A stretch of 64,000 nt of DNA from Clostridiales bacterium (GTDB lineage Bacteria > Bacillota > Clostridia > Lachnospirales > WQUN01). The DNA is taken from assembly GCA_031271295.1 (NCBI GenBank), contig JAISVZ010000032.1, forward strand, positions 1,869-65,868, given 5' to 3'. The notes beneath the pieces were generated by a model. That model saw nothing but the letters and a program-made list of their open reading frames with translations, did no database searches and was not told where the DNA came from. Made by a program: the position numbers and the translations under genes. This document shows, one piece after another, positions 1 to 64,000 of the stretch; within the stretch, counting starts at the first letter, position 1, and the number at the start of each line of letters is the position of its first letter.

Positions 1-467
1 TAAAAAAACTAAAACCCGGCGGGGAGGATATAGGCTTTGTGGGCGAGGTAACGGAAGTTGATAACAAAATAATTAAAACCCTTATCGACAACGATTTTAT
101 TCCGGTAATATCCCCCATAGGCATAGACGAAAACGGCGAAACCTACAACATTAACGCGGATTACGCGGCGGTTGCAATTGCAGGAGCGTTAAAAGCCGAA
201 AAGCTTGTGTTTTTAACGGACGTATCCGGCCTTTTAAGCGACAGGAACGACGCGGATAGCGTAATTACCAGAATTGAAGCGTCCCGCATTAGGGAACTTT
301 TGGCGGACGGAACAATTTCCGGCGGTATGATTCCCAAAATTCAGTGCTGCATGGCGGGAGTTGAAGCGGGAGTTGCGCATGTTCATATTTTAGACGGTCG
401 CGTGGAGCACGCGCTGATTCTTGAAATATTTACAAAAGAGGGTATCGGAACTATGATATACTCGTAA
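1..467 (+). CDS. argB: acetylglutamate kinase, C-terminal ~155 codons (5' end outside window)
   Basis: The frame is open from the window edge (from nt 3: KKLKPGGEDIGFVGEVTEVD...). IPVISPIGIDENGETYNINADYAAVAIAGALKAEKLVFLTDVSGLL and GGMIPKI are the conserved ArgB/amino-acid-kinase core. argD follows directly. Confidence 0.9.
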   Translation, partial: KKLKPGGEDIGFVGEVTEVDNKIIKTLIDNDFIPVISPIGIDENGETYNINADYAAVAIAGALKAEKLVFLTDVSGLLSDRNDADSVITRIEASRIRELLADGTISGGMIPKIQCCMAGVEAGVAHVHILDGRVEHALILEIFTKEGIGTMIYS

Positions 468-534
468 TTTGAAAGTTGTTTTTACAATTGCTTAAAAAGG
501 CGTGTAAATTTTAATCCTGGGAGGAGATTTTTAA

Positions 535-1692
535 ATGGAAAAAGGAATGCAGTATATAATGAACACATATTCACGCTTCCCCCTAAAACTTGTAAGGGGC
601 GAAGGCACATATGTTTACGATGAAAACGGCAAAAAATATTTGGATTTTGCGGCGGGGATAGCGGTAACGTCTTTGGGGCACGCAAACAAAAAACTTACCG
701 AGGCGATTAAAAGCCAAGCGGAAAAACTGCTTCACATATCCAATTTATATTGGAACGAGCCGCAAATTACGCTTGCGGAAAAGCTTGTTAAAAACAGCGC
801 GTTCGATAAGGTGTTTTTCTGTAACAGCGGCGCGGAATCCGTAGAGGCGGCGCTTAAACTTGCCCGCAAGTACGCATCTAAAAGCGGGAGCGGTAAATAT
901 GAAATTATAGCGATGAATAATTCCTTTCACGGTCGCACTTTGGGCGCGATAACCGCAACAGGGCAAAAAAAATACCGGGAAGGGCTTGCGCCGCTTTTAC
1001 CAGGAATAATCCACGCCGAATTTAACGATATTAAAAGCCTTGAAGCGCTTATAACGGACAAAACCTGCGCGGTACTTTTGGAACCCGTTCAGGGCGAATC
1101 CGGAATACACCCGGCGGATAAGGATTACCTTGTAAAGGTACGCGAATTATGCAACCAAAACAATTTGCTGTTAATATTCGACGAAGTGCAGTGCGGCGCG
1201 GGAAGGTGCGGAAGTTTGTTCGCGCACGAAATTTACGGAGTTTATCCCGATATTGCCGTTATGGCAAAAGGGCTTGCGGGCGGCGTTCCTATAGGCGCTA
1301 TGCTTGCAACCGAAAAAGCCGCGCAAGGCTTTAAACCGGGAGACCACGCTTCAACCTTTGGCGGAAACCCGCTTGCAACGGCTGCGGCAAATGTTGTTAT
1401 GGACGAGTTAACCGGCGGCTTACTTTCAAACGTAAAAAAACAGGGCGAATACTTAACTTTGAAATTAAAGGAGCTTGCGGCAAAACATAAATGCATTACC
1501 GAAGTCCGCGGGCTTGGGCTTATGCTTGGCATTGAACTAAACGTTCCCGCAAAGGATATTGTTGCAAAGTGCATCGAAAACGGGCTTTTACTTGTAAGCG
1601 CGGGCGAAAGGGTAATAAGGTTTGTGCCGCCTTTAACAGTTTCGAAAGAAGAAATTGACGAACTTGCGGGTATTTTGGATAGCTCTATTTAG
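535..1692 (+). CDS. argD: acetylornithine aminotransferase (class III PLP aminotransferase)
   Basis: 385 aa. Motifs FCNSGAESVEAALKLARKY, LLIFDEVQCGAGRCG and STFGGNPLA. GGGAGGAG RBS about 9 nt upstream of the ATG. Lies downstream of argB. Confidence 0.92.
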   Translation: MEKGMQYIMNTYSRFPLKLVRGEGTYVYDENGKKYLDFAAGIAVTSLGHANKKLTEAIKSQAEKLLHISNLYWNEPQITLAEKLVKNSAFDKVFFCNSGAESVEAALKLARKYASKSGSGKYEIIAMNNSFHGRTLGAITATGQKKYREGLAPLLPGIIHAEFNDIKSLEALITDKTCAVLLEPVQGESGIHPADKDYLVKVRELCNQNNLLLIFDEVQCGAGRCGSLFAHEIYGVYPDIAVMAKGLAGGVPIGAMLATEKAAQGFKPGDHASTFGGNPLATAAANVVMDELTGGLLSNVKKQGEYLTLKLKELAAKHKCITEVRGLGLMLGIELNVPAKDIVAKCIENGLLLVSAGERVIRFVPPLTVSKEEIDELAGILDSSI

Positions 1693-1700
1693 ATGAACTT

Positions 1701-1730
1701 AAAAAGGATACGCATTAGCGTATCCTTTTT
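1701..1730. terminator. bidirectional rho-independent terminator between convergent genes
   Basis: AAAAAGGATACGC-atta-GCGTATCCTTTTT: 13-bp arms with A-run and T-run flanks, between argD (+) and the 1749-2339 gene (-). Confidence 0.8.
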
Positions 1731-1748
1731 GATTTAAGTATGTTTTGA

Positions 1749-2339
1749 TTATTCCGTTTTAAACGAAGCTTCCCATTCGTCGAAACCTTTTCTTACCGCA
1801 TCCAACGTATCGTAGGAAATTTGCGGGAGTTTGTCGCCCCACAATTTTTCGGCTTCCGCAAAACCTTCTTCAACAGCGTCGCGAAGGGTAGCGATTTTGG
1901 AAGGATCCCCGCCGGAAAGAGCTTTCGCGAAGTTAAGAATTCTCTCGGAGGTTTGTTTTACGCCGAAATAACCGTCTTCACTAATTGCTTCCTCGGCTTC
2001 CGCTCTTGTTGCTTCGTCAACCTCAAGGCTTTCCCAAAAATCCTTAGACCACTGCATACCGCCCGCTTTTAACGCTTCGTTGCCCTGCTTGCCAAAAAGC
2101 TTAGTAACCAAGGTTTGAAGACGCGCTTCCGCGCTGTTTGCTTCGTCGATAGCGGCTTTAATTGCTTTAGGGTCAATCTCATACGTTTTAGAACCGGATT
2201 TTTCATACACCGCTGCCGCGCTGTTTAACAAGTCCTCAGTTTCATCCGCCGAAACAGCCGTGTTTGTGCTTGCCGCCGCGGATTGGTTTGTTTGTGCTGC
2301 AGTTGTTGCGTAATTGTTATTTACTGCTGCTACATCCAT
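1749..2339 (-). CDS. hypothetical protein, DUF5610-like C-terminal half
   Basis: 196-aa ORF with GGGAGATGA RBS before the ATG. N-terminus is low-complexity (A/T/Q/N/S rich). SERILNFAKALSGGDPSKIATLRDAVEEGFAEAEKLWG resembles DUF5610-type proteins, from memory only. Confidence 0.6.
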   Translation of the reverse strand: MDVAAVNNNYATTAAQTNQSAAASTNTAVSADETEDLLNSAAAVYEKSGSKTYEIDPKAIKAAIDEANSAEARLQTLVTKLFGKQGNEALKAGGMQWSKDFWESLEVDEATRAEAEEAISEDGYFGVKQTSERILNFAKALSGGDPSKIATLRDAVEEGFAEAEKLWGDKLPQISYDTLDAVRKGFDEWEASFKTE

Positions 2340-2505
2340 GTTGTCATCTCCCTTTTTTATTGATTTAAAACAGTTTTTGAACCTCTAATTTATTTATCGG
2401 TCAATTTTGGAAAACACGTAATATTATTTATAAAATAATTAAGAAATTATTTAGTGGTTTTTTAAATTATCATTGAAGCCAATACGCGGCTTAACCATAT
2501 ACTTA

Positions 2506-3141
2506 CTAAAAATTTAAAATCATGCTGTGAACGCTTTCGTACCCGATTGTGGTTTTGCCTCCGTGCCCCGGATAAACTACGGTTTCGGGCGCAAGCGTAA
2601 ATAATTTTTCCTTTATTGAACGGGCAAGCACTGGCAAATTTCCAGTTGGTAGCTGCGTTGTGCCAATGCCGTCTTTAAACAGCGTATCCCCCGAAATTAA
2701 AATATTTTCGTTTTCAAAATAAAAGCACAAACTGCCGGACGTATGCCCCGGCGTTGCAATTACCCTTATGTTAAACCCGGCAAGGGTTATATTTTGCGCG
2801 TCGTCAAGCCATATATCCGCTTCAAGCGCCGTGGTTTTGCCGTACATACCCGAAAGATTCATAGATGTATCCGATAAAATTTCCCGCTCGGCGGACGCGG
2901 CGTAAATTTTTACGCCATAGGTATCGCACACTTCCCGCGCCGCCATTATGTGGTCGAAATGCCCGTGTGTTAAAAAAACGGCTATGGGCGTAAGGTTAAG
3001 TTCGGCAAGCTTTTTTTGAATTTTCGGAAAATCCCCGGCGGGGTCCGCTATGATTGTTTCTTTGGTTTGCGTGTTTGAAATTAAATAGCAGTTTGCCTGC
3101 CACTCGGTTAAGGCAATTGTTGTTACAAAGATGTTTGGCAT
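2506..3141 (-). CDS. MBL-fold metallo-hydrolase (glyoxalase II-like)
   Basis: 211 aa. THGHFDH metal-binding motif, plus downstream TPGHTSGS and PGHG motifs typical of the metallo-beta-lactamase fold. Confidence 0.85.
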   Translation of the reverse strand: MPNIFVTTIALTEWQANCYLISNTQTKETIIADPAGDFPKIQKKLAELNLTPIAVFLTHGHFDHIMAAREVCDTYGVKIYAASAEREILSDTSMNLSGMYGKTTALEADIWLDDAQNITLAGFNIRVIATPGHTSGSLCFYFENENILISGDTLFKDGIGTTQLPTGNLPVLARSIKEKLFTLAPETVVYPGHGGKTTIGYESVHSMILNF

Positions 3142-3234
3142 GTGGGGTTCCTCGCTTTAAATTTTATTTTTGCCGCTTACTGCTTATATGTTTGAAACGG
3201 CTTCGCCGCTTATTGCATAAATTTCATTTCGCAG

Positions 3235-3720
3235 CTAATCTTGAATAAATTTCAGTAATTCATTAAACCATTCGGGCATAGTTTTTGTTTTTGAAATTAT
3301 TTCTCCGTTACGGTATTCGCCAACTTCGTTAAACCCATTTTCGTTATCGTAAAAATACGCTTCCATGCAATACGGTAGAACCGCTTTTAAATCCGCAAAC
3401 CTACCCGCAAAACGGCGGATAACATCGGATGCGGGAATATCATGCCCGCCCTTTTCAACGCGGTTTTTAATTCGCTTTATGCTTTCTTCGCAGGAATTTA
3501 AGCCTATATAAAACAAACGTATAAAGTATCCGCTCTCGTGCGCCGCCTTTACGGTTTTCTTTATAAAATTCCCGGATAACGTTGTTTCCTGAGTAAACGA
3601 AACGCCGTCGGATAACAACCGCCTAATCTTTTTTGCGGCTGTTTTGTTACCGTCATTTTGCGAAGCGTCAATGATTGCCGTAAAGCGTTGCCGCCAAACG
3701 CAGAAAAAATTACAACCTCG
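3235..3720 (-). pseudogene. zeta-toxin-like P-loop kinase remnant lacking the N-terminal Walker A region
   Basis: Translation ...TAIIDASQNDGNKTAAKKIRRLLSDGVSFTQETTLSGNFIKKTVKAAHESGYFIRLFYIGLNS...GGHDIPASDVIRRF matches the post-P-loop part of zeta-toxin/AAA kinase proteins. The frame is open upstream only to a TAA (complement of 3721-3723). It has no ATG/GTG before the TTG at 3618 and no GxxGxGK[ST]. Confidence 0.6.
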
Positions 3721-3898
3721 TTATACCATATATATACGTTTGGGGCAAGCTCTTAATCGGATAGAGGACGGAGGTGGACGGAGGGCATAGATCTTAGACT
3801 AATTCTTAGACTAAATCATAGGCTTAGACGTTGAAACCGAATCCTGCCGTAAATGTTTTTTGGATACCTCGCTCTTTTTTAATATTCGCAAATTATGT

Positions 3899-3927
3899 TT
3901 GACTTTGCCTTTTTGTAATGGTATAAA
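3899..3927 (+). promoter_or_regulatory. sigma-A type promoter upstream of the PfkB kinase gene
   Basis: TTGACT (3899-3904), 17-nt spacer, TATAAA (3922-3927). It sits about 120 nt upstream of the ATG at 4048. Confidence 0.5.
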
Positions 3928-4047
3928 GGCAGTAACGGCGCGGGAGTTTCATATGTTTTTTCAAAGAATAAAACCAGATTAGATACTTTCGCCGCGCACA
4001 AAGTACCCGCAGGCAGTATGCGGGCAGGGGAAAGTGAGGATTAGCCT

Positions 4048-4843
4048 ATGAAAAAAATACTTGCTATGACTTTCTGCTGCGTTGATATTTACCCCGGAAA
4101 AGGAATAATAACAGCGGGGGGAAATTCGCTTAATTTAGCTGCGGCTTGCTCAAAAACAAAGAAAGCCGATGTTTATTTGATGGGTAATATCGGAACGGAT
4201 ATTTATGCTGAAAAAATAAAGGAAAAGGCTGATGAATTCAATTTAAACCGCGAAAGGCTTTATGAGGTTGAGGGTAATACCGCAAGCAATAAATTATACC
4301 TCACCGAGGACGGCGACAGATACGAAAAAGACGACAGTTGGAACGGCGGCGTATATGATTATTTTAAATTATCGGCTGATGATGAAGCGTTTCTTAAAGA
4401 ATTTGACGTTGTAGCGACGACTGTCTGGGACCCTGCTTTCAAGCAAATTATTAATTTAAAGCGCAATTCAGATTTTCTGCTCGCGGTAGATTTTTCAGAC
4501 CATAGTCCGACTGATGAGTGGCTCGAATTTATACCTATGGATTGATTTATTTTTTATAAGCGCTCAAAATGAGCAATTACCGCTGCTTAAAAAATGGTCT
4601 TGTGAATTTCCCGCTTTGTTCGTAGCAACTTTGGCCGAACACGGAAGCGCTACGTATAAAGACGGAGAAGAGTATTCGTGCAGGGCAGTAAATGTATCGA
4701 AAATAGTTGATACAACAGGGTGCGGCGATTCATATCAAGGAGCTTTTATTGTTGATTATCTAATTAACAAGGATGTTGTTTCCGCTATGAAAGCAGGTTC
4801 CGAAGCCGCCGCCATTACTTTATCATTTGAAGGAGCGGTATAA
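4048..4843 (+). pseudogene. PfkB-family sugar kinase (fructoselysine/ketohexokinase-like), split by a +1 frameshift near 4514-4545
   Basis: ORF 4048-4545 carries the N-terminal part (CVDIYPGKGIITAGGNSLNLAAA). ORF 4514-4843 in the +1 frame carries the C-terminal part with the PfkB signature DTTGCGDSYQGAFI. Together they give one normal-length kinase. Confidence 0.75.
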
Positions 4844-4974
4844 GTGTTCTGAGCGTTTCGTGTTTTTCGGGTTCTTCGCCCGTCATTAAGCCCGCTTGAT
4901 AATTACGAAATATCAGCAAAGCGAATACCTTTAGCGGGCGTCCGCTTTCATTTTCTTCACCTTAAATATTACTG

Positions 4975-5330
4975 TCTTATTTTTGCGCAACGGCAATTTT
5001 GTTGCCGTCAGGGTCCGCAAATTGAAACGAATACGCGCCCCACTCTCTGCGTTCGGGCGGCGAAATTATTTCTATACCGGGTATTTCCCTTAGCAGCCGT
5101 TCGTATAGCGCGTCAACGTTTGCGGTAAAGCATTGCAGCCAGATATTCTTTTCGTTATCTGCCTTTATGCCACCCGGATCGTATATGGCAATTTTCCCGA
5201 AACCGTAATGGCTTCCTTCAACAAACGGTTCTTCTTGGAGAACAATTTTATAAAACTGCGCAAGACGGGGGGCATTATTGGTTATTATACATATTCCTCT
5301 AAACTCCATGATTATCCTCCTTAACTCTTT
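4975..5330. repeat. direct repeat copy 1 (VOC gene plus its RBS)
   Basis: Aligns with 8466-8821 at a constant offset of 3491 nt. I hand-counted 15 mismatches and no indels over 354 nt (4977-5330). Confidence 0.9.
4977..5309 (-). CDS. VOC (glyoxalase/bleomycin-resistance/dioxygenase) family protein, copy 1
   Basis: 110 aa from the ATG at 5309 (MEFRGICIITNNAPRLAQFY...), preceded by GGAGGATAATC. It ends in FADPDGNKIAV, typical of VOC proteins. The longer ORF to 5432 has no RBS, and the paralog at 8468-8800 starts at the equivalent ATG. Confidence 0.8.
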   Translation of the reverse strand: MEFRGICIITNNAPRLAQFYKIVLQEEPFVEGSHYGFGKIAIYDPGGIKADNEKNIWLQCFTANVDALYERLLREIPGIEIISPPERREWGAYSFQFADPDGNKIAVAQK

Positions 5331-5681
5331 GCAAAGAAAGGTTCTTTGACAAAACTGCTCGCAGCTTGCCTCTGCGATATCTCTATCGTAAAACCGATGC
5401 CCAAAGCAAACAACGAACGTCGCCGCTTGCATTTATTGTATCAAGAAAATGGAGGATGTCAAAAACACGATTACGACAACGTTGCAACATGTGTTTGCGA
5501 ATATGCCGCGGGAAGTAGAACGTTACTATTCACACTCTAACTGGAAATATGGGTTGCGACACCTTAGAATAATAGGCTGTCTAATATCGTTTTTCCGTTT
5601 TTGACAATTTGCCGTACGCTGCGGAGAACTAAACGGTTACAACTACCCGCACTTTTGGAGCAATATTCAGCAAGGGTTGTA

Positions 5682-5958
5682 GGAGGGCTTCGGCGCAAAT
5701 TATATCGCACAGCAATGTGCCGCCTGACGCTTCAGAACATTTTTGAGCGCACCAAGTTTGTAGAGAGTCCTATTTTTGCGGTTGCGCTCAAAAATATTCT
5801 TCTCGCTGCTTTGATGAACCAATTTTCGCCAATTAGTTGTTCGCAAAGATAAAGTATTGCGACGGCGAAAATTGTTTCCCCGCCGCGTGGCACAATCATG
5901 CTGTGCAATATAAGCTGCGCCGAAGCCCGGCAGCATGTTCTTTGCATGCAGCAAAAGG
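5682..5958. repeat. structured ~275-nt element, copy A (unknown family; possible ncRNA or non-autonomous element)
   Basis: Internally self-complementary: GGGCTTCGGCGCA/TGCGCCGAAGCCC outer stem, plus hairpins ACATTTTTGAGCGCA/TGCGCTCAAAAAT and CAATTTTCGCC/GGCGAAAATTG. Near-identical to the reverse complement of 6342-6615. Confidence 0.8.
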
Positions 5959-6103
5959 TTTACGAGAATTTTTATATTGCCAAATATTCTTGGGAAGCGT
6001 AATTATATCATCCTTGCAAGATAAGCGCCCTTTAGCAAGTGACAAGTACCGCAAACACTGAACAATATAAATATTTAGCTCTACTTCTATATGAACTCCT
6101 GGA

Positions 6104-6135
6104 ATAATTAGTGACATATATATGTCACTAATTAT
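6104..6135. repeat. perfect 32-bp AT-rich palindrome
   Basis: ATAATTAGTGACATATATATGTCACTAATTAT. All 16 position pairs checked as complementary. Lies between the two inverted structured elements. Confidence 0.9.
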
Positions 6136-6341
6136 CCCAAAATCCACACTTAATGCAATCTACATTTAAAAACTCTTAGCGCTGCATAACAGCTGAGAAA
6201 TTCAAATATGATATGCTTGATTAAACACGCAGGCAATAATTACGCCGTTTGCCTAATCTAATGAGTTGAATTTTATGTTACGGTACGCCTTTGTGCAAAC
6301 TTTACGTTGCCTGCAAAGGGTACACTTGATTACTGACGACT

Positions 6342-6615
6342 CCTTTCGCTTCCTGCAAAGAACATGCTGCCGGGCTTCGGCGCAGCTTATATTACACAGC
6401 ATAATTGTACCACGCGGCGGGGAAACAATTTTCGCCGTCAAAAAATAATCTCTGTGATACACTGGGGGCGAAAATTGGTTCACCAGAGCAGCGAGAAGAA
6501 TATTTTTGAGCGCACCCGCAAAAATAGAATCCTCTACAAACTTGGTGCGCTCAAAAATGTTCTGAAGCGTCAGGTGGCACATTGCTGTGCGATATAATTT
6601 GCGCCGAAGCCCTCC
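6342..6615. repeat. structured ~275-nt element, copy B (inverted relative to copy A)
   Basis: Its reverse complement aligns end to end with 5682-5958. Differences are concentrated in the predicted hairpin loops. Confidence 0.8.
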
Positions 6616-6832
6616 TATAAACCCTATAGAACAGCCACACAAAGTACGGGTAGTTATTAGCGGGATGTTGTTAGTGTACAGTTCTCTGTAGCGCACTATA
6701 AAGTTGTCAGTTACAAAAAAACGAAACTGTACAGCTTATTATTCAGAGGCATCGAAATCAGATTCGTTTTTTGGCGTGGGTGTGAATAGTAACAGTAGAA
6801 CCCTAAAAATTTTCAAAAAATTGATAAACCCA

Positions 6833-6861
6833 TTTACACGTGTTGTTTATACGTGTATAAT
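6833..6861 (+). promoter_or_regulatory. sigma-A type promoter of hicAB, with overlapping short repeats (possible operator)
   Basis: TTTACA (6833-6838), 17-nt spacer, TATAAT (6856-6861), 21 nt before the hicA ATG. The spacer contains TACACGTGT / TACGTGTA repeats. Confidence 0.6.
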
Positions 6862-6882
6862 GAGCGTAAGAGGTGAGGAACT

Positions 6883-7065
6883 ATGACTGCGAGAGATCTT
6901 TTAAAGATTTTAAATAAAGACGGCTGGTACAAGGTTGAACAAAACGGCTCCCATATTCAATTAGAGCATGACACGAAAAAGGGAAAGGTCACTGTCCCTA
7001 ACCATAACGGAGATTTGAAAGTTAAAACCTTAAACAGCATATTAAAACAAGCCGGGCTTAAATAA
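6883..7065 (+). CDS. hicA: type II toxin HicA (mRNA interferase)
   Basis: 60 aa. LLKILNKDGWYKVEQNGSHIQLEH...VTVPNH is the HicA dsRBD-like signature with the catalytic His context. GAGGTGAGG RBS. hicB follows. Confidence 0.85.
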   Translation: MTARDLLKILNKDGWYKVEQNGSHIQLEHDTKKGKVTVPNHNGDLKVKTLNSILKQAGLK

Positions 7066-7105
7066 CGCGGCTTGCCAATCACCAAAACGTATAAGGAGGC
7101 ATTTT

Positions 7106-7504
7106 ATGAGAAGAGTAACCTATTTTGCGGTATTTGAGCCATCGGATACGGGTTATAGTATCTACTTTCCGGATTTGCCCGGATGTATTTCCTGCGGGGA
7201 TAATATTGAACATGCAACAAAAATGGCGAAAGAAGCTTTGGGATTGCACTATTGGGGTATGGAGAAAGACGGCGATGAAATACCGAAACCAACAAAGCCA
7301 CCATTTGAGGATATGGAATCTGTAGATTTTGTGGTTCCTGTTGAAATTTTCCCGGACATCGTTAAAGATGCTATTGAAAACAGGGCAGTAAAAAAGACAC
7401 TTACAATTCCGCATTGGTTAAATGCGGAGGCGGAAGCGGCTAACGTTAATTTTTCTCAGCTTTTGCAAAATGCTTTAAAAGAATACCTAAATGTTAGCGC
7501 ATAG
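7106..7504 (+). CDS. hicB: type II antitoxin HicB
   Basis: 132 aa. The N-terminal YSIYFPDLPGCISCGDNIEHATKMAKEALGLH is the HicB RNase H-like fold motif. The C-terminal TLTIPHWLNAEAE... is an RHH-like DNA-binding tail. AAGGAGG RBS. Confidence 0.85.
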   Translation: MRRVTYFAVFEPSDTGYSIYFPDLPGCISCGDNIEHATKMAKEALGLHYWGMEKDGDEIPKPTKPPFEDMESVDFVVPVEIFPDIVKDAIENRAVKKTLTIPHWLNAEAEAANVNFSQLLQNALKEYLNVSA

Positions 7505-7506
7505 CC

Positions 7507-7543
7507 AAAAAGGGCGTTCCCTAAAAGGACGCCTTTTTATTTT
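7507..7543 (+). terminator. rho-independent terminator after hicB
   Basis: AAAAAGGGCGTTCC-ctaaaa-GGACGCCTTTTTATTTT directly after the stop codon. Confidence 0.75.
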
Positions 7544-7755
7544 GGCGAAGGAGTTAAGCGGCTGCCTTGTGAGTAGCCTGTCTTCTGATTAATAAAAACT
7601 AACGTAACAGAATGCCCGTTTTTGCGGAAAAAAGTATGACTAAGCCAATTGAAAAAGTTCCGTGTCTCTCATTGATAAAATTGAAATGGATTCCGCCTAT
7701 ATACTCACCTGAAAGCGTTTCAATTATGAAATCAGTTTTGTTTTAAGATTGCTTT

Positions 7756-8373
7756 TCAGCGACTGTATGAACAATCGTTAAATCGGGTTATTATGCGCTT
7801 TGCTCCAAATTCGGGAGATTCCTCGCGCATGAAAGACACGCTTCCCGAAGATCCCCACATACCGCATGTATTAAGAACCTCAACGTTTAAACCAAGCCAC
7901 AGCATGTTAAATATACCCAAAGAGATTCCATGAGCGACAATAATAATGTTTTCTTCCTTACGTGTCATTATCTCGTTTAAGAACTCACGGAGCCGGTTCC
8001 AAACATCCCTCATTGATTCGGCACCCGGATAGCTTTTATCATCAATTGTCTTCATAGAACCTAAGAATATTTTCCGAGATTCCTCTTTTGATACCCCGTT
8101 TGCGGTGCCGCAGTTTATTTCTCTTAACGCGGCGGTTAATACCGGCTTAATTCCTAAATGCCTGCCCGCGTTTTCTGCCGTTTGCTTTGCGCGAAGCAGG
8201 TCGGACGAGTACATGATATAGTTACTGCCGTCAATTTCCAAAGCAAGATTTTCGCCAATTTTGTCAGCCTGTTTAATTCCAAGCTCTGTTAAACTCCAAT
8301 CTCCCTGCCCACCAATCATTGCGTTAACATGGTGAACGGATTGAGTGTGCTGTATCGTGATTATATTTTTCAT
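7756..8373 (-). CDS. histidine phosphatase (phosphoglycerate mutase-like) family protein
   Basis: The start is revised to the ATG at 8373 (GGGGG RBS 8 nt upstream). The N-terminal segment ITIQHTQSVHH sits where the catalytic RHG motif normally lies, here as QHT. SSDLLRAKQTA and IIIVAHGISL are also present. Confidence 0.7.
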   Translation of the reverse strand: MKNIITIQHTQSVHHVNAMIGGQGDWSLTELGIKQADKIGENLALEIDGSNYIMYSSDLLRAKQTAENAGRHLGIKPVLTAALREINCGTANGVSKEESRKIFLGSMKTIDDKSYPGAESMRDVWNRLREFLNEIMTRKEENIIIVAHGISLGIFNMLWLGLNVEVLNTCGMWGSSGSVSFMREESPEFGAKRIITRFNDCSYSR

Positions 8374-8465
8374 TCTATACCCCCGAGTATCCTCTTTCAC
8401 AGTAAATGCGGCACGAACATATCATTCCTTCTCCTCGCGCTTAAAATTCGCGAGAAATATCACTT

Positions 8466-8821
8466 TCTTATTTTTGCGCAACGGCGATTTTGTTGCCGTC
8501 AGGGTCCGCAAATTGAAACGAATACGCGCCCCACTCTCTGCGTTCGGGCGGCGAAATTATTTCTATACCGGGTATTTCCCGAAGCAGCCGTTCGTATAGC
8601 GCGTCAACGTTTGCGGTAAAGCATTGCAGCCAGATATTCTTTTCGTTATCTGTATTTATACCACCCGGATCGTATATGGCAATTTTTCCAAAACCGTAAT
8701 GGCTTCCTTCAACAAACGGTTCTTTTTGCAGAACTATTTTATAAAACTGCGCAAGACGGGGGGCATTGTTGGTTGTTATACATATCCCTCCAAACTCCAT
8801 GATTATCCTCCTTAACTCTTT
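8466..8821. repeat. direct repeat copy 2 (VOC gene plus its RBS)
   Basis: See 4975-5330. Confidence 0.9.
8468..8800 (-). CDS. VOC family protein, copy 2
   Basis: 110 aa. Five amino-acid differences from copy 1 (R4G, I9T, E26K, K49N, A50T). Same RBS. Confidence 0.8.
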   Translation of the reverse strand: MEFGGICITTNNAPRLAQFYKIVLQKEPFVEGSHYGFGKIAIYDPGGINTDNEKNIWLQCFTANVDALYERLLREIPGIEIISPPERREWGAYSFQFADPDGNKIAVAQK

Positions 8822-9009
8822 TCATATTTTCGGCACAAAGCATCTTTCGCAAATCTTTCATCTTTACCCCAAATTATATCAGAGGGTTAATAAAATGTAA
8901 ACAGACTTGGCAGAATGCCCGTTTTTTAGGAAAAATTATGCCGCGTGCGGAAAACGTTTCAATTATGAAAGCCGGAGCTGATACATTCTGCTGTTGCGGT
9001 TTAAAACGC

Positions 9010-10401
9010 TTATTTTCCCGTCAGCGCGTTTTTCGCCAAATTACGTGTATCTTCATAGGAATCATAACGGCATTCCTCCAGTATGCTCTGCGGTATCACG
9101 CCGTTATATATCATGGTTTCAACAACCGCGAACCGGCAATGGGTACATTCGGTGTTTTTGTAAAAATGCAAAAGAATATCGCCGCAGGAACCGGACTTAA
9201 AACTGTTATATATTGATGTTATACTTTTGACCATATTAAAACTTAATCTTTTGGAACGCAGAACATGCTTGCGGATTAATGCCTCATCGTCGATTTCGAA
9301 GTTCGGCTCTAAAAGCGTAAGCGCATTTTCAACTTGACCGGCGTCAAATAACTGTAAAGCAAGAGAATGTATTTCCCTGTCCTTAAAGCGCGAAAGCGCT
9401 TTTGCCGTAACCTCGCGGATGCTTTCGTTTCCGGATTTCATATAAGCAAACAGCAGCTTTATATCAAGCGGGAAATCAACATAATTGAACGTCCGCAATA
9501 AAGCTGCCTTCATAAAATCCAACTCTTCATCAAATATAAATTCCGCAAGCCTGTCAATATCTTTTTTCTCCGCCATCCTCGCGAATTTTTTCGCATAAAG
9601 AGATATTCGAAGCGGGAAAGGGTTATCCTCCTTTGAAAGTTCTTCAGCCCGCTTTATCAAAAGTTCAACCGTTACAGTTTCTTCTTTATCCGCTTGAGGC
9701 TCCGTCTTGTATAACTGAGCAAAATCGTTTGCGTTCATAAGCTTAAGATTTGAGCGGCCGGCGCTTTCAGAACCCGCTTTATTGTATGCTTGGCTAAAGG
9801 CGGCAACAAACTCATTTTCCGAACTCTCAATGAATGAATATATCCTGTTCCCGAATTTTTCTTCAGCTGCGGATAAAAACATGTCACACCACAGGCAATC
9901 GTTTCTGCCGCGCTGTTTTATCATTTTGCCCATATCATTTACGCACCGCTTGAAGGATTCAAAGCCGCCACTTATCTTTCGCATCATCAGTTTTTCAAGC
10001 AGTTCGCGTTCACAATACCCGCAATTGAAACTCCGCATAAGCGGCAAACGCCTCTTTAGACCGTCATACTTTTTTTCCAACGCATTACCGGCTTTTTCAT
10101 ATCCGTCTGCGGCAAAACAACACAACAAATCAAAAAGCTGTTCGGAAAGACCCCAATACAGCCTCTTCGAAAACTTTTCCGCTATCCTATCCAAAAACAT
10201 ATCCGGGTTGGAGAATGTGTTTATAGCCGTATATAAATAAAACCCTTTGGTTCCTTCCGTCTGGGCATCATAAGCAATATCCTTAAGAGACGAGCGCATT
10301 ACAACGTTCCGGTACTCTTCCCTGTTAGGCTTTTCCGAAAGCTCAATTATTGCGCCGCCAAGCCCGCGGCGAAAGCTGCGGGTAAAACTTTTTAATGTCA
10401 T
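9010..10401 (-). CDS. hypothetical protein, helical-repeat-like C-terminus with Cys clusters
   Basis: 463-aa ORF with AGGGGTAGG RBS. Starts 13 nt after the stop of the upstream gene. Cys pairs NCGYCE, DCLWCD and CGD..x..ECTHC. The segment SIREVTAKALSRFKDREIHSLALQLFD looks HEAT/ARM-like. I recognise no family. Confidence 0.6.
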   Translation of the reverse strand: MTLKSFTRSFRRGLGGAIIELSEKPNREEYRNVVMRSSLKDIAYDAQTEGTKGFYLYTAINTFSNPDMFLDRIAEKFSKRLYWGLSEQLFDLLCCFAADGYEKAGNALEKKYDGLKRRLPLMRSFNCGYCERELLEKLMMRKISGGFESFKRCVNDMGKMIKQRGRNDCLWCDMFLSAAEEKFGNRIYSFIESSENEFVAAFSQAYNKAGSESAGRSNLKLMNANDFAQLYKTEPQADKEETVTVELLIKRAEELSKEDNPFPLRISLYAKKFARMAEKKDIDRLAEFIFDEELDFMKAALLRTFNYVDFPLDIKLLFAYMKSGNESIREVTAKALSRFKDREIHSLALQLFDAGQVENALTLLEPNFEIDDEALIRKHVLRSKRLSFNMVKSITSIYNSFKSGSCGDILLHFYKNTECTHCRFAVVETMIYNGVIPQSILEECRYDSYEDTRNLAKNALTGK

Positions 10402-10414
10402 AAAAGACCTACCC

Positions 10415-11098
10415 CTACTCCTTCAAGTAATACTCCACCGCTTCCTTAAACGTACCGTCCTCAATTTCGTTAAACCCTTCCTCGGTAAGAAAAAACACAC
10501 CCTTAGAAACCATGTAAAACCAACCGTAAAAATTATTTCTTAAAATATTTGCGGTATCCTTTGCGCAGCCGAATTTTTTCAGCTCCGCAACCGTCATCTC
10601 GCCCTGTTTGTAAAGCGTGCAGGCAATTTTTATGCTGCGTTCCCTAAACGCCGTTAAGAGCTTTACATTTACGCTTCCGCCAAGGTTGCCGTCTATTTTT
10701 CGGTTTTGCGATTCGTTAAGCACCCGGCGGCTGCGCTTGTTATCCAAGGTTTTATCCGCAACCGGCTCCGCCTCAATTTTAACCTGTTTGCCCGTATCTT
10801 CCATTTCGACGGTTATAAGCCCAATCTCCAGCTTTTTTACGATATGCAGTATATTCTTAAAATCCCGCCCGCGTTTTTTGGGGATAACCGCGTAAACATG
10901 CCTTGAAATTTTCTGCCTGTCTATAACCTGATACAAAAGTGTCATGTTAAAGCTTTTCTTAAATTCCAAAAGCAACATAACGCCGTCCTTTACGGCGGTA
11001 GCGTCTATCCCCATAACCTCGGAACGCACATCGTATCCCAAATCCTCAAAAAAACGTTTTACCGGCATGTACATATCTTTTTCAGAAAAATCCGGCAT
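10415..11098 (-). CDS. PD-(D/E)xK-like nuclease-fold protein with C-terminal wHTH-like region (DUF2161-like)
   Basis: 227 aa. The N-terminus DMYMPVKRFFEDLGYDVRSEVMGIDATAVKDGVMLLLEFKKSF gives a D...E-x-K arrangement, as in restriction-endonuclease-like folds and as I recall for DUF2161. Its ATG directly abuts the TAA of the deacetylase gene. Confidence 0.55.
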   Translation of the reverse strand: MPDFSEKDMYMPVKRFFEDLGYDVRSEVMGIDATAVKDGVMLLLEFKKSFNMTLLYQVIDRQKISRHVYAVIPKKRGRDFKNILHIVKKLEIGLITVEMEDTGKQVKIEAEPVADKTLDNKRSRRVLNESQNRKIDGNLGGSVNVKLLTAFRERSIKIACTLYKQGEMTVAELKKFGCAKDTANILRNNFYGWFYMVSKGVFFLTEEGFNEIEDGTFKEAVEYYLKE

Positions 11099-11893
11099 TT
11101 ATATCACCATTTCAATGCCTGCCGGAATTTCAACCGCCTGTCCGTCTATTTCCGCCGCTACATTCATTGCGGATTTATTCAAAACCATTTTTAAATCCGC
11201 CGAAAACCTCAGCGAGCGGTACGCGTTTAAATAATCGCATATTTCAATATTTGTGGCAAACCACACATCCTCACGGCCGCTGACCTTTTTGCAGAACTCC
11301 TCCATCATATCCCAGTTGCCGTCCCTTTCGAACTCGAAGCTGTGCCCCCATATGTAAAACAGGCGAGACGAATATATATTTTTATCATCCAAAAAAATAT
11401 CGGTAAGCTCGTGCAGAGATTCGTTATGGTGGCATGTGGCGTTCCAGCGAAGAAAATCGTCCGGAAGATGGAAATATTTCGTGGAGTGTACCGTTCGCGA
11501 ATACTCCATGCCAAGGCTTTTTATCATTTCCACCACAAAATCGTTCACCGAACCGTACGGGTAGGACATTCCGCGAATTATTTTCCCGGTTAAACGCTCT
11601 AAAATTTCGCGGTCTTTCATAATTTCGTCAATAAGTTTTTCCCTTGGGCAAACCGTAAGCGATTGGTGCGTAAGTGCGTGCGCCGAAATTTCGTGCCCTT
11701 TAAAGAGCGGAATAATTTCATCGGCGCAAAGCCTGCCATCGGTACCCAAAAGCCCGCCGTTTAAATGGAACGTTCCCTTTAAATCGTACTTATTTAGCAT
11801 TTCAACCAACTTGACATCCGGCTTAAAACCGTCGTCGTAACTTAGTGTTATAGCTTTCTTTTTCCCTCCCGGAAACAAACAGTTAATAGGCAT
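11099..11893 (-). CDS. polysaccharide deacetylase (NodB homology domain) family protein
   Basis: 264 aa. ITLSYDDG (the DD metal motif), H-x-x-x-H context SAHALTHQSL, and MSYPYG. Confidence 0.8.
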   Translation of the reverse strand: MPINCLFPGGKKKAITLSYDDGFKPDVKLVEMLNKYDLKGTFHLNGGLLGTDGRLCADEIIPLFKGHEISAHALTHQSLTVCPREKLIDEIMKDREILERLTGKIIRGMSYPYGSVNDFVVEMIKSLGMEYSRTVHSTKYFHLPDDFLRWNATCHHNESLHELTDIFLDDKNIYSSRLFYIWGHSFEFERDGNWDMMEEFCKKVSGREDVWFATNIEICDYLNAYRSLRFSADLKMVLNKSAMNVAAEIDGQAVEIPAGIEMVI

Positions 11894-12040
11894 AAAATCC
11901 CTCCGTTTTTTATTGTAATTTAAGCCTCACGCATAACCATAGCCATCAACCCCGGACAAGTGCATTATACCGCTAAGTATAGACGCCGGTCAATGGAATT
12001 AAACCGATGTTGAAAGTTATAGGAGTGTAAACAGAAGCAT

Positions 12041-14539
12041 CTAAGCCACCTTCTCCACCTTACACCCGCTATAATATCGCGCCAAAATCTCACCAAGCGA
12101 ATACCCCATATCAATCATTCCCTTAACTCCGTTTTGGCTCATGCCAACGCCGTGCCCGTACCCGCCGCCGTAAAATACTGCCTCCTGCAAATTCCCGTTT
12201 TCGTTATAAAAAACATCGGAAGTAAAAAACGCGCTGGGCATCATCCCGAAGTTTTCTACCGCGCTGCCGTTATGCCTTGTTAATACCTTCGGCGCAATGA
12301 GCATACGGATATTGTACTCGGTTAACACCTTAACCGTCGCCTCCGTTCCGGTAATTTTCATTTCCATTATGTTGCCTCCCGCGCCGCGTTTTAAAACCTC
12401 AATATTTTTAACGCTGCCCACACTTACAACCGGGCGGCTTAAATAAATACCGTTTTCCTGCAAAGTTTTAATAAGGTACGGGTTGGCGTTATACCGCTCC
12501 CCTATTCTCGAATTGACGCTTTGCGTAATTTCCTCCGCAGTCATAACCGTTTCCCACCTAAACCACGGGAAGTTTTTGTCAAACCCCTCCACATTTTGCG
12601 CCTTGAAAAATTTTGCCGCGTTCTCCTCAACGGATAAATCGCCGAAATCTTCGCCTTCGTATAGCTTTACGGATTTTAAGTATTCCTGGGTATGTGCCGG
12701 AAACCGGCGGTTTGCCGCGTTTGCCCAAACGTCCCCGGAATTTGCGGTAACACCCGCCGACGTTGAAAAAAAGTTGGCGGATACCACCTGCCCGGAATAC
12801 GTAAGGCATAACCCCGCGGTTTCGTTAACCGCCTGTACGGAAATTTCGTTTTCCGGTATGTTGTTGTACACCTGCGAATTTACGGAATCGTCCACATTTG
12901 CTCCGTAGTTGTGGTAACGGTTGGAGTAGAACTGATTGTAAGCGTAGCTCCTTGCCGTTACCGCCTGCACCTTTGCCGCCTCCACACCGTGCGACGACGG
13001 CATTTCGCTTGGCACAACCGAATACAAATATTCCTCCAAGCCCACTTCGTTTGTTAAGGTAAGGTATCCGTCGGCTTTGCCTATTTCAATTACTCCCCTG
13101 TATTTCGGGTTTTCACCGTCCGGCCAGTTCCTTTTAAGCCCTATAATTTCAACCCTTCCGGATTCGATATCCGGCGTGATGTAAATTCTGTCCGTATTTT
13201 TTATATTCGCGTCCTCTATTCCCGATACCGAAAATTCTTCGCCTTTTTCAAATTTCCTTTCATTTTCGCCAATTTTTACGGTATAGCCCGTATCCGCGCT
13301 GAGTTTTATTTCCTCGTGATAAAGCGAGGTAAAAGCGCTGTTATTAAGCGCAACCCTTATTATTTGCGGCAAAGGGTTTCTGTCTATAACAGCCGCGCGT
13401 ACCTGCGAATCCTGCGTATAAAATACCGCTATATCCGTTCCCGTCATTAAATCCCTTGCGGCTTTCCATTTCACACTTCCGTCCGCTACGGAATACACTT
13501 TAAAATCCTCGGATGCCGCCCTTATTCCGTTTTCGGCAAACTCAAACTCATTTTGGTTAAAGCGCAGTATTTTATCCCTAAGCGCCGTTTCGTATACGGT
13601 TATATCAAGCACCTTAGCGCCGTCCACAGTTATATCGCAAATTTTTCCGGCATATGCCGGGTTTGCGTTCGGGTATTCGTAAAACCTCTCCGCGCCCCCG
13701 GTGAAAATTGTAATTCCGTTCGCTTTTACGTTAACAATGTAGCAATTTTTCATTTCCGGAGTTTCCGATACAATTCCCGTTACCGCAATAATTTCATTTT
13801 CCTTAACAAGTACGCGTATTTGCTTGTTTAAATAAGAATCCATAACAAGGCCGTAGAACGTTAACGGCCCGGTATCAGAAATTAAATTAAAACCCGAAAG
13901 TTTTGAATTACTCTCCTTCGTTGCCAAAACAACTATATTTTTTTCCGTTATTGAAAACATCTCGGAAACGCTTTTCTCTCCGGCGGTGTTTTCCAAAAAT
14001 TTTTTATACATTTGAGTAAAGAGCGCGTAAGATATCGGCAAGTCCTTGTTGCCCGCGTTCATTTTAACCTTTACGGTGTTTTCCGGGTTAATGTTATCCA
14101 AAATAAGCTGCGCGTGTTCCAGCGAAAGCGCGTCCTCCGGCTTAAACTTATCGCCGTAGCCAAGCATAACGCTTTGAATGTACGCGGCGTTTATAAACTT
14201 ATCGTACCATTTGGCGCTGTCGGTATCCGAAAAGGTTATTTCCCTGTCGAAACTTGCGATATCGTTTATATCATTATAAATAAGCGATGTCATTTTTGCC
14301 GCCAGCGCGCGCGATACCGGAATATCATCGCCAATTGGCGCAAGGTTTTCCGCATCTGCCGCAATATGCGCCGTATTATCAATATTTTCCGCGGCTTCCC
14401 GCGGCGGCGCAATAACAGCGTTATCGTTTATTCCCGTTTCCGAAACGCGCCCGCTTAAGAGCGCACAGGATGTAAAAAGCCATACGCTTATAAATGAAAA
14501 TATGCGCATGGCTTTCTGAAGTTTTTTGTTAATTTTCAT
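12041..14539 (-). CDS. SpoIID/LytB domain-containing lipoprotein
   Basis: The start is revised to the ATG at 14539 (GGGAG RBS). Signal peptide with lipobox LFTSC. The C-terminal part has YLYSVVPSEMPSSHGVEAAKVQAVTARSYAY and GHGVGMSQNGVKGM, the SpoIID amidase-enhancer signature. Confidence 0.85.
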   Translation of the reverse strand: MKINKKLQKAMRIFSFISVWLFTSCALLSGRVSETGINDNAVIAPPREAAENIDNTAHIAADAENLAPIGDDIPVSRALAAKMTSLIYNDINDIASFDREITFSDTDSAKWYDKFINAAYIQSVMLGYGDKFKPEDALSLEHAQLILDNINPENTVKVKMNAGNKDLPISYALFTQMYKKFLENTAGEKSVSEMFSITEKNIVVLATKESNSKLSGFNLISDTGPLTFYGLVMDSYLNKQIRVLVKENEIIAVTGIVSETPEMKNCYIVNVKANGITIFTGGAERFYEYPNANPAYAGKICDITVDGAKVLDITVYETALRDKILRFNQNEFEFAENGIRAASEDFKVYSVADGSVKWKAARDLMTGTDIAVFYTQDSQVRAAVIDRNPLPQIIRVALNNSAFTSLYHEEIKLSADTGYTVKIGENERKFEKGEEFSVSGIEDANIKNTDRIYITPDIESGRVEIIGLKRNWPDGENPKYRGVIEIGKADGYLTLTNEVGLEEYLYSVVPSEMPSSHGVEAAKVQAVTARSYAYNQFYSNRYHNYGANVDDSVNSQVYNNIPENEISVQAVNETAGLCLTYSGQVVSANFFSTSAGVTANSGDVWANAANRRFPAHTQEYLKSVKLYEGEDFGDLSVEENAAKFFKAQNVEGFDKNFPWFRWETVMTAEEITQSVNSRIGERYNANPYLIKTLQENGIYLSRPVVSVGSVKNIEVLKRGAGGNIMEMKITGTEATVKVLTEYNIRMLIAPKVLTRHNGSAVENFGMMPSAFFTSDVFYNENGNLQEAVFYGGGYGHGVGMSQNGVKGMIDMGYSLGEILARYYSGCKVEKVA

Positions 14540-14602
14540 AATGCCCACTCCCTCGTACAAGCTTTGCCTTCTTAATTGTATGAGGAAGAAAAAAATAATA
14601 TG

Positions 14603-16513
14603 CTATACCAATAAAAAGTCCATCTTGCCCGCCTCAACATCCGCGCTTAAAAGTTTTACTCTTACGCGTTTGCCAAGCCCAAACACCTGCCCTGTTGCCT
14701 GCCCGGTTAAGGTTATGGATTGTTCGTCGTAAACGAAATAGTCCCCTCCCATGTTTTTAACGGAAACCATGCCGTCTGAAGTGTTTTCCAGCGTAACAAA
14801 AAACCCCCGGTTTATAACGCCTGAAATAACCCCTTCAAATTCCTGACCTATCTTACCGCTCATATATTCAACTTTTTTCATGTTTAAAACATCGCGTTCG
14901 CAGTTTTGCGCCCTGCGTTCGGTAAAAGATGTTTTTTTGCATACTTCCGGTAAAATTTCGTTGTAATGCGCAATGCGGTCGCCGTTTAGCTTTTGGCACA
15001 AATTTTCCTTAATAATTCTGTGAATCTGCAAATCCGGGTAGCGTCGTATGGGCGAAGTAAAATGGCAGTAGCATTTGGAGGCAAGCCCAAAATGCCCAAT
15101 ATTAATTTCGCTGTATTTTGCCTGCTGCAAGCTTCGCAGCATTACGTTGCCAATCATTGCTTCCTCCGGAGAATTTTTCGCCTTTAAAAGCAGAGTTTGA
15201 TACGAGCGCGCTTCCTTCCCGCGAAGCGAATAACCCAAATTTTTAAGAAATTCGGTAAACCTTCTGCGCCTTAACGTATCCGGTTCTTCGTGGCAACGGT
15301 AAACGAAGGGAAGCTCTAACCAAAAAAATTCCTCCGCAACAGTTTCGTTGCACAAAACCATAAATTCCTCGATAATAGCCGTTGCGGTGTTTCTCTCCCT
15401 TAACGTTATGCCAACCGCGCGCCCCGACGCGTCAAGCTCCGCCTTAGCCTCCGGAAAATCGAACTCCAACGCGCCGCGTTCAACGCGTTTGCGTTTTAAT
15501 ATTTGGCATAAATCCGCCATATCTTTAAGCATTACATCGTATTTTTCATAACCTTCGGGAATTTGCGCCTCTTTTGCGTTAGCCTCTTTGCGCGAAAGGT
15601 AAGAACTAACCTTTTCATATGTCATTCTTTTATCAACCTTAACTATGGATTCAAAAATCCAGTGGTTAAGCACCTTGCCAACAGAACTTACCTCCATTTC
15701 GCAGCTTAGCGCCAAACGAAACTCACCCTCGTTTAAAGAGCATATACCGTTGGATAAATTTCTCGGAAGCATGGGAATAACCCTATCCGCAAGGTAAACG
15801 CTGGTGCCGCGCTTTAACGCGTCCCTATCCAGCGCGGAATTTTCCTTAACATAATGGGCGACATCCGCAATTGATACCGTAAGCAAAAAATTTCCGTTAT
15901 CAAGCTTATCTAAAGAAACCGCGTCGTCTATATCTTTTGAATCCTCGGAATCTATTGTTACGGTTAACCTTCCGGATAAATCCACCCTTTGGGGGTAATC
16001 GTCCTTATCAATAAATTCGGGTAAAAGCTCCGCTTCCTCGTCGGATTTTCGCGAAAACTCCGAAGGAATTTCCATTCTGTAAACCACGGCCATAATATCC
16101 ACGCCCGGCGCGTCCTTATGCCCCAAATCCGCAATTATTCTGCCCTCGGCGTAATACTCCCCGCTTTGAGGGCGTACAATTTTTACCGAAACCTTATGGT
16201 CTAACAATTCAGGGTTGATACAGCCGCCAAGCACTATGTACTGCGCAATTCTTTTATCGTCCGGCACAACGGCGGGGCGTTTGCCCAGAGCCTGATATGT
16301 GCCCATAACAAATTTATTGCCGCGGTCTATTACTTTATCAACCGCGCCAATTGCCTTTTCCCTGTCGTAACGCAAAATAGAGACGCTAACAACATCCTTG
16401 TGCATTGCCGTTCCTTTGTTTTCCGAGTATATGAAAATTTCGCTTCCGTCGTCTAATTTTACGTAGCCGTTTCCGTTATAGAGCGAAAAAAAACTTCCCG
16501 TAAACGATTCCAT
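14603..16513 (-). CDS. rnr: ribonuclease R
   Basis: The start is revised to the ATG at 16513 (AGGAGG 7 nt upstream). RNB motifs DSEDSKDIDDAVS and HFGLASKCYCHFTSPIRRYPDLQIHR. C-terminal S1 domain EFEGVISGVINRGFFV. Located downstream of secG, as in many Firmicutes. Confidence 0.92.
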   Translation of the reverse strand: MESFTGSFFSLYNGNGYVKLDDGSEIFIYSENKGTAMHKDVVSVSILRYDREKAIGAVDKVIDRGNKFVMGTYQALGKRPAVVPDDKRIAQYIVLGGCINPELLDHKVSVKIVRPQSGEYYAEGRIIADLGHKDAPGVDIMAVVYRMEIPSEFSRKSDEEAELLPEFIDKDDYPQRVDLSGRLTVTIDSEDSKDIDDAVSLDKLDNGNFLLTVSIADVAHYVKENSALDRDALKRGTSVYLADRVIPMLPRNLSNGICSLNEGEFRLALSCEMEVSSVGKVLNHWIFESIVKVDKRMTYEKVSSYLSRKEANAKEAQIPEGYEKYDVMLKDMADLCQILKRKRVERGALEFDFPEAKAELDASGRAVGITLRERNTATAIIEEFMVLCNETVAEEFFWLELPFVYRCHEEPDTLRRRRFTEFLKNLGYSLRGKEARSYQTLLLKAKNSPEEAMIGNVMLRSLQQAKYSEINIGHFGLASKCYCHFTSPIRRYPDLQIHRIIKENLCQKLNGDRIAHYNEILPEVCKKTSFTERRAQNCERDVLNMKKVEYMSGKIGQEFEGVISGVINRGFFVTLENTSDGMVSVKNMGGDYFVYDEQSITLTGQATGQVFGLGKRVRVKLLSADVEAGKMDFLLV

Positions 16514-16575
16514 AAAGATCCTCCTATGATGCAAAAAAAGGAGGGAGAATAATCTCCCCCCTTGGAAAAAACAGA

Positions 16576-16830
16576 TTACAACCTAACAAACCACGTAGCA
16601 ACTGTTACGGCAAATAAAACGGCAATGCCGATTTTTGTGTACTTTTCCAACGAGCCTTCCAAAGAACGGCCCTTGTTTTTATCCCAATAAGTTTGAGACT
16701 GCCCCATACCGGCAAGCCCGCCAAGCCCTGCGGAACGTTTTTTTTGCAAAAGAATAAATGTTACAACCGCAGCGCAACTTAAGATGTACACAATGGAAAT
16801 AATAATAACTAACACGTTCAAAATAAGCAC
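16576..16830 (-). CDS. secG: preprotein translocase subunit SecG
   Basis: Small two-TM protein. LLQKKRSAGLGGLAGMG is the SecG loop signature. The exact start is uncertain: GTG 16830, TTG 16821 or GTG 16815. Confidence 0.8.
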   Translation of the reverse strand: MLILNVLVIIISIVYILSCAAVVTFILLQKKRSAGLGGLAGMGQSQTYWDKNKGRSLEGSLEKYTKIGIAVLFAVTVATWFVRL

Positions 16831-16901
16831 CTCTTTGAAATTTGTTTTTGCTTAAACTGCGTGCAGTATAGCATATCCGAGCTATGATAGCAAGATTATT
16901 T

Positions 16902-18155
16902 TTAGTTAATAACCAGCGGTGCGTTCGACGTTTCAAGGCTGAGCTTTATAATTTTTGACGCCTCGCTGTAATTAATGGATTTAGCCTCCGCAAACGACGG
17001 GCTGTTTGCAATATAGTTAAGCCCTGTAAGCCCTATTTTAATGTTTGAAAGTGTGGCGTGCGCCTTTAAATGATACCCCAAATCCGGCGAGGACGGAAGG
17101 TTAAGCGTCATTTTGGCGTTACTTGTTTCAACCGCCCAAATGTATTCCGGTTTTGCGCCGAAGTTTGCTACATTCATAGTAATATTTCCGCTTAAAGCGG
17201 TAAGAATAAGGTTTTGAATATCCATTCCCTCCGCGAAAACATTTCCGTTAAAATTCTCAAATTTGCCGTTTACGCTTTTTAAATTGCTCAGTCGCATTTC
17301 GCCGTTACTGCCGTCCGCCTTGATATCGTTCGATGCAATATCCTTCAAAACGGTAGAGCCGCTTAAATTATTTACGCTAAGGTAATCGCTTTCGGTTGCG
17401 GAAATGTTTATCGCGCCGTTAACGGTAGATACCGCTATGCTGTTAAACATTGCGCTTGGCACAAAAGCGTCTATGCACACCCTGTCGAACTCGTCCTCTT
17501 CGTAATTTAAAAAATACTTGCTTCCAAGCTGCATTATTTCAATATGAGCCGACGGTTTTTTGCTGCGGTAAAAAATACGGGCGCTTATTTTATCCCCGTT
17601 GTAGCCTTGAAGCAAAACATCGCCGTTTAGGCCGGAAAAATTAAGCTCGTTATAACCGGAGGTAACCTTTGCCTCAAAAACGCGTTCTATCATATCCGCA
17701 TAACCCAGTTTTACAGGAGCGGAAGCAGGCTTTGGCACAGAAGTATACCTACCCGCCGGCGCCGCGTGAGGCGCGGAGGATAAAGATTTTGATATTTTAT
17801 CCGCAACCTTTCCGGTGGTTTCCGCAACGGTTTCCGTAAGCTTATAAAGCTTGGGTTCCATATCTCTGGCAAATGTTTCAAATTTGCGGGATAAATCGCT
17901 TGTAAAATCGTCCATGCCGCCGCGAGAGGTTGCCTCAGCGCTTCGCGCTGCCGCAGGCGGCCTTTGGTTTTGCGCGTATCCGGCGCTTGGTTTTGGCGTG
18001 TCAAAGCGTTCGCGCGGTTTCGGCATTTCCGTTCTAACTTGCGCACGCGGTTTTTTATCCCCATCTTCTATTGCGCTTAAAAGCCTTGAAGCTTCCTGCG
18101 CGTCAATTTTTCTTTCCTCAAGCATTTTAAGTATCATCATTTTTTCGCTGCTCAT
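16902..18155 (-). CDS. DUF4097-like beta-repeat protein with YvlB/LiaX-type N-terminal helix
   Basis: The start is revised to the ATG at 18155 (GGAGG 7 nt upstream). The N-terminus is ILKMLEERKIDAQEASRLLSAIE, followed by a P/A-rich linker. The C-terminal half has repeated NG..x..L beta-strand units typical of DUF4097 putative adhesins. Confidence 0.65.
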   Translation of the reverse strand: MSSEKMMILKMLEERKIDAQEASRLLSAIEDGDKKPRAQVRTEMPKPRERFDTPKPSAGYAQNQRPPAAARSAEATSRGGMDDFTSDLSRKFETFARDMEPKLYKLTETVAETTGKVADKISKSLSSAPHAAPAGRYTSVPKPASAPVKLGYADMIERVFEAKVTSGYNELNFSGLNGDVLLQGYNGDKISARIFYRSKKPSAHIEIMQLGSKYFLNYEEDEFDRVCIDAFVPSAMFNSIAVSTVNGAINISATESDYLSVNNLSGSTVLKDIASNDIKADGSNGEMRLSNLKSVNGKFENFNGNVFAEGMDIQNLILTALSGNITMNVANFGAKPEYIWAVETSNAKMTLNLPSSPDLGYHLKAHATLSNIKIGLTGLNYIANSPSFAEAKSINYSEASKIIKLSLETSNAPLVIN

Positions 18156-18246
18156 AATCAATCCTCCAATAATCGCTCAAATTTCAATATAATTCATTAT
18201 ATATTATTAGTTACGGGTAAAATGCCTGATGGTTTGCCTGAAACTA

Positions 18247-19572
18247 TTATAATAGATCCCCGGGCAGAATAAAATCCGTATAAATTCCGTGTATTCCGTT
18301 TTCCAAATATCCTTTTACCTCGTCGATATCGTTTAGCGTAAAAAAGTAAATAAACTTGCCGTTTTCGGTAAGTGCTTTATAAAACTCTTCGCTATATCTT
18401 ACCGGGCCCATTGTTATTGCGGCAATATCCTCCCTGTTCTTAACAAAATCCACAACCTCGGCATCGGTATCCGGCGACATGTAAAGCGTATACACAATAC
18501 TTTCGAACGGATATATTTCCTTAATTAAACTATACATTTGCTGATTATAAATTTGCGGAACTATTCGTTTCATCAGGGTTTTATCTAAATTTTCGGCTTT
18601 ATCGCGAAGTGTTTCAAACATTTGCCGCGTGTACTCGTCGCTGTCCTCGAAGGATTTCGTATCCGTAATAATATATATTTCCTTGTTAAGCTGCATTATC
18701 CGCAAAATATCGTCGAAATCCATTGTTGTAAAAACGTCCGCGTATTTAATTTTTTTAAAATCCTCATGCGCGCGCACACCGCCGTACCCATCCCAGCCGT
18801 GTATCGCCGCAATTTCGCCGTCCGACGTAAGACGGAAATCTATTTCAAAAACCTCATGCCCGTTGTTATAATTCGTAACCAACGCCTCCTGTGAGTTACC
18901 GCCGTTAATCCCGATAATTCCGCCGCAGGCGTGCGCCACCAGGGATTTTGAAAGGTTTAACCAGCTATGAGTTTCGTAAGTAAATTCCTCAAAAGAGATT
19001 TCCGCTGCGGCTTCATTTGTTTTCTCCGCTCCGGTTGTTTTTCCGGCATCATCCGTTATCTTGGCGCCGCCATAAGTAATTATTATACGCTTACCCAATA
19101 TTTTTTCCAAAATCCGCTCTGAAACGAACAGCTTCGCGTCTTTTTCAACCGAAGAATCCGACAAATAGTAAGTGAAAATATCCTTGGCAATACTTTTTGA
19201 TTCGCCGTTAAACACCAAGGTACAATCCGCTTTTTTGTAAAGAACATCCGCACCTAAAACGGATTTTGAAAACCCGGCGCGTTCCAAAATAAAAGCTAAA
19301 TCTATAAAAGTTTCGCCATTTTCCTGCAAAAGCGCATTTTGCACCGCATCAGCTTTTGCCTCACTTAGTATTTCGGATATTTCTGATATGTTTTCTGTTT
19401 GAGAAGCATCTAAGCGCAAACTGTTTTCCTGAATTTCACCGCTTTGAGCGCTTGCGGTTTGCCGGCCTTGCGCTTCGCCGCTGCTATTATTAATATTCCC
19501 GCAGCATGTGAATAATAACAAAGCTAAAAGTAAAAAACATTTTGCGATTTCGAGTGTAATTCTATATACCAT
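18247..19572 (-). CDS. lipoprotein with glycerophosphodiester-phosphodiesterase-like (GDPD/PI-PLC-like) domain
   Basis: Signal peptide with lipobox LFTCC. VAHACGG..NSQEAL...GHEVFEIDFRLTSDGEIAAIHGWD parallels the GDPD pattern (HRG...N...E.D...T.DG....H.D), with HAC in place of HRG. Confidence 0.55.
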   Translation of the reverse strand: MVYRITLEIAKCFLLLALLLFTCCGNINNSSGEAQGRQTASAQSGEIQENSLRLDASQTENISEISEILSEAKADAVQNALLQENGETFIDLAFILERAGFSKSVLGADVLYKKADCTLVFNGESKSIAKDIFTYYLSDSSVEKDAKLFVSERILEKILGKRIIITYGGAKITDDAGKTTGAEKTNEAAAEISFEEFTYETHSWLNLSKSLVAHACGGIIGINGGNSQEALVTNYNNGHEVFEIDFRLTSDGEIAAIHGWDGYGGVRAHEDFKKIKYADVFTTMDFDDILRIMQLNKEIYIITDTKSFEDSDEYTRQMFETLRDKAENLDKTLMKRIVPQIYNQQMYSLIKEIYPFESIVYTLYMSPDTDAEVVDFVKNREDIAAITMGPVRYSEEFYKALTENGKFIYFFTLNDIDEVKGYLENGIHGIYTDFILPGDLL

Positions 19573-19616
19573 TTACTATTCCTCGCTTGTAATTTAAATT
19601 TTGAGAGGCAGGAACC

Positions 19617-20912
19617 CTACACATCGCGGGTAATATAAGAGGCAAAAACTTCAAAATAGTTTTCGAAAGTTTTTCCGCAGCACTGCGGGTTCGCAATCCG
19701 TATTCCCGGCGTTCTAAGCCCCGTAAGCGCAAAAGCCATTGCCATACGGTGGTCGTCGTACGTTTCAACCAATGCCGGTTTTACATCAGACGGATAAATT
19801 TTTATTCCGTCCTGTATCTCCTCGCATTTTACGCCCATTTTCGCAAGCTCGGTTAAAATTGCGTTTACGCGGTTCGATTCCTGATGTTTAATATGCGCTA
19901 TATTTCGAATTGTTGTGGGGGTTTTCGCAAACGGCGCAATGGCGGCAAGTGTCATAGTTTGGTCTGAACAGTTGTTCATATCAACGTCTATTCCGTTAAA
20001 GGAATCGCTTCCTTCAAGCAAAACGCCTTCCGGAGTTTCGGTAATTTTGCCGCCCATGTCTTTTAATATTTCCAAAAATTTAATATCGCCTTGCATCGAA
20101 TTAAAACGAACGCCGTTAACCTGAGCCTTGCCTCCTGTTAAAAGCGCCGCCGCGTAAAAATAACACGCCGCCGATATATCCGGCTCTATTTCGTAATTAG
20201 CTGCCTTGTATTTTTGCCCCGCTTTAACCAAATAAACGCCGTTTTCCCTTTTGGCGCAAACGCCGAAGCTTTCCATCATTTTAATAGTTATATCAATATA
20301 GGATTTTGATGTTTCCGCGCCCAAAGGGGTTATGCGCAGGTTATTTTCATGCAAAACTCCGGTCATTAAAATCGCGCTTAAAAACTGGCTGCTTTGGCGC
20401 GCCTCCAACGATACTTCACCGCCCGCAAGCTTTGCGCCGTAAAGCTTTACCGGTAAAAAACCTTCCGTTTCCAAATACGTAACCTTTGCGCCCAAATTTA
20501 CCAAGGTATCAAAAAGCGGCCTCATCGGTCTTTTTTTCATTTGCTCGGAAGCTTCAATTATATACTCCCCTTCCAGCGCCGCAAGCATTGCCGTTATAAA
20601 ACGCGCGGCGGTACCTGCGCTTCTTACGTTTACAAGCGCTTGCGCCTTCATAGCCAAGCCTGTTATTTCAACCGTTTTTGCAGCTTCGTTTATTGCAATA
20701 TCCGCGCCCAAATCCTTTAAGCACTGCATAAAACCGCGTGAATCGTCGCTGAAGAGCACATTTTTCAAAACACTTTTCCCATGCGCAAGCTGCGCCAAAA
20801 GAAGCGCCCGGTTGGTAATGCTTTTGGAACCGGGCACAGTAACGTTATAATTTACCGGCATCTTAGCCGGAATAACCTCATAAAAACCGCTCAATTTATT
20901 CCACCGCCTCAT
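19617..20912 (-). CDS. aroA: 3-phosphoshikimate 1-carboxyvinyltransferase (EPSP synthase)
   Basis: 431 aa. VPGSKSITNRALLLA, RPM.PL and DHRMAMAF motifs. The start overlaps the end of the upstream SBP gene by 17 nt. Confidence 0.92.
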   Translation of the reverse strand: MRRWNKLSGFYEVIPAKMPVNYNVTVPGSKSITNRALLLAQLAHGKSVLKNVLFSDDSRGFMQCLKDLGADIAINEAAKTVEITGLAMKAQALVNVRSAGTAARFITAMLAALEGEYIIEASEQMKKRPMRPLFDTLVNLGAKVTYLETEGFLPVKLYGAKLAGGEVSLEARQSSQFLSAILMTGVLHENNLRITPLGAETSKSYIDITIKMMESFGVCAKRENGVYLVKAGQKYKAANYEIEPDISAACYFYAAALLTGGKAQVNGVRFNSMQGDIKFLEILKDMGGKITETPEGVLLEGSDSFNGIDVDMNNCSDQTMTLAAIAPFAKTPTTIRNIAHIKHQESNRVNAILTELAKMGVKCEEIQDGIKIYPSDVKPALVETYDDHRMAMAFALTGLRTPGIRIANPQCCGKTFENYFEVFASYITRDV

Positions 20913-22314
20913 TTAATTCTTTTGTAAATTCCTCTAACCATTCGTTAAACTTTTCTTCCGAGCTGAATAACGCTACCGCGTCCTTTTCCGCCAAACCGCC
21001 CTCAATTAAACTTATAACCTCCGCTCTGTCGCTATCCGCTTTGCCGCGCAGGTTATTTTCCAGCACAACCCTTGCCTCCGCGCTTCCCGGAAAAGCTTTT
21101 ACGGTGTAAAACTCGCTGTCCGCGGCTTCGTCAAATACAACTTTTAACGCTTCGTTAGCGATAGGGTTTATAGAAATTCCGTTTTGCTCAAGGTTTTCGG
21201 AAAAGGCGGCGTAAGAGGCAACCTCCTTTTTTACCGGCATATACCCGGAAAGCGCCGAAAAACCTATGTTGTTTTTAACGTCGGTAAACCATTTTAAAAA
21301 TACCACACTTGCGTATTCCCTTTGCTCATCGCTTTTTGTAACCGCCATTCCCGCGCCTTGCTGCACTATAACCTTGCTGCCGCCCGAAAGGAGCGGCGCG
21401 GGAAGCGCTTTAAAATTTATAGGGTACGAACTGCCCGAAACCGCAACTTCGGCCGGAAAATACGCGGCGGATGATGTTGCCCCAACATAGGCTAAAATAT
21501 CGCCCGCTCTTGTATCGTCGGAACGAAACTTCCCGTAGGAGTAGAACCAGCCGCTTATGTACGGCACATAATAAAAATCCCAAATTTTTTTCATAATATC
21601 GCGGTTTATTTCAATTTTGGCCTTACCGTTTTCCTGACCCAAAATTTCAACGCCGAACTGTTTTGATGCAATTATAAACATGTTTGCTATAACGTCCCGC
21701 CCAAAAAAAGCCTTTCCTCCGGACCAATTATAATACAATTCGGAAACGCGGCTAAGCCCTTCGGCCGTTTCCAAATCCCCGTAGGTAAGGTTATTGGCAT
21801 CGGCAAAAGGCAGCCAATCGGTTTCATTAATTAAAAGAATCTCCGGAGTTTTTGCAACCGGAATAATTCTAAGCTCGCCGTTTTTCCCTATCCTGCCCTC
21901 GGAAATAAAGGAATCGTGGTACTGGGCCTGCTCTTCGTCCGAAAAATACTCGTCCAAATTTGCCAACAAGTTTAATTCCTCCACCTTTAGCGCCGTATCC
22001 GCGTATGTTGCAAAAATATCCGGCATTTGAGCGCTTCCGGCTTCCTTTTTCGCGGAAGATATAACCGCGTTTTCAAGTTCGCTTAAACTTCCAAAACTAA
22101 GCGATTCAACAATTATTCCTTCATTTACGCCAACTTCTTCGTTAAATTCCTTAACCAGCGCGTCGAAGGCTTTCATTAAAGCGCCGTTATAGTAGTGCCA
22201 AACGTATACGGTTACAGGTTTTGAAGAATCAAGCCCGTATTTGTTTGAACAGCTTGCAAGCATTAAACTGAGAAAAACCGCCGCAAAAATTACCGCACTA
22301 AATATTCTCTTCAT
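20896..22314 (-). CDS. ABC transporter extracellular solute-binding lipoprotein (sugar-type family 1)
   Basis: The start is revised to the ATG at 22314 (GGGGAG RBS). Lipobox LMLASC. Has family-1 SBP length and the WHYYNG..A motif region. Lies directly downstream of the hybrid kinase gene. Confidence 0.7.
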   Translation of the reverse strand: MKRIFSAVIFAAVFLSLMLASCSNKYGLDSSKPVTVYVWHYYNGALMKAFDALVKEFNEEVGVNEGIIVESLSFGSLSELENAVISSAKKEAGSAQMPDIFATYADTALKVEELNLLANLDEYFSDEEQAQYHDSFISEGRIGKNGELRIIPVAKTPEILLINETDWLPFADANNLTYGDLETAEGLSRVSELYYNWSGGKAFFGRDVIANMFIIASKQFGVEILGQENGKAKIEINRDIMKKIWDFYYVPYISGWFYSYGKFRSDDTRAGDILAYVGATSSAAYFPAEVAVSGSSYPINFKALPAPLLSGGSKVIVQQGAGMAVTKSDEQREYASVVFLKWFTDVKNNIGFSALSGYMPVKKEVASYAAFSENLEQNGISINPIANEALKVVFDEAADSEFYTVKAFPGSAEARVVLENNLRGKADSDRAEVISLIEGGLAEKDAVALFSSEEKFNEWLEEFTKELNEAVE

Positions 22315-22360
22315 TAAAAATCTCCCCAAAGATTGTATTTTGCCCGCAAAAAAACTTAAA

Positions 22361-25300
22361 CTACGGGCATAGTAGCTGCAACAGCATCCTGTACAGGGTT
22401 TCGCTGTCCACCGGTTTGGAAATATGCCCGTTCATACCGGATTCCACGGATTTTTTCATATCCTCATCGAACGCGTCCGCGGTCATTGCAACAATAGGTA
22501 CGGTTTTCGCGTCCGGCCGCGCGGTGTTTTTGCGTATTTCGCGCGTGGCTGTAAGCCCGTCCATAACCGGCATTTGTATATCCATTAAAATTGCGTCGTA
22601 GTAATTTAGCGGCGAAGCAAAGAACTTATCCGCCGCTTCCCTGCCGTTACTCGCGGTTTCCACATCAAACCCTTCGCATGTAAGCAGAAAATTGGCTATT
22701 TCAATGTTAAGCTCGTTATCGTCCACAAGCAAAACTTTCTTTCCTTCAAAAAACTTCCGGTAATCCGTTGTTTCCCCGCCCGCTTCGTCCGTATCTTTTT
22801 CCGCTTCGTCGGAATATTTTAGTTTTAGCGTAAAGAAAAATTCCGACCCTTGGCCAAGTTCCGAGTTAAGCTCAATACGCGAGCCCATCGCGGTTATAAT
22901 GTTATTTGAAATTGCAAGCCCAAGCCCCGTGCCCTGCCTTTGAATATTCGCGTTATCCACGTTTGTTACCTGCTCGAACGATTTAAATACATTCGGCTGA
23001 TCCTCCCGGCTTATACCAATGCCGGTATCTTTTACGGAAAACCTTACCAAAGAGTACCCTTCCTCCGGCGACGGCTTTTCTTCTATAGTAAGCTTTATGC
23101 TTTTACCAGCGTCGGTAAACTTTGAGGCGTTGCCCAAAAAGTTTACAAGTACCTGCTTTAGGCGGTATTCGTCGCCTATTATCATGTTGCGGTTTTTGCT
23201 TAACTCAATTATGAAGGTAATTCCTTTGCCTTCTATTTGCGGACGCATTAAAATATCAAGGTCGCGCACAAGCCCGGTTAAGCTAAAGGGAATATCCTTA
23301 ATAATAAGCTTGCCGCTTTCTATCCGCGACATTTCCAAAACGTCGTTTATAAGCGCCAGCAGATGATGCGCGGAAAAATCTATTTTCTCCAAACAGTCGC
23401 TAAGGCGTTCGGGATTTTGAACAAATTCCTTTGCCATAACCGTCATGCCGATAATTGCGTTCATGGGCGTGCGGATTTCGTGAGACATACGGGATAAAAA
23501 TTCGCTTTTTGCTTTACTTGCCGAGTTGGATTTTTGTATTGATAGGTGCGCCGAAACAATTTTGGTAATTTCGTTTAAGCTACTCATTTCGTCGCCCGAC
23601 CATACCCTGAAGGTATCCTGCGCCTTAAATAAAACTCTGCCGGTATGCACGCCGCCCTCGTACATGGCGCAGCAAATGGCGGAATAATTCTCCTCCTCCG
23701 TTACGCAAAGAAGGGTTTTTACGCCTCGCGAAAAGTATTCGGTAAAGTAGGCGTTAAATATGAACGCGCTGTTTTCGTCGAGCATTTGCTCCAACGCGTC
23801 CAAATCTTCCTGCGAAACCTTTTCAATTTTTTCGTGGTGCGGCTTAACCCCTTTGGCGTTCCACTGGTGCGAAACTTGGTTTACGCCGAAATCCGCGTCG
23901 TAGGAGCAAATAATTATTTGAGTTAACGAGAACATATCCCCCAACATCGCAAGCAAAATGTTTGTTACGCTTTCGATATCCGTTGTGTGCTCGAATAAGT
24001 CGAAGGCAAGGCCAACAATCCCTTCCTGCGAAGCGTCCACCGATATGCTTATTGGGCTTATCCAAGCCGGAATGCCGTCGGTATGGGCAATGGGCACGGT
24101 TTCGGCAAAGACCTTCTTTTTATCGCCCCTGCCCGTGTGCTGGGCAGCTTTATACGCCTCGTTAAACATACTCTCGTAACTGCTTTTTGCCTTTGGAACA
24201 GCGTAACCCGCAGACAGCGACGGCTTTAAATCCTTATTTTCGCCCATATACATTTCCGAAAGTGAATTTCGCATTTTTTTAACGCGCGCCTCAACAGATT
24301 CCCTGCCCTCACCTTGGAAGAAAAACATAAACTCATAATTATTAAGCCTTACCGAAATATTTTCCCCAACTACCGCAAGAGCTTCCTTAGCGAAACGCAT
24401 AAGAGCCACGGCGCTGAAAAACCTGCCGTAATGCGCTTCCAAATTGTCGTACCCGTTAAGGCGCACAACACAAAGCACAAACCGCCCGCCGTATTCAATA
24501 GCTGAAACAACCTTCGATTCAACAAGTGTAGTGCCGTAATCCCTGTTGTAAAAGCCGGTTGTAATATCGTGCATGGCAGCTTCTATAAGTTTGTTGTCCT
24601 TAATTTTTTTGCTGGTTATCTGCCTTGCAATTCCTATAAGTTTTTTAAGGCCGTTTTCATCGTAAATACACGACGCTTTAAGTTCAAACCAAAAATACCC
24701 CTCGTCGTCTAAGGTGTTAAAAATGTGAGGAAAATACGAAACCGCGCCGCGCACCTCTATAGGGCCGGAGTTATCCGCCCGAATGAAGCTTAAAACCTCC
24801 TCAACGTCGTCCTTATGAAACAGCAGCCGCGCGTTCTTTTCGTCTGAAAAGCACGCAATTTCTTTCGTTATTATTTCAGACTGCCTGCTTCCCGCGTTAA
24901 AATAATAAATTGTAAACGTATCTCTGCCTGTGTCATATTCGATAAATGTTTCCGCCGCGCTCTCTAAAGCAATAAGGTAGCGCTCCTTATCCTCTTTAAG
25001 ACGTTCCTCAATGTTTCGGCGCTTTTCCCTCATCGCGTTTATTGTATCGCATAGCAAAATAATTTCGTATGTGCCACCGCCCGATATTACTATATTTTCA
25101 TCCGCCTTGGCAACCTTTATCTGCCCTACAATATCGTTCAGCGGTTTTACAACATACCTTACGGACATTGCAATTACAATTGTCCCCACAAAAACGGCCA
25201 AAAGCGTGGTGATAATAATATCCCTTATAGCCCTCTTGGACTGGGCAAAAAGCGCGGAATCCGTACCAACGGAAGCAAGCGCCCACCTTTCGCTTGCAAA

Positions 25301-26374
25301 AGGCGCGTTGTCTTTATACAGCCTTAGCCGCGCAAGCGATACGTGCGCCGCCTCCGCGCCGCCTTGCACCTTGTAAATATCGTCCTCGTCCTTGGTTAGC
25401 CTCACTTTGCCGCCGTCTCCCAAAATGCGCTTAATATAATTTCCCGCAACGGCAAAAGTTTCCCCCTCTATAAATTCCGGACTTGCTTCCTGAGAGTTGT
25501 ACTTTACAAGCATATACCCGCTTTCACTTTCCGCCCCAAAATCCGACGCGGGGAAGTACCTCTCAAGCTCATCTACCTGCATTTCGGTTCCCACAAGCGC
25601 AATAACCCTGCCGTTATAAATTACAGGCCTTGTGTATGTAATGAATTTACTGTCGCTAACGTCGGCGGAAGGGTCGAGCAAATGCGACGTGTTCCAATAA
25701 GAAAGATAATTTGAGCCTAACCCCACATTTTCGGCGGCGGCAATAAGCGGCATATGGTGGCAAAGGCCCATGCCGGTTTTCTCCTGCGTAATAACAAACT
25801 GCTCGCTCCATGTGCTGTCGAGCTGGATTCCGTCTTTTCTGGCTATGTTTACGTAACCGCGTAAAAACATAATATCGGAATTATCCGCAGGCACGGTGCG
25901 CGGATATAAATCCCGGTAATATAAACCGTTGAGTTTTTCCGCTTCTACAATACCCTCGTGACTTTCGAGAATATTTTCCGCGTTCGGCGTAAAGTACATA
26001 AAAATACCCGTTGCGGACGTAAGCCTTAATGAGTTAATCATTTGAAGCGAAAGGTTGCTAAGAAGGTTTACCTCGTGCTGATAATCCCCCAAAATTTCGT
26101 CCTCGGTAAGGGAATTGCTTCTGCTGTAAACTTCAAACGCGTTAATAATTTCGTTTTCAATCCTATCTAAATTGGAAAGGTTTCCGAGCATTAAATTTTC
26201 AAGCGAAATTGAACGGATTTCGGAGTTTTTTTGCAGAGAACCCAGCGAAGCCTCCCTGAGCGAGCTAATTGTGCCGTTGATAAATAATACCGCAATTATA
26301 ACTCCGGCAAGAAAACCCATAACAGCAATTATTTGCGACAAAATCCTAACGAATATCGAATTTTTTTTTATCAT
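22361..26374 (-). CDS. hybrid sensor histidine kinase/response regulator with extracytoplasmic Cache-like domain, PAS, degenerate GGDEF-like and GAF-like modules
   Basis: H-box SHEIRTPMNAIIGM. HATPase G-box GTGLGLAISN. C-terminal receiver VLLVDDNELN...DIQMPVMDG...SKP. A central GGDEF-like region (TGFYNRDYG...) has NNYEF in place of GGDEF. Two TM segments flank a ~370-aa outside domain. Confidence 0.85.
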   Translation of the reverse strand: MIKKNSIFVRILSQIIAVMGFLAGVIIAVLFINGTISSLREASLGSLQKNSEIRSISLENLMLGNLSNLDRIENEIINAFEVYSRSNSLTEDEILGDYQHEVNLLSNLSLQMINSLRLTSATGIFMYFTPNAENILESHEGIVEAEKLNGLYYRDLYPRTVPADNSDIMFLRGYVNIARKDGIQLDSTWSEQFVITQEKTGMGLCHHMPLIAAAENVGLGSNYLSYWNTSHLLDPSADVSDSKFITYTRPVIYNGRVIALVGTEMQVDELERYFPASDFGAESESGYMLVKYNSQEASPEFIEGETFAVAGNYIKRILGDGGKVRLTKDEDDIYKVQGGAEAAHVSLARLRLYKDNAPFASERWALASVGTDSALFAQSKRAIRDIIITTLLAVFVGTIVIAMSVRYVVKPLNDIVGQIKVAKADENIVISGGGTYEIILLCDTINAMREKRRNIEERLKEDKERYLIALESAAETFIEYDTGRDTFTIYYFNAGSRQSEIITKEIACFSDEKNARLLFHKDDVEEVLSFIRADNSGPIEVRGAVSYFPHIFNTLDDEGYFWFELKASCIYDENGLKKLIGIARQITSKKIKDNKLIEAAMHDITTGFYNRDYGTTLVESKVVSAIEYGGRFVLCVVRLNGYDNLEAHYGRFFSAVALMRFAKEALAVVGENISVRLNNYEFMFFFQGEGRESVEARVKKMRNSLSEMYMGENKDLKPSLSAGYAVPKAKSSYESMFNEAYKAAQHTGRGDKKKVFAETVPIAHTDGIPAWISPISISVDASQEGIVGLAFDLFEHTTDIESVTNILLAMLGDMFSLTQIIICSYDADFGVNQVSHQWNAKGVKPHHEKIEKVSQEDLDALEQMLDENSAFIFNAYFTEYFSRGVKTLLCVTEEENYSAICCAMYEGGVHTGRVLFKAQDTFRVWSGDEMSSLNEITKIVSAHLSIQKSNSASKAKSEFLSRMSHEIRTPMNAIIGMTVMAKEFVQNPERLSDCLEKIDFSAHHLLALINDVLEMSRIESGKLIIKDIPFSLTGLVRDLDILMRPQIEGKGITFIIELSKNRNMIIGDEYRLKQVLVNFLGNASKFTDAGKSIKLTIEEKPSPEEGYSLVRFSVKDTGIGISREDQPNVFKSFEQVTNVDNANIQRQGTGLGLAISNNIITAMGSRIELNSELGQGSEFFFTLKLKYSDEAEKDTDEAGGETTDYRKFFEGKKVLLVDDNELNIEIANFLLTCEGFDVETASNGREAADKFFASPLNYYDAILMDIQMPVMDGLTATREIRKNTARPDAKTVPIVAMTADAFDEDMKKSVESGMNGHISKPVDSETLYRMLLQLLCP

Positions 26375-26665
26375 ACTAACACCAAAAACCTTTTCACTGA
26401 TTATTTGCAAGTTCAGTATACCAAAATTTATCACTATATACAACGCGCGAATAAAATAAATACTAAAGTTTTCACAAATTGACGAATTTCGAAAAAATTT
26501 AGTTTGAAAAGTGATGAAATATTTAAAAAGATTGTTTACAATTATGTTGCGCTGCGGTATACTATTTTTACAAGGAAGTTAGTTTTTAAGGAAATAATTT
26601 TGGTCAGTTTGCGCAGAGCTTTGCATTTATTTCGCAATGTTGCCATATTAACGGAGGTGTTTTCA

Positions 26666-27940
26666 ATGTCATCGCTAAGAGTGAATTCCGTCAGCGACAC
26701 CGCAAGTGTTGTTCCCACATATGAAACTAAAAATTACCTCATAGATAAAAAGGAAACCGGCGTATTCGAAACCCAAAAAACGAACGGTACCCAGCGGCTT
26801 TACCGGTTGCAAGCCCCCCAGCCTGATTATAACAAGCAAAGCGCGGTTAATTATAAGGATGCTAACAGCGAACCAAGGTTTAACGCCGTAAAGCAAATAT
26901 CAGGCGAGCTTAAAAAAACCGCGGACGCAATTACCGAAAAGTTTCCGCCCATTTACGAACAGCTTGTTGCTTCATTGGATAACGAAGAATCCGTACAGGT
27001 AACAGGGGTTAACAGCGCTTCCGCACAGAAGGATACGGCGGAGGTTGAGGTTAGCCGTTTGGCTCGAAGCCAAGAAAACGAGGGAAAACCACTTAAAAGC
27101 AATAACAGTGATTTTGAACGAGGGAATAACCGTTTTGAAATTGAAAACAAAAACGGCTCCTCTAAGTTCAATATTAACGTAGCCGAAAACGACGATAATA
27201 AAACCGTTCAGAATAAAGCCGCAAACGCTATAAACCGCAGGGATATCGGCGTTAAGGCATCTGTTACGGAGGGAAACGGCAATATGTCGGCTCTTGTGCT
27301 AAAATCTAAGGAAACGGGCGCTGAAAACGGCTTTGCCGTATACGATACCGACGAAAACGGAATTACCGAAAAACTCGGCGTAACGGAAGCTTCCCAAGAA
27401 GCGCAGGACGCGAAGTTTACCGTAAACGGCGAAGAAAAAACATCCGCATCCAACAGCGTTTACATTGGAAACGGCATAAGCGCGGTTTTGAAAGGCGTTT
27501 CCGAAAAGCCAACGCAAATTAACCTTTCTAAGGATACGGAGGGCATAAAATCCAAAGTTTCGGAATTTGTTACAAGCTTCAACGACCTTATGAAAACCGC
27601 GCGCGAAAACCTTGAATCGGATAAACTTACAAATAAACTTAAATCCGCGTTTAACTCCAACTCTCAAAACCTTGAGGAAAGCGGCTTTACTTTAGAGGAT
27701 TACCGCCTTAAAACAGACGAATCCAAGCTTACGCAATCTATTTCCGAAGGAGACAGCCTTGAAAAAGCTCTCGGTTCACCCAACGAAAGGAACGGCGGTT
27801 TTGCAAGGGACGTTAGCTTGTTGGCGCGTAACACTCAGGCAAACCCCGCCGGGTTCGCGGACGGTTCAAGCATTTTGGAGGAAAATTTGGCGGCGGGAGC
27901 TTCTTTGATGCACATGGGGCTTTATAATTCTATCGCATAA
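26666..27940 (+). CDS. FliD-like (flagellar filament cap / hook-associated protein 2-like) protein
   Basis: The start is revised to the ATG at 26666 (GGAGG 7 nt upstream). It follows the FliD pattern in order: VEVSRLARSQ; ANAINRRDIGVKASV...LVLKSKETGAENGF; AQDAKFTVNGEEKTSASNSVYIGNGISAVLKGV; then INLSKDTEGIKSKVSEFVTSFNDLM. The N-terminus is atypical. Confidence 0.55.
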   Translation: MSSLRVNSVSDTASVVPTYETKNYLIDKKETGVFETQKTNGTQRLYRLQAPQPDYNKQSAVNYKDANSEPRFNAVKQISGELKKTADAITEKFPPIYEQLVASLDNEESVQVTGVNSASAQKDTAEVEVSRLARSQENEGKPLKSNNSDFERGNNRFEIENKNGSSKFNINVAENDDNKTVQNKAANAINRRDIGVKASVTEGNGNMSALVLKSKETGAENGFAVYDTDENGITEKLGVTEASQEAQDAKFTVNGEEKTSASNSVYIGNGISAVLKGVSEKPTQINLSKDTEGIKSKVSEFVTSFNDLMKTARENLESDKLTNKLKSAFNSNSQNLEESGFTLEDYRLKTDESKLTQSISEGDSLEKALGSPNERNGGFARDVSLLARNTQANPAGFADGSSILEENLAAGASLMHMGLYNSIA

Positions 27941-27961
27941 TAAGAATTTTTCTTATTTTTT

Positions 27962-27992
27962 AAATACCCCTATCGTTAGGGGTATTTTTTTT
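27962..27992 (+). terminator. rho-independent terminator
   Basis: AAATACCCCT-atcgtt-AGGGGTATTTTTTTT, about 20 nt after the stop codon. Confidence 0.8.
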
Positions 27993-28091
27993 GCTTAAAT
28001 AAGACGTGAAAGTTATTTTGCTTGCATAATTTTAAACATTAGGGCAGAATACTCAAGAATACCTTGCCATATTGGCGGAACGGAGAAAAAA

Positions 28092-29150
28092 ATGAACAAA
28101 AAATTCACAAAAGCTGTTATGAACACTTCAATCCTTATCCTATCTTTAATTTTGGCGTTTCAAATTTCCGGTTGCAAAAAGCCGGAGCCAATCGCCCAAC
28201 CACCTGTTTCATCCGAAATAACATCAGACGAGCCAAGCGAACCATCCGCTACTTCATCCGAGATAGACGCTGCCGAGCCAAGCGAACCATCCGCTGCTTC
28301 ATCCGAAATAACCGTTACGGATATGACCGGGCGCGAGGTTAAACTTACCGGCACTGCGGAAAAAATAGTTGTGCTTTCCCCTTCGGACTGCGAAATTCTC
28401 TACGCCTTAGGCGCGGGCGGCGCGGTAGTTGGGCGGGGCGAATACTGCGATTACCCTGCCGAAGTATCGCAAGTTCCCGCCGTGCAATCCGGCAGCGAAA
28501 CAAATATAGAACAGATTATAGCGTTAAATCCGCAGGTTGTTGTAATGACCAAAATGTCCCACTCCGCCGAGCAGGTGGACGCGATTGAAAACGCCGGAAT
28601 AAGAGTTGTTTCAACCGACGCGCAAAATATCGCGGGCGTTTATCAGGCAATAGAGCTTATCGGCAAAATTACCGGGCGCGATTCGCAGGCGTCGGCTTTG
28701 GTAGGCGAAATGAAATCCGGCTTTGAAGAAATAAAAGCCCAGGCCGCAAACGCGGGAAGCGTTTCGGATAATTCGGTGTATTTTGAAGTTTCGCCTTTGG
28801 AATGGGGGCTGTGGACTGCGGGTAAAAATACCTTTATGGACGAAATTGCCCAAATAACAGGGCTTAAAAACGCGTTCGATGATATTGAAGGCTGGGCGGA
28901 AATATCCGAGGAACAGGTAATTGACCGTAACCCCGCGTATATTTTCACAATTACAATGTATTTTGAGGGAACGGGGCAAGTTCACCCGGTAGATGAAATT
29001 GCGGGCAGAGGCGGCTGGGAGAATATAGGCGCGGTTAAAAACTCGAATATCTTCCTTTTAGATTCCAACGAAATTTCGCGTCCCGGCCCAAGGCTTTATG
29101 AAGCCGCAAAAAAGGTGTACGAGATTGTATATGCGGGAAGCGGTAATTAA
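28092..29150 (+). CDS. ABC transporter substrate-binding lipoprotein (iron-siderophore/cobalamin type, BtuF/FhuD-like)
   Basis: Lipobox ISGC. Has an S/E/P-rich duplicated linker, then KIVVLSPSDCEILYALGAGGAVVG and LNPQVVVM, typical of class III (PBP8) binding proteins. The FecCD permease and ATPase genes follow. Confidence 0.8.
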   Translation: MNKKFTKAVMNTSILILSLILAFQISGCKKPEPIAQPPVSSEITSDEPSEPSATSSEIDAAEPSEPSAASSEITVTDMTGREVKLTGTAEKIVVLSPSDCEILYALGAGGAVVGRGEYCDYPAEVSQVPAVQSGSETNIEQIIALNPQVVVMTKMSHSAEQVDAIENAGIRVVSTDAQNIAGVYQAIELIGKITGRDSQASALVGEMKSGFEEIKAQAANAGSVSDNSVYFEVSPLEWGLWTAGKNTFMDEIAQITGLKNAFDDIEGWAEISEEQVIDRNPAYIFTITMYFEGTGQVHPVDEIAGRGGWENIGAVKNSNIFLLDSNEISRPGPRLYEAAKKVYEIVYAGSGN

Positions 29151-29261
29151 GCCGCTAAAGTAAAACGGTAATTAAATAAAAATTTGAACGCTAATGCGAA
29201 AGGTTTGGTCGCTGTTGAAGCGCAGATTATAAGCCGCACAAACGAAAGGTTTTGAACGCCA

Positions 29262-30287
29262 TTGAAACGTGAAAATTTCTCACTTGCAAATTATATATTT
29301 TTTTGCGCGGCGACAATCGCGGTTTTCTTAGTATGCCTTTGCGTTGGCAGCGTTGGCATTTCCCCGGCCAACGTTTTTCAATCGGTTTTAAGCTTTTTAA
29401 CGGGAGGCGATATCGGCACGGCTCCCGCCGGGAAAATTATTGTTTTCGTGCGCCTGCCCCGCGTAATTTGCGCGGCGCTTACAGGCGCAACACTTTCCGT
29501 TTGCGGCGCGGCGATGCAGGGGCTTTTAAAGAACCCTCTCGCGGACGGTTCAACGCTTGGGGTATCGTCCGGAGCGGCGCTCGGAGCGGTTTTAGCAATA
29601 GCACTCGGCGGCGCCATGCCGTTTTTTGCCAACGCGGGAATTGTTCCCACCGCAATAATTTTCGCGTTTGTTTCGCTTTTCGCAATAATTGCTCTGGCAA
29701 ACAAGCTCGATTCCGGGCTTGCCGCCAACACAATAATTCTTACGGGCGTAGTTTTTTCAATGTTCGCAAACAGCCTTATAAGCCTTATAATCTCATTTTC
29801 GGGCGAAAAAATAAAGCCAATCATTTTTTGGACTATGGGTTCTTTGGCGGACGCCAATTATTCAAACGCGCTGCTTTTGCTCATCGCTTTTTTAACGGCG
29901 TCCGCAGTAATTATAAAAAACGCCGCAGAACTAAACGCCTGCGCTATCGGTGAAGAAAACGCGCGTCATGTGGGCGTAAATGTAAAACGCGTTAAACTTC
30001 TTATACTTATCGCGTCTTCGGCGGCTATCGGCATATGCGTTTCGGTTTCCGGCACAATAGGTTTTGTCGGGCTTATTGTGCCGCATATTACAAGGCTTCT
30101 TACCGGCCCAAACCACAAACGCCTTCTGCCCGCGTCGGCATTTTTCGGCGCTTATTTTCTTATGCTCGCGGATTTATTGGCAAGGTTTGCGTTAAGCCCC
30201 AGGGAACTGCCGGTTGGCGTTATAACCTCACTTATCGGTGCGCTGATGTTTTTGTCCGTTTTTTACCGGGCTTCGCGCAATAAATAG
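29262..30287 (+). CDS. FecCD-family iron/cobalamin ABC transporter permease
   Basis: 341 aa, polytopic. LPRVICAALTGATLSVCGAAMQGLLKNPLADGSTLGVSSGAALG and TGPNHKRLLPASAFFGA are FecCD/BtuC hallmarks. TTG start, uncertain. Confidence 0.85.
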   Translation: MKRENFSLANYIFFCAATIAVFLVCLCVGSVGISPANVFQSVLSFLTGGDIGTAPAGKIIVFVRLPRVICAALTGATLSVCGAAMQGLLKNPLADGSTLGVSSGAALGAVLAIALGGAMPFFANAGIVPTAIIFAFVSLFAIIALANKLDSGLAANTIILTGVVFSMFANSLISLIISFSGEKIKPIIFWTMGSLADANYSNALLLLIAFLTASAVIIKNAAELNACAIGEENARHVGVNVKRVKLLILIASSAAIGICVSVSGTIGFVGLIVPHITRLLTGPNHKRLLPASAFFGAYFLMLADLLARFALSPRELPVGVITSLIGALMFLSVFYRASRNK

Positions 30288-30363
30288 TGTTTTCGGAATA
30301 GCAATGCGCAAAAACGGCAGGCGCTGTAAAAGAATTACCTACAACGAAGAATGGCGGAAATTT

Positions 30364-31122
30364 ATGCTTAACGTAAAAAATCTAACCGTTAAACGCTCAG
30401 GGAGAGACGTTTTAAACGATATTACCTTCAAAGCATCAAACGGAAACTGGCTTATGCTTGCCGGGCCTAACGGCGCGGGTAAAACAACGCTGATTGGCGC
30501 AATATCACAAAGCCTACCCTACTTGGGCGAAATTGAAATAGCCGGTAAAAACGCCGCGTTTGTGCCGCGAAAAAAAATAGCCGGTTTTATAGGCGTTTTG
30601 GAGCAAACTAACTATGTTAATTATCCATTTTCCGTGTACGAAATTGTAAGCCTTGGCAGGTATTCATACCAAACGGGCTTTTTTAAAGTATTAAACGCCG
30701 AGGATATGGAGAAAATAGATACGGCGCTAAACGCGGTTGGAATGTACCACTTAAAGGAACGAAGCATTTTAACGCTTTCCGGCGGCGAACTGAGGCGTGC
30801 TTTTTTGGCGCAGGTTATAGCGCAGGACCCTCAAATTATTATTTTAGACGAGCCCGCAAATAACTTAGACCTGCAATACCAAAAGCAAATTTTCGAACTC
30901 ATTTCAAAATGGATAGAGGATACCGGGCGCTTATGCATAACTGCGGTACACGATTTAAACCTTGCCCGCGCGTTCGGCACCCACGCGCTGCTTTTACAGG
31001 GCGGCAAGCTGTTCGGATACGGCAAAGCTCACGAAATCCTTACGGGAAATAATCTTGCCGACGTTTATTCAATGGATGTAAACGCGTGGTTTGAGTTTTT
31101 AAATGACGCGTGGCGGAAATAA
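30364..31122 (+). CDS. ABC transporter ATP-binding protein (FecE/BtuD-like)
   Basis: The start is revised to the ATG at 30364 (MLNVKNLTV). Walker A GPNGAGKTT, signature LSGGELRR, Walker B IIILDEP. Confidence 0.85.
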   Translation: MLNVKNLTVKRSGRDVLNDITFKASNGNWLMLAGPNGAGKTTLIGAISQSLPYLGEIEIAGKNAAFVPRKKIAGFIGVLEQTNYVNYPFSVYEIVSLGRYSYQTGFFKVLNAEDMEKIDTALNAVGMYHLKERSILTLSGGELRRAFLAQVIAQDPQIIILDEPANNLDLQYQKQIFELISKWIEDTGRLCITAVHDLNLARAFGTHALLLQGGKLFGYGKAHEILTGNNLADVYSMDVNAWFEFLNDAWRK

Positions 31123-31201
31123 AAGACCTCTTGCCAAGGAAAAATATTTGTATTATACTGCGTATAAAACAATATTTAGTACATTATACCGGAGGTAAAG
31201 C

Positions 31202-31777
31202 ATGAATGAGGATGTTTCAATTAAGGAAAAAATTCTTCAAGCCGCAACAGAACTTTTAAAAAACGACGCCGAAAACATAACCGTGAGAAATATTGCCGCA
31301 AAAGCTGGCGTTACGCAGGGGCTTATTAATTACCACTTCCAATCGAAGGATAACCTCGTTAACATAGCCGCACAGCGGTTTTTTGATGAAAACTTTTTGC
31401 GCGCGCCCGACTCGCGCGGCGAAATTCTTGGAGATTCGGTAGAAATTTTGCGTGTTGGCTTAAAAAATACGTTAAAGTTTTTATGCGAATATCCGGGCTT
31501 ATCGCGTGCTTCAATTTTGAAGGATATGCAAACCGGCAGTAAAAGCGACAACACACATTCTCTAACGGTTTCTTTTAATAAACTGCTGCGGCAAATCCTC
31601 CAAGACGAAAATCAGCGTTTTCTCGCCGTACATATTTTTGTTTCCTCAATTCAAGCTCTGTTTATGCGCTCCGATGTTTTGCTTGAAACGCACGGGTTTG
31701 ACATTTCAAGCCCAATTCAGCGCAATAAGTTTGCGGACGATTTAATCGAAACTGTGCTGAAGGGGTTGCTGGTTTAG
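31202..31777 (+). CDS. TetR/AcrR family transcriptional regulator
   Basis: 191 aa. N-terminal HTH ITVRNIAAKAGVTQGLINYHFQSKDNL. GGAGG RBS. Confidence 0.85.
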   Translation: MNEDVSIKEKILQAATELLKNDAENITVRNIAAKAGVTQGLINYHFQSKDNLVNIAAQRFFDENFLRAPDSRGEILGDSVEILRVGLKNTLKFLCEYPGLSRASILKDMQTGSKSDNTHSLTVSFNKLLRQILQDENQRFLAVHIFVSSIQALFMRSDVLLETHGFDISSPIQRNKFADDLIETVLKGLLV

Positions 31778-31879
31778 ATATTCGCTGTTCCCTCCCCCCG
31801 GTTATGTTTACTACCGTTTTAAGCGTCAACGCAATATGAACTCGTTAATGTTCACGCCTCTGCTGAAAGTTAACATTAT

Positions 31880-31918
31880 AGCGACGCCTTTGAAAAAAAG
31901 GCGTCGCTTTTCTTTTTT
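31880..31918 (+). terminator. rho-independent terminator
   Basis: AGCGACGCCTT-tgaaaaa-AAGGCGTCGCT followed by TTTCTTTTTT. Confidence 0.8.
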
Positions 31919-31922
31919 CCGG

Positions 31923-31948
31923 AATGATGACATTTTTTTGTCATCATT
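31923..31948. promoter_or_regulatory. 9-bp-arm palindrome between terminator and next promoter (operator or second hairpin)
   Basis: AATGATGAC-attttttt-GTCATCATT. Confidence 0.35.
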
Positions 31949-31978
31949 GTGCGCCGATTCTATGATGTAAAAAAAGTA

Positions 31979-32007
31979 TTGGCTGTTTCGCAAAAACGCC
32001 TTATAAT
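31979..32007 (+). promoter_or_regulatory. sigma-A type promoter of the sensor/regulator pair
   Basis: TTGGCT (31979-31984), 17-nt spacer, TATAAT (32002-32007), 62 nt upstream of the GTG at 32070. Confidence 0.55.
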
Positions 32008-32069
32008 GGTAATAAAACATACGAATATGCTCTGCCGTTGCCGGTGAGTGTAAGGGAAAGGAGGCGCAC

Positions 32070-33479
32070 GTGAAACGTTTTATTGTTATTGCCTCTTTTA
32101 TTGTCTTAATATGCGCTGCAATGCTCTATTTCCTTTCCATGCCGGCCAACAGGGCAAATATTCCCGCCGCAGGCGGCATCCTCGACCTTCGAAGCGCAAT
32201 TTTTTCCGGCACGCTCTACACTCTGGACGGCGAGTGGGAATTTTACTACGGACAACTGCTAACCCCAAATGATTTTAACTCTCAATTATCCGCTCCCCAC
32301 TCTCAATTTATCGCGGTTCCAATGTCGTGGGAGAAAGCGGGCTACCCGCTCCGGGGCTGCGCCACCTACCGGCTTTGCGTCCTTACCGACGAGCCGGAGG
32401 TTTCGGTGCGCATCCCCAAAATCACATTTTCCGCCCTCGTATGGATTAACGGTCAGATGGTTTTAAAGGCCGGTAAGCCCGGCGCAACGCAGGAAGAAAC
32501 GATGCCGCGTCTCTCTGCGGGCTTTGTAAATGTAAGGCCTGAAAACGGGCGGCTGGAAATCGTTGCGCAAACGGCGAGCTATAACTGGTATGTGGCGGGG
32601 CTGCGCAACGGCTGGGAGCTTTCACAGCCCGCTTCCATGATTAAGGACGCGGCCGCGCGATACGCGCTGCTGGCGATGGCAATCGGCGCACACTTGGTTT
32701 TGGCGCTGTATCATATTATTCTCTATCTTTACCGGCGCAATGAATGGGTGTACATTTCTTTCGCACTGACCGCGCTTTCCTCCGCTCTGCGCTATTTTCT
32801 GGAAACGAACGGTTTCGCGCAGCTGCTCCTGCCGGGCGGCATGGGCGAAGGGTTGATGCGCCTGTATCTCGCAACGGTCTTTTTCCAGCCGGGGTTTATG
32901 ATCATCTTTATTCACGCCGCTTTTGCCATGCCGCTAAAAGGCAGGGTACGCCGCGCTATTTACATACTCTGCCTCGCGGTTCCGTCCGCTTTTACCTTTA
33001 TCATCCCAGGCGGCATGATTTACGCGGATTATTATCTGTTTTTGATCATTATCCCAATGGCATGGTCGGCGCTGAGTGCGGCGCGTGTGCTTAAACAGAA
33101 ACCAAACTGTTACAACGCGTTGTTTTTAGTTTCCCTTGTGGTCTTTTTGCTGTGGTATCCCATACAAAAGATGTGGCTGGACGACCGGCTTTTTATGCCG
33201 GGTGTTGCGGCGCACCTGTTCCTGTTGCTGTGTCAGTGCGCAATGCTGGCGGTGAGCTACGCCGAAACCAAGCGGCGCGAGGCGGAGCTGGCGGCGAAAA
33301 CCGAATTTTACCACAAAATGAGCCACGACCTTTTAACACCGCTCACCGTCGTATCGTCCAGTATACAAGTGGTGAAAGTTACGCCTAAGGACGCGCTTCT
33401 TTTAAAAAACTCCCAAGCCGAAATTATAAAAATGGCGGGAATGATAAACGATGCATTGAAGGACGGTGACGGAGAATGA
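32070..33479 (+). CDS. 7TMR-DISM membrane sensor with DHp (HisKA-like) domain only; no HATPase domain
   Basis: GTG start with AAGGAGG RBS. The N-terminal LDGEWEFYYGQLLTP...GCATYRL...VWINGQ matches 7TMR-DISMED2, followed by about 7 TM segments. It then has the H-box FYHKMSHDLLTPLTVV and about 45 more residues, and ends. Its stop overlaps the regulator start (ATGA). Confidence 0.75.
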   Translation: MKRFIVIASFIVLICAAMLYFLSMPANRANIPAAGGILDLRSAIFSGTLYTLDGEWEFYYGQLLTPNDFNSQLSAPHSQFIAVPMSWEKAGYPLRGCATYRLCVLTDEPEVSVRIPKITFSALVWINGQMVLKAGKPGATQEETMPRLSAGFVNVRPENGRLEIVAQTASYNWYVAGLRNGWELSQPASMIKDAAARYALLAMAIGAHLVLALYHIILYLYRRNEWVYISFALTALSSALRYFLETNGFAQLLLPGGMGEGLMRLYLATVFFQPGFMIIFIHAAFAMPLKGRVRRAIYILCLAVPSAFTFIIPGGMIYADYYLFLIIIPMAWSALSAARVLKQKPNCYNALFLVSLVVFLLWYPIQKMWLDDRLFMPGVAAHLFLLLCQCAMLAVSYAETKRREAELAAKTEFYHKMSHDLLTPLTVVSSSIQVVKVTPKDALLLKNSQAEIIKMAGMINDALKDGDGE

Positions 33480-34183
33480 GAACACTCTTAATCGTCGAGG
33501 ACGAGCTAAATATCCTCGAAAATCACCGGCGGTTTTTCACCGATAACGGCTACCGTGTTCTTACCGCCGAAACAGCGGCAAAGGCACGGAAGTGCCTTGC
33601 GGCGCATACACCGGATGCCATCCTGCTCGACATAATGCTACCCGATGGCAACGGCTTAGATATCCTGCAAGAAATACGCAGCCCTAACTCTGCGATATCC
33701 TCTCTCAACTCCAGTCTCATAAAGCTTCCCATCATCATACTGACGGCATGGGGTAAGCCGCAGGACATATCGCGCGGCTACCGGCTGGGCGCAACGGCCT
33801 ATCTCTCCAAGCCATTTGATTACGAGGCCGTGCTCGCGGTGCTGGATAATATATTCACTACGCAGGAGCGGATGCCTGAGAGCATTGTGCGGGGCGGGCT
33901 TACGCTCGATTTGTTCTCCGACCGGGCGCTGCTATACGGCGCGGATTTGCTGCTCTCGCCCAAGGAGTTTTCCCTGCTCTATTTCTTTGTTCAGCATGAG
34001 GACGAAATGATAAGCGCCGCGCGGCTCTATGAGCATGTGTGGGGACAGCCGCTTAGCGGCAGCACAAGGGCGCTGGAAAACATGATCTACCGCCTGCGAA
34101 AGGCAATCGAAAGCTCCGGGTACGCCATTGTAACAAAACGCGGGCGCGGTTACTGTTTTGAAAATGAAAATAATACCGGCTGA
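33476..34183 (+). CDS. OmpR-family response regulator
   Basis: Receiver domain with ILLDIMLPDGNG, ILTAWG and SKPF. C-terminal winged helix LSPKEFSLLYFF...MIYRLRKAI. An extra S-rich insertion (SPNSAISSLNSSLIK) sits in the receiver. Confidence 0.85.
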   Translation: MRTLLIVEDELNILENHRRFFTDNGYRVLTAETAAKARKCLAAHTPDAILLDIMLPDGNGLDILQEIRSPNSAISSLNSSLIKLPIIILTAWGKPQDISRGYRLGATAYLSKPFDYEAVLAVLDNIFTTQERMPESIVRGGLTLDLFSDRALLYGADLLLSPKEFSLLYFFVQHEDEMISAARLYEHVWGQPLSGSTRALENMIYRLRKAIESSGYAIVTKRGRGYCFENENNTG

Positions 34184-34301
34184 ATCCAACAATCCATCCA
34201 ACTTACTAAAAGCTCTTGCTTAAAAGTTATAGGAAGCGTTATAATTAAAACAAGAAAGGGCGGGTGTTGAGTGCATGTCATACAAAACGGAGGATATCAT
34301 C

Positions 34302-35303
34302 ATGAAGAGCATAATGGAGCTTTTTAAGGGCGATGCCATTAAGTTCTTCGGAATAGACAAAAACGTAGTTTCGGTTGAACGAACGGAATTTACGCAAATT
34401 AAGGCAATCCAAAAAACGGACGACTGGATGCTTAAAGCGGAGGATGGTTCGTACATCCATATAGAATTTCAAACCACACACAGTTTAAAGGATTTATCCC
34501 GGTTTATGTTAGCCGACGCGATGCTGTACTACAAGGAAGGAAAACCAATAAAAACAATTGTTGTTTACTCCTCGGATATTGACCAAACAATAACCGAAAT
34601 TAACGCAGGCGCGCTTCAATACGGTGTGGAAGCGTTTTACATGGTAAAGCTTGACGGTGATAAGGCGTATGCGGAAATTAAAGCAAAAATAGACGCCGGA
34701 GAAAACCTTACGAAGCAGGATTTAATGTCCATAGTATTCCTGCCAATGATGAAGAGTGAACACGATAAGGTAAAAAGGTTGGAGCGGTCTATATCCCTTT
34801 CTAAGGAAATAAAAACCGAAACCATGCAAGTGCAGATTCAAGCCATGCTTGAACTGTTGGCGGAAAAGTTTGTAAAAGACGAGAACGAATTAAAGAAATT
34901 GAAAGGAATGATAAGAATGGGCGTTATATTTGATATGATCAGAGAGGATCTTAGGGTGGAACTTAGAGACGAAGTTAAGAATGAGGTTAAGAATGAAGTA
35001 AGAGACGAGGTTAAAAACGAAATTAGAAACGAAGTTAAGAATGAAGTAAGAAACGAAGTTAAGAATGAAGTAAGAGACGAAGTTAAGAATGAAGTAAGAG
35101 ACGAGGTTAAAAACGAAGTGACCCAAATGATCACGAACGAAATAACTGAAAAACTCACAAATGAGATTAGCATCAAAAGCGTTGTAGAAATTGCCAAAAT
35201 TATGATTGAGGATGGTGCGGGTATCAGCACAATATCAAAATATACAAGATTATCCGAGTCTAAAATTCGATCTCTTAAAGCTGATATGGCGGAGGCAAGT
35301 TAG
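34302..35303 (+). CDS. Rpn-family recombination-promoting nuclease / putative transposase (PD-(D/E)xK) with tandem-repeat insert
   Basis: The start is revised to the ATG at 34302 (GGAGG 8 nt upstream). ...TDDWMLKAEDGSYIHIEFQTTHSLKDLSRFMLADAMLYYKEGKPIKTIVVYS is the Rpn/YhgA-like D...E-x-Q core. The C-terminal half contains 14 four-residue [ND]EV[KR] units. Confidence 0.7.
   Translation: MKSIMELFKGDAIKFFGIDKNVVSVERTEFTQIKAIQKTDDWMLKAEDGSYIHIEFQTTHSLKDLSRFMLADAMLYYKEGKPIKTIVVYSSDIDQTITEINAGALQYGVEAFYMVKLDGDKAYAEIKAKIDAGENLTKQDLMSIVFLPMMKSEHDKVKRLERSISLSKEIKTETMQVQIQAMLELLAEKFVKDENELKKLKGMIRMGVIFDMIREDLRVELRDEVKNEVKNEVRDEVKNEIRNEVKNEVRNEVKNEVRDEVKNEVRDEVKNEVTQMITNEITEKLTNEISIKSVVEIAKIMIEDGAGISTISKYTRLSESKIRSLKADMAEAS
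34946..35120 (+). repeat. in-frame 12-nt tandem repeat (~14 units) inside the Rpn-like gene
   Basis: GA(A/C)GTTAAGAAT / GAAGTAAGAGAC-type units encoding VELR DEVK NEVK NEVR DEVK NEIR NEVK NEVR NEVK NEVR DEVK NEVR DEVK NEV. Confidence 0.9.
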
Positions 35304-35413
35304 TGGCGAGTTAGAAGCGAGTCAGTTCGAAATTTTTCGTGCATTTAGCCAAAATCTGTAGTAGAATGTAAAGCACATGTTTGGCAAATACACGTTGAAA
35401 GGTTCGTTTACAA

Positions 35414-38113
35414 ATGCACAAAAAGCTTATGCTTCTGGACGCCAACAGCCTTGTTAACCGCGCGTTTTACGCAATCCCCGTTCTTACAAACAAGGAGGGC
35501 GAGTTTACAAACGCGGTTTACGGGTTTTTGAATATTTTTTTTAAATTAGTGGATGAAGAAAAACCGGATTATATCGCCGCCTGTTTCGATGTTAAAGCGA
35601 AAACCTTCCGGCACGAAAAATATGAAGAATACAAAGGCGGACGCAAGGTTATGCCGGAGGAACTGCGCCCGCAGATACCGCTTTTAAAAAACCTTCTGCA
35701 AAAAATGAACATAAAAATTTTTGAATTAGAAGGCTTCGAAGCGGACGACATTATTGGCACATTGGCGGTAAAAGCCGAACAAGCCGGGCTTTTCCCCGTT
35801 ATTGTTTCCGGCGATAAGGATTTGCTGCAACTTGCGAGCGATAAGATATTGGTGCGTCTGCCAAAAACCAAGTCCGGCAAAACCGAAACGGAAAACTACT
35901 ACGCGGCGGATGTGGCCGAAAAAATAGGCGTAACGCCGCGCGAATATATTGAGGTAAAAGCCCTGATGGGCGACAGTTCCGACAATATCCCCGGCGTTGC
36001 CGGTATTGGCGAGGTTACGGCGGTAAAAATTATTCAGCAGTATAAAACAGTTGAAAACGCAATTTTAAACGCGGCTTCAATTAAGCCCAAAAAAGCATCC
36101 GAAAATTTGATAACTTACGCGGATACCGCTCGTCTATCAAGGGAACTTTCGGAAATTTGCTTAACTGTGCCGGTGGAATTTAACCCGGAAAACTGCGCCG
36201 CAAACAATATGTTTAACGAACAGGCGCGCGCAGAAATTCTGCGGCTGGATTTTAAATCTATGGTGCAGCGCTTTGCTTTGGAAAACCCTCAAACGGATAA
36301 TACCGCGCAACATATAAGCGTTATTTCAAGCGCGGAAAACGCAGAAAAATATATTGCGGAAATATTAGAAAGTGAATTAATTTCACTTTATTCGGTTAGC
36401 ATAAAGAGCGGCGTTATCAGCGGCACGGCGGGCAAAGCAGCTAACAACAGCGGCACGGCGTTCTATGGCGTAAGCGTAACTTACGGCGCGGAAAAGAGTG
36501 TCTTTTTTGCGGTTTCCGCAAACCTGTCCGAGGCGTCGCTTAACACGTTGCTCCAGCCCATTTTCGAATCCGAGGTGCCGAAAATTCTGCTGGATTCGAA
36601 AAAAGAAATTGTGCGGCTGAAGCGGCACGGCATTTCAATAAACAATATCGTATTCGATTCCATGCTGGCGGGTTATGTTTTAAATTCGGCGAAAAGCTCC
36701 TATAATTACGACGATATCGCGTTCGATTTTCTCAATGAAAGTTACCCGTCGCTTGAAGAAAAAACCGGCAAAGGTAAAAAAGGTGCCAATAATTTAACTT
36801 CGGAAGAAATCGCGGATTATGCGGTTAAAAATTCCGAGGTTATTTATCGTGCCTATAAACCTATGAAAAATTTGATATCCGAAAATAATCAGGATTATTT
36901 ATATTACGAAATTGAATTGCCCCTATCAAGGGTGCTTGCGGATATGGAAGAGTACGGCATAAAGGTTGACAAAGAAAAACTGCGCGAATTCGGCACGGTT
37001 TTGGACGGGTTTATTTCGGTTTTGCAAAGCGAAATTTATGATTTATGCGGCGAGGAATTTAATATCAACTCCCCTTCACAGCTCGGCGTTATTCTGTTTG
37101 AAAAATTAGCTCTGAAAGGTTCGAAAAAAACCAAAACCGGTTATTCCACCTCCGCCGATGTGCTTGAAAAGCTGGCAAACAGCCATCCTGTGGTGCCGAA
37201 AATTTTGGAATACCGCTCCTACACAAAGCTTAAATCCACATACGCGGACGGGCTCCTTGCTGTAATAAACCCGCATGATAATAAAATTCACTCCACGTTT
37301 AACCAGTCCGTTACAACAACCGGACGCATTTCCTCGGCGGAGCCCAACCTGCAAAACATTCCCATTCGTTTGGAATTTGGCCGCAACCTGCGCAAGGTAT
37401 TTATCCCGTCGGATGAAAGTTTCATTTTTATGGACGCGGATTACAGCCAGATAGAGCTTCGCGTTATGGCGCATATGTCCGCCGACGAGGTGCTGATAGA
37501 CGCTTTTAAAAACGATATAGACATACACACCCTAACGGCTTCGCAGGTATTTGATACGCCGATTGAAGAGGTTACAAAGCAGCAGCGCGGCAGCGCGAAA
37601 GCCGTAAATTTCGGTATTATTTACGGTATTAGCGGATATAGTTTAAGTGAGGATATAGGAATTTCGAAAAAAGAAGCGGACAGATATATAAAGGAATATT
37701 TCGAAACCTACCCGCAGGTTAAAAAGTTTTTGGATTCTTCCGTGGCTTTTGCCGCGCAAAACGGTTACGCCCAAACAATTTTCAGCCGAAGAAGGGCTAT
37801 CCCGGAAATTATGACGCAAAACTTTTTTGAGAAATCGTTTGGCGAAAGAGTGGCAATGAATATGCCCGTGCAGGGAACCGCAGCCGATATTATTAAAATT
37901 GCAATGGTTAAGGTTCACTCTAAGCTTGCCGCCCAAAACCTCAAATCGCGCCTCATTTTGCAGGTTCACGACGAACTTTTGCTTGAGGTTAAAAAAGACG
38001 AACGCGAAAAGGTAAGCGCTATATTAAAGGAAGAAATGGAAAACGCCGCACAGCTTTTGGTGCCGCTTGTTGCGGAGGTTCACGAAGGTGAAAACTGGTA
38101 TGAAACAAAGTAA
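35414..38113 (+). CDS. polA: DNA polymerase I
   Basis: 899 aa. N-terminal 5'-3' exonuclease (LLDANSLVNRAFYA, GDKDLLQL). Polymerase motif A DYSQIELRVMAH, motif B RGSAKAVNFGIIYG, motif C QVHDELLLEV. Confidence 0.95.
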   Translation: MHKKLMLLDANSLVNRAFYAIPVLTNKEGEFTNAVYGFLNIFFKLVDEEKPDYIAACFDVKAKTFRHEKYEEYKGGRKVMPEELRPQIPLLKNLLQKMNIKIFELEGFEADDIIGTLAVKAEQAGLFPVIVSGDKDLLQLASDKILVRLPKTKSGKTETENYYAADVAEKIGVTPREYIEVKALMGDSSDNIPGVAGIGEVTAVKIIQQYKTVENAILNAASIKPKKASENLITYADTARLSRELSEICLTVPVEFNPENCAANNMFNEQARAEILRLDFKSMVQRFALENPQTDNTAQHISVISSAENAEKYIAEILESELISLYSVSIKSGVISGTAGKAANNSGTAFYGVSVTYGAEKSVFFAVSANLSEASLNTLLQPIFESEVPKILLDSKKEIVRLKRHGISINNIVFDSMLAGYVLNSAKSSYNYDDIAFDFLNESYPSLEEKTGKGKKGANNLTSEEIADYAVKNSEVIYRAYKPMKNLISENNQDYLYYEIELPLSRVLADMEEYGIKVDKEKLREFGTVLDGFISVLQSEIYDLCGEEFNINSPSQLGVILFEKLALKGSKKTKTGYSTSADVLEKLANSHPVVPKILEYRSYTKLKSTYADGLLAVINPHDNKIHSTFNQSVTTTGRISSAEPNLQNIPIRLEFGRNLRKVFIPSDESFIFMDADYSQIELRVMAHMSADEVLIDAFKNDIDIHTLTASQVFDTPIEEVTKQQRGSAKAVNFGIIYGISGYSLSEDIGISKKEADRYIKEYFETYPQVKKFLDSSVAFAAQNGYAQTIFSRRRAIPEIMTQNFFEKSFGERVAMNMPVQGTAADIIKIAMVKVHSKLAAQNLKSRLILQVHDELLLEVKKDEREKVSAILKEEMENAAQLLVPLVAEVHEGENWYETK

Positions 38114-38717
38114 AACTCTTGTAATTGGCCTTACCGGCAATTCCGGAAGCGGCAAAAGCTGCGTTTCCGAAATACTGCTCAATGCCGGAGCGAAAATAAT
38201 AGACGCCGACAAAATAGCTCACGCGGTACTTGCCGCAGAAGGCGCGGCGTATAATGAAGTTGTGAATTTATTCGGCGGCGGCATTTTAACCGAAAACGGA
38301 GAAATTGACCGTGCCAAAATAGCCGCCATCGTATTTAGTGATAAACAGATGCTGAAAAAGCACACGGAAATTACCCACAAACACATAATAAAGGAAGTTT
38401 TAAGGCTGCTAAGCGAGTATAAAAAATCCGGAGCGCAAATTGTTGTTATAGACGCTCCCCTTTTAACGGAGGCAGGGCTTCATAAAAACTGCGATTATGT
38501 GTGGCTTGTTAGCGCAAGTTATGAAACTAAACTTAAAAGAATAATAAAAAGGGATTCACTTTTAAAAGAAGCCGCGGAAAAACGCCTTGCCTCCGGAAGC
38601 GCGGAAGCTTCCCTTAAACCGGCTTCCGATTTTGTGATAGAAAATAACGGCGGGTTTGAGGAGCTTGAAGAAACGGTTATGCGCGAATTAAAACGGATTA
38701 CCGAAAATTCTTTGTAA
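38100..38717 (+). CDS. coaE: dephospho-CoA kinase
   Basis: The start is revised to the ATG at 38100 (GAAGGTG RBS; overlaps the polA end by 14 nt). LVIGLTGNSGSGKS P-loop, and IDADKIAH. Conserved polA-coaE order. Confidence 0.88.
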   Translation: MKQSKTLVIGLTGNSGSGKSCVSEILLNAGAKIIDADKIAHAVLAAEGAAYNEVVNLFGGGILTENGEIDRAKIAAIVFSDKQMLKKHTEITHKHIIKEVLRLLSEYKKSGAQIVVIDAPLLTEAGLHKNCDYVWLVSASYETKLKRIIKRDSLLKEAAEKRLASGSAEASLKPASDFVIENNGGFEELEETVMRELKRITENSL

Positions 38718-38738
38718 AGCCCCATAAAGGATGATAGA

Positions 38739-39296
38739 ATGAAGATTACAAAAATCGCGATTATACTTTTATTTTTGGCTCTTGTGTATTTTTGGGGCGT
38801 CTACGCTATAAGAACCGTTTATCCGCTTAAATATTACGCGTTAATATCCGAGGCGGCTCAAAAATACGGCTTGGAATTAAGCTTTGTATGCGGGTTAATC
38901 CATACGGAAAGTCGTTTTGACGCAAACGCGGTATCCGGGAAAAACGCGAGCGGCTTAATGCAGTTAACCAAATCCACTGCGGATTGGGGCGCGAGTGAAA
39001 TTGGTATAGAAAACTATTCCTACGATAATATATTAACGCCGGATATAAATATTGAGCTTGGTTGTTGGTATATAAGCAAACTAATTAACCAATACGGCGA
39101 TGAAAGCGTTGCGCTTGCAGCTTATAACGGGGGAAGCGGCAATGTTGACAGGTGGCTTGCGGACAAGAAAACAAGCTCCGACGGTAAAACCTTGCAAAGC
39201 GTTCCGTTTAAAGAAACGCAAACATTTATTGAACGTGTTGGAAAAAGCGAGAAAATATATAATTACCTTTTGAAATTTAAAAACTATATTTATTAA
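38739..39296 (+). CDS. lytic transglycosylase (SLT domain) membrane-anchored protein
   Basis: N-terminal TM. Catalytic HTESRFDANAVSGKNASGLMQL and AYNGGSGNV motifs. Confidence 0.85.
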   Translation: MKITKIAIILLFLALVYFWGVYAIRTVYPLKYYALISEAAQKYGLELSFVCGLIHTESRFDANAVSGKNASGLMQLTKSTADWGASEIGIENYSYDNILTPDINIELGCWYISKLINQYGDESVALAAYNGGSGNVDRWLADKKTSSDGKTLQSVPFKETQTFIERVGKSEKIYNYLLKFKNYIY

Positions 39297-39319
39297 AAGA
39301 ATGTATACGGGGGAAACTC

Positions 39320-40960
39320 ATGAAAAATATAATTTACGTCTGTCTTTTAAGCCTTTGCCTTGCCCTAACCGGCTGCGGCGCTTTTATACCGGATACCTCA
39401 ACCGATACGGATTCGGCATCCCCGGAAACGCCGGATATTTCTTTGGACACTTCCCTGCCCGAAGATGAAATTGAACCTTCTTATTCCGGTGTTCTGACTA
39501 TTGCCACACGCAAGCCCACAACCCTTAACCCCATATTAAACCCCGACACTTCGGTAGATCAAATGCTGCGCCTTGTGTTCGAACCTCTTTTTAATATAGA
39601 CGATAACTTTAACCTTGTTCCCAACTTGGCAACCTCCTACGAGGCCGCTCCGGACGGGTTAAGCGCGGTTATAACTCTTAACGCGAGCGCGCTTTGGAGC
39701 GACGGCACGCCGGTTACAAGTTCGGATTTTATTTTTACCGTGCAGGCAATAAAAAACTCTCCTGACGGCAGTATATACAAAACAAACGCAGACAACATTT
39801 TAAGCTGCGAAGAAATTGATAATTCAACCGTTCAAATAACATTCGGTAATTTTTACGGCGCAATGAAGTATATGTTTACATTTCCGCTTATCCCCGCGCA
39901 CTATTACGCCGGTGAAACCGACCCTGCATCCGCCGCGAACATGCAGCCTTTGGGAAACGGAGCCTATGAATTTACCTCCTACGAGGACTTAAAGGAGATA
40001 ACGTTTTCCGCTTCTAATTCCGGTAAAAAACCTTATATACAGGAAATAAAAGCCTTGATTTTGCCGGACGCGGAAACGGAGCTTGACGCGTTTAATTCCG
40101 GTATAATAGACGTGCTTTCAATAGATTTTGCCAAATGGAGCAAAACCCGAAGCGGCAAAACAGTTAAGGCGTATCAATATAATACAACACTTTACGATTT
40201 TGTTGGTTTTAACTTCAACAATTTTAACCTCAAGAATAAAAATCTGCGTGAGGTTGTTGCAAGGTGCATTGATAAGGATTCACTTATTGTAAACGCCTAC
40301 TTGGGTTCGGCATTGAAAACAAATACTCCGGTAAATTCCGGCGCATGGTTTTATAACCCCGCCGCCGCCGAATACACGCTGGATTTGGCTAAAGCGGAAA
40401 GCCTGCTCTACGACGGCGGTTTTACAAAAGAGCAAACCGGAATTTACGCGCCAACGGAAAGCGGCGGTTCTAACCAGCTTCGGCTTAGGCTTTTAGTAAA
40501 TACGGAAAACGACGAGCGTGTTAAAATTGCCGACAACTTAAAGGAAAACTTAAATTCACTTGGGATTGTGGTGGATTATGAAAAGCTGACATTTGAAGAA
40601 TATTCGCAAAAACTAACCGCCAAGGATTTTGACATTGTTGTGGGCGGGTTTAACTTGGCAGTGTGCCCGGATTTAACGTTTGCGTTCCACTCCTTGGGTA
40701 CGGCTGGCGGCGGCAACTTTTTCTCCTACGCAAGCCCAGAATTAGACGAGGCTTTGCAAAAAGCGTTTTTAGCATCCGATGATACAGCCTTTAATACGGC
40801 GATATCCGAAGTTCAGCGGCATATAACGGAGGAACTTGCCGCGGTAAGCGTGGCGTACCGAAAAAACGCGTGTTTAACTGATGAAGGGGTTTACGGGGAT
40901 ATACTGCCCATGGTGAATAACATGTATGCAAATATTGAAAAATGGTATGTTGGCGAGTGA
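39320..40960 (+). CDS. ABC transporter substrate-binding lipoprotein, family 5 (peptide/nickel type)
   Basis: Lipobox LALTGC. 546 aa. LNPILNP...LVFEPLF, LWSDGTPVTSSDF and GNGAYEF are family-5 SBP features. No cognate permease or ATPase genes are adjacent. Confidence 0.75.
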   Translation: MKNIIYVCLLSLCLALTGCGAFIPDTSTDTDSASPETPDISLDTSLPEDEIEPSYSGVLTIATRKPTTLNPILNPDTSVDQMLRLVFEPLFNIDDNFNLVPNLATSYEAAPDGLSAVITLNASALWSDGTPVTSSDFIFTVQAIKNSPDGSIYKTNADNILSCEEIDNSTVQITFGNFYGAMKYMFTFPLIPAHYYAGETDPASAANMQPLGNGAYEFTSYEDLKEITFSASNSGKKPYIQEIKALILPDAETELDAFNSGIIDVLSIDFAKWSKTRSGKTVKAYQYNTTLYDFVGFNFNNFNLKNKNLREVVARCIDKDSLIVNAYLGSALKTNTPVNSGAWFYNPAAAEYTLDLAKAESLLYDGGFTKEQTGIYAPTESGGSNQLRLRLLVNTENDERVKIADNLKENLNSLGIVVDYEKLTFEEYSQKLTAKDFDIVVGGFNLAVCPDLTFAFHSLGTAGGGNFFSYASPELDEALQKAFLASDDTAFNTAISEVQRHITEELAAVSVAYRKNACLTDEGVYGDILPMVNNMYANIEKWYVGE

Positions 40961-40969
40961 GGAAAATAT

Positions 40970-41953
40970 ATGCCGGAAGTTAGAATAGATTATTTAACCG
41001 AAGATATTGTTACAATTGCGGAGGAACGCGCAAACCGTCCGCATTTTTTTAAGCATGAAACTCATAGCGGCAAGCAGTTTACCGAATACACCGAAGGCTG
41101 CCCCTTTTGCCCGGAAAACAGCCATATGCTGCCCGATCCAATATACGTTTCGCAAAACGGACGGGTTATAGTTGTTCCCAACAAGTACCCCGCCTTTTCG
41201 GAAAACGGCAGCGGCTACGGTTTTCATGAGGTAATTATAGACACGCCGCGTCACACGCAAAAATTCAACGAATTTTCCGAACAGGAAATTTCCGGCGTTC
41301 TTTCGGCAATACAATCGCGCCTAAATTATTACCGCACTCTGAAGCGTATTAAATATGTGCAAATTATTAAAAATGACGGGCGCAGCGCCGGAGCTTCAAT
41401 ATACCATTCTCACTGGCAAATTTTCGCAATGGATTTTGTTCCGAACAAGCAGCGGCTTATACATACGAACCTGCACAATTACCGCAGGGAACTTAACTCG
41501 TGTTTTTTATGCGATATTCAAAAAAACGAAGGCACGCTTAAAATATACGAAAACGCTGGTTTTTTCGCGTATTCTCCCTACGCCTCGCTTTACCCTAATA
41601 TGGTTCAAATACTGCCGAAGGAGCATATTTCGGATTTCGCGGATTTTGACGGCAAAGCCATAAACTCGCTGTCCGAAATTCTTAAAAAAGCTGTAAACGC
41701 GCTGAATATTTTGATGGATGATGTTTCGTTTAATATTTGTTTCCAAAACGCGCCGTATGACAGCCCGGATGAAAAATATAAATGCGGCCATTTTTTCATA
41801 CAGTTAATTCCGCGCATAAGTAATTTTGCCGGGTTTGAACTTTCCACCGGCTGTTTTATTAATATGGTTAAGCCGGAAAAATCCTGTTTGAAAATGAAAG
41901 AAATTATTAATGGATATAGCAAAATGATGCCGAAATTAGAGGACGAATTATGA
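40970..41953 (+). CDS. GalT-like HIT-superfamily nucleotidyltransferase/phosphorylase
   Basis: 327 aa. Zinc-knuckle CPFCPEN, and the His-x-His-x-Gln active-site analogue YHSHWQIF (GalT has HPHGQ). Two half-domains, as in galactose-1-phosphate uridylyltransferase. Confidence 0.65.
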   Translation: MPEVRIDYLTEDIVTIAEERANRPHFFKHETHSGKQFTEYTEGCPFCPENSHMLPDPIYVSQNGRVIVVPNKYPAFSENGSGYGFHEVIIDTPRHTQKFNEFSEQEISGVLSAIQSRLNYYRTLKRIKYVQIIKNDGRSAGASIYHSHWQIFAMDFVPNKQRLIHTNLHNYRRELNSCFLCDIQKNEGTLKIYENAGFFAYSPYASLYPNMVQILPKEHISDFADFDGKAINSLSEILKKAVNALNILMDDVSFNICFQNAPYDSPDEKYKCGHFFIQLIPRISNFAGFELSTGCFINMVKPEKSCLKMKEIINGYSKMMPKLEDEL

Positions 41954-42696
41954 TTGACGTAAATTACATATTTCAAGTTGAACTAAATAAGGATAGACCG
42001 CGAGAAAAATGGCGAGATGCCGACAGGTATTCTGCGAAGCTGCAAGAAGCACATCAAATTTTGTGGAGCAAACCGCTTCCTAACGGCGAATTATTTACCC
42101 TTGAAAAAATATCGGGTAAAAGATTGCGTCACAGGTCGAAACTTGGTGAATTTATTTTATCCAGTGACCGCGCCGTTCCTTCGTTTTATAATAAAGTAAG
42201 TTTGCAGAAAATGCTCCCCTATCTTTTGGAGATTGATAAGGATGAAGCGCAGAGCTTCTGGGAATTGAGCGAAACGATTGGCGGCATGGCTATTTGGCCG
42301 GCTGTTAAAAATAACGGAAACACCATAAATCAAAACAAGTGTTTTGGACGTAACCGCACTATAATTGCAGACCGCTTGGATTTAACAATAGAGTGTATAC
42401 GCCGGTATTATTCCGGAATTGATAGCCCTTTATTCAGCACTTTTAGCCGCTACGCAGATTTTTTTGGGTTGTTCGAAACATTTAAAGGCTATATAGATTT
42501 TTTCGTTTTTCAAGATTGGGTAAGTGACGACTATACATCGGTTAAAATAGCACCTCCTTTTGACGAATTTAAATCATTACCCGTACCAAGCACAAAAGAT
42601 GAGTATATGAAATATCGTCAATGCATAATGGATTTGATAAGAAAGCGAAACCAACGAATTGACAGACTGTATAATACTCCGTCGTCGTCTTTTTAA
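41950..42696 (+). CDS. hypothetical protein (conserved-looking, family not recognised)
   Basis: 248 aa. The start overlaps the GalT-like stop (ATGA). Distinctive segments are HQILWSKPLPNGELFTL, FILSSDRAVPSF, IGGMAIWPA, TINQNKCFG...IADRLDLTIECIRRYY and FKGYIDFFVFQDWV. Confidence 0.6.
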   Translation: MIDVNYIFQVELNKDRPREKWRDADRYSAKLQEAHQILWSKPLPNGELFTLEKISGKRLRHRSKLGEFILSSDRAVPSFYNKVSLQKMLPYLLEIDKDEAQSFWELSETIGGMAIWPAVKNNGNTINQNKCFGRNRTIIADRLDLTIECIRRYYSGIDSPLFSTFSRYADFFGLFETFKGYIDFFVFQDWVSDDYTSVKIAPPFDEFKSLPVPSTKDEYMKYRQCIMDLIRKRNQRIDRLYNTPSSSF

Positions 42697-42747
42697 TACG
42701 TGTCTTTGCGCTTAATTTGCAATCGAAAATAAAAAAGGGGAAAAATC

Positions 42748-43416
42748 ATGAACGACATTTTAGAACAAATTCAGAAAATCGGCATTATTCCGGTTATAGC
42801 CATATCGGACGCTTCAAAGGCAATTCCGCTGGCGAACGCCTTGCTTGAGGGCGGCGTTCCCTGCGCGGAGATAACCTTTCGAACAGCGTTCGGCGAGGAA
42901 AGTATTCGCAAAATATCCGAACAAATGCCTGAAATTTTAGTTTGCGCGGGTACGGTTTTAACCTGCGAGCAAGCACAGCGAGCAAAGGATGCCGGGGCGA
43001 AATTTGTTGTAAGCCCGGGACTGAACCCGAAAGTTGTGCGGTATTGCGTAGGAAATAATATTTTAATAGTGCCCGGCTGCGCCACACCGTCGGACATGGA
43101 GGCGGCAATGGAATTTGGCCTTTCGGCGGTAAAATTTTTCCCGGCGGAGCAAGCGGGCGGTTTAAATTACATAAAAGCGGTATCCGCGCCGTATCCCAAC
43201 CTTTCCTTCATACCAACCGGCGGAATAAACGCCTCTAATATCGGCAAATACGCAGCGTTCGGCAAAGTTCTTGCCTGCGGCGGAAGCTGGATGGTTACTA
43301 AGGAACTAATTGATGCGGGCAATTTCACGGAAATAACGCGGCTTTGCAGGGAAGCGGTACAAATTGTTAAGGATGCGCGAATGGCGGCAAGGGAAGAGCG
43401 CCCCCGTTTCGCGTGA
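42748..43416 (+). CDS. eda: bifunctional KHG/KDPG aldolase
   Basis: 222 aa. GIIPVIAI, EITFRT, GTVLT, FVVSPG, KFFPAE and PTGGI match the Eda pattern. kdgK follows. Confidence 0.9.
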   Translation: MNDILEQIQKIGIIPVIAISDASKAIPLANALLEGGVPCAEITFRTAFGEESIRKISEQMPEILVCAGTVLTCEQAQRAKDAGAKFVVSPGLNPKVVRYCVGNNILIVPGCATPSDMEAAMEFGLSAVKFFPAEQAGGLNYIKAVSAPYPNLSFIPTGGINASNIGKYAAFGKVLACGGSWMVTKELIDAGNFTEITRLCREAVQIVKDARMAAREERPRFA

Positions 43417-43507
43417 GGAAATTGCGAGCTTGCGCAATAAAATATTCGCCTTACAATAAGCAGTGAACGTAAAGTGAACCAATTTGTAAAAAGTACGGAG
43501 GTATAAC

Positions 43508-44530
43508 ATGGGCAAGGTTGTTACATTCGGGGAAATAATGCTGCGTTTGGCACCGGAAGGGTATCTGCGCTTTACGCAGGCATCTTCTTTCGGCGCGTCT
43601 TACGGCGGAGGCGAGGCAAACGTTGCGGTATCTCTCGCGAATTTCGGGATAAACGCGGCGTTCGTTACAAAGCTGCCCAAGCATGAAATAGGGCAATGCG
43701 CGGTAAACAAACTGCGCGAACTCGGTGTGGATACGTCTGAAATTGTACGGGGCGGCAATCGCATCGGCATTTATTTTTTGGAAAAAGGCGCAAGCCAGCG
43801 TCCTTCAAAGGTTATATACGACCGCGCGAATTCCGCGATAGCCGAGGCTTCGAAGGATGATTTTAACTGGGATAAAATTTTTACAAGCTGCGAATGGTTT
43901 CATTTTACCGGAATAACGCCCGCGCTTGGAGCAAACGCGGCGGAAATCTGCGCGGACGCGCTAAAAGCCGCAAAGCGGAAAAATATTACCGTAAGCTGCG
44001 ACCTTAACTACCGCAAAAACCTTTGGTCAAAAGAAGAAGCCGGCAAAACGATGCGCGAACTTATGAAATACGTGGATATCTGCATAGCAAACGAGGAGGA
44101 CGCGGCGGATATTTTCGGCATTCACGCGGAAAATACGGATGTTTCAAGCGGCACGGTAAGCTACGATGGGTACAAGGAAGTCGCCAAGAAACTGACTGAA
44201 ATTTTCGGCTTTAAAAAAACCGCTATAACCCTGCGCGAATCCATTTCCGCGAACGATAATAACTGGGCGGCAATGCTTTACGACGGCGAAAGCTTCCTGT
44301 TTTCGAAAAAGTATCCGGTACATATTGTGGATAGGGTTGGCGGCGGCGACAGTTTCAGCGGAGCGCTGATTTACGCGTTTTTAAATGAGATGAGCGGGCA
44401 GGACGCGATAGAATTCGCGGCGGCGGCAAGCTGCCTAAAGCATACCATAGAGGGGGATTTTAACATGGTATCGGCGGACGAGGTTAAAAGGCTTGCGGCG
44501 GGGGACGCTTCCGGCAGGGTTCAAAGGTAA
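43508..44530 (+). CDS. kdgK: 2-dehydro-3-deoxygluconokinase (PfkB family)
   Basis: 340 aa. GGGEANVAVSLANFG and DRVGGGDSFSGALIY signatures. Paired with eda. Confidence 0.88.
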   Translation: MGKVVTFGEIMLRLAPEGYLRFTQASSFGASYGGGEANVAVSLANFGINAAFVTKLPKHEIGQCAVNKLRELGVDTSEIVRGGNRIGIYFLEKGASQRPSKVIYDRANSAIAEASKDDFNWDKIFTSCEWFHFTGITPALGANAAEICADALKAAKRKNITVSCDLNYRKNLWSKEEAGKTMRELMKYVDICIANEEDAADIFGIHAENTDVSSGTVSYDGYKEVAKKLTEIFGFKKTAITLRESISANDNNWAAMLYDGESFLFSKKYPVHIVDRVGGGDSFSGALIYAFLNEMSGQDAIEFAAAASCLKHTIEGDFNMVSADEVKRLAAGDASGRVQR

Positions 44531-44592
44531 GCATCACGAGCAGGGGACGCTTCCGGCAGGGTTCAAGGGTTCAAAGGTAGGAATCACGAGCA
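44501..44592 (+). repeat. tandem duplication (42 nt + 50 nt) spanning the kdgK stop codon
   Basis: GGGGACGCTTCCGGCAGGGTTCAAAGGTAAGCATCACGAGCA (44501-44542) is repeated at 44543-44592, with an extra internal GTTCAAGG. The second unit encodes GDASGRVQ again, in the kdgK frame after the stop. Confidence 0.9.
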
Positions 44593-44724
44593 GGGTACTT
44601 AAAACTTGCGGCAAGGGGATACATTCAGAAGAGTTCAAAGGTAAAAAATTCAAACGGGGAGGAGAGTTTCATCATCGACACTATTTTAGAAAACGCGGCC
44701 GGTTTTATCTACGGCAACAAGGAC

Positions 44725-45648
44725 TTGTACGAATTTGCGGGGGATATAATCACGCGGGATTTATACGCGCTTCTTTGCGAAACATACCTAAAGGAAGGTA
44801 AAACCAAGGAGGAAAAAATAGAACAGTACGCAATTTTGTACGATATGATGTTCCGCTTAACAATGCGGATGAACAGGCTGTGCCCAATATACGACGACGG
44901 CTTTATTGCCCATATTGCACGTGAAGCGCTGTCCTTGGGCGAGGAAATTTGGAGCGGCGTATCCGAACGGGAGCTTATGGAAACCTTGTCGCATCGCCTG
45001 CGGCACTGCGCCAAAACAGAAAAACCCGGCGTTTCCGGTTACGCGGTGGATTGCCACGTACATACATCGGACGGCTCCGGCTGCGCAAACCACAGCGCCG
45101 AACAAATGGCGGAGGCGGCAATTGCGAACAACTTGGACGCGATTATAATAACCGAACATAACAAGCTTACCCCGCAGAGGCGCATTGACGAGCTTAACGA
45201 AAAGTACGCGCCGTTTCGCCTGTTTTCCGGCATAGAGATTAGAATTGACGGGGACGATTTTCTTGTTTTGGGTTTGCATGATGAAACGTTGGAGCAAAAG
45301 ATGTGGAATTACCCGGATTTGCACCGTTTTGTGCGCCAACGCGGCGGATACATCGCGCTTGCGCACGCACTGCGCTATTGGAACGGAGTAGATTCGAATA
45401 TTTTCAGTTTCAAGCCCGACGCTCTGGAGCTTTACTCGGTAAACATAGACAATTTAAGCTGGCACACAAGGCAAAACGAACTTAAGCTGGCGAACGCGCT
45501 TCAGGTAAAATATATTGCCAACTCGGACGCGCACTCTACGGACAGCTACCGTTATTGCAACATACTTGAAAAAGCGCCGCAGGACGAAACCGAATTAATA
45601 AAGCTTCTTAAAAACGGCTCATACCGCCTGGGGAAAGTGCCGGTTTAA
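44725..45648 (+). CDS. PHP-domain (polymerase/histidinol phosphatase-like) metal-dependent phosphoesterase with ~110-aa N-terminal extension
   Basis: VDCHVHTSDGSGC, IIITEHN, ALAHALRY and SDAHS are PHP motifs. The frame is open from 44581, and the best RBS (GGGGAGGAGAG, 44656-44666) precedes ATC codons. The listed TTG start at 44725 is therefore uncertain. Confidence 0.7.
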   Translation: MYEFAGDIITRDLYALLCETYLKEGKTKEEKIEQYAILYDMMFRLTMRMNRLCPIYDDGFIAHIAREALSLGEEIWSGVSERELMETLSHRLRHCAKTEKPGVSGYAVDCHVHTSDGSGCANHSAEQMAEAAIANNLDAIIITEHNKLTPQRRIDELNEKYAPFRLFSGIEIRIDGDDFLVLGLHDETLEQKMWNYPDLHRFVRQRGGYIALAHALRYWNGVDSNIFSFKPDALELYSVNIDNLSWHTRQNELKLANALQVKYIANSDAHSTDSYRYCNILEKAPQDETELIKLLKNGSYRLGKVPV

Positions 45649-45662
45649 CGCAAACCGGCACT
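45636..45662. terminator. bidirectional hairpin between convergent genes
   Basis: AGTGCCGGTTT-aacgc-AAACCGGCACT overlapping the PHP gene stop. Followed by a T-rich tract. Confidence 0.6.
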
Positions 45663-45688
45663 TTCTGATTCTTTAATTTCCCTAAATC

Positions 45689-47818
45689 TTATTCCAGCGC
45701 GTTTTCAATTTCCTTCAGCCGCTCAATTGCCTCTCTCCACCGGGGAAGGTCGCTTTCGGATAAACCGTTCGGCCCTTCTTCGCCGTCCGGCAGGGAATCC
45801 ACCAATTCTCTAAGCCTTTTAATCAATTTCGCGTCGGTAGAAGTTAGCCCTGTGCCTCCGTTTTCTAAGCTGCGGTCGCCGTCGAAACGCCGTCCAACCA
45901 ACTGATCCTGCTCTAAATATCCTAACATATGCCGGATTTCCCACACCTTTGATATTTCTTCCGGCGCGGTAATATCTCCGAATGTCAGCGGGTCGTTGTA
46001 TGTGAAATTTACCCACGCAATAGAAATTTCCTGGTTCACATTTTCGGCTGTGGCTTCCGCGAGTTTTACGCTGAGGCTTTTTATTATTGGGTCGTCCATT
46101 GCGTAAATCCACTGCCTGTCGCCGTCGTAGCCAATTTGGAATACCACCTTATTATCGGGATAAAAATCCGCAAAGCGTTTGAATTCGCGCCCAAAACCGG
46201 CGGCGGCGCCCGCTTGCATCGTGTTCGAATCCCATTCGGCGGCAACCGAACCGTCCCACGAACCGGCGTTTTGGCTGTCGTTACAGAAAATCAGCTTTTC
46301 GCTCTTACCTTCCTCGCCGCCTCTGTATGTTAGCGGCAGATGCGTGCAGTTGTAGTGTTTTAGCAAAAGCCCAGCTTTCCCCTCGCCCCAGTTCCGGTAA
46401 AGGTACTCCGCCCACTGCTTTGCCCTGCCGTCCGAAACCGGAATACCTTGGTCGGAATCGATGCCGTAATACCACTCAACATCTACCGCAAAACCCAGTA
46501 CGCACTTGTGGTTTGCCACGTTGAAAACATCATAATAAATATCAATCAGCGTTTCCATATCCGCGAAACCGCTTTCAACCTGCAAATACACATAAATATC
46601 GTTCGTGTCGAAATAGGTTAAAAAATCCTCATGGGTTGCAGCATTTCCCGGCTGAGGCGTAAATTTTATGTGTTTTGCCCGCCATTCAAGTTCGCTTAAC
46701 GCCGGGTATTTGCTCTCGTCCGGCGTATACTTACCGCCGTCCGCTATGCTGTCAAAATCAACGTTTATAGTAATTCCGCCGTGCGCCGATTCAAGCATTC
46801 CGGTTATCCAAACAAATTCCGAACGCGCGTTCGGGAAATATTCCTTCATCCTCCTCGCAATTGCGCCGTACTGCTCCGGCGTAAGCCCGTCGCCCTGACG
46901 CCACGCGCGCCCGCCGGCGGATACTATGTTTGACGGTATTTCATCGTTTATACCCTCGGCCTTTTTAAGCTTTTCATAATTTAACACACGCGCTTTCGCG
47001 CCTTCGCTTAACGCGTTGTAGGCTTCCCTTGCATTAGCGACATCCTGCGCGGACGCGGAGTCCATTTCATCTATTACCGCCTCCGCCTCTTTCGCGTCGT
47101 CGTATTCTTCGCTTATTATGCCTGAATATGTACCCCATTCGTAGCCGGATATTTCGTTGTAATACTCACGCGCGGCAACCACCTGCGGAAGTTTTTTCTG
47201 CTCTGCGGTAAAGGCGGCAGGCCCGCCGTTCGCGCCGTTCGCGCCGTCCCCGTTATAGCTGAAATACGGCTTACCCCAGGAATCCCAAGCCCACAAGCCG
47301 CCGCCCGGCCCAAAGCTTCCGTTTTTGCCCGGCCCAACTTCTTTAAACACTGTGTAAATTTCCTCTATATCAAACGCCCATATCAGCGCTTCCGCCTTTT
47401 GCAGCTCCTTTAAAATTTCCTTGCCGTCCGCGCTCATTTGGTCTATGCCTTTAAGCTTCATAAACAGTTCACGCGCGTAAACAATTCTTTCCCTGTCCAT
47501 AACCGAGGTTGGCTCCGGCCTGAGGTACTCCTTTACCGTTTTAAAAGCGTCTTTTTGTTCGGGTTTTTCCGCCGCAGCAACAAGATCGGGCGTTTTGTCA
47601 AGCTCAGATTCGCTCTGCAAAGCCGTATCCGATACCTGTGAAGATTCTGACGCAGACGTTACATCCGCATAACTTGCATTAGACATATCCGTAATTCCTC
47701 CCGTCGTGTTTTGTGCGGAAACATCAATTTTTGCGCCTCCTGCTCCGTTACAGGCGGCAACCCCCAGCGCAAGCAGCACTAAAGATAAAAGCGACAGTGA
47801 TGAAACCAGTTTTTTCAT
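45689..47818 (-). CDS. large secreted lipoprotein, function unknown (possibly glycoside-hydrolase-like TIM barrel)
   Basis: 709 aa. AAGGAGGAG RBS. Lipobox LGVAAC. The central region ...VYLQVESGF...GFAVDVEWYYG... suggests a barrel enzyme, but I recognise no family. Confidence 0.6.
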   Translation of the reverse strand: MKKLVSSLSLLSLVLLALGVAACNGAGGAKIDVSAQNTTGGITDMSNASYADVTSASESSQVSDTALQSESELDKTPDLVAAAEKPEQKDAFKTVKEYLRPEPTSVMDRERIVYARELFMKLKGIDQMSADGKEILKELQKAEALIWAFDIEEIYTVFKEVGPGKNGSFGPGGGLWAWDSWGKPYFSYNGDGANGANGGPAAFTAEQKKLPQVVAAREYYNEISGYEWGTYSGIISEEYDDAKEAEAVIDEMDSASAQDVANAREAYNALSEGAKARVLNYEKLKKAEGINDEIPSNIVSAGGRAWRQGDGLTPEQYGAIARRMKEYFPNARSEFVWITGMLESAHGGITINVDFDSIADGGKYTPDESKYPALSELEWRAKHIKFTPQPGNAATHEDFLTYFDTNDIYVYLQVESGFADMETLIDIYYDVFNVANHKCVLGFAVDVEWYYGIDSDQGIPVSDGRAKQWAEYLYRNWGEGKAGLLLKHYNCTHLPLTYRGGEEGKSEKLIFCNDSQNAGSWDGSVAAEWDSNTMQAGAAAGFGREFKRFADFYPDNKVVFQIGYDGDRQWIYAMDDPIIKSLSVKLAEATAENVNQEISIAWVNFTYNDPLTFGDITAPEEISKVWEIRHMLGYLEQDQLVGRRFDGDRSLENGGTGLTSTDAKLIKRLRELVDSLPDGEEGPNGLSESDLPRWREAIERLKEIENALE

Positions 47819-48334
47819 GGGTTCTTTTCTCCTCCTTAAAAGTGTGTGTTTTGTGCATTTGATGCACTCTTGTGTGAAAAATTTAGTATTTGCCGGAATC
47901 GGTTTAATAGCTCTGCTCCGGATTATATTAAAGCTTTCTGTATCATATCATTTTTTGCCAATATCGTAAATGGTTTTTTGCTGAAATGAGCAAGGATTGT
48001 ACAAATCATGAAATAACGCCCATTCTTTTAAATACTGTGGGCGGGTTTGATGAAAAGCAACTTGGAAGGGAACCCATTGCCAACCGCGTTATAAATTTTT
48101 CTGTGGTCGATGTTGAATAGTTTATTAGAGTTCATAATGTTCTGTCAATGCTTCCCGAATTATTTCCTTATGTGTTCCTTCACAGAACTCAGACCATGTC
48201 CACAACGGTGTAAAGTCCACCGTTTCAATCAGTTCAAAATTTTCCCGTTAATACTTATCTATTCCCAAAAGACTATTAATTTCATTCACCCCAAAAAACT
48301 CGTCAAAAGTAACCGTAAATTTAACATCCGTGAT

Positions 48335-48946
48335 TTACCTGGCAATTTCAACCGTTCTGCCTATTTTTTTATACTCTTCATTATGTGTAACCAAAACAAC
48401 AGTTTTACCCGCTTCGTTAAGTTTAACTAAGTTATTAATTATTATTTCGGAATTATCTTTATCCAGCGAACCTGTAGGTTCATCCGCCAAAATGATATCA
48501 CAGCGTTTAATCATCAGCCTTGCCAAAGCTACTCTTTGCTGTTCTCCGCCGGATAGGGTATAAACCTTTGAACCATATGTGTCCATAATGCCAAGCTCCA
48601 AAAGGGCGTCCTTAATTTTTACGCCCGATCTGAACTCGGTTTTAACCATTTGCAGGTTTTCTAAAACGGTTTTGTTTTCAATCAGCGCGAAATTTTGAAA
48701 CAGAAAACCAACCTTGTTCCTGTAATAGTTAAGCAAATTCCGCTTTTTACTGATATTAATTCCGTCAACAACAATCTCGCCCCATTCGAACGGTTCCAAA
48801 GCGCCTATCATATTCAACAAAGTTGTTTTACCGCATCCGCTCGGACCTGTTAAAACTACAAACTCTCCAGTTGCTATTTCCAGATTAAAATTCGAAAACA
48901 ATATTCTGCCGCCAAATGATTTAGTTAAGTCGGTAATTTTTATCAA
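48335..48946 (-). CDS. ABC transporter ATP-binding protein, lactococcin-972-group exporter type
   Basis: 203 aa. Walker A GPSGCGKTT, signature LSGGEQQRVALAR, Walker B IILADEP. It is short and its start overlaps the upstream gene end. It follows a ~670-aa DUF1430-like membrane protein, as in lactococcin 972 loci. Confidence 0.75.
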   Translation of the reverse strand: MIKITDLTKSFGGRILFSNFNLEIATGEFVVLTGPSGCGKTTLLNMIGALEPFEWGEIVVDGINISKKRNLLNYYRNKVGFLFQNFALIENKTVLENLQMVKTEFRSGVKIKDALLELGIMDTYGSKVYTLSGGEQQRVALARLMIKRCDIILADEPTGSLDKDNSEIIINNLVKLNEAGKTVVLVTHNEEYKKIGRTVEIAR

Positions 48947-50955
48947 AGCGCTCCCCCCTTCAATATTTTTATGATACCTGTTTTTTCTTGATAACTCAAA
49001 AAACTTATGTTGAATGCGAAATCTGATAATGTAAATAATAAAGCCGCCAAAGCGCAGTATACAAATGAATACCCTAAAATGGCGGTTATCAAGAATAGGA
49101 CTATAGAAATAGCTAAATCCAGCAGTAAGAAAATTTGGAGCGACAACTTATTTCTTTGAAAAAGCGAATACCCCAAAGTTTTTTTAACCGCCGCTTCAAT
49201 GCCGTTTGCACGGTATCTCATTTTTGTTACAAGCACGGTTAGCGCAAAATTTATCAAGGACAAAAAAACGGCGTTTACCGCCGCGATAAGTGTTTTGTTT
49301 CGCTTTATCCGCATATTATCCTCGTATTTCCCCAATACATTGTATGTATAGATATTGTATTGGCTTATTACCCCGTTTTCCATAATAAACTTGCGGTATA
49401 AATCATCATTAACTCTATATGCAAAGTGCGAATGCCCGCCCATATTCATCATTTCCCCCGCAAACGCCTTTCCATATTCGGCCGGGTTAAAATTCATAAG
49501 AACCACAACGGGGTTTCTTGCCACCGTAAAATCATTGTTTAAACCCCCAAAAGACGGAAGCGTAACACTTTCGGTATAAACTTGCGTTTCATAATCGTAG
49601 CTGCCCGGTTCAAATGAAAGTTCCCTGTCTAAAATAAAAAACACGCTGTCCAATATATTCTCCGAATAATTTTCGGGAAGCAGAATTATAAACTCCGAAT
49701 CTTGCTGTATTCTTTCTAAATCCGGTATACGCTGCTCTAAAATATCGTACGCATGTAGGTTTGCCAGGAAAATGTTACGCGCCGGAAACGCGTTAAAAAG
49801 CACATAGGAATTAAATTCTTCATAAAATTCACGGTAAAACATGTCGCTCATCACACCCGCTTTTATAAAAGCATCCATAGGGTTAATTACTTTTCCCTGC
49901 TGCAGGGAAAAATCAATATGATAGTAATCCGAAAACTGCCGCGCATAGTTTCTTTCCAAAGACGCGCTGTAACTTTCGCTGAAGCTGTGCATAGCGTAAA
50001 GGGTTAATACTGCGGCAACTAAGCAAACAACCGCTTTAATCGAGTATCCCGCAATAACAGCACCTTTGCTGATTTTAACTTTGGAGAATATTTCTTTTAC
50101 TCCGGTTCGAAACGCAAAAAAATATGTGAGTATATTAAAAGCAATAACACACACAATGGTTAGAATTAAAAACGGCATATATGCCCCTACTAAGGTTATA
50201 ATCGAAAAGAACGAAAGTGCGGCACCGGATAGAACTATATAAATTGCCGAATCGGCAAGCACAGGTAAAACAACAACACGATTTATCCCATCGCCCAATG
50301 TAATGCGTACAAATGATTCTTTGCGCTTTAAAAGCACATCGTAAACGGAAAGCACTATATTTACAGCGCACACAATGAGAAACACCAAAAACAAATGTCT
50401 GTTTTCAGATTGCTTGCTGCTTTTTACAACCGATGCGTTTATATGCCTTCCCGGCATATTTATAAGCATATTTCTTTCAAAAGCCGCCGCGCTGCTGCCG
50501 CTTCCTATAACACGCAATGTCATTACGCTCGGCATATGCCCCAATTCGTCAAATGTCTTGTAATTAATAGACCTTTTTTCCCCGAATAACGATGAATAGC
50601 TGCCCTCCCATATGTATTCTTTTATCAGGTGGTTTTTTGCCTTCGTTGTTGCGTATATTGTTAACCCCACCTCGCCTTTTTCAAATACTGTTCGCTGCAC
50701 ATAAAAAACCTCAACGCCGCAATTTACGGATTCGCTCGCTATTTTCTGTGTTATTTGTGAAACAGAATGCCTATTATTCAACGCGTTTATTTCAAAAGTA
50801 TGATACGGTAAGCTGAAAGAACCCAACTTGGCGGCATGGTTTTCACCAATTTGAATTATAAGCATAATAAAAACAAGGAAAAACCCCGCAAACTTTATCA
50901 GTTTCAAAACCATCAACTCACTTAAACTATTTTTTAAGAGAATGTAACGCCCCAA
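48943..50955 (-). CDS. bacteriocin-associated integral membrane protein (DUF1430 / FtsX-like permease architecture)
   Basis: 670 aa. It has an N-terminal TM, an extracytoplasmic domain, a 4-TM block, a second large loop and a C-terminal TM block. Size and pairing with a ~200-aa ATPase match the lactococcin 972 immunity/export family, from memory. The start is ambiguous (TTG 50955 or ATG 50913). Confidence 0.65.
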   Translation of the reverse strand: MGRYILLKNSLSELMVLKLIKFAGFFLVFIMLIIQIGENHAAKLGSFSLPYHTFEINALNNRHSVSQITQKIASESVNCGVEVFYVQRTVFEKGEVGLTIYATTKAKNHLIKEYIWEGSYSSLFGEKRSINYKTFDELGHMPSVMTLRVIGSGSSAAAFERNMLINMPGRHINASVVKSSKQSENRHLFLVFLIVCAVNIVLSVYDVLLKRKESFVRITLGDGINRVVVLPVLADSAIYIVLSGAALSFFSIITLVGAYMPFLILTIVCVIAFNILTYFFAFRTGVKEIFSKVKISKGAVIAGYSIKAVVCLVAAVLTLYAMHSFSESYSASLERNYARQFSDYYHIDFSLQQGKVINPMDAFIKAGVMSDMFYREFYEEFNSYVLFNAFPARNIFLANLHAYDILEQRIPDLERIQQDSEFIILLPENYSENILDSVFFILDRELSFEPGSYDYETQVYTESVTLPSFGGLNNDFTVARNPVVVLMNFNPAEYGKAFAGEMMNMGGHSHFAYRVNDDLYRKFIMENGVISQYNIYTYNVLGKYEDNMRIKRNKTLIAAVNAVFLSLINFALTVLVTKMRYRANGIEAAVKKTLGYSLFQRNKLSLQIFLLLDLAISIVLFLITAILGYSFVYCALAALLFTLSDFAFNISFLSYQEKTGIIKILKGGAL

Positions 50956-51467
50956 TGCTCTTGCGCAACTTGAAATAATTCCTGAATTTCTGATTTGTAC
51001 TGTTCAAGCAGTTTTTTTGCCTCGTTTTCATCGAGATTTGTTCTTATTAAGTTTCCGTTTCTATCTATTTCTCCAACAGATTCACCGTATATACCATCTT
51101 CGGTTTCGGTAACATGGTTGAAGAGATAATGGTAATTGTCGTCATAATCGTTTGGCATTATAATAGTAATATGATGCGATGTACCAAGCCCGCGGCTGCG
51201 TTCTTCCATAAAACCAACATCCAAATTATACTCGTAACGAAGAAACTCCGGAAGAGCAATTAAAAACTTATATTTGTTATCCACAACAATGCTTGGAATT
51301 GAAACCTTTGCATCCGGAATTGATTCTTCATATCCTTCTAATACATATTTGTTATACACTTTATTGTAATGCAATTGCCACGGAATATAATTGTAACCGG
51401 CGAATCCAAGAAATAGAATTAAAAGTGCAAATAAAATGATAGCAACAGTTTTTTTCTTTGATTGCAT
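50934..51467 (-). CDS. single-pass membrane-anchored protein, unknown function
   Basis: The start is revised to the ATG at 51467 (GGGAGGG RBS). MQSKKKTVAIILFALLILFLGFAGY is a signal anchor, followed by a ~150-aa outside domain. Sits between the secreted peptide gene and the DUF1430 gene. Confidence 0.6.
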   Translation of the reverse strand: MQSKKKTVAIILFALLILFLGFAGYNYIPWQLHYNKVYNKYVLEGYEESIPDAKVSIPSIVVDNKYKFLIALPEFLRYEYNLDVGFMEERSRGLGTSHHITIIMPNDYDDNYHYLFNHVTETEDGIYGESVGEIDRNGNLIRTNLDENEAKKLLEQYKSEIQELFQVAQEHWGVTFS

Positions 51468-51567
51468 GACAAATCCCTCCCAAATATATAGCCGTCTAAG
51501 CACTAAATAATATAGCAAAAATTCAATCTTACCTATGTGTAATCATAGGTAAGATTGAATTTTAAGA

Positions 51568-51909
51568 TCAATCAACAGCAGTATGCAAAGCAGTTGGTGA
51601 CATATAGACCTTTAAATCTGCTCTTGCTCTTTTGTTCCTCGTTCCATGCGTAAAAACTGCGCCGCTTTCAGCAGTATAAACACCTGCAGTATGATCACGA
51701 GCAGTAGAAACGGATTCAGTATAGGCTATCATATCGAATCCGCTGAAAACATTAACGCCATAATAAATAGTAAGTGTTCCGTCTGTGAATATATGATGGT
51801 TAGTGTAATAGGTGTCGCTCTGTCCTTGTAAAACCGTTGCCGAAACCGTTGTTGCAAAACTCAAAACCATGGTTAAAAGCAGAACACTAATTATAAGTAT
51901 TTTTTTCAT
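51568..51909 (-). CDS. small secreted protein, candidate bacteriocin precursor
   Basis: The start is revised to the ATG at 51909 (AAAGGAGGTG RBS 7 nt upstream). Sec signal MKKILIISVLLLTMVLSFATTVSA, then an 89-aa mature part rich in T/H/G/Y. First gene of the cassette. Confidence 0.6.
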   Translation of the reverse strand: MKKILIISVLLLTMVLSFATTVSATVLQGQSDTYYTNHHIFTDGTLTIYYGVNVFSGFDMIAYTESVSTARDHTAGVYTAESGAVFTHGTRNKRARADLKVYMSPTALHTAVD

Positions 51910-52320
51910 AATATCACCTCCTTTATTTTTGTCAATGAAAAAATAAATAGCCAAATTGAATATTATGCAATGACAATACTCAACTTCATCATTTGTGCTA
52001 TAGTTATCAGCTTGATATCCGGAACAAAACTACAAGCAATACGCCAATGTTACAGACGTTTATCGATAATTTGCTATGAGTATTGATTTTTCAAGCCGCA
52101 CCATTCATCGTTAATTATGTATATTTTCATAAAGAGCTGATTAATTATCAAAGCTGTCTAAAAAAGCTATATATTTTTCCATGCTGGCAAGCCATTAACT
52201 TTTTTGCTTAAGATGAAAATTTAGTTATTTACCGTTAATTAAATTACTCAACATTTGTCCATAATAGTAAATCAAATTATTTTTTCTGTCAAGTTTTTAT
52301 TTTTTCCCATAAATACAACA

Positions 52321-52360
52321 AAAAACGAGCCATTAAAATTTTACATTGGCTCGTTTTTTA
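52321..52360. terminator. bidirectional rho-independent terminator
   Basis: AAAAACGAGCCA-(14 nt)-TGGCTCGTTTTTT, downstream of the 52413-52640 gene. Confidence 0.75.
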
Positions 52361-52412
52361 TTGTTTATAATAAAAAAACAATATAGTTTAGCTGATTGCT
52401 ACTAATCGTTAC

Positions 52413-52640
52413 CTATGCAACAAGTATCCAATCTCCAATCCACTGTCCGGTTGTAGAGTTATACAGTCTTTTATAATACTTTCCATTTTCTATTTTGAAT
52501 ACCCATTCAAAAATATCAGCAGAAGCAAGTGATTGCTGTTGAACAACCATCGAATAAATATCCATCATTGCATATACAGGCGAAACCGAAAGCATAAATA
52601 TCGCGATAATTACTAAGATAGCTCTTTTACATTTTTTCAT
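52413..52640 (-). CDS. small secreted protein (75 aa), unknown function
   Basis: Signal peptide MKKCKRAILVIIAIFMLSVSPVYA. 51-aa mature part ending NGKYYKRLYNSTTGQWIGDWILVA. The start overlaps the stop of the BlaR1-like gene (ATGA). Confidence 0.6.
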   Translation of the reverse strand: MKKCKRAILVIIAIFMLSVSPVYAMMDIYSMVVQQQSLASADIFEWVFKIENGKYYKRLYNSTTGQWIGDWILVA

Positions 52641-53806
52641 TTTACTTTCCTCCTAAATCTTCCATGATGATATACCGGTAAGTTTTTTAGCGATTCATCA
52701 ATATACGGCAATGTAAACAGCTCCGTACCATCATTTAAAAATGTGGTATACCTATCGTTGGAGTACTGCACTATGTAAGCATTATTTTCATTTATCGAAA
52801 ATAATATCTCCCCTTCTTGCGCATCATCAATATATGAATGATGTGATTGAACAACAACTAAAAAAGATGCGATAATTAACACGACTGTTATAAAAATACA
52901 GATTATTTTCGACTTATAAAACTTTTTGTTCTTGTCATACTCCAAACCAAAATGTATTCGTTTCTCAATATTGCTTAATCGTTTAGTTTCATAATTATTT
53001 GCAAAATTGAGTTGTAAAGGTGTGCTAATTATCTGCTTTCTCTTTTTTGATTCTTCTAAAATAAATTTCAAATATTCTATTCTATCATGTTCGTTAAGCA
53101 ACTCTATGACAGAAAAATCCGCTCGACATTCCATTATATTTGCAAATGCCTTTTTTAACTCTACAATAACAAAATAATTCCACCAATATACTATACATAT
53201 TACTTCCAAAATTAACTTTACCCACAAATCTTTTTTGAGAAAATGAATCAATTCATGGCAGAGTATGAAGCTTAGTTCCTCTTCCGTATATTCCTCATCC
53301 GGAATGATAATTACAGGTTTTATTAACCCGAAAATAACAGGAGCTCCCATAGAATTTGACTTTATAATCTTAAGATTATCCGGTATTTTTATGTTGTAAA
53401 ATTTTAAACAGATGTCCGAGTACTCCCTTGTTCTATCTCTTTTTTTACTGAATAATTTAGTCGTTGTTCTCAGTTTTATGTACCTTAGCACATTCTTGCA
53501 AGCTTTAAATGCACCTCCTAAAATCCAAACCGTTATAAGCAAATGTAAAACTGTAAATTTTCCAAAAAAATAATTCTCGTGTATATACATATTGAAAAAC
53601 GGTAAAACTTTAGATGATAAAATAGGTTTTGTAAACGGAAGCTCAAACGGCAATGCAAGCCGTAAAACAACAAGCGATAAAATTAAAAGCAGAGTTGTTA
53701 CTCCTATTGATTGAAAAGCTTTCTTATTATTTGTTAATTTGGATACCGCCAATATTATGATACCGCTACTAATAACACCGTTTACTATTGCGGGTATTGT
53801 AAGCAT
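52637..53806 (-). CDS. M56-family (BlaR1/MecR1-like) membrane metalloprotease/signal transducer without penicillin-binding sensor domain
   Basis: 389 aa. 4 N-terminal TM segments. Zinc motif CHELIHFLKKD. One further TM and a ~70-aa C-terminal outside domain, in place of a PBP-like sensor. Confidence 0.8.
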   Translation of the reverse strand: MLTIPAIVNGVISSGIIILAVSKLTNNKKAFQSIGVTTLLLILSLVVLRLALPFELPFTKPILSSKVLPFFNMYIHENYFFGKFTVLHLLITVWILGGAFKACKNVLRYIKLRTTTKLFSKKRDRTREYSDICLKFYNIKIPDNLKIIKSNSMGAPVIFGLIKPVIIIPDEEYTEEELSFILCHELIHFLKKDLWVKLILEVICIVYWWNYFVIVELKKAFANIMECRADFSVIELLNEHDRIEYLKFILEESKKRKQIISTPLQLNFANNYETKRLSNIEKRIHFGLEYDKNKKFYKSKIICIFITVVLIIASFLVVVQSHHSYIDDAQEGEILFSINENNAYIVQYSNDRYTTFLNDGTELFTLPYIDESLKNLPVYHHGRFRRKVK

Positions 53807-53846
53807 ATAATTTCACCCCTAATGCAGTAAAACGCCCTTACTTTTA

Positions 53847-54266
53847 CTATAACTTTGCTCTTCGCTCAGCCAACAATTTTTCCAATGCATTTATTGTGTC
53901 CTCTTCGTTTTCATCATAATCCAAAAATGAAGCAACAATATTAGAGGTTAGAGTTTTATTTTTTGAAGGAAAATGGTGATTTACATACATTATCGCATAT
54001 TCCTCGTCTGAAATATGGGCGATATATTCGCGAGCCGTAGTTTTTTGCACTCTCTTATACGACGCAACTTCAATTGCTCCCTTATTTAAAAGAGATTTAA
54101 GCATATTTTGCACTGTAAAAATATTGTTCTTTTTATCTGTGAAGCCGTTGGCGATTAATTCGCTTTCAATATCAGTCGCCGTTTTAGGCGTATCCGAATT
54201 CCAAAACACTCTCATTACTTCAAGCTCGCGGTTTGTAAGTTTAAAAAAATTGATATCCTTTTTCAT
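53847..54266 (-). CDS. BlaI/MecI/CopY-family transcriptional repressor
   Basis: The start is revised to the ATG at 54266 (GGGAGG RBS). LTNRELEVMRVFWNSDTPKTATDI...TVQNMLKSLLNKGAI...REYIAHISDEEY follows the BlaI winged-helix pattern. Confidence 0.85.
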   Translation of the reverse strand: MKKDINFFKLTNRELEVMRVFWNSDTPKTATDIESELIANGFTDKKNNIFTVQNMLKSLLNKGAIEVASYKRVQKTTAREYIAHISDEEYAIMYVNHHFPSKNKTLTSNIVASFLDYDENEEDTINALEKLLAERRAKL

Positions 54267-54319
54267 AGAAACCTCCCTTTTAATAAGCGATAACATATAA
54301 ATAAAGAGCCTACAGCTTT

Positions 54320-54348
54320 ATTTTATTTCACATTAAGATAAATGTCAA
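54320..54348 (-). promoter_or_regulatory. sigma-A type promoter of the blaI/blaR1-like operon
   Basis: On the minus strand: TTGACA (54348-54343), 17-nt spacer, TAAAAT (54325-54320), about 50 nt upstream of the ATG. Confidence 0.55.
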
Positions 54349-54495
54349 CGATGAATTTTTTATCTTATTCGATTTATTGGTATAACGGGTCAATCCGTAA
54401 ACGTAAAATTATAAAAGAGATATATCTGTATAAAAAGCCAATCAGAAAGCCATTGCTACATGTTCTTTCAAGATCAAAATTAGTTTTTTTAATCA

Positions 54496-54524
54496 TTGAC
54501 AAATTACATCAACAGTAGTAAAGT
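54496..54524 (+). promoter_or_regulatory. sigma-A type promoter of the stalk-domain protein gene
   Basis: TTGACA (54496-54501), 17-nt spacer, TAAAGT (54519-54524). Confidence 0.45.
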
Positions 54525-54572
54525 AATATCGAACGAGAAGATGTGGTTATGAAAACAGAAAGAAGGTGCCGT

Positions 54573-55772
54573 ATGAAAAAATTTCATTTATTCAGCTTTA
54601 TTTCTTTATTTTTATTTGCTTTTATACTTATTACTTCTAATGTGCTTGCAGACGAAGCTAATTCCGGCGGCGAATTAAACCCGGATATAAGCGAATACCA
54701 AAAAGCAATAGATGACTTTTTGAAGGAGTACGATTTAGATATTACTATTACAATACCTAAAGATTTCAGCGGGGATTTACCGCCAATTGAGCTCTACATT
54801 GAGAATTTAAAAAACGACCTGTCTATTCAAGGCTATATAAAAGGAAAAGAAAAGGAGAACCTAATAGAGGCATCCGGTTATGATTATAGAATTGTTACGT
54901 TTGATGAAAACGCTGAATTGTCGGTATTTGTGGACGGCAAAAAAATCAACTTCGAAGGTAACATGCCGTACGCCATTAGGGTGCGTAACCATGATGAGGC
55001 AATGCTGCCCTTGGAGGAACTTTCCAGCAAACTGGGTATGACCTTAACGCGAAGCGATGACACATGGACAATTGAATACGGCGATTTTAAGGCCGAAGCC
55101 GATTTTGAAAAAGACCAATTGCTAATTGCGGGTGAATATCCGCAGCCGCTTAGTGAGCTTTTAAAAATAAAGGATGATAACCTGTACGCCAACACCAATT
55201 TTTTCAAAACTACCGGCATATATACACCTTCGCACATTTCTGTAATTTACCATAACCTCAACAAAATTGAACTTTTATCTGCGGGTAGTGACGGAATAGG
55301 TGCGTATACCGAAGCGCAGTTCAAAATGAGTTTACAATATGACAGGGTAGACTATCCCATTACACACGTCAATATTTTGATTGCCTCGCAAGAAAATAAT
55401 TTGCAGGGAATTAATCTGACAGAAATTAATTTGACGGAAAACGAACCGCTTGTTATAAGCAACACCGAAAGGGACAATATACTAATTCCGCTGAGAGAGT
55501 TTGAAAATTTAATGGGGTTAGGCGTAGAGTGGGACGGAAACAAAAAAGAAGCGACAGTTACAAATGGCGATTCAATTTTTACAGTAAATGTGCAGGACGG
55601 ATTTGTGTTGCAAAACGATGAACGGATAAACATAACGGAAGCGTATCCTCCTGTTTTGCAAAACGGAAGAATCTATTTAGATTATTATTACATCGGCAAA
55701 ATTAACAATTTAATTGGTACGTTTTCATACCAGAGCCAAGATTTGTATTTTTCAGAAATGCAGCCGCATTAG
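54573..55772 (+). CDS. secreted protein with copper-amine-oxidase N-terminal-like (stalk) domains
   Basis: The start is revised to the ATG at 54573. Has a signal peptide. Two segments, AMLPLEELSSKLGMTLTRSDDTWTIEYG and ILIPLREFENLMGLGVEWDGNKKEATVTNG, match the stalk-domain repeat. Confidence 0.65.
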   Translation: MKKFHLFSFISLFLFAFILITSNVLADEANSGGELNPDISEYQKAIDDFLKEYDLDITITIPKDFSGDLPPIELYIENLKNDLSIQGYIKGKEKENLIEASGYDYRIVTFDENAELSVFVDGKKINFEGNMPYAIRVRNHDEAMLPLEELSSKLGMTLTRSDDTWTIEYGDFKAEADFEKDQLLIAGEYPQPLSELLKIKDDNLYANTNFFKTTGIYTPSHISVIYHNLNKIELLSAGSDGIGAYTEAQFKMSLQYDRVDYPITHVNILIASQENNLQGINLTEINLTENEPLVISNTERDNILIPLREFENLMGLGVEWDGNKKEATVTNGDSIFTVNVQDGFVLQNDERINITEAYPPVLQNGRIYLDYYYIGKINNLIGTFSYQSQDLYFSEMQPH

Positions 55773-55790
55773 CATAGGGAACAAGCAAAA

Positions 55791-55837
55791 AAACCGGCTG
55801 CGCCGAAGCTTAAACATAGCTTCGGCGCAGCCGGTTT
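55791..55837. terminator. 20-bp-arm hairpin between convergent genes (T-run on minus strand)
   Basis: AAACCGGCTGCGCCGAAGCT-taaacat-AGCTTCGGCGCAGCCGGTTT, preceded by an A7 run. Confidence 0.75.
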
Positions 55838-55888
55838 ACTTCTCCTATTTCTTAATTTCTTAGCTTTGGCGCAACCGGTTAACCGCGC

Positions 55889-56374
55889 CTATTTCTTAAT
55901 ATTTTTGATAAAACTTAGCGGGTTTTTCTTTTCGGGCACATCGCCTTTTTTTGCCGCTTCTTTTGCCTTTCGCTCTTCCTTCATTTGCTTTTCGGATTTC
56001 ATTCCCGGCATATCCACTATGTAAATGCCCGCCAACCCGACCTTTACGCTTTTTCTAACCGGCAGAACCTCGAACACCTTTTTATCGCACATAAGAGTCA
56101 TAATTTGTGCGCCGATTTTTGCCTGCACAAAGTACATCTTCATAAGCTTTGCCGTTTTCGGCATTTGCTCCATTGCGGCTTTTGGCAGGTTAACGTTTGT
56201 TACCTTATCCCTTTTCTTGTCGATTACAAAAATATTTACCACCGTTCTTGTTTTAGATATTAAGCTTTGCTGCTGATCCATCTTTTTCATTGCCCACTTG
56301 TTTAAAAAGTAAAGCCCCGTTCCAAGCGCGGCTACTATTAAAAACACAAGAAACACAATATCCATTGGCCCCAT
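55889..56374 (-). CDS. hypothetical single-TM protein with K/E-rich tail
   Basis: 161 aa. GGAGGG RBS. N-terminal TM IVFLVFLIVAALGTGLYFL. No recognised motifs. Confidence 0.55.
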   Translation of the reverse strand: MGPMDIVFLVFLIVAALGTGLYFLNKWAMKKMDQQQSLISKTRTVVNIFVIDKKRDKVTNVNLPKAAMEQMPKTAKLMKMYFVQAKIGAQIMTLMCDKKVFEVLPVRKSVKVGLAGIYIVDMPGMKSEKQMKEERKAKEAAKKGDVPEKKNPLSFIKNIKK

Positions 56375-56394
56375 ATAAAAACCCTCCGTTAAAT

Positions 56395-58272
56395 TTATTC
56401 GTCATATAGTTTATAATATTGCCACTGTTTATACAACAAAATTTTTTTCGCTTCCGCTTCGGTTAAATTTTCGTACATTTTGTAGCCTTCGCGGGTTACG
56501 TATTCACTTTTTGTTATTACGGGAATTTCGCGCCTCATAGCGTTTAAAAAGCCGAACAATTCCGATATATTGCCGTAACCGGCATAATCGGCAAGTGCCG
56601 CTCCCAAATAGCTTACGCTCATTGTTTCGCCGTTTTGCGGCAAATCTAAATCCTCAGCGTTAACGGTTTTTTGGCTTTTGTAGGCGCTGTTTTGCCAAAA
56701 AAGATAAGGGGCTTTGTATAATTCAATTCTTTCGTTAAATTCGCCGTTCGGGTTAATGTTTAGCCCCGCCTTCTCGAAAACGGAGGTTTGCATCGAAGGC
56801 GCGTGGTCACCAAAATACAGCAATAAAACCGGTTCGCTCAGCGTATTTAAGTAATCCGTAAGCCTGCCCAAGTTTTCATCCTGGTCGGCAACGCCTTCAA
56901 AATAGTTAGAGAGTAAATTTTCCTCGTCTTCGGTTAAAGCCGCGGACGTATTGAAATTTTTTTGAGTATCCACATATTTGTCGCCGTAAGGGCCGTGGTT
57001 TTGGATTGTTACGCAGTATTCAAATACCGGCGCGTTTGGGTTTTGGGCGCGTTTCGCCTCGAAAATATCTATAACCGCGCTTATTGTATCGTATTCGTTA
57101 ATGTACCCGCCTTTGGTTTTTGTACCCTCAAAATAACCCTCAAAATATGATTCGTCAAAACCGAGGTTTGTATACACGTTTTGCCTGTTGTAAAACCATG
57201 CCGCGCCGGGGTGGATAAACACGCTTTGCATTCCCAAACCCTCAAAGTATGTTGTTAAGTTTACATAGGGTTTTGAAATAAGCCTGAAGCCGTAGGAAAC
57301 ATATTCTATTTCGCGTTTGGAAAGGCCGGTTAAAAACTCAAACTCGGTATCCGCCGTACCGCCGCCCGAATGCGGCACAATTATATCGCCGCTTATTCCT
57401 TCGTTTTTAAGGCGCTTGTAATTTTGAAGCGGATCAGCGTAATTTGTAAAATCAAAATTCCCTTTAGACGATAATTCCGTAAACGCCTCGCCCATAATAA
57501 CAATTATATGCGGCATGTTTTGCGCCGGGTATTCGGTCGCGGCGTAGTTTGCCTCAATTTCCGAAAGCAGAGTATCGCGGTTGTAGCCGAGCGGGGTTTT
57601 ACGGGCAAATACCCCTGTATCGTTCATTTGGTAAAGGAAACAGTAAATAAACCCGCGTGAGTTGTACTGGTTAACAAGGTTGTATCTGTTGCCGGTAACC
57701 GGCAGGGATTCGTAAAGTTTATCGCTGGAATAAACGGTGTTGTTAAGCACAATTACAGCCGTTAAAACCAAAGCCGCTCCAAGAATTCGCGCTGCCGCCG
57801 CAATTTTTTGGTTTTTAATATAGATAGCCAACAACACGCCCAGAGCAATTACCGCGCAAACAATTGCGGCATATCCTAAAATACTTAAAATATCAAGGTT
57901 TTTTACAACTATAAGCGCTTCCGCGCCCAAAGCAAAATCCGATGGAACCAAAGGGTCTTGGCGGAGCATGGATTTTACGCGGTTTACCAACGAAAGCGCC
58001 GAAAAAACAAATGTAACCGAAAAAAACGCCGCTGAAAACCTGCCTGTTAAGAAAAACACCAATAACATAAGCAGTAAAACCGGAATAAAATTAAGGAGAA
58101 TAATTTCAGCCGTTGCGGTTTTTATACCGCTTATAATTCCGTCGGTTTCATGATACTGTAAATAGAACACGGCAAATGTTAACACCCCGGCGGATATTAA
58201 AAGCAAAACCGCCGCCGCCCAAACGGGAAGATGCAGGGGCATTTTTTTAGCCGCAAAAATTCTCTTTTTCAT
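56395..58272 (-). CDS. LTA synthase family protein (sulfatase-like phosphoglycerol transferase)
   Basis: 625 aa. 5 N-terminal TM segments. The extracellular sulfatase domain has IIVIMGEAF, GGGTADTEFEFLTG and IQNHGPY. Confidence 0.8.
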   Translation of the reverse strand: MKKRIFAAKKMPLHLPVWAAAVLLLISAGVLTFAVFYLQYHETDGIISGIKTATAEIILLNFIPVLLLMLLVFFLTGRFSAAFFSVTFVFSALSLVNRVKSMLRQDPLVPSDFALGAEALIVVKNLDILSILGYAAIVCAVIALGVLLAIYIKNQKIAAAARILGAALVLTAVIVLNNTVYSSDKLYESLPVTGNRYNLVNQYNSRGFIYCFLYQMNDTGVFARKTPLGYNRDTLLSEIEANYAATEYPAQNMPHIIVIMGEAFTELSSKGNFDFTNYADPLQNYKRLKNEGISGDIIVPHSGGGTADTEFEFLTGLSKREIEYVSYGFRLISKPYVNLTTYFEGLGMQSVFIHPGAAWFYNRQNVYTNLGFDESYFEGYFEGTKTKGGYINEYDTISAVIDIFEAKRAQNPNAPVFEYCVTIQNHGPYGDKYVDTQKNFNTSAALTEDEENLLSNYFEGVADQDENLGRLTDYLNTLSEPVLLLYFGDHAPSMQTSVFEKAGLNINPNGEFNERIELYKAPYLFWQNSAYKSQKTVNAEDLDLPQNGETMSVSYLGAALADYAGYGNISELFGFLNAMRREIPVITKSEYVTREGYKMYENLTEAEAKKILLYKQWQYYKLYDE

Positions 58273-58307
58273 TTCTTAACTCATCTTCTTGATTTAGTAT
58301 TTTTTTA

Positions 58308-61205
58308 TTACTCAAAGTGCATCAAATCCGACGGCATTCCGTCCGGCATGGCTGTACCTGCGCCGCCGCTTTCCTCCGGCGGGTTCTGGTTTGAGTTATC
58401 CGGCGTTTGGGTTGGCGGAAAAACGCCTTGCGGCAGCCCTTCCGCGTTGCCGCCATTCGGGTTAACGCCGCCATCCGCCGCAGATTGCCCGTTACCCGGA
58501 TAAACATCCTCCGCAGGTGATTGCGTACCGTTACCCGGATAAATATCCTCCGCAGGCACGGAACCCACGCCGCCGGAATTATCGGCTCCCGAATTATTGT
58601 TGCCGGGCATGAAAATATCAAGGTCCGACGGCAAGCCTTGCGGCAGGTTATTAAAACCGTTCGGTATAACCGTTGAATTAAACATGTTGTGGAATGTGCA
58701 AACCTCGCCGCTTGGGTTAACCTCGTATTCCGCGTCGTTCGCTTTGCCCGCGTCCTCCGCTTTGCGAATTATTCCTATTCTTGTTTCCCTAACTTCCGGC
58801 GGGCAGTACGGCCCGGCAAGCATTCCGGTGGACGTATCAATTTCCACCGAAGCGTGAATATCGCAGCTTTCCGTGGGAACGGTGCCCGACGCGAAAATTT
58901 CGGTTCTTACGGCGCTGCCTCTTGGGTCGCAGTCGCACAATCCCGTTACCGCAAGCTTTCCGGAATAGCGGCAAACCTGCGCGCTAACTATTCCGTCCGG
59001 CCTTTCAAAATCCCTGTAAGGCAAATCCCTATGAATTTCCTCCATTATTTTGCGCCACAAAATTATATGGTCGCCGGAGGCGTGTTCGATGGGTTTTGGA
59101 ATGTCGAACCCAAACCACACGCTTGCCGCGTAATACGGAGTGTAACCGGCAAACACCAAATCATACGTATCGGTACTTGTTCCGGTTTTGCCCGCTATAG
59201 GCATTTCCACCGTTTCAAACCGCGCCTTGCCGCCGGTTGCGCCGGAATCCGTTAAAACGCCCTCCATCATATCGGTTAAAAGATACGCAGATGTTTTTTT
59301 AAGCACTTGCCTCGGTTCAAGCGTATTATCCACGAGTAAATCCCCGTGGCGGTCGAAAACCTGGGTGTAGAAAATGGGCTTGTTGTAATAGCCGTCGTTT
59401 GCTATTGTGCCGTATGCCGCCGCAAGCTCCACCTGGGTTACGCCGTTTGTAAGCCCGCCAAGCGCAAGAGACGGCCCCTTATCCGATTGCCCGTATTCGT
59501 TTGCCTCTTCAACAAGTGTGGTAAAACCGAAGTTTTTAAGGTATTCAAAGCAGTTATCTATTCCCGCCGTCATTAAATTTTTAACCGTTATTACGTTCAT
59601 AGAGTTTGTTATGCCCTGGCGCACCGTGGAATAACCTCTAAAACCCGTTGAGTACCAATTGTTCGGCACATACGGGCCTGATACCAAATCCACCATATAC
59701 GGCACGTCGTCGTAAACGGTGGCCGGAGTAATAACGCCCATATCTATTGCCGGAGCGTAGGAGGCTACAACCTTAAACGTTGAACCCGGCGAACGGGTGG
59801 ATTCCGTTGCGCGGTTCAACGCTAAGCTGTTGGTTTTTTCCCCGCGTCCGCCCGCCATAGCCTTAACCTGCCCTGTGTGATAATCTATAATCGCGAACGC
59901 GGACTGCGGCTGGGGCGTAAGTTCGTGGCGCTCCGCCTGAACGGTATCGTTCGGGCCCAAGTTTTCCGCGCGCGCCGCGTCTATAAACGGCTGAACCTCT
60001 TCCTGGGTTTTAACCGTCTTTTTTTCCTCAATATTGCGTATCTGCCCGGTTATTGTGTTTTGTATCGTGGCAAGATACAAAACGTCTATTTCATAATCCT
60101 TGGCGGGAAAGTTGGAATCGTCCAAATAGGCGTTGTCCACTATTTTTTGGATTGCCAAATCCTGCGCGGAAACTATTGTAAGCCCGCCGTTTAAGATTAA
60201 ACTGGACGCGGTTACCCTGTCGTAACCCATTTCCATTAAATCGCTCAAAAGGGTTTGATATATTTGATCCTCGTAAAAGGAATGCGCGGTTTGCACCGTT
60301 TCAGTTGGTTCGTTCATAACGAGCGAATAGTTGCCTACTCGCGCGTAAACGTCGTCCTCCCACGCCTCGTCAAACTGCGCCTGAGTTATCATTTCAAGCT
60401 CCAACATTTTATCAAGTATAAGCTTCTGCCTTTTTTTGTTGTTCTCCGGGTTGGTATCCGGCGAATATTTAACGGGGCTGTTGGTTATGCCCGCAAGCAC
60501 CGAAGCCTCGGAAAGCGTAAGGTCTGAAACGTCCTTGCCGAAATAATAGTTGGCTGCGGTTTGCACGCCGTAAAGCCCGTGGTTCATTGGGATGGAGTTC
60601 ATGTAAACGCTTAAAATATAGTCCTTCGCCGCCTGCTTCGAACCAAGCTTTTCGGTTAAAAACTCCTCGTAATTAATAGCCAGATACTGCTCTTTTAACT
60701 TGGATTCGAGGGAATTGCGCGTAACCTTGGTAATATTCATTTTTATAAGCTGCTGAGTTATTGTACTTGCGCCCTGAAGATTGTTGTTTAAAAATATTTC
60801 GCGCACCGAACGCATAATGGAACGCACGTCTATCCCGTTATGGGAATAAAAACGCTCGTCCTCAATGGCGATTATCGCGTTTTTGAAGTTTTGCGAAACG
60901 TCTTCGAACGCGGCGCTTTCCCTATCCTCTTCGCCTTTAAACGAACCTACTTCCCTGCCGTCCTTATCCACAATTTTGGTGGAATATTTTGTTGGCTCTA
61001 TAACGAAATATTCAAAATCCGTTGGCGTATCGTTTAAAATTGCAAGGTACGCGCCCAAAACCGCGCCGCCTCCGGCAAAACCCACAACAAGCACAACCGC
61101 AAGCAGTATGCGGAATATCAAAAGCCCTATTTTATTCTGCACTTTTTTTGTTTTGGATTTATATTTTTTGATTTTTCTAATGCTGTCTTCCTTAGAATAA
61201 TCCAT
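58308..61205 (-). CDS. class A penicillin-binding protein (PBP1A-type transglycosylase/transpeptidase)
   Basis: 965 aa. GT51 motifs AIIAIEDERFYSHNGID and GASTITQQL. Transpeptidase motifs STFK, SMN and KTGT. The P/G/N-rich C-terminal tail contains a short tandem repeat. Confidence 0.92.
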   Translation of the reverse strand: MDYSKEDSIRKIKKYKSKTKKVQNKIGLLIFRILLAVVLVVGFAGGGAVLGAYLAILNDTPTDFEYFVIEPTKYSTKIVDKDGREVGSFKGEEDRESAAFEDVSQNFKNAIIAIEDERFYSHNGIDVRSIMRSVREIFLNNNLQGASTITQQLIKMNITKVTRNSLESKLKEQYLAINYEEFLTEKLGSKQAAKDYILSVYMNSIPMNHGLYGVQTAANYYFGKDVSDLTLSEASVLAGITNSPVKYSPDTNPENNKKRQKLILDKMLELEMITQAQFDEAWEDDVYARVGNYSLVMNEPTETVQTAHSFYEDQIYQTLLSDLMEMGYDRVTASSLILNGGLTIVSAQDLAIQKIVDNAYLDDSNFPAKDYEIDVLYLATIQNTITGQIRNIEEKKTVKTQEEVQPFIDAARAENLGPNDTVQAERHELTPQPQSAFAIIDYHTGQVKAMAGGRGEKTNSLALNRATESTRSPGSTFKVVASYAPAIDMGVITPATVYDDVPYMVDLVSGPYVPNNWYSTGFRGYSTVRQGITNSMNVITVKNLMTAGIDNCFEYLKNFGFTTLVEEANEYGQSDKGPSLALGGLTNGVTQVELAAAYGTIANDGYYNKPIFYTQVFDRHGDLLVDNTLEPRQVLKKTSAYLLTDMMEGVLTDSGATGGKARFETVEMPIAGKTGTSTDTYDLVFAGYTPYYAASVWFGFDIPKPIEHASGDHIILWRKIMEEIHRDLPYRDFERPDGIVSAQVCRYSGKLAVTGLCDCDPRGSAVRTEIFASGTVPTESCDIHASVEIDTSTGMLAGPYCPPEVRETRIGIIRKAEDAGKANDAEYEVNPSGEVCTFHNMFNSTVIPNGFNNLPQGLPSDLDIFMPGNNNSGADNSGGVGSVPAEDIYPGNGTQSPAEDVYPGNGQSAADGGVNPNGGNAEGLPQGVFPPTQTPDNSNQNPPEESGGAGTAMPDGMPSDLMHFE

Positions 61206-61350
61206 ATTTTAACCTCCCGAAAAAGTAAAACCAAAAGTATACAGCAGTGATTATAGCACGATACATACAAAAATTCCAATAAAAATAAGCCCGTGCGCAT
61301 ACACTGTTATATACCGCAAACAAAGCGGCTTAGTTTACGGGGGTATATGA

Positions 61351-62229
61351 ATGAAGGGATTCGGCAGAGGACGCAAAAGGGGTAAACACATAACGCTGGC
61401 TTTACGCAAGCGAAAGGTAAAACGCGATTTTCCAACGCGCGAACCGGTTAGGAGCGAACGGGTTAAACGCGAACCGTTAAGCCGCGAACCGGATAAACTC
61501 GCATCTTTCAGGCGCAAACCGTTAAAACGCGAATCCTTCAAACGCAAAGCTTTCAAACGCGAACCGGACAAACGTTTACCGCATCACGGGTTGCGTTCCG
61601 CCTCAAAATACCGCCGTATTATTATTTTTACCATTTTTCTGATTTTATTAACAGTAATACTCGTTCAAATAGACAAAAAGGCGTTTCCGCAAATTTACGA
61701 AATGGCGCGGATACAATCCATGAATAAAATAAACAACGCCGTAAACTTTTCGGTAACGGATATTTCAAGCAAAATGAACCTTACCGCGTCGGATTTTTAT
61801 GTTAAATCCTTTGACGAAGCGGGGCGGGTTTGCGATATTGCGGTAAACACAATTTTGGTTAACGAGTTCTGCGCGAATTTGGCGCAGGATATTTCCGGCA
61901 ACCTTGTTTTTATGGAAAATGAAAAAGTGAGCCTTCCAATCGGCTCACTTTCCGGGCTTTATTATTTAGCGAACTTGGGGCCTTCGTATTCCGTTTCCGT
62001 GCGCCCAATGGGCGAAACACGCGTGGATTACGACTGCTCGTTCGAATCCGTAGGAATTAATCAGGTAAACTTTCAAATTTGGCTTATGGTAGAGGCAAAG
62101 GTTTTGGTGGTTAACCCGCTTAAGCGGCAGGAAATTGAGTTAAGCCGCAAGGTTTCGCTTGTAAATACCGTTATAACCGGAGATGTGCCGGATACTTATT
62201 TAAACGCCGGGGGGATGTTTGGGGGGTGA
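61351..62229 (+). CDS. yunB: sporulation protein YunB with K/R/E/P-rich N-terminal extension
   Basis: GGGGG RBS 7 nt upstream. One TM (IIIFTIFLILLTVILV), then a YunB-like core (...LPIGSLSGLYYLANLGPSYSVSVRPMGETRVDYDCSFESVGINQVNFQIWL...). The first ~85 residues are repetitive (KREP/KRES units). Confidence 0.75.
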   Translation: MKGFGRGRKRGKHITLALRKRKVKRDFPTREPVRSERVKREPLSREPDKLASFRRKPLKRESFKRKAFKREPDKRLPHHGLRSASKYRRIIIFTIFLILLTVILVQIDKKAFPQIYEMARIQSMNKINNAVNFSVTDISSKMNLTASDFYVKSFDEAGRVCDIAVNTILVNEFCANLAQDISGNLVFMENEKVSLPIGSLSGLYYLANLGPSYSVSVRPMGETRVDYDCSFESVGINQVNFQIWLMVEAKVLVVNPLKRQEIELSRKVSLVNTVITGDVPDTYLNAGGMFGG

Positions 62230-62270
62230 AAAGCACCGAAAAAACTTGTGAGATTTTTTCTCACACTCTA

Positions 62271-62299
62271 TTGTATTTCTCTTTTTCTTTGGATATACT
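62271..62299 (+). promoter_or_regulatory. sigma-A type promoter of the ATPase/RloB pair
   Basis: TTGTAT (62271-62276), 17-nt spacer, TATACT (62294-62299), just after a small hairpin that ends the yunB transcript region. Confidence 0.5.
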
Positions 62300-62326
62300 G
62301 TATATCTAGAAGGAGGAATGATGACT

Positions 62327-63550
62327 ATGCTCTGCCAATTTACCTTTAGCAATTTTAAGTCTTATAGAGATGAAGTAACCCTTGATTTTTGCCCTGCCAA
62401 TATATCCGAGCACCCGGAAACGCTAATTGTTGATAAAACAGATAATACCAAATATTTGCCGGTTGCGGCCATATATGGCCCTAACGGCGGAGGAAAATCA
62501 AACGTTATTGAAGCGTTTCTTTTTTTAAGAAAAACCGTATTAACTCAGCCGCGCCTTGATGAAAACGAATTTCCAATTGATAAGACTCAAACGGTGCGCT
62601 CACATACAACCACAAATAAACACTTTATGTTTAATAATTCCGGTGCGGTATTGCCAACTTCCTTTGAGGTTATTTTCAGAGTGAAGGGGTACGAATTCAA
62701 GTATATTCTTAAAATAAAAGCGGGATTGGTGTTCGAGGAAAATCTGTATGCCACCGATATTAAAGGAGATATCGTCTCACTTGTTTTTGAACGCTCAAAA
62801 GATAATATAGAGCTTGGTGATTCGCTTAGCGGCGCACAAGCCGAGAGCATCAACCCAGCAATGCCTTTAATTCAGTTTCTTGCCGCAACATATGATTATG
62901 ACATACCTAAAGACGTAGTATCTTGGTTTAAAGCAACTTATGTAATTAATTACGGAAACCCACGCTATGAGAATGCAATTTTTTTTCCGGATACGGAAGA
63001 TGTTAAAAAGCTTTTTTTCGGCATCCTAAATGAGATGGATATAAATATAAGTGATATACGTATTGATAAAGATGAAGATGGTAAAATTACCAATATCCAA
63101 ACGGAGTATAAAGTTTTAGGCGGCAACTATTATCTTAATTACGATCAAGAATCGGCGGGAACTCAAAAGTTACTGTCGTTTCTGATGCTACCGCTAAATG
63201 CGCTAAAAAAAGGAAGCGTTTTATTTGTGGACGAATTAGACGCAAAACTTCATCCTAAAATGTTAGAGTATATTATAAAGCTGTTCACGGACCCCTCAGT
63301 TAATAAAAACGGAGCTCAGCTTGTAATTACCTCACACGACATTTATACGATGAACAATGTAATTTTTAGGCGGGACGAAATATGGTTTGCCGCAAGAAGT
63401 AACGATTTATCATCGCGTTTGTACTCGCTGTCGGATTTCAAAAAAGGAGATAAGAAGGCAAGGAAGGATGAAAACTACGGCAAACAATATATTGAGGGCA
63501 GGTACGGCGCAGACCCATACCTTAAAAAAATAGTTGAATGGGAGGTATAA
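62327..63550 (+). CDS. AAA_21/AAA_15-type ATPase (AbiLi / RloA-like, OLD-family ATPase-like)
   Basis: The start is probably the ATG at 62327 (AGGAGG at 62311-62316). MLCQFTFSNFKSYRDEVTLDF is an SMC/ABC-like N-terminus. Walker A GPNGGGKSN. ESAGTQKLLSF (Q-loop/signature-like). Walker B VLFVDELDAKLHP. ITSHD. Confidence 0.8.
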   Translation: MLCQFTFSNFKSYRDEVTLDFCPANISEHPETLIVDKTDNTKYLPVAAIYGPNGGGKSNVIEAFLFLRKTVLTQPRLDENEFPIDKTQTVRSHTTTNKHFMFNNSGAVLPTSFEVIFRVKGYEFKYILKIKAGLVFEENLYATDIKGDIVSLVFERSKDNIELGDSLSGAQAESINPAMPLIQFLAATYDYDIPKDVVSWFKATYVINYGNPRYENAIFFPDTEDVKKLFFGILNEMDINISDIRIDKDEDGKITNIQTEYKVLGGNYYLNYDQESAGTQKLLSFLMLPLNALKKGSVLFVDELDAKLHPKMLEYIIKLFTDPSVNKNGAQLVITSHDIYTMNNVIFRRDEIWFAARSNDLSSRLYSLSDFKKGDKKARKDENYGKQYIEGRYGADPYLKKIVEWEV

Positions 63551-63552
63551 CA

Positions 63553-64000
63553 TGAGCAAGAAACCTCTCAAACATGGAGATCAAAAAGTTATAGATGAAA
63601 GGCTTCGCTTGAAAGCCGCAAAAAAGATTAGGCGTACCGAAGAATTACCTCTGCTTCCGCCAATCACCAAAATTTTTTGCGAGGGAACAAAAACAGAACC
63701 CCACTATTTAAAGGAAATCGTCAACAGCATAACGGAGCGTTATAAGAAATATGCTATGGAAAACCGCATAAGCCTTGATGATGTAGTGCAAATTGAAGGA
63801 GTTGCCCGCAGCGGAAAAAGCCTTTTGGAATACGCCAAAAAACACGTACCCACGGACGTTGTGAACGTATGGTTGGTATATGATAAAGACGACTTTCCGC
63901 CTGAGCAATTTAACGTTACTCCGAAAATGGCCGCCGCTGAAACGAAGAAGGGAAAGGTAAACTACAGTACCGCTTGGTCGAACGAATGCATTGAATTATG
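63553..64000 (+). CDS. RloB-like (Toprim-related) protein, N-terminal 149 codons (3' end outside window)
   Basis: Not in the supplied ORF track because it runs off the window. The ATG at 63553 is 2 nt after the ATPase stop, with a GGGAGG RBS. My own translation contains IFCEGTKTEPHYL, VWLVYDKDDF and AWSNECIEL, the three RloB family motifs. Confidence 0.8.

Follow-up and report, generated by a model that had tools for sequence, protein, structure and literature searches.

Bacterial MITEs and other non-autonomous IS derivatives, such as Correia/NEMIS, RUP, MITEAba12, and the Tn3-derived TIMEs, have terminal repeats and a target duplication and carry no transposase gene. They insert in intergenic regions beside promoters, show strong foldback potential, and break assemblies at their ends. 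The same properties were observed at positions 5522–6793 of the window, by which we mean the whole 64-kb stretch of Clostridiales DNA that was analyzed. However, bacterial MITEs are usually 100–500 bp long with termini of 15–40 bp, whereas the element described here comprises 1272 bp, and its arms of about 440 nt each (437 and 452 nt) occupy ~70% of that length. It also differs from them in that its best-conserved part is an internal three-way-junction module and not the termini. We know of no parent IS for it.

In architecture, the element resembles the long-TIR or foldback transposons of eukaryotes, namely Foldback (FB), Galileo of the P superfamily, and MULEs of the Mutator/IS256 superfamily, which have very long, internally repetitive arms around a short middle. 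Their target duplications are 7–11 bp long, and non-autonomous members are numerous. Another trait of eukaryotic foldback elements, a varying number of sub-repeats in the inner arm, is suggested here by CTTTGCAGG- and CCTGCAGG-type modules in the translations of homologs. The likeness to the bacterial element is one of architecture alone.

Structured modules of ~150–300 nt inside a mobile element, with loops varying on a conserved scaffold, are also known from the bridge/seek RNAs of IS110/IS1111 and the TnpB/IscB omega-RNAs of IS200/IS605. Such guide RNAs, however, adjoin their own recombinase or nuclease gene, of which none was detected here in the flanking ORFs scanned, and their diversity is matched to targets, whereas one loop of the present module (loop 2, described below) occurs in few related variants. 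The bridge-RNA and omega-RNA models of Rfam gave no match here, and to our knowledge, IS110/IS1111 and IS200/IS605 elements have neither long terminal inverted repeats nor an 8-bp duplication. Likewise, the single-strand origins (sso) of rolling-circle plasmids are orientation-specific multi-hairpin DNA modules of 150–300 nt with conserved unpaired motifs. Here, in contrast, a Rep gene, a nick site, and a plasmid context are all lacking, no plasmid or phage record is similar, and the module is present twice, in inverted orientation, within a unit that has terminal repeats and a target duplication at its borders.

Termini and probable insertion site

The element ends in a perfect 14-nt terminal inverted repeat, which is GTTACTATTCACAC on the left (5522–5535, plus strand) and lies on the minus strand on the right (6780–6793, reading GTGTGAATAGTAAC on the plus strand). 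Each terminal repeat is directly abutted by one copy of the 8-bp direct repeat AGTAGAAC (5514–5521 and 6794–6801, both on the plus strand), which is a putative target-site duplication. Both features had been missed in the preliminary description of this DNA. When the 2.3-kb region was shuffled 2000 times, 14-nt inverted pairs occurred at a mean of 0.015 per shuffle, and in 0 of the 2000 shuffles was such a pair abutted by an 8-bp direct repeat. Excision of the element in silico left an intergenic region of ~170 nt with both flanking promoter-like sites intact. These sites, both outside the element, are located at 5462–5435 for the glyoxalase-family gene on the left (4977–5309, minus strand) and at 6833–6861 for hicA on the right (6883–7065, plus strand), beyond which lies hicB (7106–7504, plus strand). 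The predicted junction without the element reads GGGAAGTAGAACCCTAAAAATT.

An independent run of the same strain (SRR14710911) yielded a Logan contig, L009, which is 100% identical to the window. It begins at 6764, a position exactly 30 nt inward of the right terminus. Because Logan assemblies use k = 31 (PMC12424806), this start lies k−1 inside the terminus, and the assembly graph thus branches exactly at the predicted element/flank junction. Such a branch would be as expected if this end of the element were joined to more than one flank. The other end of L009, at 8078, is not at any repeat, and the position of its start could in principle be a coincidence. Within the 64-kb window, the element is present in one copy. 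Literature searches with the terminus GTTAC... and an 8-bp duplication led to no assignable IS family, nor can the termini be assigned to any IS family known to us.

Inverted arms, core modules, and central segment

Two blocks of inverted arms were found by a repeat search, 5674–5830/6467–6623 (157 nt, 94% identity) and 5844–5958/6342–6456 (115 nt, 88%), and pairwise alignment of core A with the reverse complement of core B gave a mean identity of 91% (about 91–94% over 5674–5958 versus 6342–6623). The inverted pair of multi-hairpin copies noted in the preliminary description is, therefore, real. However, the limits that were given to the copies, 5682 and 6615, are incorrect, since the homology continues outward at 50–70% identity to 5522 and 6793; it is also weakly present inward to about 6020/6300. 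Along the arms, the identity was 50–70% over the outer 155 nt, 90–100% over the core, and 53% in loop 2, and the homology was unbroken from the termini inward. This profile is the pattern that would be expected of one ancestral arm under uneven constraint. The outer diverged left arm (5536–5673, plus strand), which is 50–70% identical to the right arm, retains the conserved islands GAATAATA.GCTGT, TCGTTTTT, TGACAA, GAGAACT, and AACTACCCG.ACTTT, and its counterpart in the arm-to-arm alignment is the outer diverged right arm (6624–6779, minus strand). Within a 1272-bp element with long inverted arms, the two copies represent the strongly conserved inner portion of each arm.

Each core forms a predicted three-way junction. 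In core module A (5674–5958, plus strand), the outer stem pairs 5685–5714 with 5899–5928, hairpin 1 pairs 5734–5753 with 5781–5800, and hairpin 2 pairs 5816–5830 with 5864–5878. In core module B (6342–6623), which has the inverted orientation (minus strand), the corresponding pairs are 6372–6401/6583–6612, 6497–6516/6544–6563, and 6419–6436/6467–6484. As reported before, neither copy has a mismatch in the outer stem GGGCTTCGGCGCA/TGCGCCGAAGCCC, which extends to 30 nt at 87–90% when its TTATAT and GCACAGCA continuations are included. Both copies also contain the two inner hairpins, hairpin 1 with 18–20 bp and hairpin 2 with the identical 11-bp stem CAATTTTCGCC/GGCGAAAATTG. The three-way-junction fold itself was borne out, as all strands of both copies beat their dinucleotide shuffles (z = −6.9 to −11.2; 0/200 shuffles as good). 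The fold energies of core A were −130.5 kcal/mol on the minus strand (z = −11.2) and −120.7 kcal/mol on the plus strand (z = −6.9), and the z-scores of core B were −9.3 on the plus strand and −7.65 on the minus strand. When the whole element was folded as single-stranded DNA, it paired from terminus to terminus with a minimum free energy of −403 kcal/mol.

The outer 3′ arm indeed carries three substitutions (5891, 5897, and 5906), all of them C>T and two of them opposite G. One detail of the earlier comparison between the copies needed correction. The loops of hairpin 2, which had been called completely different, are alignable at about 53% identity; the loop of arm A (5831–5863, plus strand) comprises 33 nt, represents an A-like variant, and has its own 6-bp mini-stem TCGCAA/TTGCGA, and that of arm B (6437–6466, minus strand) comprises 30 nt and represents a B-like variant. 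The best-conserved stretch of the family, 5784–5830 on the plus strand, covers the hairpin-1 3′ arm, the junction, and the hairpin-2 5′ arm. It translates as ALKNILLAAL.NQFSP, with 14 of 16 positions invariant in a 14-row alignment of homolog translations, and the same DNA is readable in another frame in the homologs P0023 and P0026. The junction is conserved as sequence and not just as structure.

A scan of the whole window against Rfam 15 at the gathering threshold gave 0 matches, and a permissive scan of 5000–7300 gave only chance-level miRNA and snoRNA matches (E ≥ 0.1), in line with the earlier statement that the element fits no known RNA family. A hammerhead was considered and rejected. 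With UUGAUGA (arm A) and CUGGUGA (arm B) at the junction, each arm differs from CUGANGA at a position that is conserved; moreover, hairpin 2 is not followed by GAAA, and none of the hammerhead models scored.

Between the cores lies an AT-rich central segment of 383 bp (5959–6341), whose edges are weakly homologous between the arms and which contains CTTTGCAGG-type sub-repeats and a GTAATTATATCATCCTTGCAAG island. Two CTTTGCAGG units are located 42 nt apart in arm B, and further units are implied by homolog translations; Tandem Repeats Finder reported no array in the window. The 32-bp palindrome at 6104–6135 is perfect, as described, and belongs to an extended palindrome of 40 bp with one mismatched pair (6100–6139). 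Another palindrome, at 55799–55829, was examined as a possible relative because it has CTTCGGCGCA in common, but it is an ordinary terminator-like hairpin just downstream of ORF 54543–55772 and beside ORF 55889–56374.

A pattern search detected a perfect extended −10 element, TGATATAAT, at 6002–6010 on the minus strand, which is a putative promoter; such sites numbered 5 in the 64 kb versus 3 expected by chance. A transcript from TGATATAAT would start near 5995, proceed leftward across core A, and leave the element. This island is kept in the P0027 and P0029 translations. When both orientations were scanned for sigma-70 promoters and intrinsic terminators, no convincing dedicated one was found, and the extended −10 was the sole strong element. 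Because the insertion lies between divergent promoters and carries this strong outward −10, the expression of the glyoxalase gene may be altered.

Coding capacity and related loci

In accordance with the preliminary description, which saw no transposase, reverse transcriptase, or nuclease gene nearby, a scan of 18 ORFs between 39 and 18161 detected no domain of these kinds. Domains of DEDD or serine recombinases, TnpB, IscB, and Cas proteins were likewise absent from this region (Pfam, 18 ORFs; NCBIfam, 5 ORFs). Four of the 18 ORFs belonged to no family (1749–2339, 8938–9216, 9010–10401, and the arm ORF 6253–6696), among which 9010–10401 and 1749–2339 matched neither Pfam nor NCBIfam and had no obvious transposase character. 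The ORFs inside the element are all ≤147 aa, mirror each other, and have no Pfam match. We agree that they are translated palindromes, since the frames of the homologous ORFs change inside loops 1 and 2 (e.g., P0007–P0012, P0008, P0017, P0019, P0020, and P0023) and the substitutions between A and B are distributed 4/3/3 over the codon positions. In addition, arm A has a stop codon in loop 2, in a frame that is open in arm B. A protein-coding gene pair was ruled out by these frame shifts, the stop, and the lack of 3-nt periodicity; because its reading frames shift between homologs, the element, which contains no credible protein gene, is non-coding.

Homologous arm ORFs were found as about 27 translations on at least 20 other contigs of uncultured Clostridiales, where the arms have differing inner and outer neighbors. 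These homologs were compared as ORF translations, and the DNA comparison covered the two arms of the window. One NCBI MAG contains two "partial" loci, Clostridiales bacterium LBS21_08780 and LBS21_16110, and on contig 38570, as in the window, an A-like arm is accompanied by a B-like one. Across the ~27 arm ORFs, loop 2 occurs as few related, mutually alignable variants (A-like, B-like, and intermediates). The homolog translations also contain recognizable islands from outside the core, namely LPAL (P0002, corresponding to AACTACCCGCACTT), LQP (P0020), and VIISSLQ (P0027/P0029).

Further searches were conducted in other collections. When plasmid and phage records were searched by blastn, with the core and with the entire element as queries, the only match was a chance one of 56 nt. 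A 20-base degenerate pattern of the most conserved stretch matched 8 times among GTDB species representatives, all by chance according to blastn. Among JGI metagenomes, a peptide pattern gave 144 candidates with 0 confirmed, and the hairpin-2 stem pattern gave 88 loci that were unrelated hairpins as judged by blastn and the reading of nine, several being from one repeat family. In viral contigs, the degenerate core pattern matched 0 times and the hairpin-2 pattern once, in a stretch for which blastn detected no similarity to the core.

Origin and possible function of the element

Taken as a whole, 5522–6793 is probably one copy of a non-autonomous foldback-type DNA transposon, from a small family so far seen only in uncultured Clostridiales, which inserted between the glyoxalase and hicAB promoters and duplicated AGTAGAAC. 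As in foldback elements, the arms make up most of its length and the single-stranded form pairs end to end; as in MITEs, it has terminal inverted repeats, a direct duplication just outside them, and no internal transposase gene. MITEs are usually under about 500 bp, however, so that an element of 1272 bp is no MITE in the strict sense, and being larger than the textbook bacterial MITE counts against our reading. The preliminary description had offered three options, namely a structured ncRNA, a MITE-like element, and a cruciform or single-strand-origin-like site. The MITE-like option is the one supported by the evidence, but the unit is the whole 1272 bp with its terminal repeats and 8-bp duplication and not the 275-nt hairpin module, which has no duplication at its own borders.

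We propose that the insertion would have taken place in the short spacer that separates the divergent promoters of the glyoxalase gene and of hicAB, with duplication of the 8-bp target. The 14-bp termini, together with sub-terminal sequence, would be recognized by a transposase whose gene lies elsewhere and which would be a DDE enzyme (cut-and-paste or copy-paste) making 8-bp staggered cuts. The three-way-junction core of each arm may be a cis-acting module kept by selection for mobility; most likely, it would serve as a group of inverted half-sites for protein binding or as a hairpin extruded in single-stranded DNA, and loop 2 and the outer arm would drift much faster than the core. However, the distance of the core from the ends is 155–437 nt, and its conservation exceeds that of the sub-terminal sequence, which would be unusual for a pure transposase-binding role. 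It is conceivable, although quite improbable, that the core is the active nucleic-acid part of transposition, either as an outward-transcribed structured RNA or as extruded single-stranded DNA needed by the transposase, with loop 2 giving the left and right arms different specificities. We are not familiar, from any described IS family, with a TIR/TSD-forming bacterial transposon that needs a conserved folded RNA or DNA module.

The stability of the folds also leads to another explanation, in which the cores are genes for a new structured ncRNA that is the cargo or functional part of the element. This RNA would be transcribed outward (arm A from the minus strand, arm B from the plus strand), the three-way junction would be its functional fold, and loop 2 would serve arm-specific recognition. 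We regard this as unlikely, although several observations fit it. The folds have high stability, which is slightly greater in the outward orientation, and a reading of the stems identified three non-Watson-Crick positions, common to both arms, which are G-U outward and C-A in the other orientation. Nevertheless, the arm-specific C>T changes create G-U pairs in the opposite orientation, so that the strand signal is mixed, and both strands fold almost equally well, like those of any DNA palindrome. On the minus strand, core A is preceded at a distance of about 45 nt by the perfect extended −10 (6010–6002), whose island P0027/P0029 retain, but the counterpart of this site in arm B is degenerate (TGATTACTG), and there is neither a −35 element nor a terminator after the core. 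The unpaired junction hardly varies within the family, which points to something beyond hairpin stability, and with 0 Rfam matches, such an RNA would be new. A more specific proposal, that of a programmable guide-type RNA, was not supported, since the loop 2 variants are related and alignable, the ORFs scanned encode no recombinase, TnpB, or Cas protein, and terminal inverted repeats with a duplication are not the signature of IS110 or IS200/605. On reading the sequence, loop 2 of either arm showed no match to the target AGTAGAAC or its flanks. The case, therefore, gives no support at present for a new programmable guide-RNA system.

Other explanations concern the extent and the mobility of the unit. 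It is very improbable that only the 244-nt palindromic core (5685–5928) is mobile, as a small MITE with 30-bp terminal repeats of which two copies came to be inverted by chance. Its own 30-nt inverted termini at 87–90% would suit this idea, as would the finding that ORF-based homolog searches detect mainly the core; however, no direct repeat is present at its borders (TTGTAGGA versus GGCAGCAT in arm A and ATGCTGCC versus TCCTATAA in arm B), its flanks are common to both arms on both sides, out to the termini and inward to about 6020/6300, and the conserved islands outside it recur in homolog translations. An even poorer account is given by a local inverted duplication through template switching or hairpin repair, without mobility or function. 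Exact terminal repeats with an abutting 8-bp direct repeat are unexpected in that case, as are homologous arms on at least 20 other contigs with differing neighbors and a Logan contig break exactly k−1 from the terminus, and the difference between a core that is 90–100% identical and an outer arm and loop 2 that are 50–70% identical requires constraint rather than neutral decay. That the window holds a single copy, that the element has no gene, and that central and nested palindromes are typical by-products of such events speak for it. The central segment could also be an invertible DNA switch, which flips between the arms and alters the expression of the glyoxalase gene or hicAB, as might be thought from the long inverted repeats around 383 bp of AT-rich DNA and from the one strong outward −10 on one side only. 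Site-specific switches, however, generally have inverted repeats of roughly 10–35 bp, whereas the arms here are ~440 nt long and structured. No invertase or recombinase domain was detected in the 18 ORFs scanned between 39 and 18161 (four of which match no family), and a switch leaves both the target-site duplication and the three-way junctions inside the arms unexplained, which makes it extremely improbable. Homologous recombination could invert any inverted repeat, but as a side effect.

If the element is indeed a non-autonomous foldback transposon, it would represent a previously uncatalogued family of such bacterial transposons, with a foldback/long-TIR architecture that is common in eukaryotes and rarely described in bacteria. 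The strongest constraint acts on a three-way-junction module of 244–285 nt that has no Rfam match and lies well inside each arm, which would provide a lead to a mode of transposase-DNA or transposase-RNA recognition. The same reading would also account for spurious "hypothetical proteins" that recur as a family in annotated metagenomes; one of them has even been given an enzyme name.

Boundaries of a probable mobile element and its putative target-site duplication

We analyzed the repeat by an inverted-repeat search, which returned two arm segments, 5674-5830/6467-6623 (157 nt, 94%) and 5844-5958/6342-6456 (115 nt, 88%), interrupted only by the loop of hairpin 2 (loop 2). Pairwise alignment of copy A (left arm) with the inverted copy B (right arm) gave 91% overall identity, and thus the inverted pair of multi-hairpin copies claimed in the preliminary description was borne out. 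Its repeat ends were misplaced, however, as inverted homology goes on ~155 nt further outward at 50-70% identity, broken by indels but including several conserved islands. The arms end in a perfect 14-nt terminal inverted repeat (TIR), GTTACTATTCACAC at 5522-5535, with its complement at 6780-6793, and an 8-bp direct repeat, AGTAGAAC, abuts both TIRs (5514-5521 and 6794-6801). Shuffling the 2.3-kb region 2000 times yielded 0.015 inverted pairs of 14 nt per shuffle, none of them with an abutting 8-bp direct repeat. Transposition with staggered cutting of the target classically leaves such perfect TIRs bordered by a short direct repeat. The TIRs and the putative target-site duplication (TSD) therefore delimit an element of 1272 bp, ~70% of which consists of the arms (5522-5958 and 6342-6793). 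Without 5522-6801, the intergenic region is ~170 nt, and neither the glyoxalase promoter-like site (5462-5435) nor that of hicAB (6833-6861) is disrupted. In single-stranded form, the element is predicted to fold back over its whole length, terminus to terminus.

An exact-match look-up of HicA yielded a Logan contig from a separate sequencing run, SRR14710911, which corresponds to 6764-8078 of the window at 100% identity and whose first base lies exactly 30 nt inward of the predicted right terminus; the chance of a contig end at that position is ~1 in a thousand. Logan contigs are built from a de Bruijn graph with k = 31 (PMC12424806). A contig starting k-1 bases before a junction implies a graph branch at that junction, so that the last 31-mer wholly within the element has more than one continuation in the SRR14710911 sample. 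The left end, which has no more than 14 nt in common with the right end, cannot produce this branch. From this single contig end, we infer that the right end of the element adjoins several different flanks, at least two.

We consider it probable that the finding is, for the most part, explained as the pair of long inverted arms belonging to a new family of foldback-type transposons that lack a transposase, in uncultured Clostridiales. The closest match, functionally and architecturally, was found among non-autonomous transposons with TIRs and TSD. The earlier suggestion of a non-autonomous MITE-like element holds for the TIRs, the TSD and the lack of a gene, but the element is too large for a strict MITE. 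Its very long arms around a short middle, which may contain sub-repeats, recall those of foldback or long-TIR elements of eukaryotes (FB, Galileo, MULEs), a likeness of architecture and not homology. An RNA-guided transposon system was rejected: the flanking ORFs scanned included no recombinase, TnpB or IscB gene, loop 2 variation is limited and related, not free, and the element has TIRs and a TSD, which to our knowledge such systems do not have. Nor was the structure taken for an invertase switch, for two protein-coding genes or for a member of any Rfam family. From 'GTTAC...' and the 8-bp duplication alone, no IS family could be assigned to the presumed partner transposase.

Fold, loop variation and proposed role of the core

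Within each arm lies a core (core A, 5674-5958; core B, 6342-6623), in which the outer stem is 30 nt with its first 13 bp perfect (GGGCTTCGGCGCA/TGCGCCGAAGCCC), hairpin 1 is 18-20 bp, and hairpin 2 has an identical 11-bp stem in both copies. In agreement with the fold first proposed, RNA folding of both strands of both copies gave a three-way junction (-118 to -131 kcal/mol; z-scores between -6.9 and -11.2), and none of the shuffles was equally stable. The perfect 32-bp palindrome at 6104-6135, also recognized before, extends to 40 bp. The view that no known RNA family is involved was upheld, since Rfam gave no match at the gathering threshold across the window, and permissive thresholds returned chance-level matches only.

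Loop 2 had been called completely different between the copies; it is indeed diverged (33 nt in arm A, 30 nt in arm B) yet alignable at ~53% identity. Homologs carry a few related forms, all mutually alignable. Some are A-like (translations such as ISCSQR., ISYAQRLC and TSCAQRLS), others B-like (PVYHRDYF, LVYRRDYF), and two arm ORF translations, P0026 and P0029, are intermediate; contig 38570 has one A-like and one B-like arm, like the window. P0022, a near-twin of arm A, requires four or five nucleotide changes in the 33-nt loop compared with two amino-acid changes across ~45 flanking residues. These forms and P0022 indicate that loop 2 evolves faster than the scaffold, yet is no free-form cassette. 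The speculation on a programmable guide-type RNA was not supported, and the simplest reading of these sequences is relaxed constraint on the loop plus an old difference between left and right arms.

Along what was ancestrally a single arm, identity between the two arms is 100% in the terminal 14 nt, 50-70% in the next 155 nt, 90-100% in the core (5676-5958), which begins abruptly on its outer side, and 53% in loop 2. Gene conversion between the arms fits this profile poorly, since a loop of 30 nt inside a tract of 285 nt would not have escaped it; purifying selection acting on stems and unpaired junctions is the better explanation. As selection on a non-autonomous element acts on its mobilisability, we prefer to regard the core as a putative cis-acting mobilisation module, a proposal weakened by the core, and not the sub-terminal region, being best conserved. 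As all three stems are variations of ...A/T-rich...GCGC (AATTTGCGCC, TTTTTGAGCGC, AATTTTCGCC), such a module might act as an array of inverted half-sites or, alternatively, as a structure extruded in single-stranded DNA.

It seems rather unlikely that the core is instead a structured RNA transcribed outward (arm A from the minus strand, arm B from the plus strand). This orientation folds slightly better, and in our reading of the stems three non-canonical positions common to both arms are G-U outward and C-A otherwise, but the C>T changes specific to one arm speak for the other strand, and two DNA copies give a covariation test no power. Likewise, a perfect extended -10 (TGATATAAT, 6010-6002, minus strand) lies ~45 nt upstream of core A in the outward direction, whereas its arm B counterpart is degenerate and the terminator scan found no terminator. 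The same motif occurs at four other sites in the window, two of them in front of genes; at 6010-6002 it could at least provide promoter activity directed out of the element and toward the glyoxalase gene. The remaining interest is in the unusually well-conserved three-way-junction core, whose candidate roles are a DNA site, a single-stranded DNA structure or an RNA.

Relatives of the arms and their non-coding status

Gene callers translated the palindrome in other assemblies, so protein searches could be used as a proxy for DNA homologs. Three word-indexed protein searches and one exhaustive HMMER search returned ~27 homologous arm ORFs besides the window's own, on at least 20 contigs, nearly all from JGI metagenomes. 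Two loci, LBS21_08780 and LBS21_16110, belong to one NCBI MAG (Clostridiales bacterium), and both are 'partial', i.e. at contig ends. The family is small, with matches in 10 of 1.84 billion cluster representatives. By blastn, element and core were absent from plasmid and phage records, and viral contigs gave one stretch only, without blastn similarity to the core. A genome-collection scan returned chance matches only, one metagenome scan gave candidates of which none was confirmed, and another gave loci without similarity to the element, several of one unrelated repeat family. Exact-protein look-ups for contigs found nothing on record for 10 of 11 proteins.

An unrelated repeat, reading ...CCCCGACTTAAAAGTCGGGG...CAATTTTCGCCCTAAAGGGCGGAGCTTTAAACTCAGGCGAAAATTGAG, lies within ~100 nt of many contig ends in metagenomes Ga0066637, Ga0210017, Ga0210019 and Ga0210057 (loci L010, L011, L020, L021, L039 and many others from the hairpin-2 stem scan), and is followed in L039 by tandem copies of ~40 nt. 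This repeat appears to be a distinct element in many copies, with only the 11-nt stem in common with the window element.

Judged by their sequences, the arm ORFs are not genes. The reading frame jumps within loops 1 and 2 among homologs (P0007-P0012, P0008, P0017, P0019, P0020, P0023, P0026 and others), starts and ends vary, a stop codon interrupts arm A where arm B stays open, Pfam has no family for them, and substitutions between the arms are even across codon positions, all as expected of the translated palindromes suspected earlier. A 47-nt stretch, 5784-5830, which runs from the 3' arm of hairpin 1 through the junction into the 5' arm of hairpin 2, is near-invariant in every homolog where readable, including those in another frame. 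Islands outside the core recur in homolog translations as LPAL (P0002), LQP (P0020) and VIISSLQ (P0027/P0029), indicating that the family-level unit exceeds the core. P0005 (JGI), a spurious 84-aa ORF from a homologous arm, bears the source label 'cyclopropane fatty-acyl-phospholipid synthase-like methyltransferase'; this enzyme name is an annotation artefact.

Neighbourhood of the element

The element is flanked by a glyoxalase-family gene (minus strand) and by hicA/hicB, whose adjacency was confirmed by the domain scan. The 18 ORFs scanned (39-18161) yielded no domain of a transposase, reverse transcriptase, recombinase or nuclease, consistent with the preliminary description, which had noted no adjacent gene for a transposase, reverse transcriptase or nuclease; four of the 18 match no family. 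Glyoxalase/bleomycin-resistance-family paralogs at 4977-5309 and 8468-8800, both on the minus strand, flank the hicAB region, and the perfect extended -10 of the element recurs in front of the latter (TGATATAAT, 8873-8881). A pfkB-family sugar kinase (4048-4843), probably a frameshifted pseudogene, is split into two overlapping ORFs, 4048-4545 for the N-terminal and 4514-4843 for the C-terminal part of the profile. A short ORF at 3235-3618 matches the zeta-toxin profile only weakly and in part (E 1e-3, positions 93-161 of the profile) and may be what remains of a toxin gene. Along with hicAB and the split kinase, it suggests a decaying or accessory region. The 463-aa ORF at 9010-10401 (minus strand) has no Pfam or NCBIfam match and no obvious transposase features; it adjoins a DUF2161 PD-(D/E)XK-like gene (10415-11098).

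Further along the window, large ORFs lie almost all on the minus strand from ~7.7 kb to 26443, and long ORFs on the plus strand from 26504 to ~45.6 kb. The switch at ~26,400-26,500, with divergent transcription beside a FliD-like gene, coincides with a local minimum of cumulative GC skew. A GC-rich hairpin at 55795-55835 (CCGGCTGCGCCGAAGCTT...AGCTTCGGCGCAGCCGG), just downstream of ORF 54543-55772 and beside ORF 55889-56374, has the outer-stem string CTTCGGCGCA, but was rejected as a relative of the element, being an ordinary terminator-like structure. The region 48,000-55,000 is a low-GC island (30-39% compared with ~44% elsewhere) that encodes an ABC ATPase, a DUF1430-like permease and a BlaR1/BlaI-type sensor-repressor pair (52637-54296), and it may have been horizontally acquired.

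Follow-up and report, generated by a model that had tools for sequence, protein, structure and literature searches.

What does a four-gene cassette in an AT-rich islet of this Clostridiales genome encode: a bacteriocin together with its immunity, or something else? A sequence-only reading of the window (the whole 64,000-nucleotide stretch that was analysed) had proposed a lactococcin 972-type locus. Bacteriocins of the lactococcin 972 type are exported through Sec and carry no modifications, and lactococcin 972 itself targets lipid II. Mediterrocin, which is encoded by the mdcF-mdcG-mdcH-mdcI cluster of Mediterraneibacter gnavus, shapes competition among human gut Clostridia (PMC12345188). We favour the reading that the cassette is a self-contained, horizontally acquired bacteriocin-plus-immunity unit of lactococcin 972/mediterrocin type with predicted activity, and give this reading a probability of about two in three.

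The cassette consists of four co-directional minus-strand genes (48335-51909 in the ORF list) in the order secreted protein, small signal-bearing protein, large membrane protein and ABC ATPase (Table 1), and all four open reading frames were found as first described. The G+C content of the cassette is 37.6%, which lies at the 5th percentile among equal-sized stretches of the genome (mean 43.9%), and the flanks of the islet have 47-51%: the composition of this region is foreign to the genome, and the sequence-only reading was right to call it AT-richer than its surroundings. That reading placed the AT-rich islet at 47900-52100, which is too small; the entire islet runs from 47819 to 54542, includes a second operon and has a G+C content of 34.8% (0.7th percentile). 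The source genome is metagenome-assembled (220 contigs, 4.4% contamination), and the cassette was not found in 40 related genomes.

Table 1. Features of the cassette and of the neighbouring operon (positions in the window).
Feature	Position	Strand	Basis
ABC ATPase, 203 aa	48335-48946	minus	TIGR03608 best family
Polytopic DUF1430/TIGR01654-type membrane protein, 656 aa from the probable ATG start	48943-50913	minus	homologue alignments
177-aa signal-bearing protein	50934-51467	minus	ORF and RBS, hydropathy
Terminator/attenuator-like hairpin and U run	51518-51563	minus	inverted repeat I4 and fold
Precursor gene, 113 aa	51568-51909	minus	ORF and strong RBS
Mature protein, 89 aa, predicted bacteriocin	51571-51837	minus	predicted cleavage after TVSA
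Sec signal peptide, residues 1-24	51838-51909	minus	n/h/c layout
Promoter-like site TTGACA-17-TACTAT, candidate cassette promoter	52264-52292	minus	consensus scan only
Intrinsic terminator of the preceding BlaI/BlaR1-like/75-aa operon	52318-52364	minus	hairpin and U run
Neighbouring operon, second unit of the AT-rich islet	52413-54296	minus	Pfam matches
75-aa secreted protein	52413-52640	minus	ORF
BlaR1-like M56 protease lacking a sensor domain	52637-53806	minus	Pfam Peptidase_M56
BlaI-like repressor	53847-54296	minus	Pfam Penicillinase_R

The secreted precursor

The ATG of the precursor gene is preceded at 7 nt by AAAGGAGGTG, the strongest ribosome binding site (RBS) in the cassette. The product opens with the signal peptide MKKILIISVLLLTMVLSFATTVSA, followed by TVLQ, in a typical n/h/c layout: a KK n-region, a hydrophobic core and a cleavage motif with V-S-A at positions -3 to -1. 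The 113-aa precursor, its clean Sec signal with a cut after TVSA and its 89-aa mature part are thus as the sequence-only reading had them. The mature protein has a mass of ~9.8 kDa, a pI of 6.1 and no Cys; the precursor has no double-glycine leader, and family profile searches found no modification-enzyme families among the neighbouring genes. These features are those of a Sec-type, small unmodified product.

The curated cut-offs are 32.1 bits for TIGR01653 (lactococcin 972 bacteriocin) and 40 bits for NF052268 (mediterrocin). With 15.7 bits on TIGR01653 (E 0.013), the full precursor stays below the cut-off, and even this score depends on inclusion of the signal peptide: the mature part alone matches neither model, in agreement with the earlier remark that it does not obviously resemble lactococcin 972. 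On NF052268 the precursor gives no match at all; the peptide of locus L026, used as a positive control, scores 103.1 bits. Family profile searches also matched the small protein to no non-bacteriocin family, secreted or otherwise.

Among 1.84 billion protein cluster representatives, the sole relative of the precursor is P0007, a 121-aa metagenomic protein (E 1e-7). P0007 scores 34.4 bits on NF052268 (21.4 bits for its mature part) and 24.2 bits on TIGR01653, below the respective cut-offs. An hhalign comparison of the precursor and P0007 with the mediterrocins gave 46.5% (E 2e-4), with a common core of L-x-YG-[FV]-[NS]...AY...H-x-A-x-[VI]...SG. Pairwise BLAST of the peptide against a mediterrocin was not significant, and a three-sequence mediterrocin HMM built here did not separate the peptide from genome decoys. 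From the scores of P0007 on the mediterrocin and lactococcin 972 models, the 113-aa precursor most likely belongs to the lactococcin 972/mediterrocin superfamily as a strongly divergent branch. The proposal of a new bacteriocin-like family is upheld as to divergence, the peptide missing both cut-offs, and probably overstated as to a wholly new family, given the link (itself below the cut-offs) through P0007.

AlphaFold2 models of the peptide were of low confidence: pLDDT was 37.2 from the single sequence and 49.5 from an alignment of 7 sequences, the latter model being all-beta with six strands. Foldseek comparison of a low-confidence model with the PDB returned nothing at E<=0.001, and 2LGN, the lactococcin 972 structure (a beta-sandwich), was not found among the best 50 matches listed.

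These results also bear on whether the transporter genes form an orphan immunity or resistance pair against a neighbour's toxin of lactococcin 972/mediterrocin type, the 113-aa and 177-aa products being ordinary, non-toxic secreted or surface proteins. Among the relatives, it is common for such a pair to stand alone, its toxin gene decayed or missing (L027, L034, L035, L036), and both the sub-cut-off scores of the peptide on the curated bacteriocin models and the low-confidence structure models, with no significant Foldseek match, are consistent with such a pair. We nevertheless consider it unlikely: an intact peptide gene, with the best RBS of the cassette, stands where the toxin gene does in mediterrocin/lactococcin 972-type loci, the size and Sec signal of its product agree with mediterrocin, and the sole relative scores best on bacteriocin models.

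The 177-aa protein, transcription signals and the neighbouring operon

The 177-aa gene has GGGAGGG upstream of its ATG. By hydropathy, its product has a single hydrophobic segment at the N-terminus, which is either a signal anchor or a signal that is cleaved off, followed by an acidic outer part of 142 aa (pI 4.7). Homologue searches found no relatives and family profile searches no family match, and no similarity was detected to the anchored proteins that occupy the same position in the mediterrocin-type loci L028 and L039. In the published mediterrocin cluster, the gene that follows the toxin gene and precedes the DUF1430 gene likewise encodes a signal-peptide protein, MdcG (PMC12345188), so that the anchored protein is not the extra component for which it was first taken. 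The 177-aa product is an accessory protein that takes the place of MdcG and is an orphan by sequence, the likeness being one of gene position only, and its gene would provide a second case, unrelated in sequence, in which a small signal-bearing protein is encoded between the toxin and the permease.

Directly 3' of the precursor stop lies a hairpin with a perfect 20-bp stem (100% complementary, -25.7 kcal/mol, z -8.55). The candidate cassette promoter is the first such site after the upstream terminator, approximately 350 nt before the precursor ATG, with weaker sites closer. This terminator (hairpin of -25.1 kcal/mol, z -9.4) parts the cassette from the BlaI/BlaR1-like operon, which has a G+C content of 31.7%. 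Beyond these genes, a 161-aa ORF at 55889-56374 has no family match at all.

The presence of a repressor, a sensor-less BlaR1-like protease and a secreted 75-aa protein in the same islet and on the same strand raises a second alternative, namely that the transporter pair exports or processes the two small proteins of the cassette for a non-antagonistic use (e.g. cell-wall remodelling or signalling), with the BlaI/BlaR1-like pair and the 75-aa protein as its sensing arm. The strong terminator between the two units argues against this, as does the search for operators: no TACAnnTGTA operator occurs anywhere in the window, and no operator common to the cassette and the BlaI/BlaR1-like operon was found. 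Relatives of the transporter pair adjoin varied regulators (LuxR-type, ECF sigma factor) or none, and therefore the BlaI/BlaR1 link is not conserved. We judge this alternative to be quite improbable.

The membrane protein and its ATPase

The maximal ORF of the membrane protein (48943-50955) has a TTG start and encodes the 670 aa first reported. Alignments with every homologue begin at residue 16-18 of this ORF, which makes the ATG at 50913 the likelier start; the protein is polytopic, as first described, and its length is probably 656 aa. From this start the gene is clear of the 177-aa gene and the overlap between them is gone. Hydropathy indicates a large outer domain and then a transmembrane bundle, an arrangement that occurs twice in the protein, which is a predicted permease or immunity subunit.

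The membrane protein scores below the curated cut-offs of both relevant families: 20.6 bits on PF07242 (DUF1430; E 5.5e-4, residues 568-667, cut-off 28.2 bits) and 20.1 bits, over the C-terminal part only, on TIGR01654 (bact_immun_7tm, cut-off 189.35 bits). The mediterrocin-linked 660-aa proteins of genomes G434 and G646, which pass PF07242 with 30.6 bits, match it at 113 bits (residues 18-669 against 2-659), and residues 3-656 of the 656-aa form align end to end with the 660-aa protein of the L026 locus at 25% identity. In hhalign comparisons with canonical TIGR01654 proteins, profile A4, which contains the membrane protein, reached 99.0% over 592 columns, and profile A2 alone reached 96.5% over the C-terminal 95 columns; two of these canonical proteins, L009 and L013, adjoin GGGLWDYG-type lactococcin 972-like peptides. 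By these alignments, the membrane protein is homologous over its full length to DUF1430 proteins encoded next to mediterrocin and lactococcin 972-like genes.

The ATPase gene is translationally coupled to the permease gene: its TTG start, with GAAGGGGGGAG upstream, overlaps the permease TGA as TTGA (read directly). The Walker A, signature, Walker B and H-loop motifs are intact. TIGR03608 (L_ocin_972_ABC) is the best family at 220.8 bits, 61 bits above FtsE (159.5 bits) and below the cut-off of 254.85 bits, as is the mediterrocin-linked L026 ATPase (236.5 bits), which belongs to another genome and is 52% identical. The assignment of the last two genes to a lactococcin 972 transporter-type pair rests on the best ATPase family and on full-length DUF1430 homology, and agrees with the sequence-only reading.

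A BceAB-like detoxification module, controlled by a two-component system, sensing and removing antimicrobial peptides of host or foreign origin and unrelated to a self-made toxin, would fit the shared Pfam clan of DUF1430 and FtsX (PMC6588880) and the KE-x-x-VRITLG and E-x-A-[VL]-KK-x-LGYS motifs, FtsX-like by eye, before the first and second transmembrane bundles, but is very improbable, as the membrane protein has no FtsX (PF02687) match at E<=0.1 and no BceB family match, the scanned ORFs adjoining the cassette include no histidine kinase or response-regulator family, and the genes of the closest homologues accompany mediterrocin genes.

Proposed working and comparison with known systems

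The sequence shows the anatomy of the genes, the homology of the transporter pair, the Sec-type signal and the foreign composition; antimicrobial activity, target, immunity and attenuation are inferred from these. As a bacteriocin-plus-immunity cassette, the locus would work as follows. The general Sec pathway would export the precursor, and cleavage after TVSA would release an unmodified, Cys-free, presumably beta-rich 89-aa protein that may hit the cell envelope of rival Firmicutes; if it works as lactococcin 972 does, its target could be lipid II or septal wall synthesis. The hairpin directly after the toxin gene would end most transcripts, leaving less of the three downstream genes. The DUF1430-type double-module protein and its coupled ATPase would form an FtsX/MacB-like ABC machine which, from its family context, may clear the toxin from the membrane or from its target and so protect the producer. 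The 177-aa protein, in the mdcG place, would be an accessory, possibly a toxin-specific immunity or chaperone factor.

A bolder version, which we find possible though rather doubtful, is that the 89-aa protein and P0007 represent a new, extremely rare family of lactococcin-972-fold toxins, with the 177-aa protein as a private specificity partner. If so, the 177-aa protein, and not the conserved DUF1430/ABC pump, would set the producer's immunity to its toxin, and the cassette would be a general chassis into which unrelated secreted toxins and their cognate small immunity proteins are swapped.

Judged by sequence, the type of transporter pair and the gene order are known, and what is new is the strongly diverged secreted protein with its one relative. 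Under the favoured bacteriocin reading, the cassette measures how far a toxin can drift while transporter and gene order stay recognisable. Genome mining with toxin models would probably miss it, as both curated models fail on its peptide; it would be found by searching for the DUF1430/TIGR03608 pair and then inspecting the ORF with a Sec signal upstream of the pair.

The cassette resembles BceAB systems in its large double-module FtsX-clan permease and small ATPase, and both probably remove peptide from the membrane rather than exporting it classically. It differs in having no FtsX Pfam match, no adjoining BceRS-type system and a toxin-like gene directly upstream.

Like the lactococcin 972 operon of Lactococcus lactis, it encodes a small unmodified protein secreted via Sec, then a large polytopic protein and an ABC ATPase of ~200 aa, with TIGR03608 as the best ATPase family and TIGR01654/DUF1430 homology at 96.5-99% hhalign probability. 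In contrast to that system, the peptide lacks the GGxWxYG N-terminal motif of the L009 and L013 peptides and reaches only 15.7 bits on TIGR01653, the membrane protein falls short of the canonical members (725-776 aa) by ~80 residues, and there is an additional 177-aa gene.

The mediterrocin cluster differs as well: the peptide misses NF052268 entirely and only P0007 matches it (34.4 bits against a cut-off of 40), the 177-aa protein is unlike the L028 and L039 anchored proteins, and the cassette has no mobile-element genes and a neighbouring regulator of another type. The likeness lies in a Sec-dependent precursor, a signal-peptide protein, a DUF1430 seven-TM protein and an ABC ATPase in mdcF-G-H-I order, and in precursor and mature lengths of 113 and 89 aa, compared with 114 and 89 aa (signal 25 aa) for mediterrocin (PMC12345188). 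It extends to the mediterrocin-family locus L026 of G434, whose peptide gene scores 103 bits on NF052268, whose transporter pair shows 52% (ATPase) and 25% (membrane protein) identity, and whose permease and ATPase genes overlap (by 4 nt, from the coordinates) as those of the cassette do at TTGA.

Composition and gene anatomy of the cassette

From sequence and profile comparisons, we predict that the four genes form a bacteriocin-immunity cassette of the lactococcin 972/mediterrocin type. All four minus-strand open reading frames described in the sequence-only reading are present as stated, and its claim that the region is AT-richer than its flanks is borne out: the cassette has a 37.6% G+C content (5th percentile), against 47–51% for the flanks. 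The windowed mean of the source genome, which is metagenome-assembled (220 contigs, 3.69 Mb, 93.8% complete, 4.4% contamination), is 43.9%. The surrounding islet also holds a BlaI-like repressor, a sensor-less BlaR1-like M56 protease and a 75-aa secreted protein; a terminator closes this operon, setting the cassette apart from it. Scanning of the islet borders found no direct repeats, tRNA genes or integrase. The permease is absent from the 40 related genomes searched and the flanking 709-aa gene from the 25 searched; the 709-aa protein matches no Pfam or NCBIfam family. Between the window's 409-aa and 161-aa genes there is a perfect G+C-rich hairpin and a tandem direct repeat.

Positions of the cassette genes, neighbouring features and compared loci (window positions unless a locus is named)
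Feature	Position	Strand	Details
ATPase gene	48335-48946	minus	203 aa; TTG start overlapping permease stop as TTGA; GAAGGGGGGAG upstream
Membrane protein (permease) gene	ATG at 50913 (likelier start)	minus	656 aa
177-aa gene	50934-51467	minus	GGGAGGG ahead of ATG
Precursor gene	51568-51909	minus	113 aa; AAAGGAGGTG 7 nt 5' of ATG
Frame past ATPase stop	48125-48334	minus	ITDVKFTVTFDEFFGVNEINSLLGIDKY*RENFELIETVDFTPLWTWSEFCEGTHKEIIREALTEHYEL; one internal stop, start codon absent
Whole islet	47819-54542		34.8% G+C (0.7th percentile)
709-aa protein	45689-47818	minus	N-terminal signal sequence containing Cys (lipoprotein-like); 50.7% G+C
Terminator	52318-52364		-25.1 kcal/mol
BlaI-like/BlaR1-like/75-aa operon	52413-54296	minus	31.7% G+C; BlaR1-like protein 389 aa, without penicillin-binding sensor domain
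Hairpin	55791-55837		20 bp, perfect, G+C-rich
Tandem direct repeat	55817-55900		40 nt
Mediterrocin gene remnants	L027 7660-8100; L035 230-496; L036 322-510		upstream of intact 660-aa/202-aa pair
L028 (genome G646, second locus)	161-577; 4447-4872; 5074-5523		two 138/141-aa Sec-secreted Ser/Thr-rich proteins and a 149-aa signal-anchored protein
L029 (genome G721)	6037-6429		130-aa Sec-signal protein, no family match

Hydropathy analysis shows a single N-terminal hydrophobic segment in both the precursor and the 177-aa protein, and in the membrane protein a transmembrane (TM) segment, a loop of ~145 residues, a TM bundle, a loop of ~225 residues and a second TM bundle. The mature peptide (89 aa, 9.8 kDa, pI 6.1) has no cysteine, and the Walker A, signature, Walker B and H-loop motifs of the ATPase are all intact. 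The membrane protein gene is real, but the 670 aa originally assigned to it represent the maximal open reading frame only; the shorter product is likelier because all homologues align from residue 16–18 onward. A protein-like frame that runs on past the ATPase stop codon is probably a decayed gene, as it has an internal stop and no start codon; a Pfam search with this frame gave no match.

Directly 3' of the toxin stop codon, at 51518-51563, is a perfect 20-bp hairpin followed by a U run (-25.7 kcal/mol, z -8.55) that could act as a partial terminator, setting a high ratio of toxin to immunity transcripts. A candidate promoter (TTGACA-17-TACTAT, 52264-52292) follows the upstream terminator. 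There is no BlaI/CopY-type operator (TACAnnTGTA) in the window.

The permease and ATPase

The best family for the ATPase is TIGR03608 (lactococcin 972-type ABC), at 220.8 bits against a cut-off of 254.85 bits, with the next family 61 bits lower. The membrane protein scores 20.6 bits on DUF1430 and 20.1 bits on TIGR01654, both below cut-off and over the C-terminal 100 residues only. The three models proposed for this pair all gave scores below their cut-offs. The peptide failed membership in the fourth, TIGR01653 (lactococcin 972 bacteriocin), with 15.7 bits that are reached only if the signal peptide is included.

A word-indexed search with the permease returned a single relative, P0003, which is 45% identical and truncated. 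On its contig (L001, 1961 bp), the ATPase gene is upstream of the permease gene, opposite to the order in the window, and the permease reading frame ends at residue 574, short of the DUF1430 part.

When TIGR01654 was used to survey 401 genomes from the phylum, it recovered canonical loci along with a clade in which 660-aa proteins are paired with 202-aa ATPases (genomes G434 and G646). The window permease aligns with the 660-aa proteins end to end (residues 3–656 versus 1–660; 113 bits, 25% identity), and the window ATPase is 52% identical to the ATPases of this clade. In G434, whose 660-aa protein passes the DUF1430 threshold, the pair is preceded by a 126-aa Sec-signal protein that, by its 103.1 bits on the mediterrocin model (cut-off 40), is a clear member of the mediterrocin family.

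Profile-profile comparison used eight canonical TIGR01654 proteins as reference, with those of loci L009 and L013 following GGGLWDYG-type lactococcin 972-like peptides. The wider permease alignment matched these at 99.0% over 592 columns; the window permease and its 45% relative alone matched at 96.5% over the C-terminal 95 columns. Conserved motifs precede the first TM bundle (KE-x-x-VRITLG) and the second (E-x-A-[VL]-KK-x-LGYS). A locus search across genomes with the window permease alignment gave no match, and a metagenome locus search with the broader alignment gave mediterrocin-type loci only. DUF1430 and FtsX are placed in one Pfam clan (PMC6588880), and the permease/ATPase pair would fit a MacB/BceB-like mechanotransmission machine.

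The secreted peptide and its single relative

A word-indexed search with the peptide found only the peptide itself. HMMER against 1.84 billion representatives identified one true relative, P0007 (E 1e-7, 39% identity), a 121-aa protein on a 506-bp metagenome contig (L002) that, like L001, is too short to give gene context. In the same list, three long proteins with repeats (WD40 and others) were rejected as low-complexity or repeat-driven matches. The peptide and P0007 have GTLT[IL]YYG and TARDHTAGVY in common. On the mediterrocin model, P0007 reaches 34.4 bits and its mature part alone 21.4 bits (E 2e-4); on the lactococcin 972 model, P0007 scores 24.2 bits. When the peptide and P0007, taken as a two-sequence family, were compared with mediterrocins (hhalign), a probability of 46.5% was obtained over a 35-column core; the joint alignment has the pattern L-x-YG-[FV]-[NS]...AY...H-x-A-x-[VI]...SG, in a register that is nearly gap-free (one single-residue gap) to the C-terminus.

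Several other searches were negative: BLAST of the peptide against mediterrocin was insignificant, a three-sequence mediterrocin HMM built here separated neither the peptide nor P0007 from genome decoys, sequence searches of the PDB with either the peptide or the profile brought no meaningful match, and locus searches with the peptide alignment in genomes and metagenomes gave no match. Among 300 genomes of the class to which the window belongs, the mediterrocin model NF052268 had no true member. Two AlphaFold2 models of the peptide are of low confidence: one has a pLDDT of 37.2, and the other, an all-beta model with six strands, one of 49.5. Foldseek returned nothing significant.

The peptide falls outside both curated families (NF052268 and TIGR01653); its link through P0007 makes it probably a distant branch of the lactococcin 972/mediterrocin superfamily and not a wholly new bacteriocin-like family. 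This placement is supported by context: the position of the gene, the Sec signal and a mature length identical to the 89 aa of mediterrocin (PMC12345188).

Related loci and the 177-aa protein

At locus L027 (G646) and metagenome loci L035 and L036, only a C-terminal remnant of the mediterrocin gene is left (…SDLEVQHSGNTVNYYS…; L036 retains only …TVNYYSIEY), while the permease and ATPase genes are intact. These are predicted orphan immunity pairs; if the pair confers immunity, a decayed toxin gene beside an intact pair is what one would expect. In contrast, the gene in the toxin position of the window is intact, with features that favour translation. The small proteins of L028, upstream of another 660-aa/202-aa pair, have no Pfam family at E<=0.01, and NCBIfam gave just an 11.7-bit noise match for a 138-aa protein; these proteins may represent a different kind of toxin on the same chassis. 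At L029, the 130-aa protein gene is followed by those for a 725-aa TIGR01654-like protein, a 219-aa ATPase and a 332-aa anchored protein, and its product is a further predicted secreted partner of unrecognised type.

The 177-aa protein has no family match; searches of an index of 5.8 billion sequences (which returned only the protein itself) and of 400 genomes from the phylum found no homologue. It was earlier regarded as an extra component, yet its position and topology have precedents. The published mediterrocin cluster of Mediterraneibacter gnavus has the order mdcF (toxin), mdcG (CDL19_RS00995; predicted to carry a signal peptide), mdcH (DUF1430) and mdcI (ABC) (PMC12345188), and the mediterrocin-type loci L028 and L039 have a signal-anchored protein of ~148 aa immediately ahead of the permease gene, with no similarity to the 177-aa protein (hhalign 0.2%). 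The cassette, as predicted, departs from known ones in that its putative toxin is highly divergent and its accessory protein an orphan, the gene for the latter being comparable to mdcG in place and signal peptide.

What the first reader, a model, noticed from the sequence alone, without database searches (positions are those of the whole stretch)
62271..64000. AAA ATPase plus RloB-like Toprim protein: AbiL/OLD-like two-gene defence module inserted after yunB
This unit is AT-rich and has its own promoter. It encodes an SMC/ABC-like AAA_21-type ATPase (GPNGGGKSN; VLFVDELDAKLHP). Two nt later, an RloB-like gene begins. I translated it myself because it is absent from the ORF track. It carries the motifs CEGTKTEPHY, VYDKDD and WSNECIEL.

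ATPase plus Toprim-like partner is the split form of OLD-family nucleases. As I recall, it is the architecture of AbiL (AbiLi/AbiLii), and it is related in logic to PARIS and Gabija. It follows conserved cell-envelope and sporulation genes, so it probably marks the start of a defence island that continues beyond the window.
Basis: partly seen in the sequence, partly recalled or inferred. Interest (0 to 1): 0.6.

Follow-up and report, generated by a model that had tools for sequence, protein, structure and literature searches.

The report
Ordinary AbiL-type phage-defence gene pair
This is an intact but ordinary member of the known AbiL family of two-gene phage-defence systems (an ABC-type ATPase plus an RloB nuclease-like protein), sitting alone after the sporulation gene yunB and not at the edge of a defence island.

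Summary
A 410-aa ORF (62318-63550; probable start 62327) matches Pfam AAA_21/AAA_15 and the PADLOC AbiLi model (3e-85). One base after its stop, a 235-aa ORF starts at 63552. It runs past the window to contig position 64259-equivalent and matches Pfam RloB over its full length (2e-38) and PADLOC AbiLii (4.5e-27). All quoted motifs are present, and the catalytic residues are conserved in both proteins.

The ATPase model resembles Rad50/SMC heads, OLD nuclease, PtuA and GajA. The RloB model has Toprim-like strand order and acidic motifs, but Foldseek found no solved Toprim structure. That link therefore rests on the literature.

The pair is tightly conserved. In 72 of 80 related loci RloB follows the ATPase, and in 67 of 69 its start lies within -11 to +4 nt of the ATPase stop.

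It stands alone. Upstream are LtaS-like, PBP1A and yunB genes. Downstream are a convergent GNAT gene and unclassified secreted proteins. There are no R-M genes and no defence island.

Verdict: a new member of a known kind, of low interest. Two side notes: the genome carries three diverged AbiL pairs, and a fourth AbiLi-like ATPase has an unrecognised 194-aa partner.

The parts
62247..62265 (+). 7-bp palindromic hairpin (TGTGAGA-TTTTT-TCTCACA) just after the yunB stop; a weak terminator-like site
   Evidence: Terminator scan (L002 316-334); RNA fold
62271..62299 (+). Candidate promoter TTGTAT-17 nt-TATACT, weak and unverified
   Evidence: Read from the sequence. It fell below the consensus scan threshold, and no + strand site was called here.
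62311..62316 (+). Shine-Dalgarno AGGAGG of abiLi, 10 nt before ATG 62327
   Evidence: Sequence. The 407-aa form starting at 62327 is the one called on an independent contig.
62318..63550 (+). abiLi-like ABC/SMC-type ATPase gene (410 aa from 62318; probably 407 aa from 62327). Motifs: Walker A G54-K60, signature-like E278-S-A-G-T282, Walker B D305-E306, H312, Q334, H340
   Evidence: Pfam AAA_21 7.9e-31, AAA_15 1.4e-14, SMC_N. PADLOC AbiLi 3.2e-85. Invariant residues in a 64-sequence alignment. AF2 model pLDDT 85. Foldseek hits: Rad50 3e-10, OLD 6p74 3e-9, PtuA, GajA.
63540..63545 (+). Shine-Dalgarno GGGAGG of the RloB gene, inside the 3' end of abiLi, 6 nt before the ATG
   Evidence: Sequence. 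In 67 of 69 related loci the RloB start lies -11 to +4 nt from the ATPase stop.
63552..64000 (+). abiLii/RloB-family gene, first 149 codons. The full gene has 235 codons and ends at window-equivalent 64259 (L002 1621-2328). Conserved acidic residues: E44, E49, D111, D113, D114, E145, E148
   Evidence: Pfam RloB 2.1e-38 over profile positions 3-195 of 195. PADLOC AbiLii 4.5e-27. 81-sequence alignment. AF2 model pLDDT 90.3 with b1-E / b3-DxD order.

Best explanation
This is a stand-alone, horizontally acquired AbiL-family anti-phage module made of two translationally coupled genes.

The first protein is an ABC/Rad50-SMC-type ATPase (AbiLi-like) with all nucleotide-binding and hydrolysis motifs intact. 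The second is an RloB/AbiLii-family protein. It is a small alpha/beta domain with a Toprim-like arrangement of acidic residues: a Glu after strand 1, DxDD after strand 3, and ExxE after strand 4. These residues most likely bind divalent metal and cut nucleic acid.

The proposed mechanism is inferred by analogy with PARIS and from published toxicity data on AbiLii homologues. The ATPase assembles with the nuclease and holds it inactive. It senses a phage-derived cue. ATP-dependent rearrangement then frees or activates the nuclease, and cleavage of a cellular or phage nucleic acid stops growth and aborts the infection.

Shown here: gene structure, family membership, conservation of catalytic residues, conserved pairing and coupling, patchy distribution, and solitary context.

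Inferred: the defence phenotype, the division into sensor and effector, and the target.
For: - Family assignment: AAA_21/AAA_15, RloB full length, PADLOC AbiLi 3.2e-85 and AbiLii 4.5e-27.
- ATPase motifs are invariant across 64 homologues. Its AF2 model matches Rad50/SMC heads, OLD nuclease 6p74, Septu PtuA and Gabija GajA.
- The RloB acidic residues are invariant or nearly so in 81 homologues. The model (pLDDT 90) puts them at the C-terminal ends of strands 1, 3 and 4 of a four-stranded alpha/beta fold.
- The pair is conserved as a unit. RloB follows the ATPase in 72 of 80 loci, and 4 more are cut off or degraded. Starts lie within -11 to +4 nt of the ATPase stop in 67 of 69 loci.
- It behaves as an accessory gene. 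RloB occurs in 54 of 401 species of the order. No close orthologue exists in 40 relatives. Relatives are found in Lachnospiraceae, Collinsella, Spirochaetes and Bacteroidaceae. GC is in the lowest 9.4% of genome windows. The pair is absent after yunB in two syntenic relatives.
- Literature: AbiL is an experimentally shown lactococcal Abi system grouped with ABC-ATPase + TOPRIM systems (PMC13064643, PMC11464382). F. nucleatum AbiLii is toxic in E. coli (PMC3985639). AAA + TOPRIM_OLD pairs behave as toxin-antitoxin pairs (PMC10440598).
Against: - There are no functional data for this locus or for any close relative. The nearest database homologues are only 48% (ATPase) and 56% (RloB) identical.
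- The mechanism of AbiL itself is unsolved (PMC13064643).
- In Dy et al. 2014, the cognate AbiLi did not neutralise toxic F. nucleatum AbiLii when supplied from a second plasmid (PMC3985639). That does not fit a simple 'ATPase holds the nuclease' model.
- My own tests did not recover a Toprim relationship for RloB. Foldseek against PDB gave no hit at E<=0.001. A profile search of PDB sequences found nothing relevant. hhalign against a small DUF4435 (AriB) alignment was not significant.
- The PADLOC AbiLii match covers only profile positions 17-89 of 170.
- Expression is unverified, and the promoter is weak by consensus.
Confidence: 0.8

Rival explanations
1. The pair is a toxin-antitoxin type addiction module, with RloB as toxin and the ATPase as antitoxin. 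It stabilises the DNA segment it sits on and has no real role in phage defence.
For: NetFlax classed AAA + TOPRIM_OLD and RloB nodes within the type II TA network and validated AAA-neutralised toxins (PMC10440598). AbiLii from F. nucleatum is toxic (PMC3985639). The pair is tightly coupled and bicistronic, and its distribution is patchy and mobile-looking.
Against: The founding member, AbiL, gives phage resistance (PMC13064643). TA behaviour and abortive-infection defence are not exclusive; PARIS is both. No plasmid, integrase or other mobile-element gene is seen next to this pair that it could be stabilising.
Confidence: 0.1
2. The pair is an RloA/RloB-type accessory of a restriction-modification system. 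It acts together with a type I R-M encoded elsewhere rather than as a stand-alone system.
For: RloB was named from genes inside Campylobacter type I R-M loci (cited in PMC10440598 and PMC13064643). The genome does carry HsdM-like N6_Mtase genes.
Against: The four N6_Mtase hits are on contigs C171, C204, C100 and C43. None is on C37/C165 or on the contigs of the other AbiL pairs. The immediate neighbours are cell-envelope, sporulation and GNAT genes. The homologous pairs examined are also solitary.
Confidence: 0.04
3. The pair is a housekeeping DNA-repair or chromosome-maintenance pair: a RecF/SMC-like ATPase with a Toprim-like nuclease.
For: The ATPase resembles Rad50, SMC and RecF heads.
Against: The NCBIfam RecF and SMC scores are far below their cut-offs. 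RloB is present in only about 13% of species of the order, and the pair is absent from most of the family. This genome carries three diverged copies. The best match by far is the defence model AbiLi.
Confidence: 0.03

Closest known systems
AbiL (AbiLi/AbiLii) of Lactococcus lactis plasmid pND861 (Deng et al. 1999), as modelled in PADLOC
   Same: Same two-gene order, ATPase then RloB-family protein. The best PADLOC hits are AbiLi (3.2e-85) and AbiLii (4.5e-27). Same Pfam families, AAA_21/AAA_15 plus RloB.
   Different: It is chromosomal, in a spore-forming Bacillota metagenome-assembled genome, not on a dairy plasmid. The lactococcal sequences themselves were not at hand, so sequence identity to them was not measured. 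The AbiLii profile is only partly covered. No phenotype is known.
PARIS (AriA ABC ATPase + AriB DUF4435 Toprim nuclease)
   Same: The same logic of an AAA_15/21 ABC ATPase followed by a small acidic-motif nuclease. The ATPase also hits the PADLOC AriA models, second-best at 3.1e-32. It is the mechanistic template for the explanation given here (PMC11464382).
   Different: The effector is RloB, not DUF4435. There is no Pfam DUF4435 hit even at E<=10, and hhalign against DUF4435 proteins was not significant. The 2026 review reports that AbiLii and AriB superimpose poorly (PMC13064643). Trigger and target are unknown here.
OLD-family nucleases (class 1 P2 Old / Ts OLD; class 2 Gabija GajA)
   Different: ATPase and nuclease are separate proteins here. 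There is no UvrD-like helicase partner. Foldseek did not link this RloB model to any OLD Toprim structure.
RloA/RloB genes within Campylobacter type I R-M (hsd) loci
   Same: Same RloB Pfam family and the same ATPase partner type.
   Different: This pair is not embedded in an hsd operon. The HsdM-like genes lie on other contigs.

Membership tests
AbiL (PADLOC/DefenseFinder sense) | First gene encodes an AAA_21/AAA_15 ABC-type ATPase that matches the AbiLi model | tested here: met
   Pfam AAA_21 7.9e-31, AAA_15 1.4e-14. PADLOC PDLC02335 AbiLi 3.2e-85, far ahead of AriA at 3.1e-32.
AbiL (PADLOC/DefenseFinder sense) | Adjacent, co-directional second gene encodes an RloB-family (PF13707) protein that matches the AbiLii model | tested here: met
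   RloB 2.1e-38 over the full profile. AbiLii 4.5e-27, although only profile positions 17-89 of 170 are aligned. The spacer is 1 nt.
AbiL (PADLOC/DefenseFinder sense) | Confers phage resistance by abortive infection and needs both genes | not testable with these tools
   This needs cloning and phage challenge. Only literature on homologues is available (PMC13064643, PMC3985639).
ABC ATPase (Rad50/SMC/OLD clade) | Walker A, signature-like motif, Walker B with catalytic Glu, and H-loop; Rad50-like head fold | tested here: met
   G54, N56, G59, K60, E278, S279, G281, T282, D305, E306 and H340 are invariant in 64 sequences. Foldseek hits: Rad50 3.1e-10, OLD 3.2e-9, PtuA, GajA.
Toprim-fold nuclease (OLD-like) | Four-stranded parallel sheet with a conserved Glu after strand 1 and DxD after strand 3; detectable similarity to known Toprim domains | tested here: inconclusive
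PARIS | Effector is AriB (DUF4435, PF14491) | tested here: not met
   No DUF4435 hit for the second protein at E<=10. The own genome has no PF14491 match.
Gabija / class 2 OLD | Fused ATPase-Toprim GajA with an adjacent UvrD-like helicase GajB | tested here: not met
   The genes are split and no helicase is nearby. The neighbours are yunB and a GNAT gene. The ATPase gave no GajA model among its 25 best PADLOC hits.
RloAB accessory of type I R-M | Located within an hsdR/M/S operon | tested here: not met
   Flanks are an LtaS-like gene, PBP1A, yunB, a GNAT gene and unclassified genes. N6_Mtase genes are found only on C171, C204, C100 and C43.

The most novel reading that the evidence does not exclude
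RloB effectors may form a nuclease class that is structurally and mechanistically distinct from the solved OLD, AriB and GajA Toprim domains. No solved structure is retrieved for a pLDDT-90 model of this RloB. This genome could then offer a natural specificity series. It holds three deeply diverged AbiL pairs (ATPases 26-36% identical, RloBs 22-27%), and a fourth AbiLi-like ATPase is coupled to an unrecognised 194-aa partner. In that reading each ATPase senses a different phage cue, and the fourth drives a new kind of effector.
Probability: 0.15. Interest if true: 0.5.

Novelty: new member of a known kind. Interest (0 to 1): 0.2.

Why it matters
Its importance is limited. Standard tools such as PADLOC would already label this pair AbiL, and relatives occur in hundreds of species. 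It adds one more intact, sequence-divergent example from an uncultured spore-former.

Two things give it modest value. First, the mechanism of AbiL itself (trigger, target, stoichiometry) is still unsolved, so any well-behaved homologue is a candidate for biochemistry. Second, the genome holds three diverged pairs and a fourth ATPase with an unknown partner, which could serve a comparative study of sensor specificity.

The check also corrects the expectation of a defence island at this site.

Tried and rejected
- **Foldseek of the RloB model against PDB.** The best hits were noise (TM-score about 0.2-0.3), and no Toprim or OLD entry appeared. BFVD returned only a phage 'RloB-like protein' at 6.2e-10.
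- **Sequence and profile searches of PDB with RloB.** Nothing relevant was found. phmmer of the ATPase against PDB was also empty.
- **hhalign of the RloB profile against six DUF4435 (AriB-like) proteins taken from genomes of the order.** The result was not significant. Both profiles are shallow, so this is weak negative evidence.
- **tblastn of the ATPase against PLSDB plasmids to reach the lactococcal AbiL.** There were 185 plasmid records, all below 60% identity, and none of the 30 records listed was from Lactococcus. Direct identity to the founding member could not be measured.
- **Search for an 'empty site' in relatives to define insertion boundaries.** The relatives belong to other genera (YunB about 40-45% identical). 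Two keep the LtaS-PBP1A-yunB order without the pair, but their downstream genes map to another contig (C13) in this genome, so no boundaries could be drawn.
- **Defence-island idea.** I extended the contig through a 119-nt end overlap with C165 and found no PADLOC hit in the added 4.2 kb. Rejected.
- **R-M accessory idea.** Rejected on context.
- **NCBIfam** gave no specific model for either protein.

Full report
**What is in the sequence**

The window is C37:1869-65868 of a 3.69-Mb, 220-contig genome. At 62318-63550 (+) lies a 410-aa ORF, and a second ORF from 63552 runs off the window end.

The AGGAGG at 62311-16 makes ATG 62327 the likelier start of the first gene. An independent Logan contig with the same yunB-ATPase-RloB-GNAT order carries the identical 407-aa call.

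The ATPase stop (TAA, 63548-50) is followed by one base and then the ATG at 63552. GGGAGG sits 6 nt upstream of that ATG.

The contig extends 738 nt beyond the window. There the second ORF closes at window-equivalent 64259, giving 235 aa.

**Family assignment**

- The first protein matches Pfam AAA_21 (7.9e-31), AAA_15 (1.4e-14) and SMC_N.
- Its best PADLOC hit is AbiLi (3.2e-85), far ahead of AriA (3.1e-32) and weak PtuA, MADS and HEC hits.
- The complete second protein matches Pfam RloB across the whole profile (2.1e-38) and PADLOC AbiLii (4.5e-27). That alignment covers only part of the AbiLii profile.
- NCBIfam has no specific model for either protein.
- No solved structure is detectable by sequence.

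**Are the proteins likely to be active?**

In a 64-sequence alignment of the ATPase, these positions are invariant:
- Walker A: G54, N56, G59, K60.
- A signature-like E278-S-x-G-T282.
- Walker B: D305-E306.
- H312, Q334 and the H-loop H340.

The AF2 model (pLDDT 85.1) matches Rad50 heads (3e-10), cohesin and condensin heads, Ts OLD nuclease 6p74 (3.2e-9), Septu and retron-Ec78 PtuA, and Gabija GajA. It is a Rad50/SMC/OLD-clade ABC ATPase.

In an 81-sequence RloB alignment, T48, E49, Y52, D111, D113, N144, E148 and W150 are invariant. E44, D114 and E145 are nearly so.

The AF2 model of RloB (pLDDT 90.3) is a four-stranded alpha/beta domain followed by a helical C-terminus. E44 follows strand 1 (39-43). 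D111xD113D114 ends strand 3 (105-111). E145 and E148 follow strand 4 (137-143). From established knowledge of the fold, this is the Toprim pattern: a Glu after b1 and DxD after b3.

**Toprim claim: what I could and could not show**

- Foldseek of the whole RloB model against PDB gave no hit at E<=0.001 and no Toprim or OLD entry among the top 50.
- BFVD returned only a phage 'RloB-like protein'.
- hhalign against six DUF4435/AriB-like proteins collected from genomes of the order was not significant.

**Is the pair a unit?**

The ATPase family is very large: 7460 proteins with E<=0.001 among the 8000 candidates scored.

In 72 of 80 fetched loci an RloB gene follows the ATPase on the same strand. 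Two more are cut by contig ends and two carry degraded RloB remnants. In 67 of 69 loci the RloB start lies between -11 and +4 nt of the ATPase stop. The closest relatives are 48% (ATPase) and 56% (RloB) identical.

**Context**

Upstream are a sulfatase-family (LtaS-like) membrane protein, a class A PBP and YunB. Downstream, 62 nt after the RloB stop, is a convergent GNAT acetyltransferase cut by the contig end.

The last 119 nt of C37 are identical to one end of the 4316-nt contig C165, end to end. If the two contigs are adjacent, the next 4.2 kb complete the GNAT gene. They also add a 210-aa protein, an 889-aa ORF (the 840 residues from its internal ATG were the part searched) and a protein with a weak FTP-propeptide hit. 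None has a PADLOC hit.

HsdM-type methyltransferase genes exist in the genome, but on other contigs. So the pair is neither inside an R-M operon nor at the edge of a recognisable defence island. An examined homologue (L019-L021) and the two paralogous pairs in this genome are likewise solitary among housekeeping genes.

**Acquired or ancestral?**

- The pair has 38.7% GC against a genome-wide 43.9% (sd 3.8%), the lowest 9.4% of same-sized windows. This is a mild signal.
- None of 40 relatives has a close orthologue; the best, in G022, is 39% identical over a partial match (query residues 102-393).
- RloB occurs in 54 of 401 species of the order, in 43 of 180 genera.
- Close relatives of the ATPase sit in Lachnospiraceae, Oscillospiraceae, Collinsella, Spirochaetes, Bacteroidaceae and Selenomonadaceae.
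- Two relatives (G004, G028) keep PBP1A-yunB (G004 also the LtaS-like gene) but have no AbiL genes after yunB.

This fits horizontal acquisition. The available relatives are too distant to define insertion boundaries, and no repeats or integrase genes mark the site.

**Regulation**

A 7-bp hairpin (62247-65) follows yunB.

The leader can also fold so that a U-rich stretch pairs with the abiLi Shine-Dalgarno sequence (62274-62320). The whole 103-nt segment folds at -24.3 kcal/mol, z = -2.8. This was not pursued.

**Mechanism**

Shown: an intact ABC ATPase and an intact acidic-motif RloB protein, encoded as a coupled, conserved, accessory pair of the AbiL family.

Inferred: the ATPase forms a complex with the RloB nuclease and restrains it, senses a phage cue, and releases or activates the nuclease. 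Nucleic-acid cleavage then arrests the cell and aborts infection. The basis is as follows:
- PARIS works this way: AriA scaffold, AriB release, tRNA-Lys cleavage (PMC11464382).
- AbiL gives abortive-type resistance in Lactococcus (PMC13064643).
- F. nucleatum AbiLii is toxic in E. coli (PMC3985639).
- AAA + TOPRIM_OLD pairs behave as toxin-antitoxin pairs (PMC10440598).

Against a simple sequestration model, AbiLi did not neutralise AbiLii when supplied in trans (PMC3985639). The AbiL trigger and target are unknown.

**Verdict**

The defence-island extrapolation is not supported. This is a new member of a known kind, of low interest by itself.

**Side observations**

- The genome has three deeply diverged AbiL pairs. 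It was the only one of 401 sampled genomes of the order with three RloB genes.
- A fourth AbiLi-like ATPase on C164 is followed by a 194-aa ORF. That ORF has no Pfam or PADLOC family and no similarity to the RloB profile.

Noticed in passing
G000:C2:17973-19879 (-) = L015 9938-11913; G000:C23:10847-12993 (-) = L016 10823-12993: The same genome holds two further complete AbiLi + RloB pairs (PADLOC AbiLi 3e-91 and 2e-70; AbiLii 3e-18 and 2.5e-16). They are deeply diverged from the window pair (ATPases 35% and 26% identical, RloBs 27% and 22%). Each sits alone among housekeeping genes: PBP/FtsW/U32 peptidase at one locus, GDSL esterases/beta-lactamase at the other. This was the only genome with three RloB genes among 401 sampled in the order.
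   Followed up: partly
G000:C164 = L017 5466-7343 (+): A fourth AbiLi-like ATPase (425 aa, PADLOC AbiLi 4.5e-65) is followed 15 nt later by a 194-aa ORF. That ORF has no Pfam hit (even at E<=10), no PADLOC hit, and no hhalign similarity to the RloB profile. It may be an unrecognised effector partner. AcrB/HlyD efflux genes lie upstream.
   Followed up: partly
window 62274-62320 (+): The abiLi leader can form a long hairpin in which a U-rich tract (UUUCUCUUUUUC) pairs with the Shine-Dalgarno region (GAAGGAGGAA). The 103-nt segment folds at -24.3 kcal/mol, z = -2.8. This could occlude translation on read-through transcripts from yunB. It is untested, and no comparative data are available.
   Followed up: no
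G000:C165 (L127) 447-3837, joined to the C37 end by a 119-nt identical overlap: The probable downstream neighbours are an 889-aa ORF with an acidic low-complexity N-terminal region and two similar halves, and a 210-aa membrane-anchored protein. Neither has a significant Pfam or PADLOC family.
   Followed up: partly
L048 7217-7417 and L062 7299-7502 (related loci): In two related genomes the AbiLi-like ATPase is intact but the RloB gene after it is reduced to a short N-terminal or C-terminal remnant. This suggests occasional loss of the putatively toxic partner.
   Followed up: no
window 61351-61620 (+): YunB carries a long basic N-terminal extension before the Spore_YunB domain (Pfam hit only at residues 193-282). 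The relatives' YunB ORFs are mostly shorter (209-300 aa). Another note of this scan already flags this.
   Followed up: no
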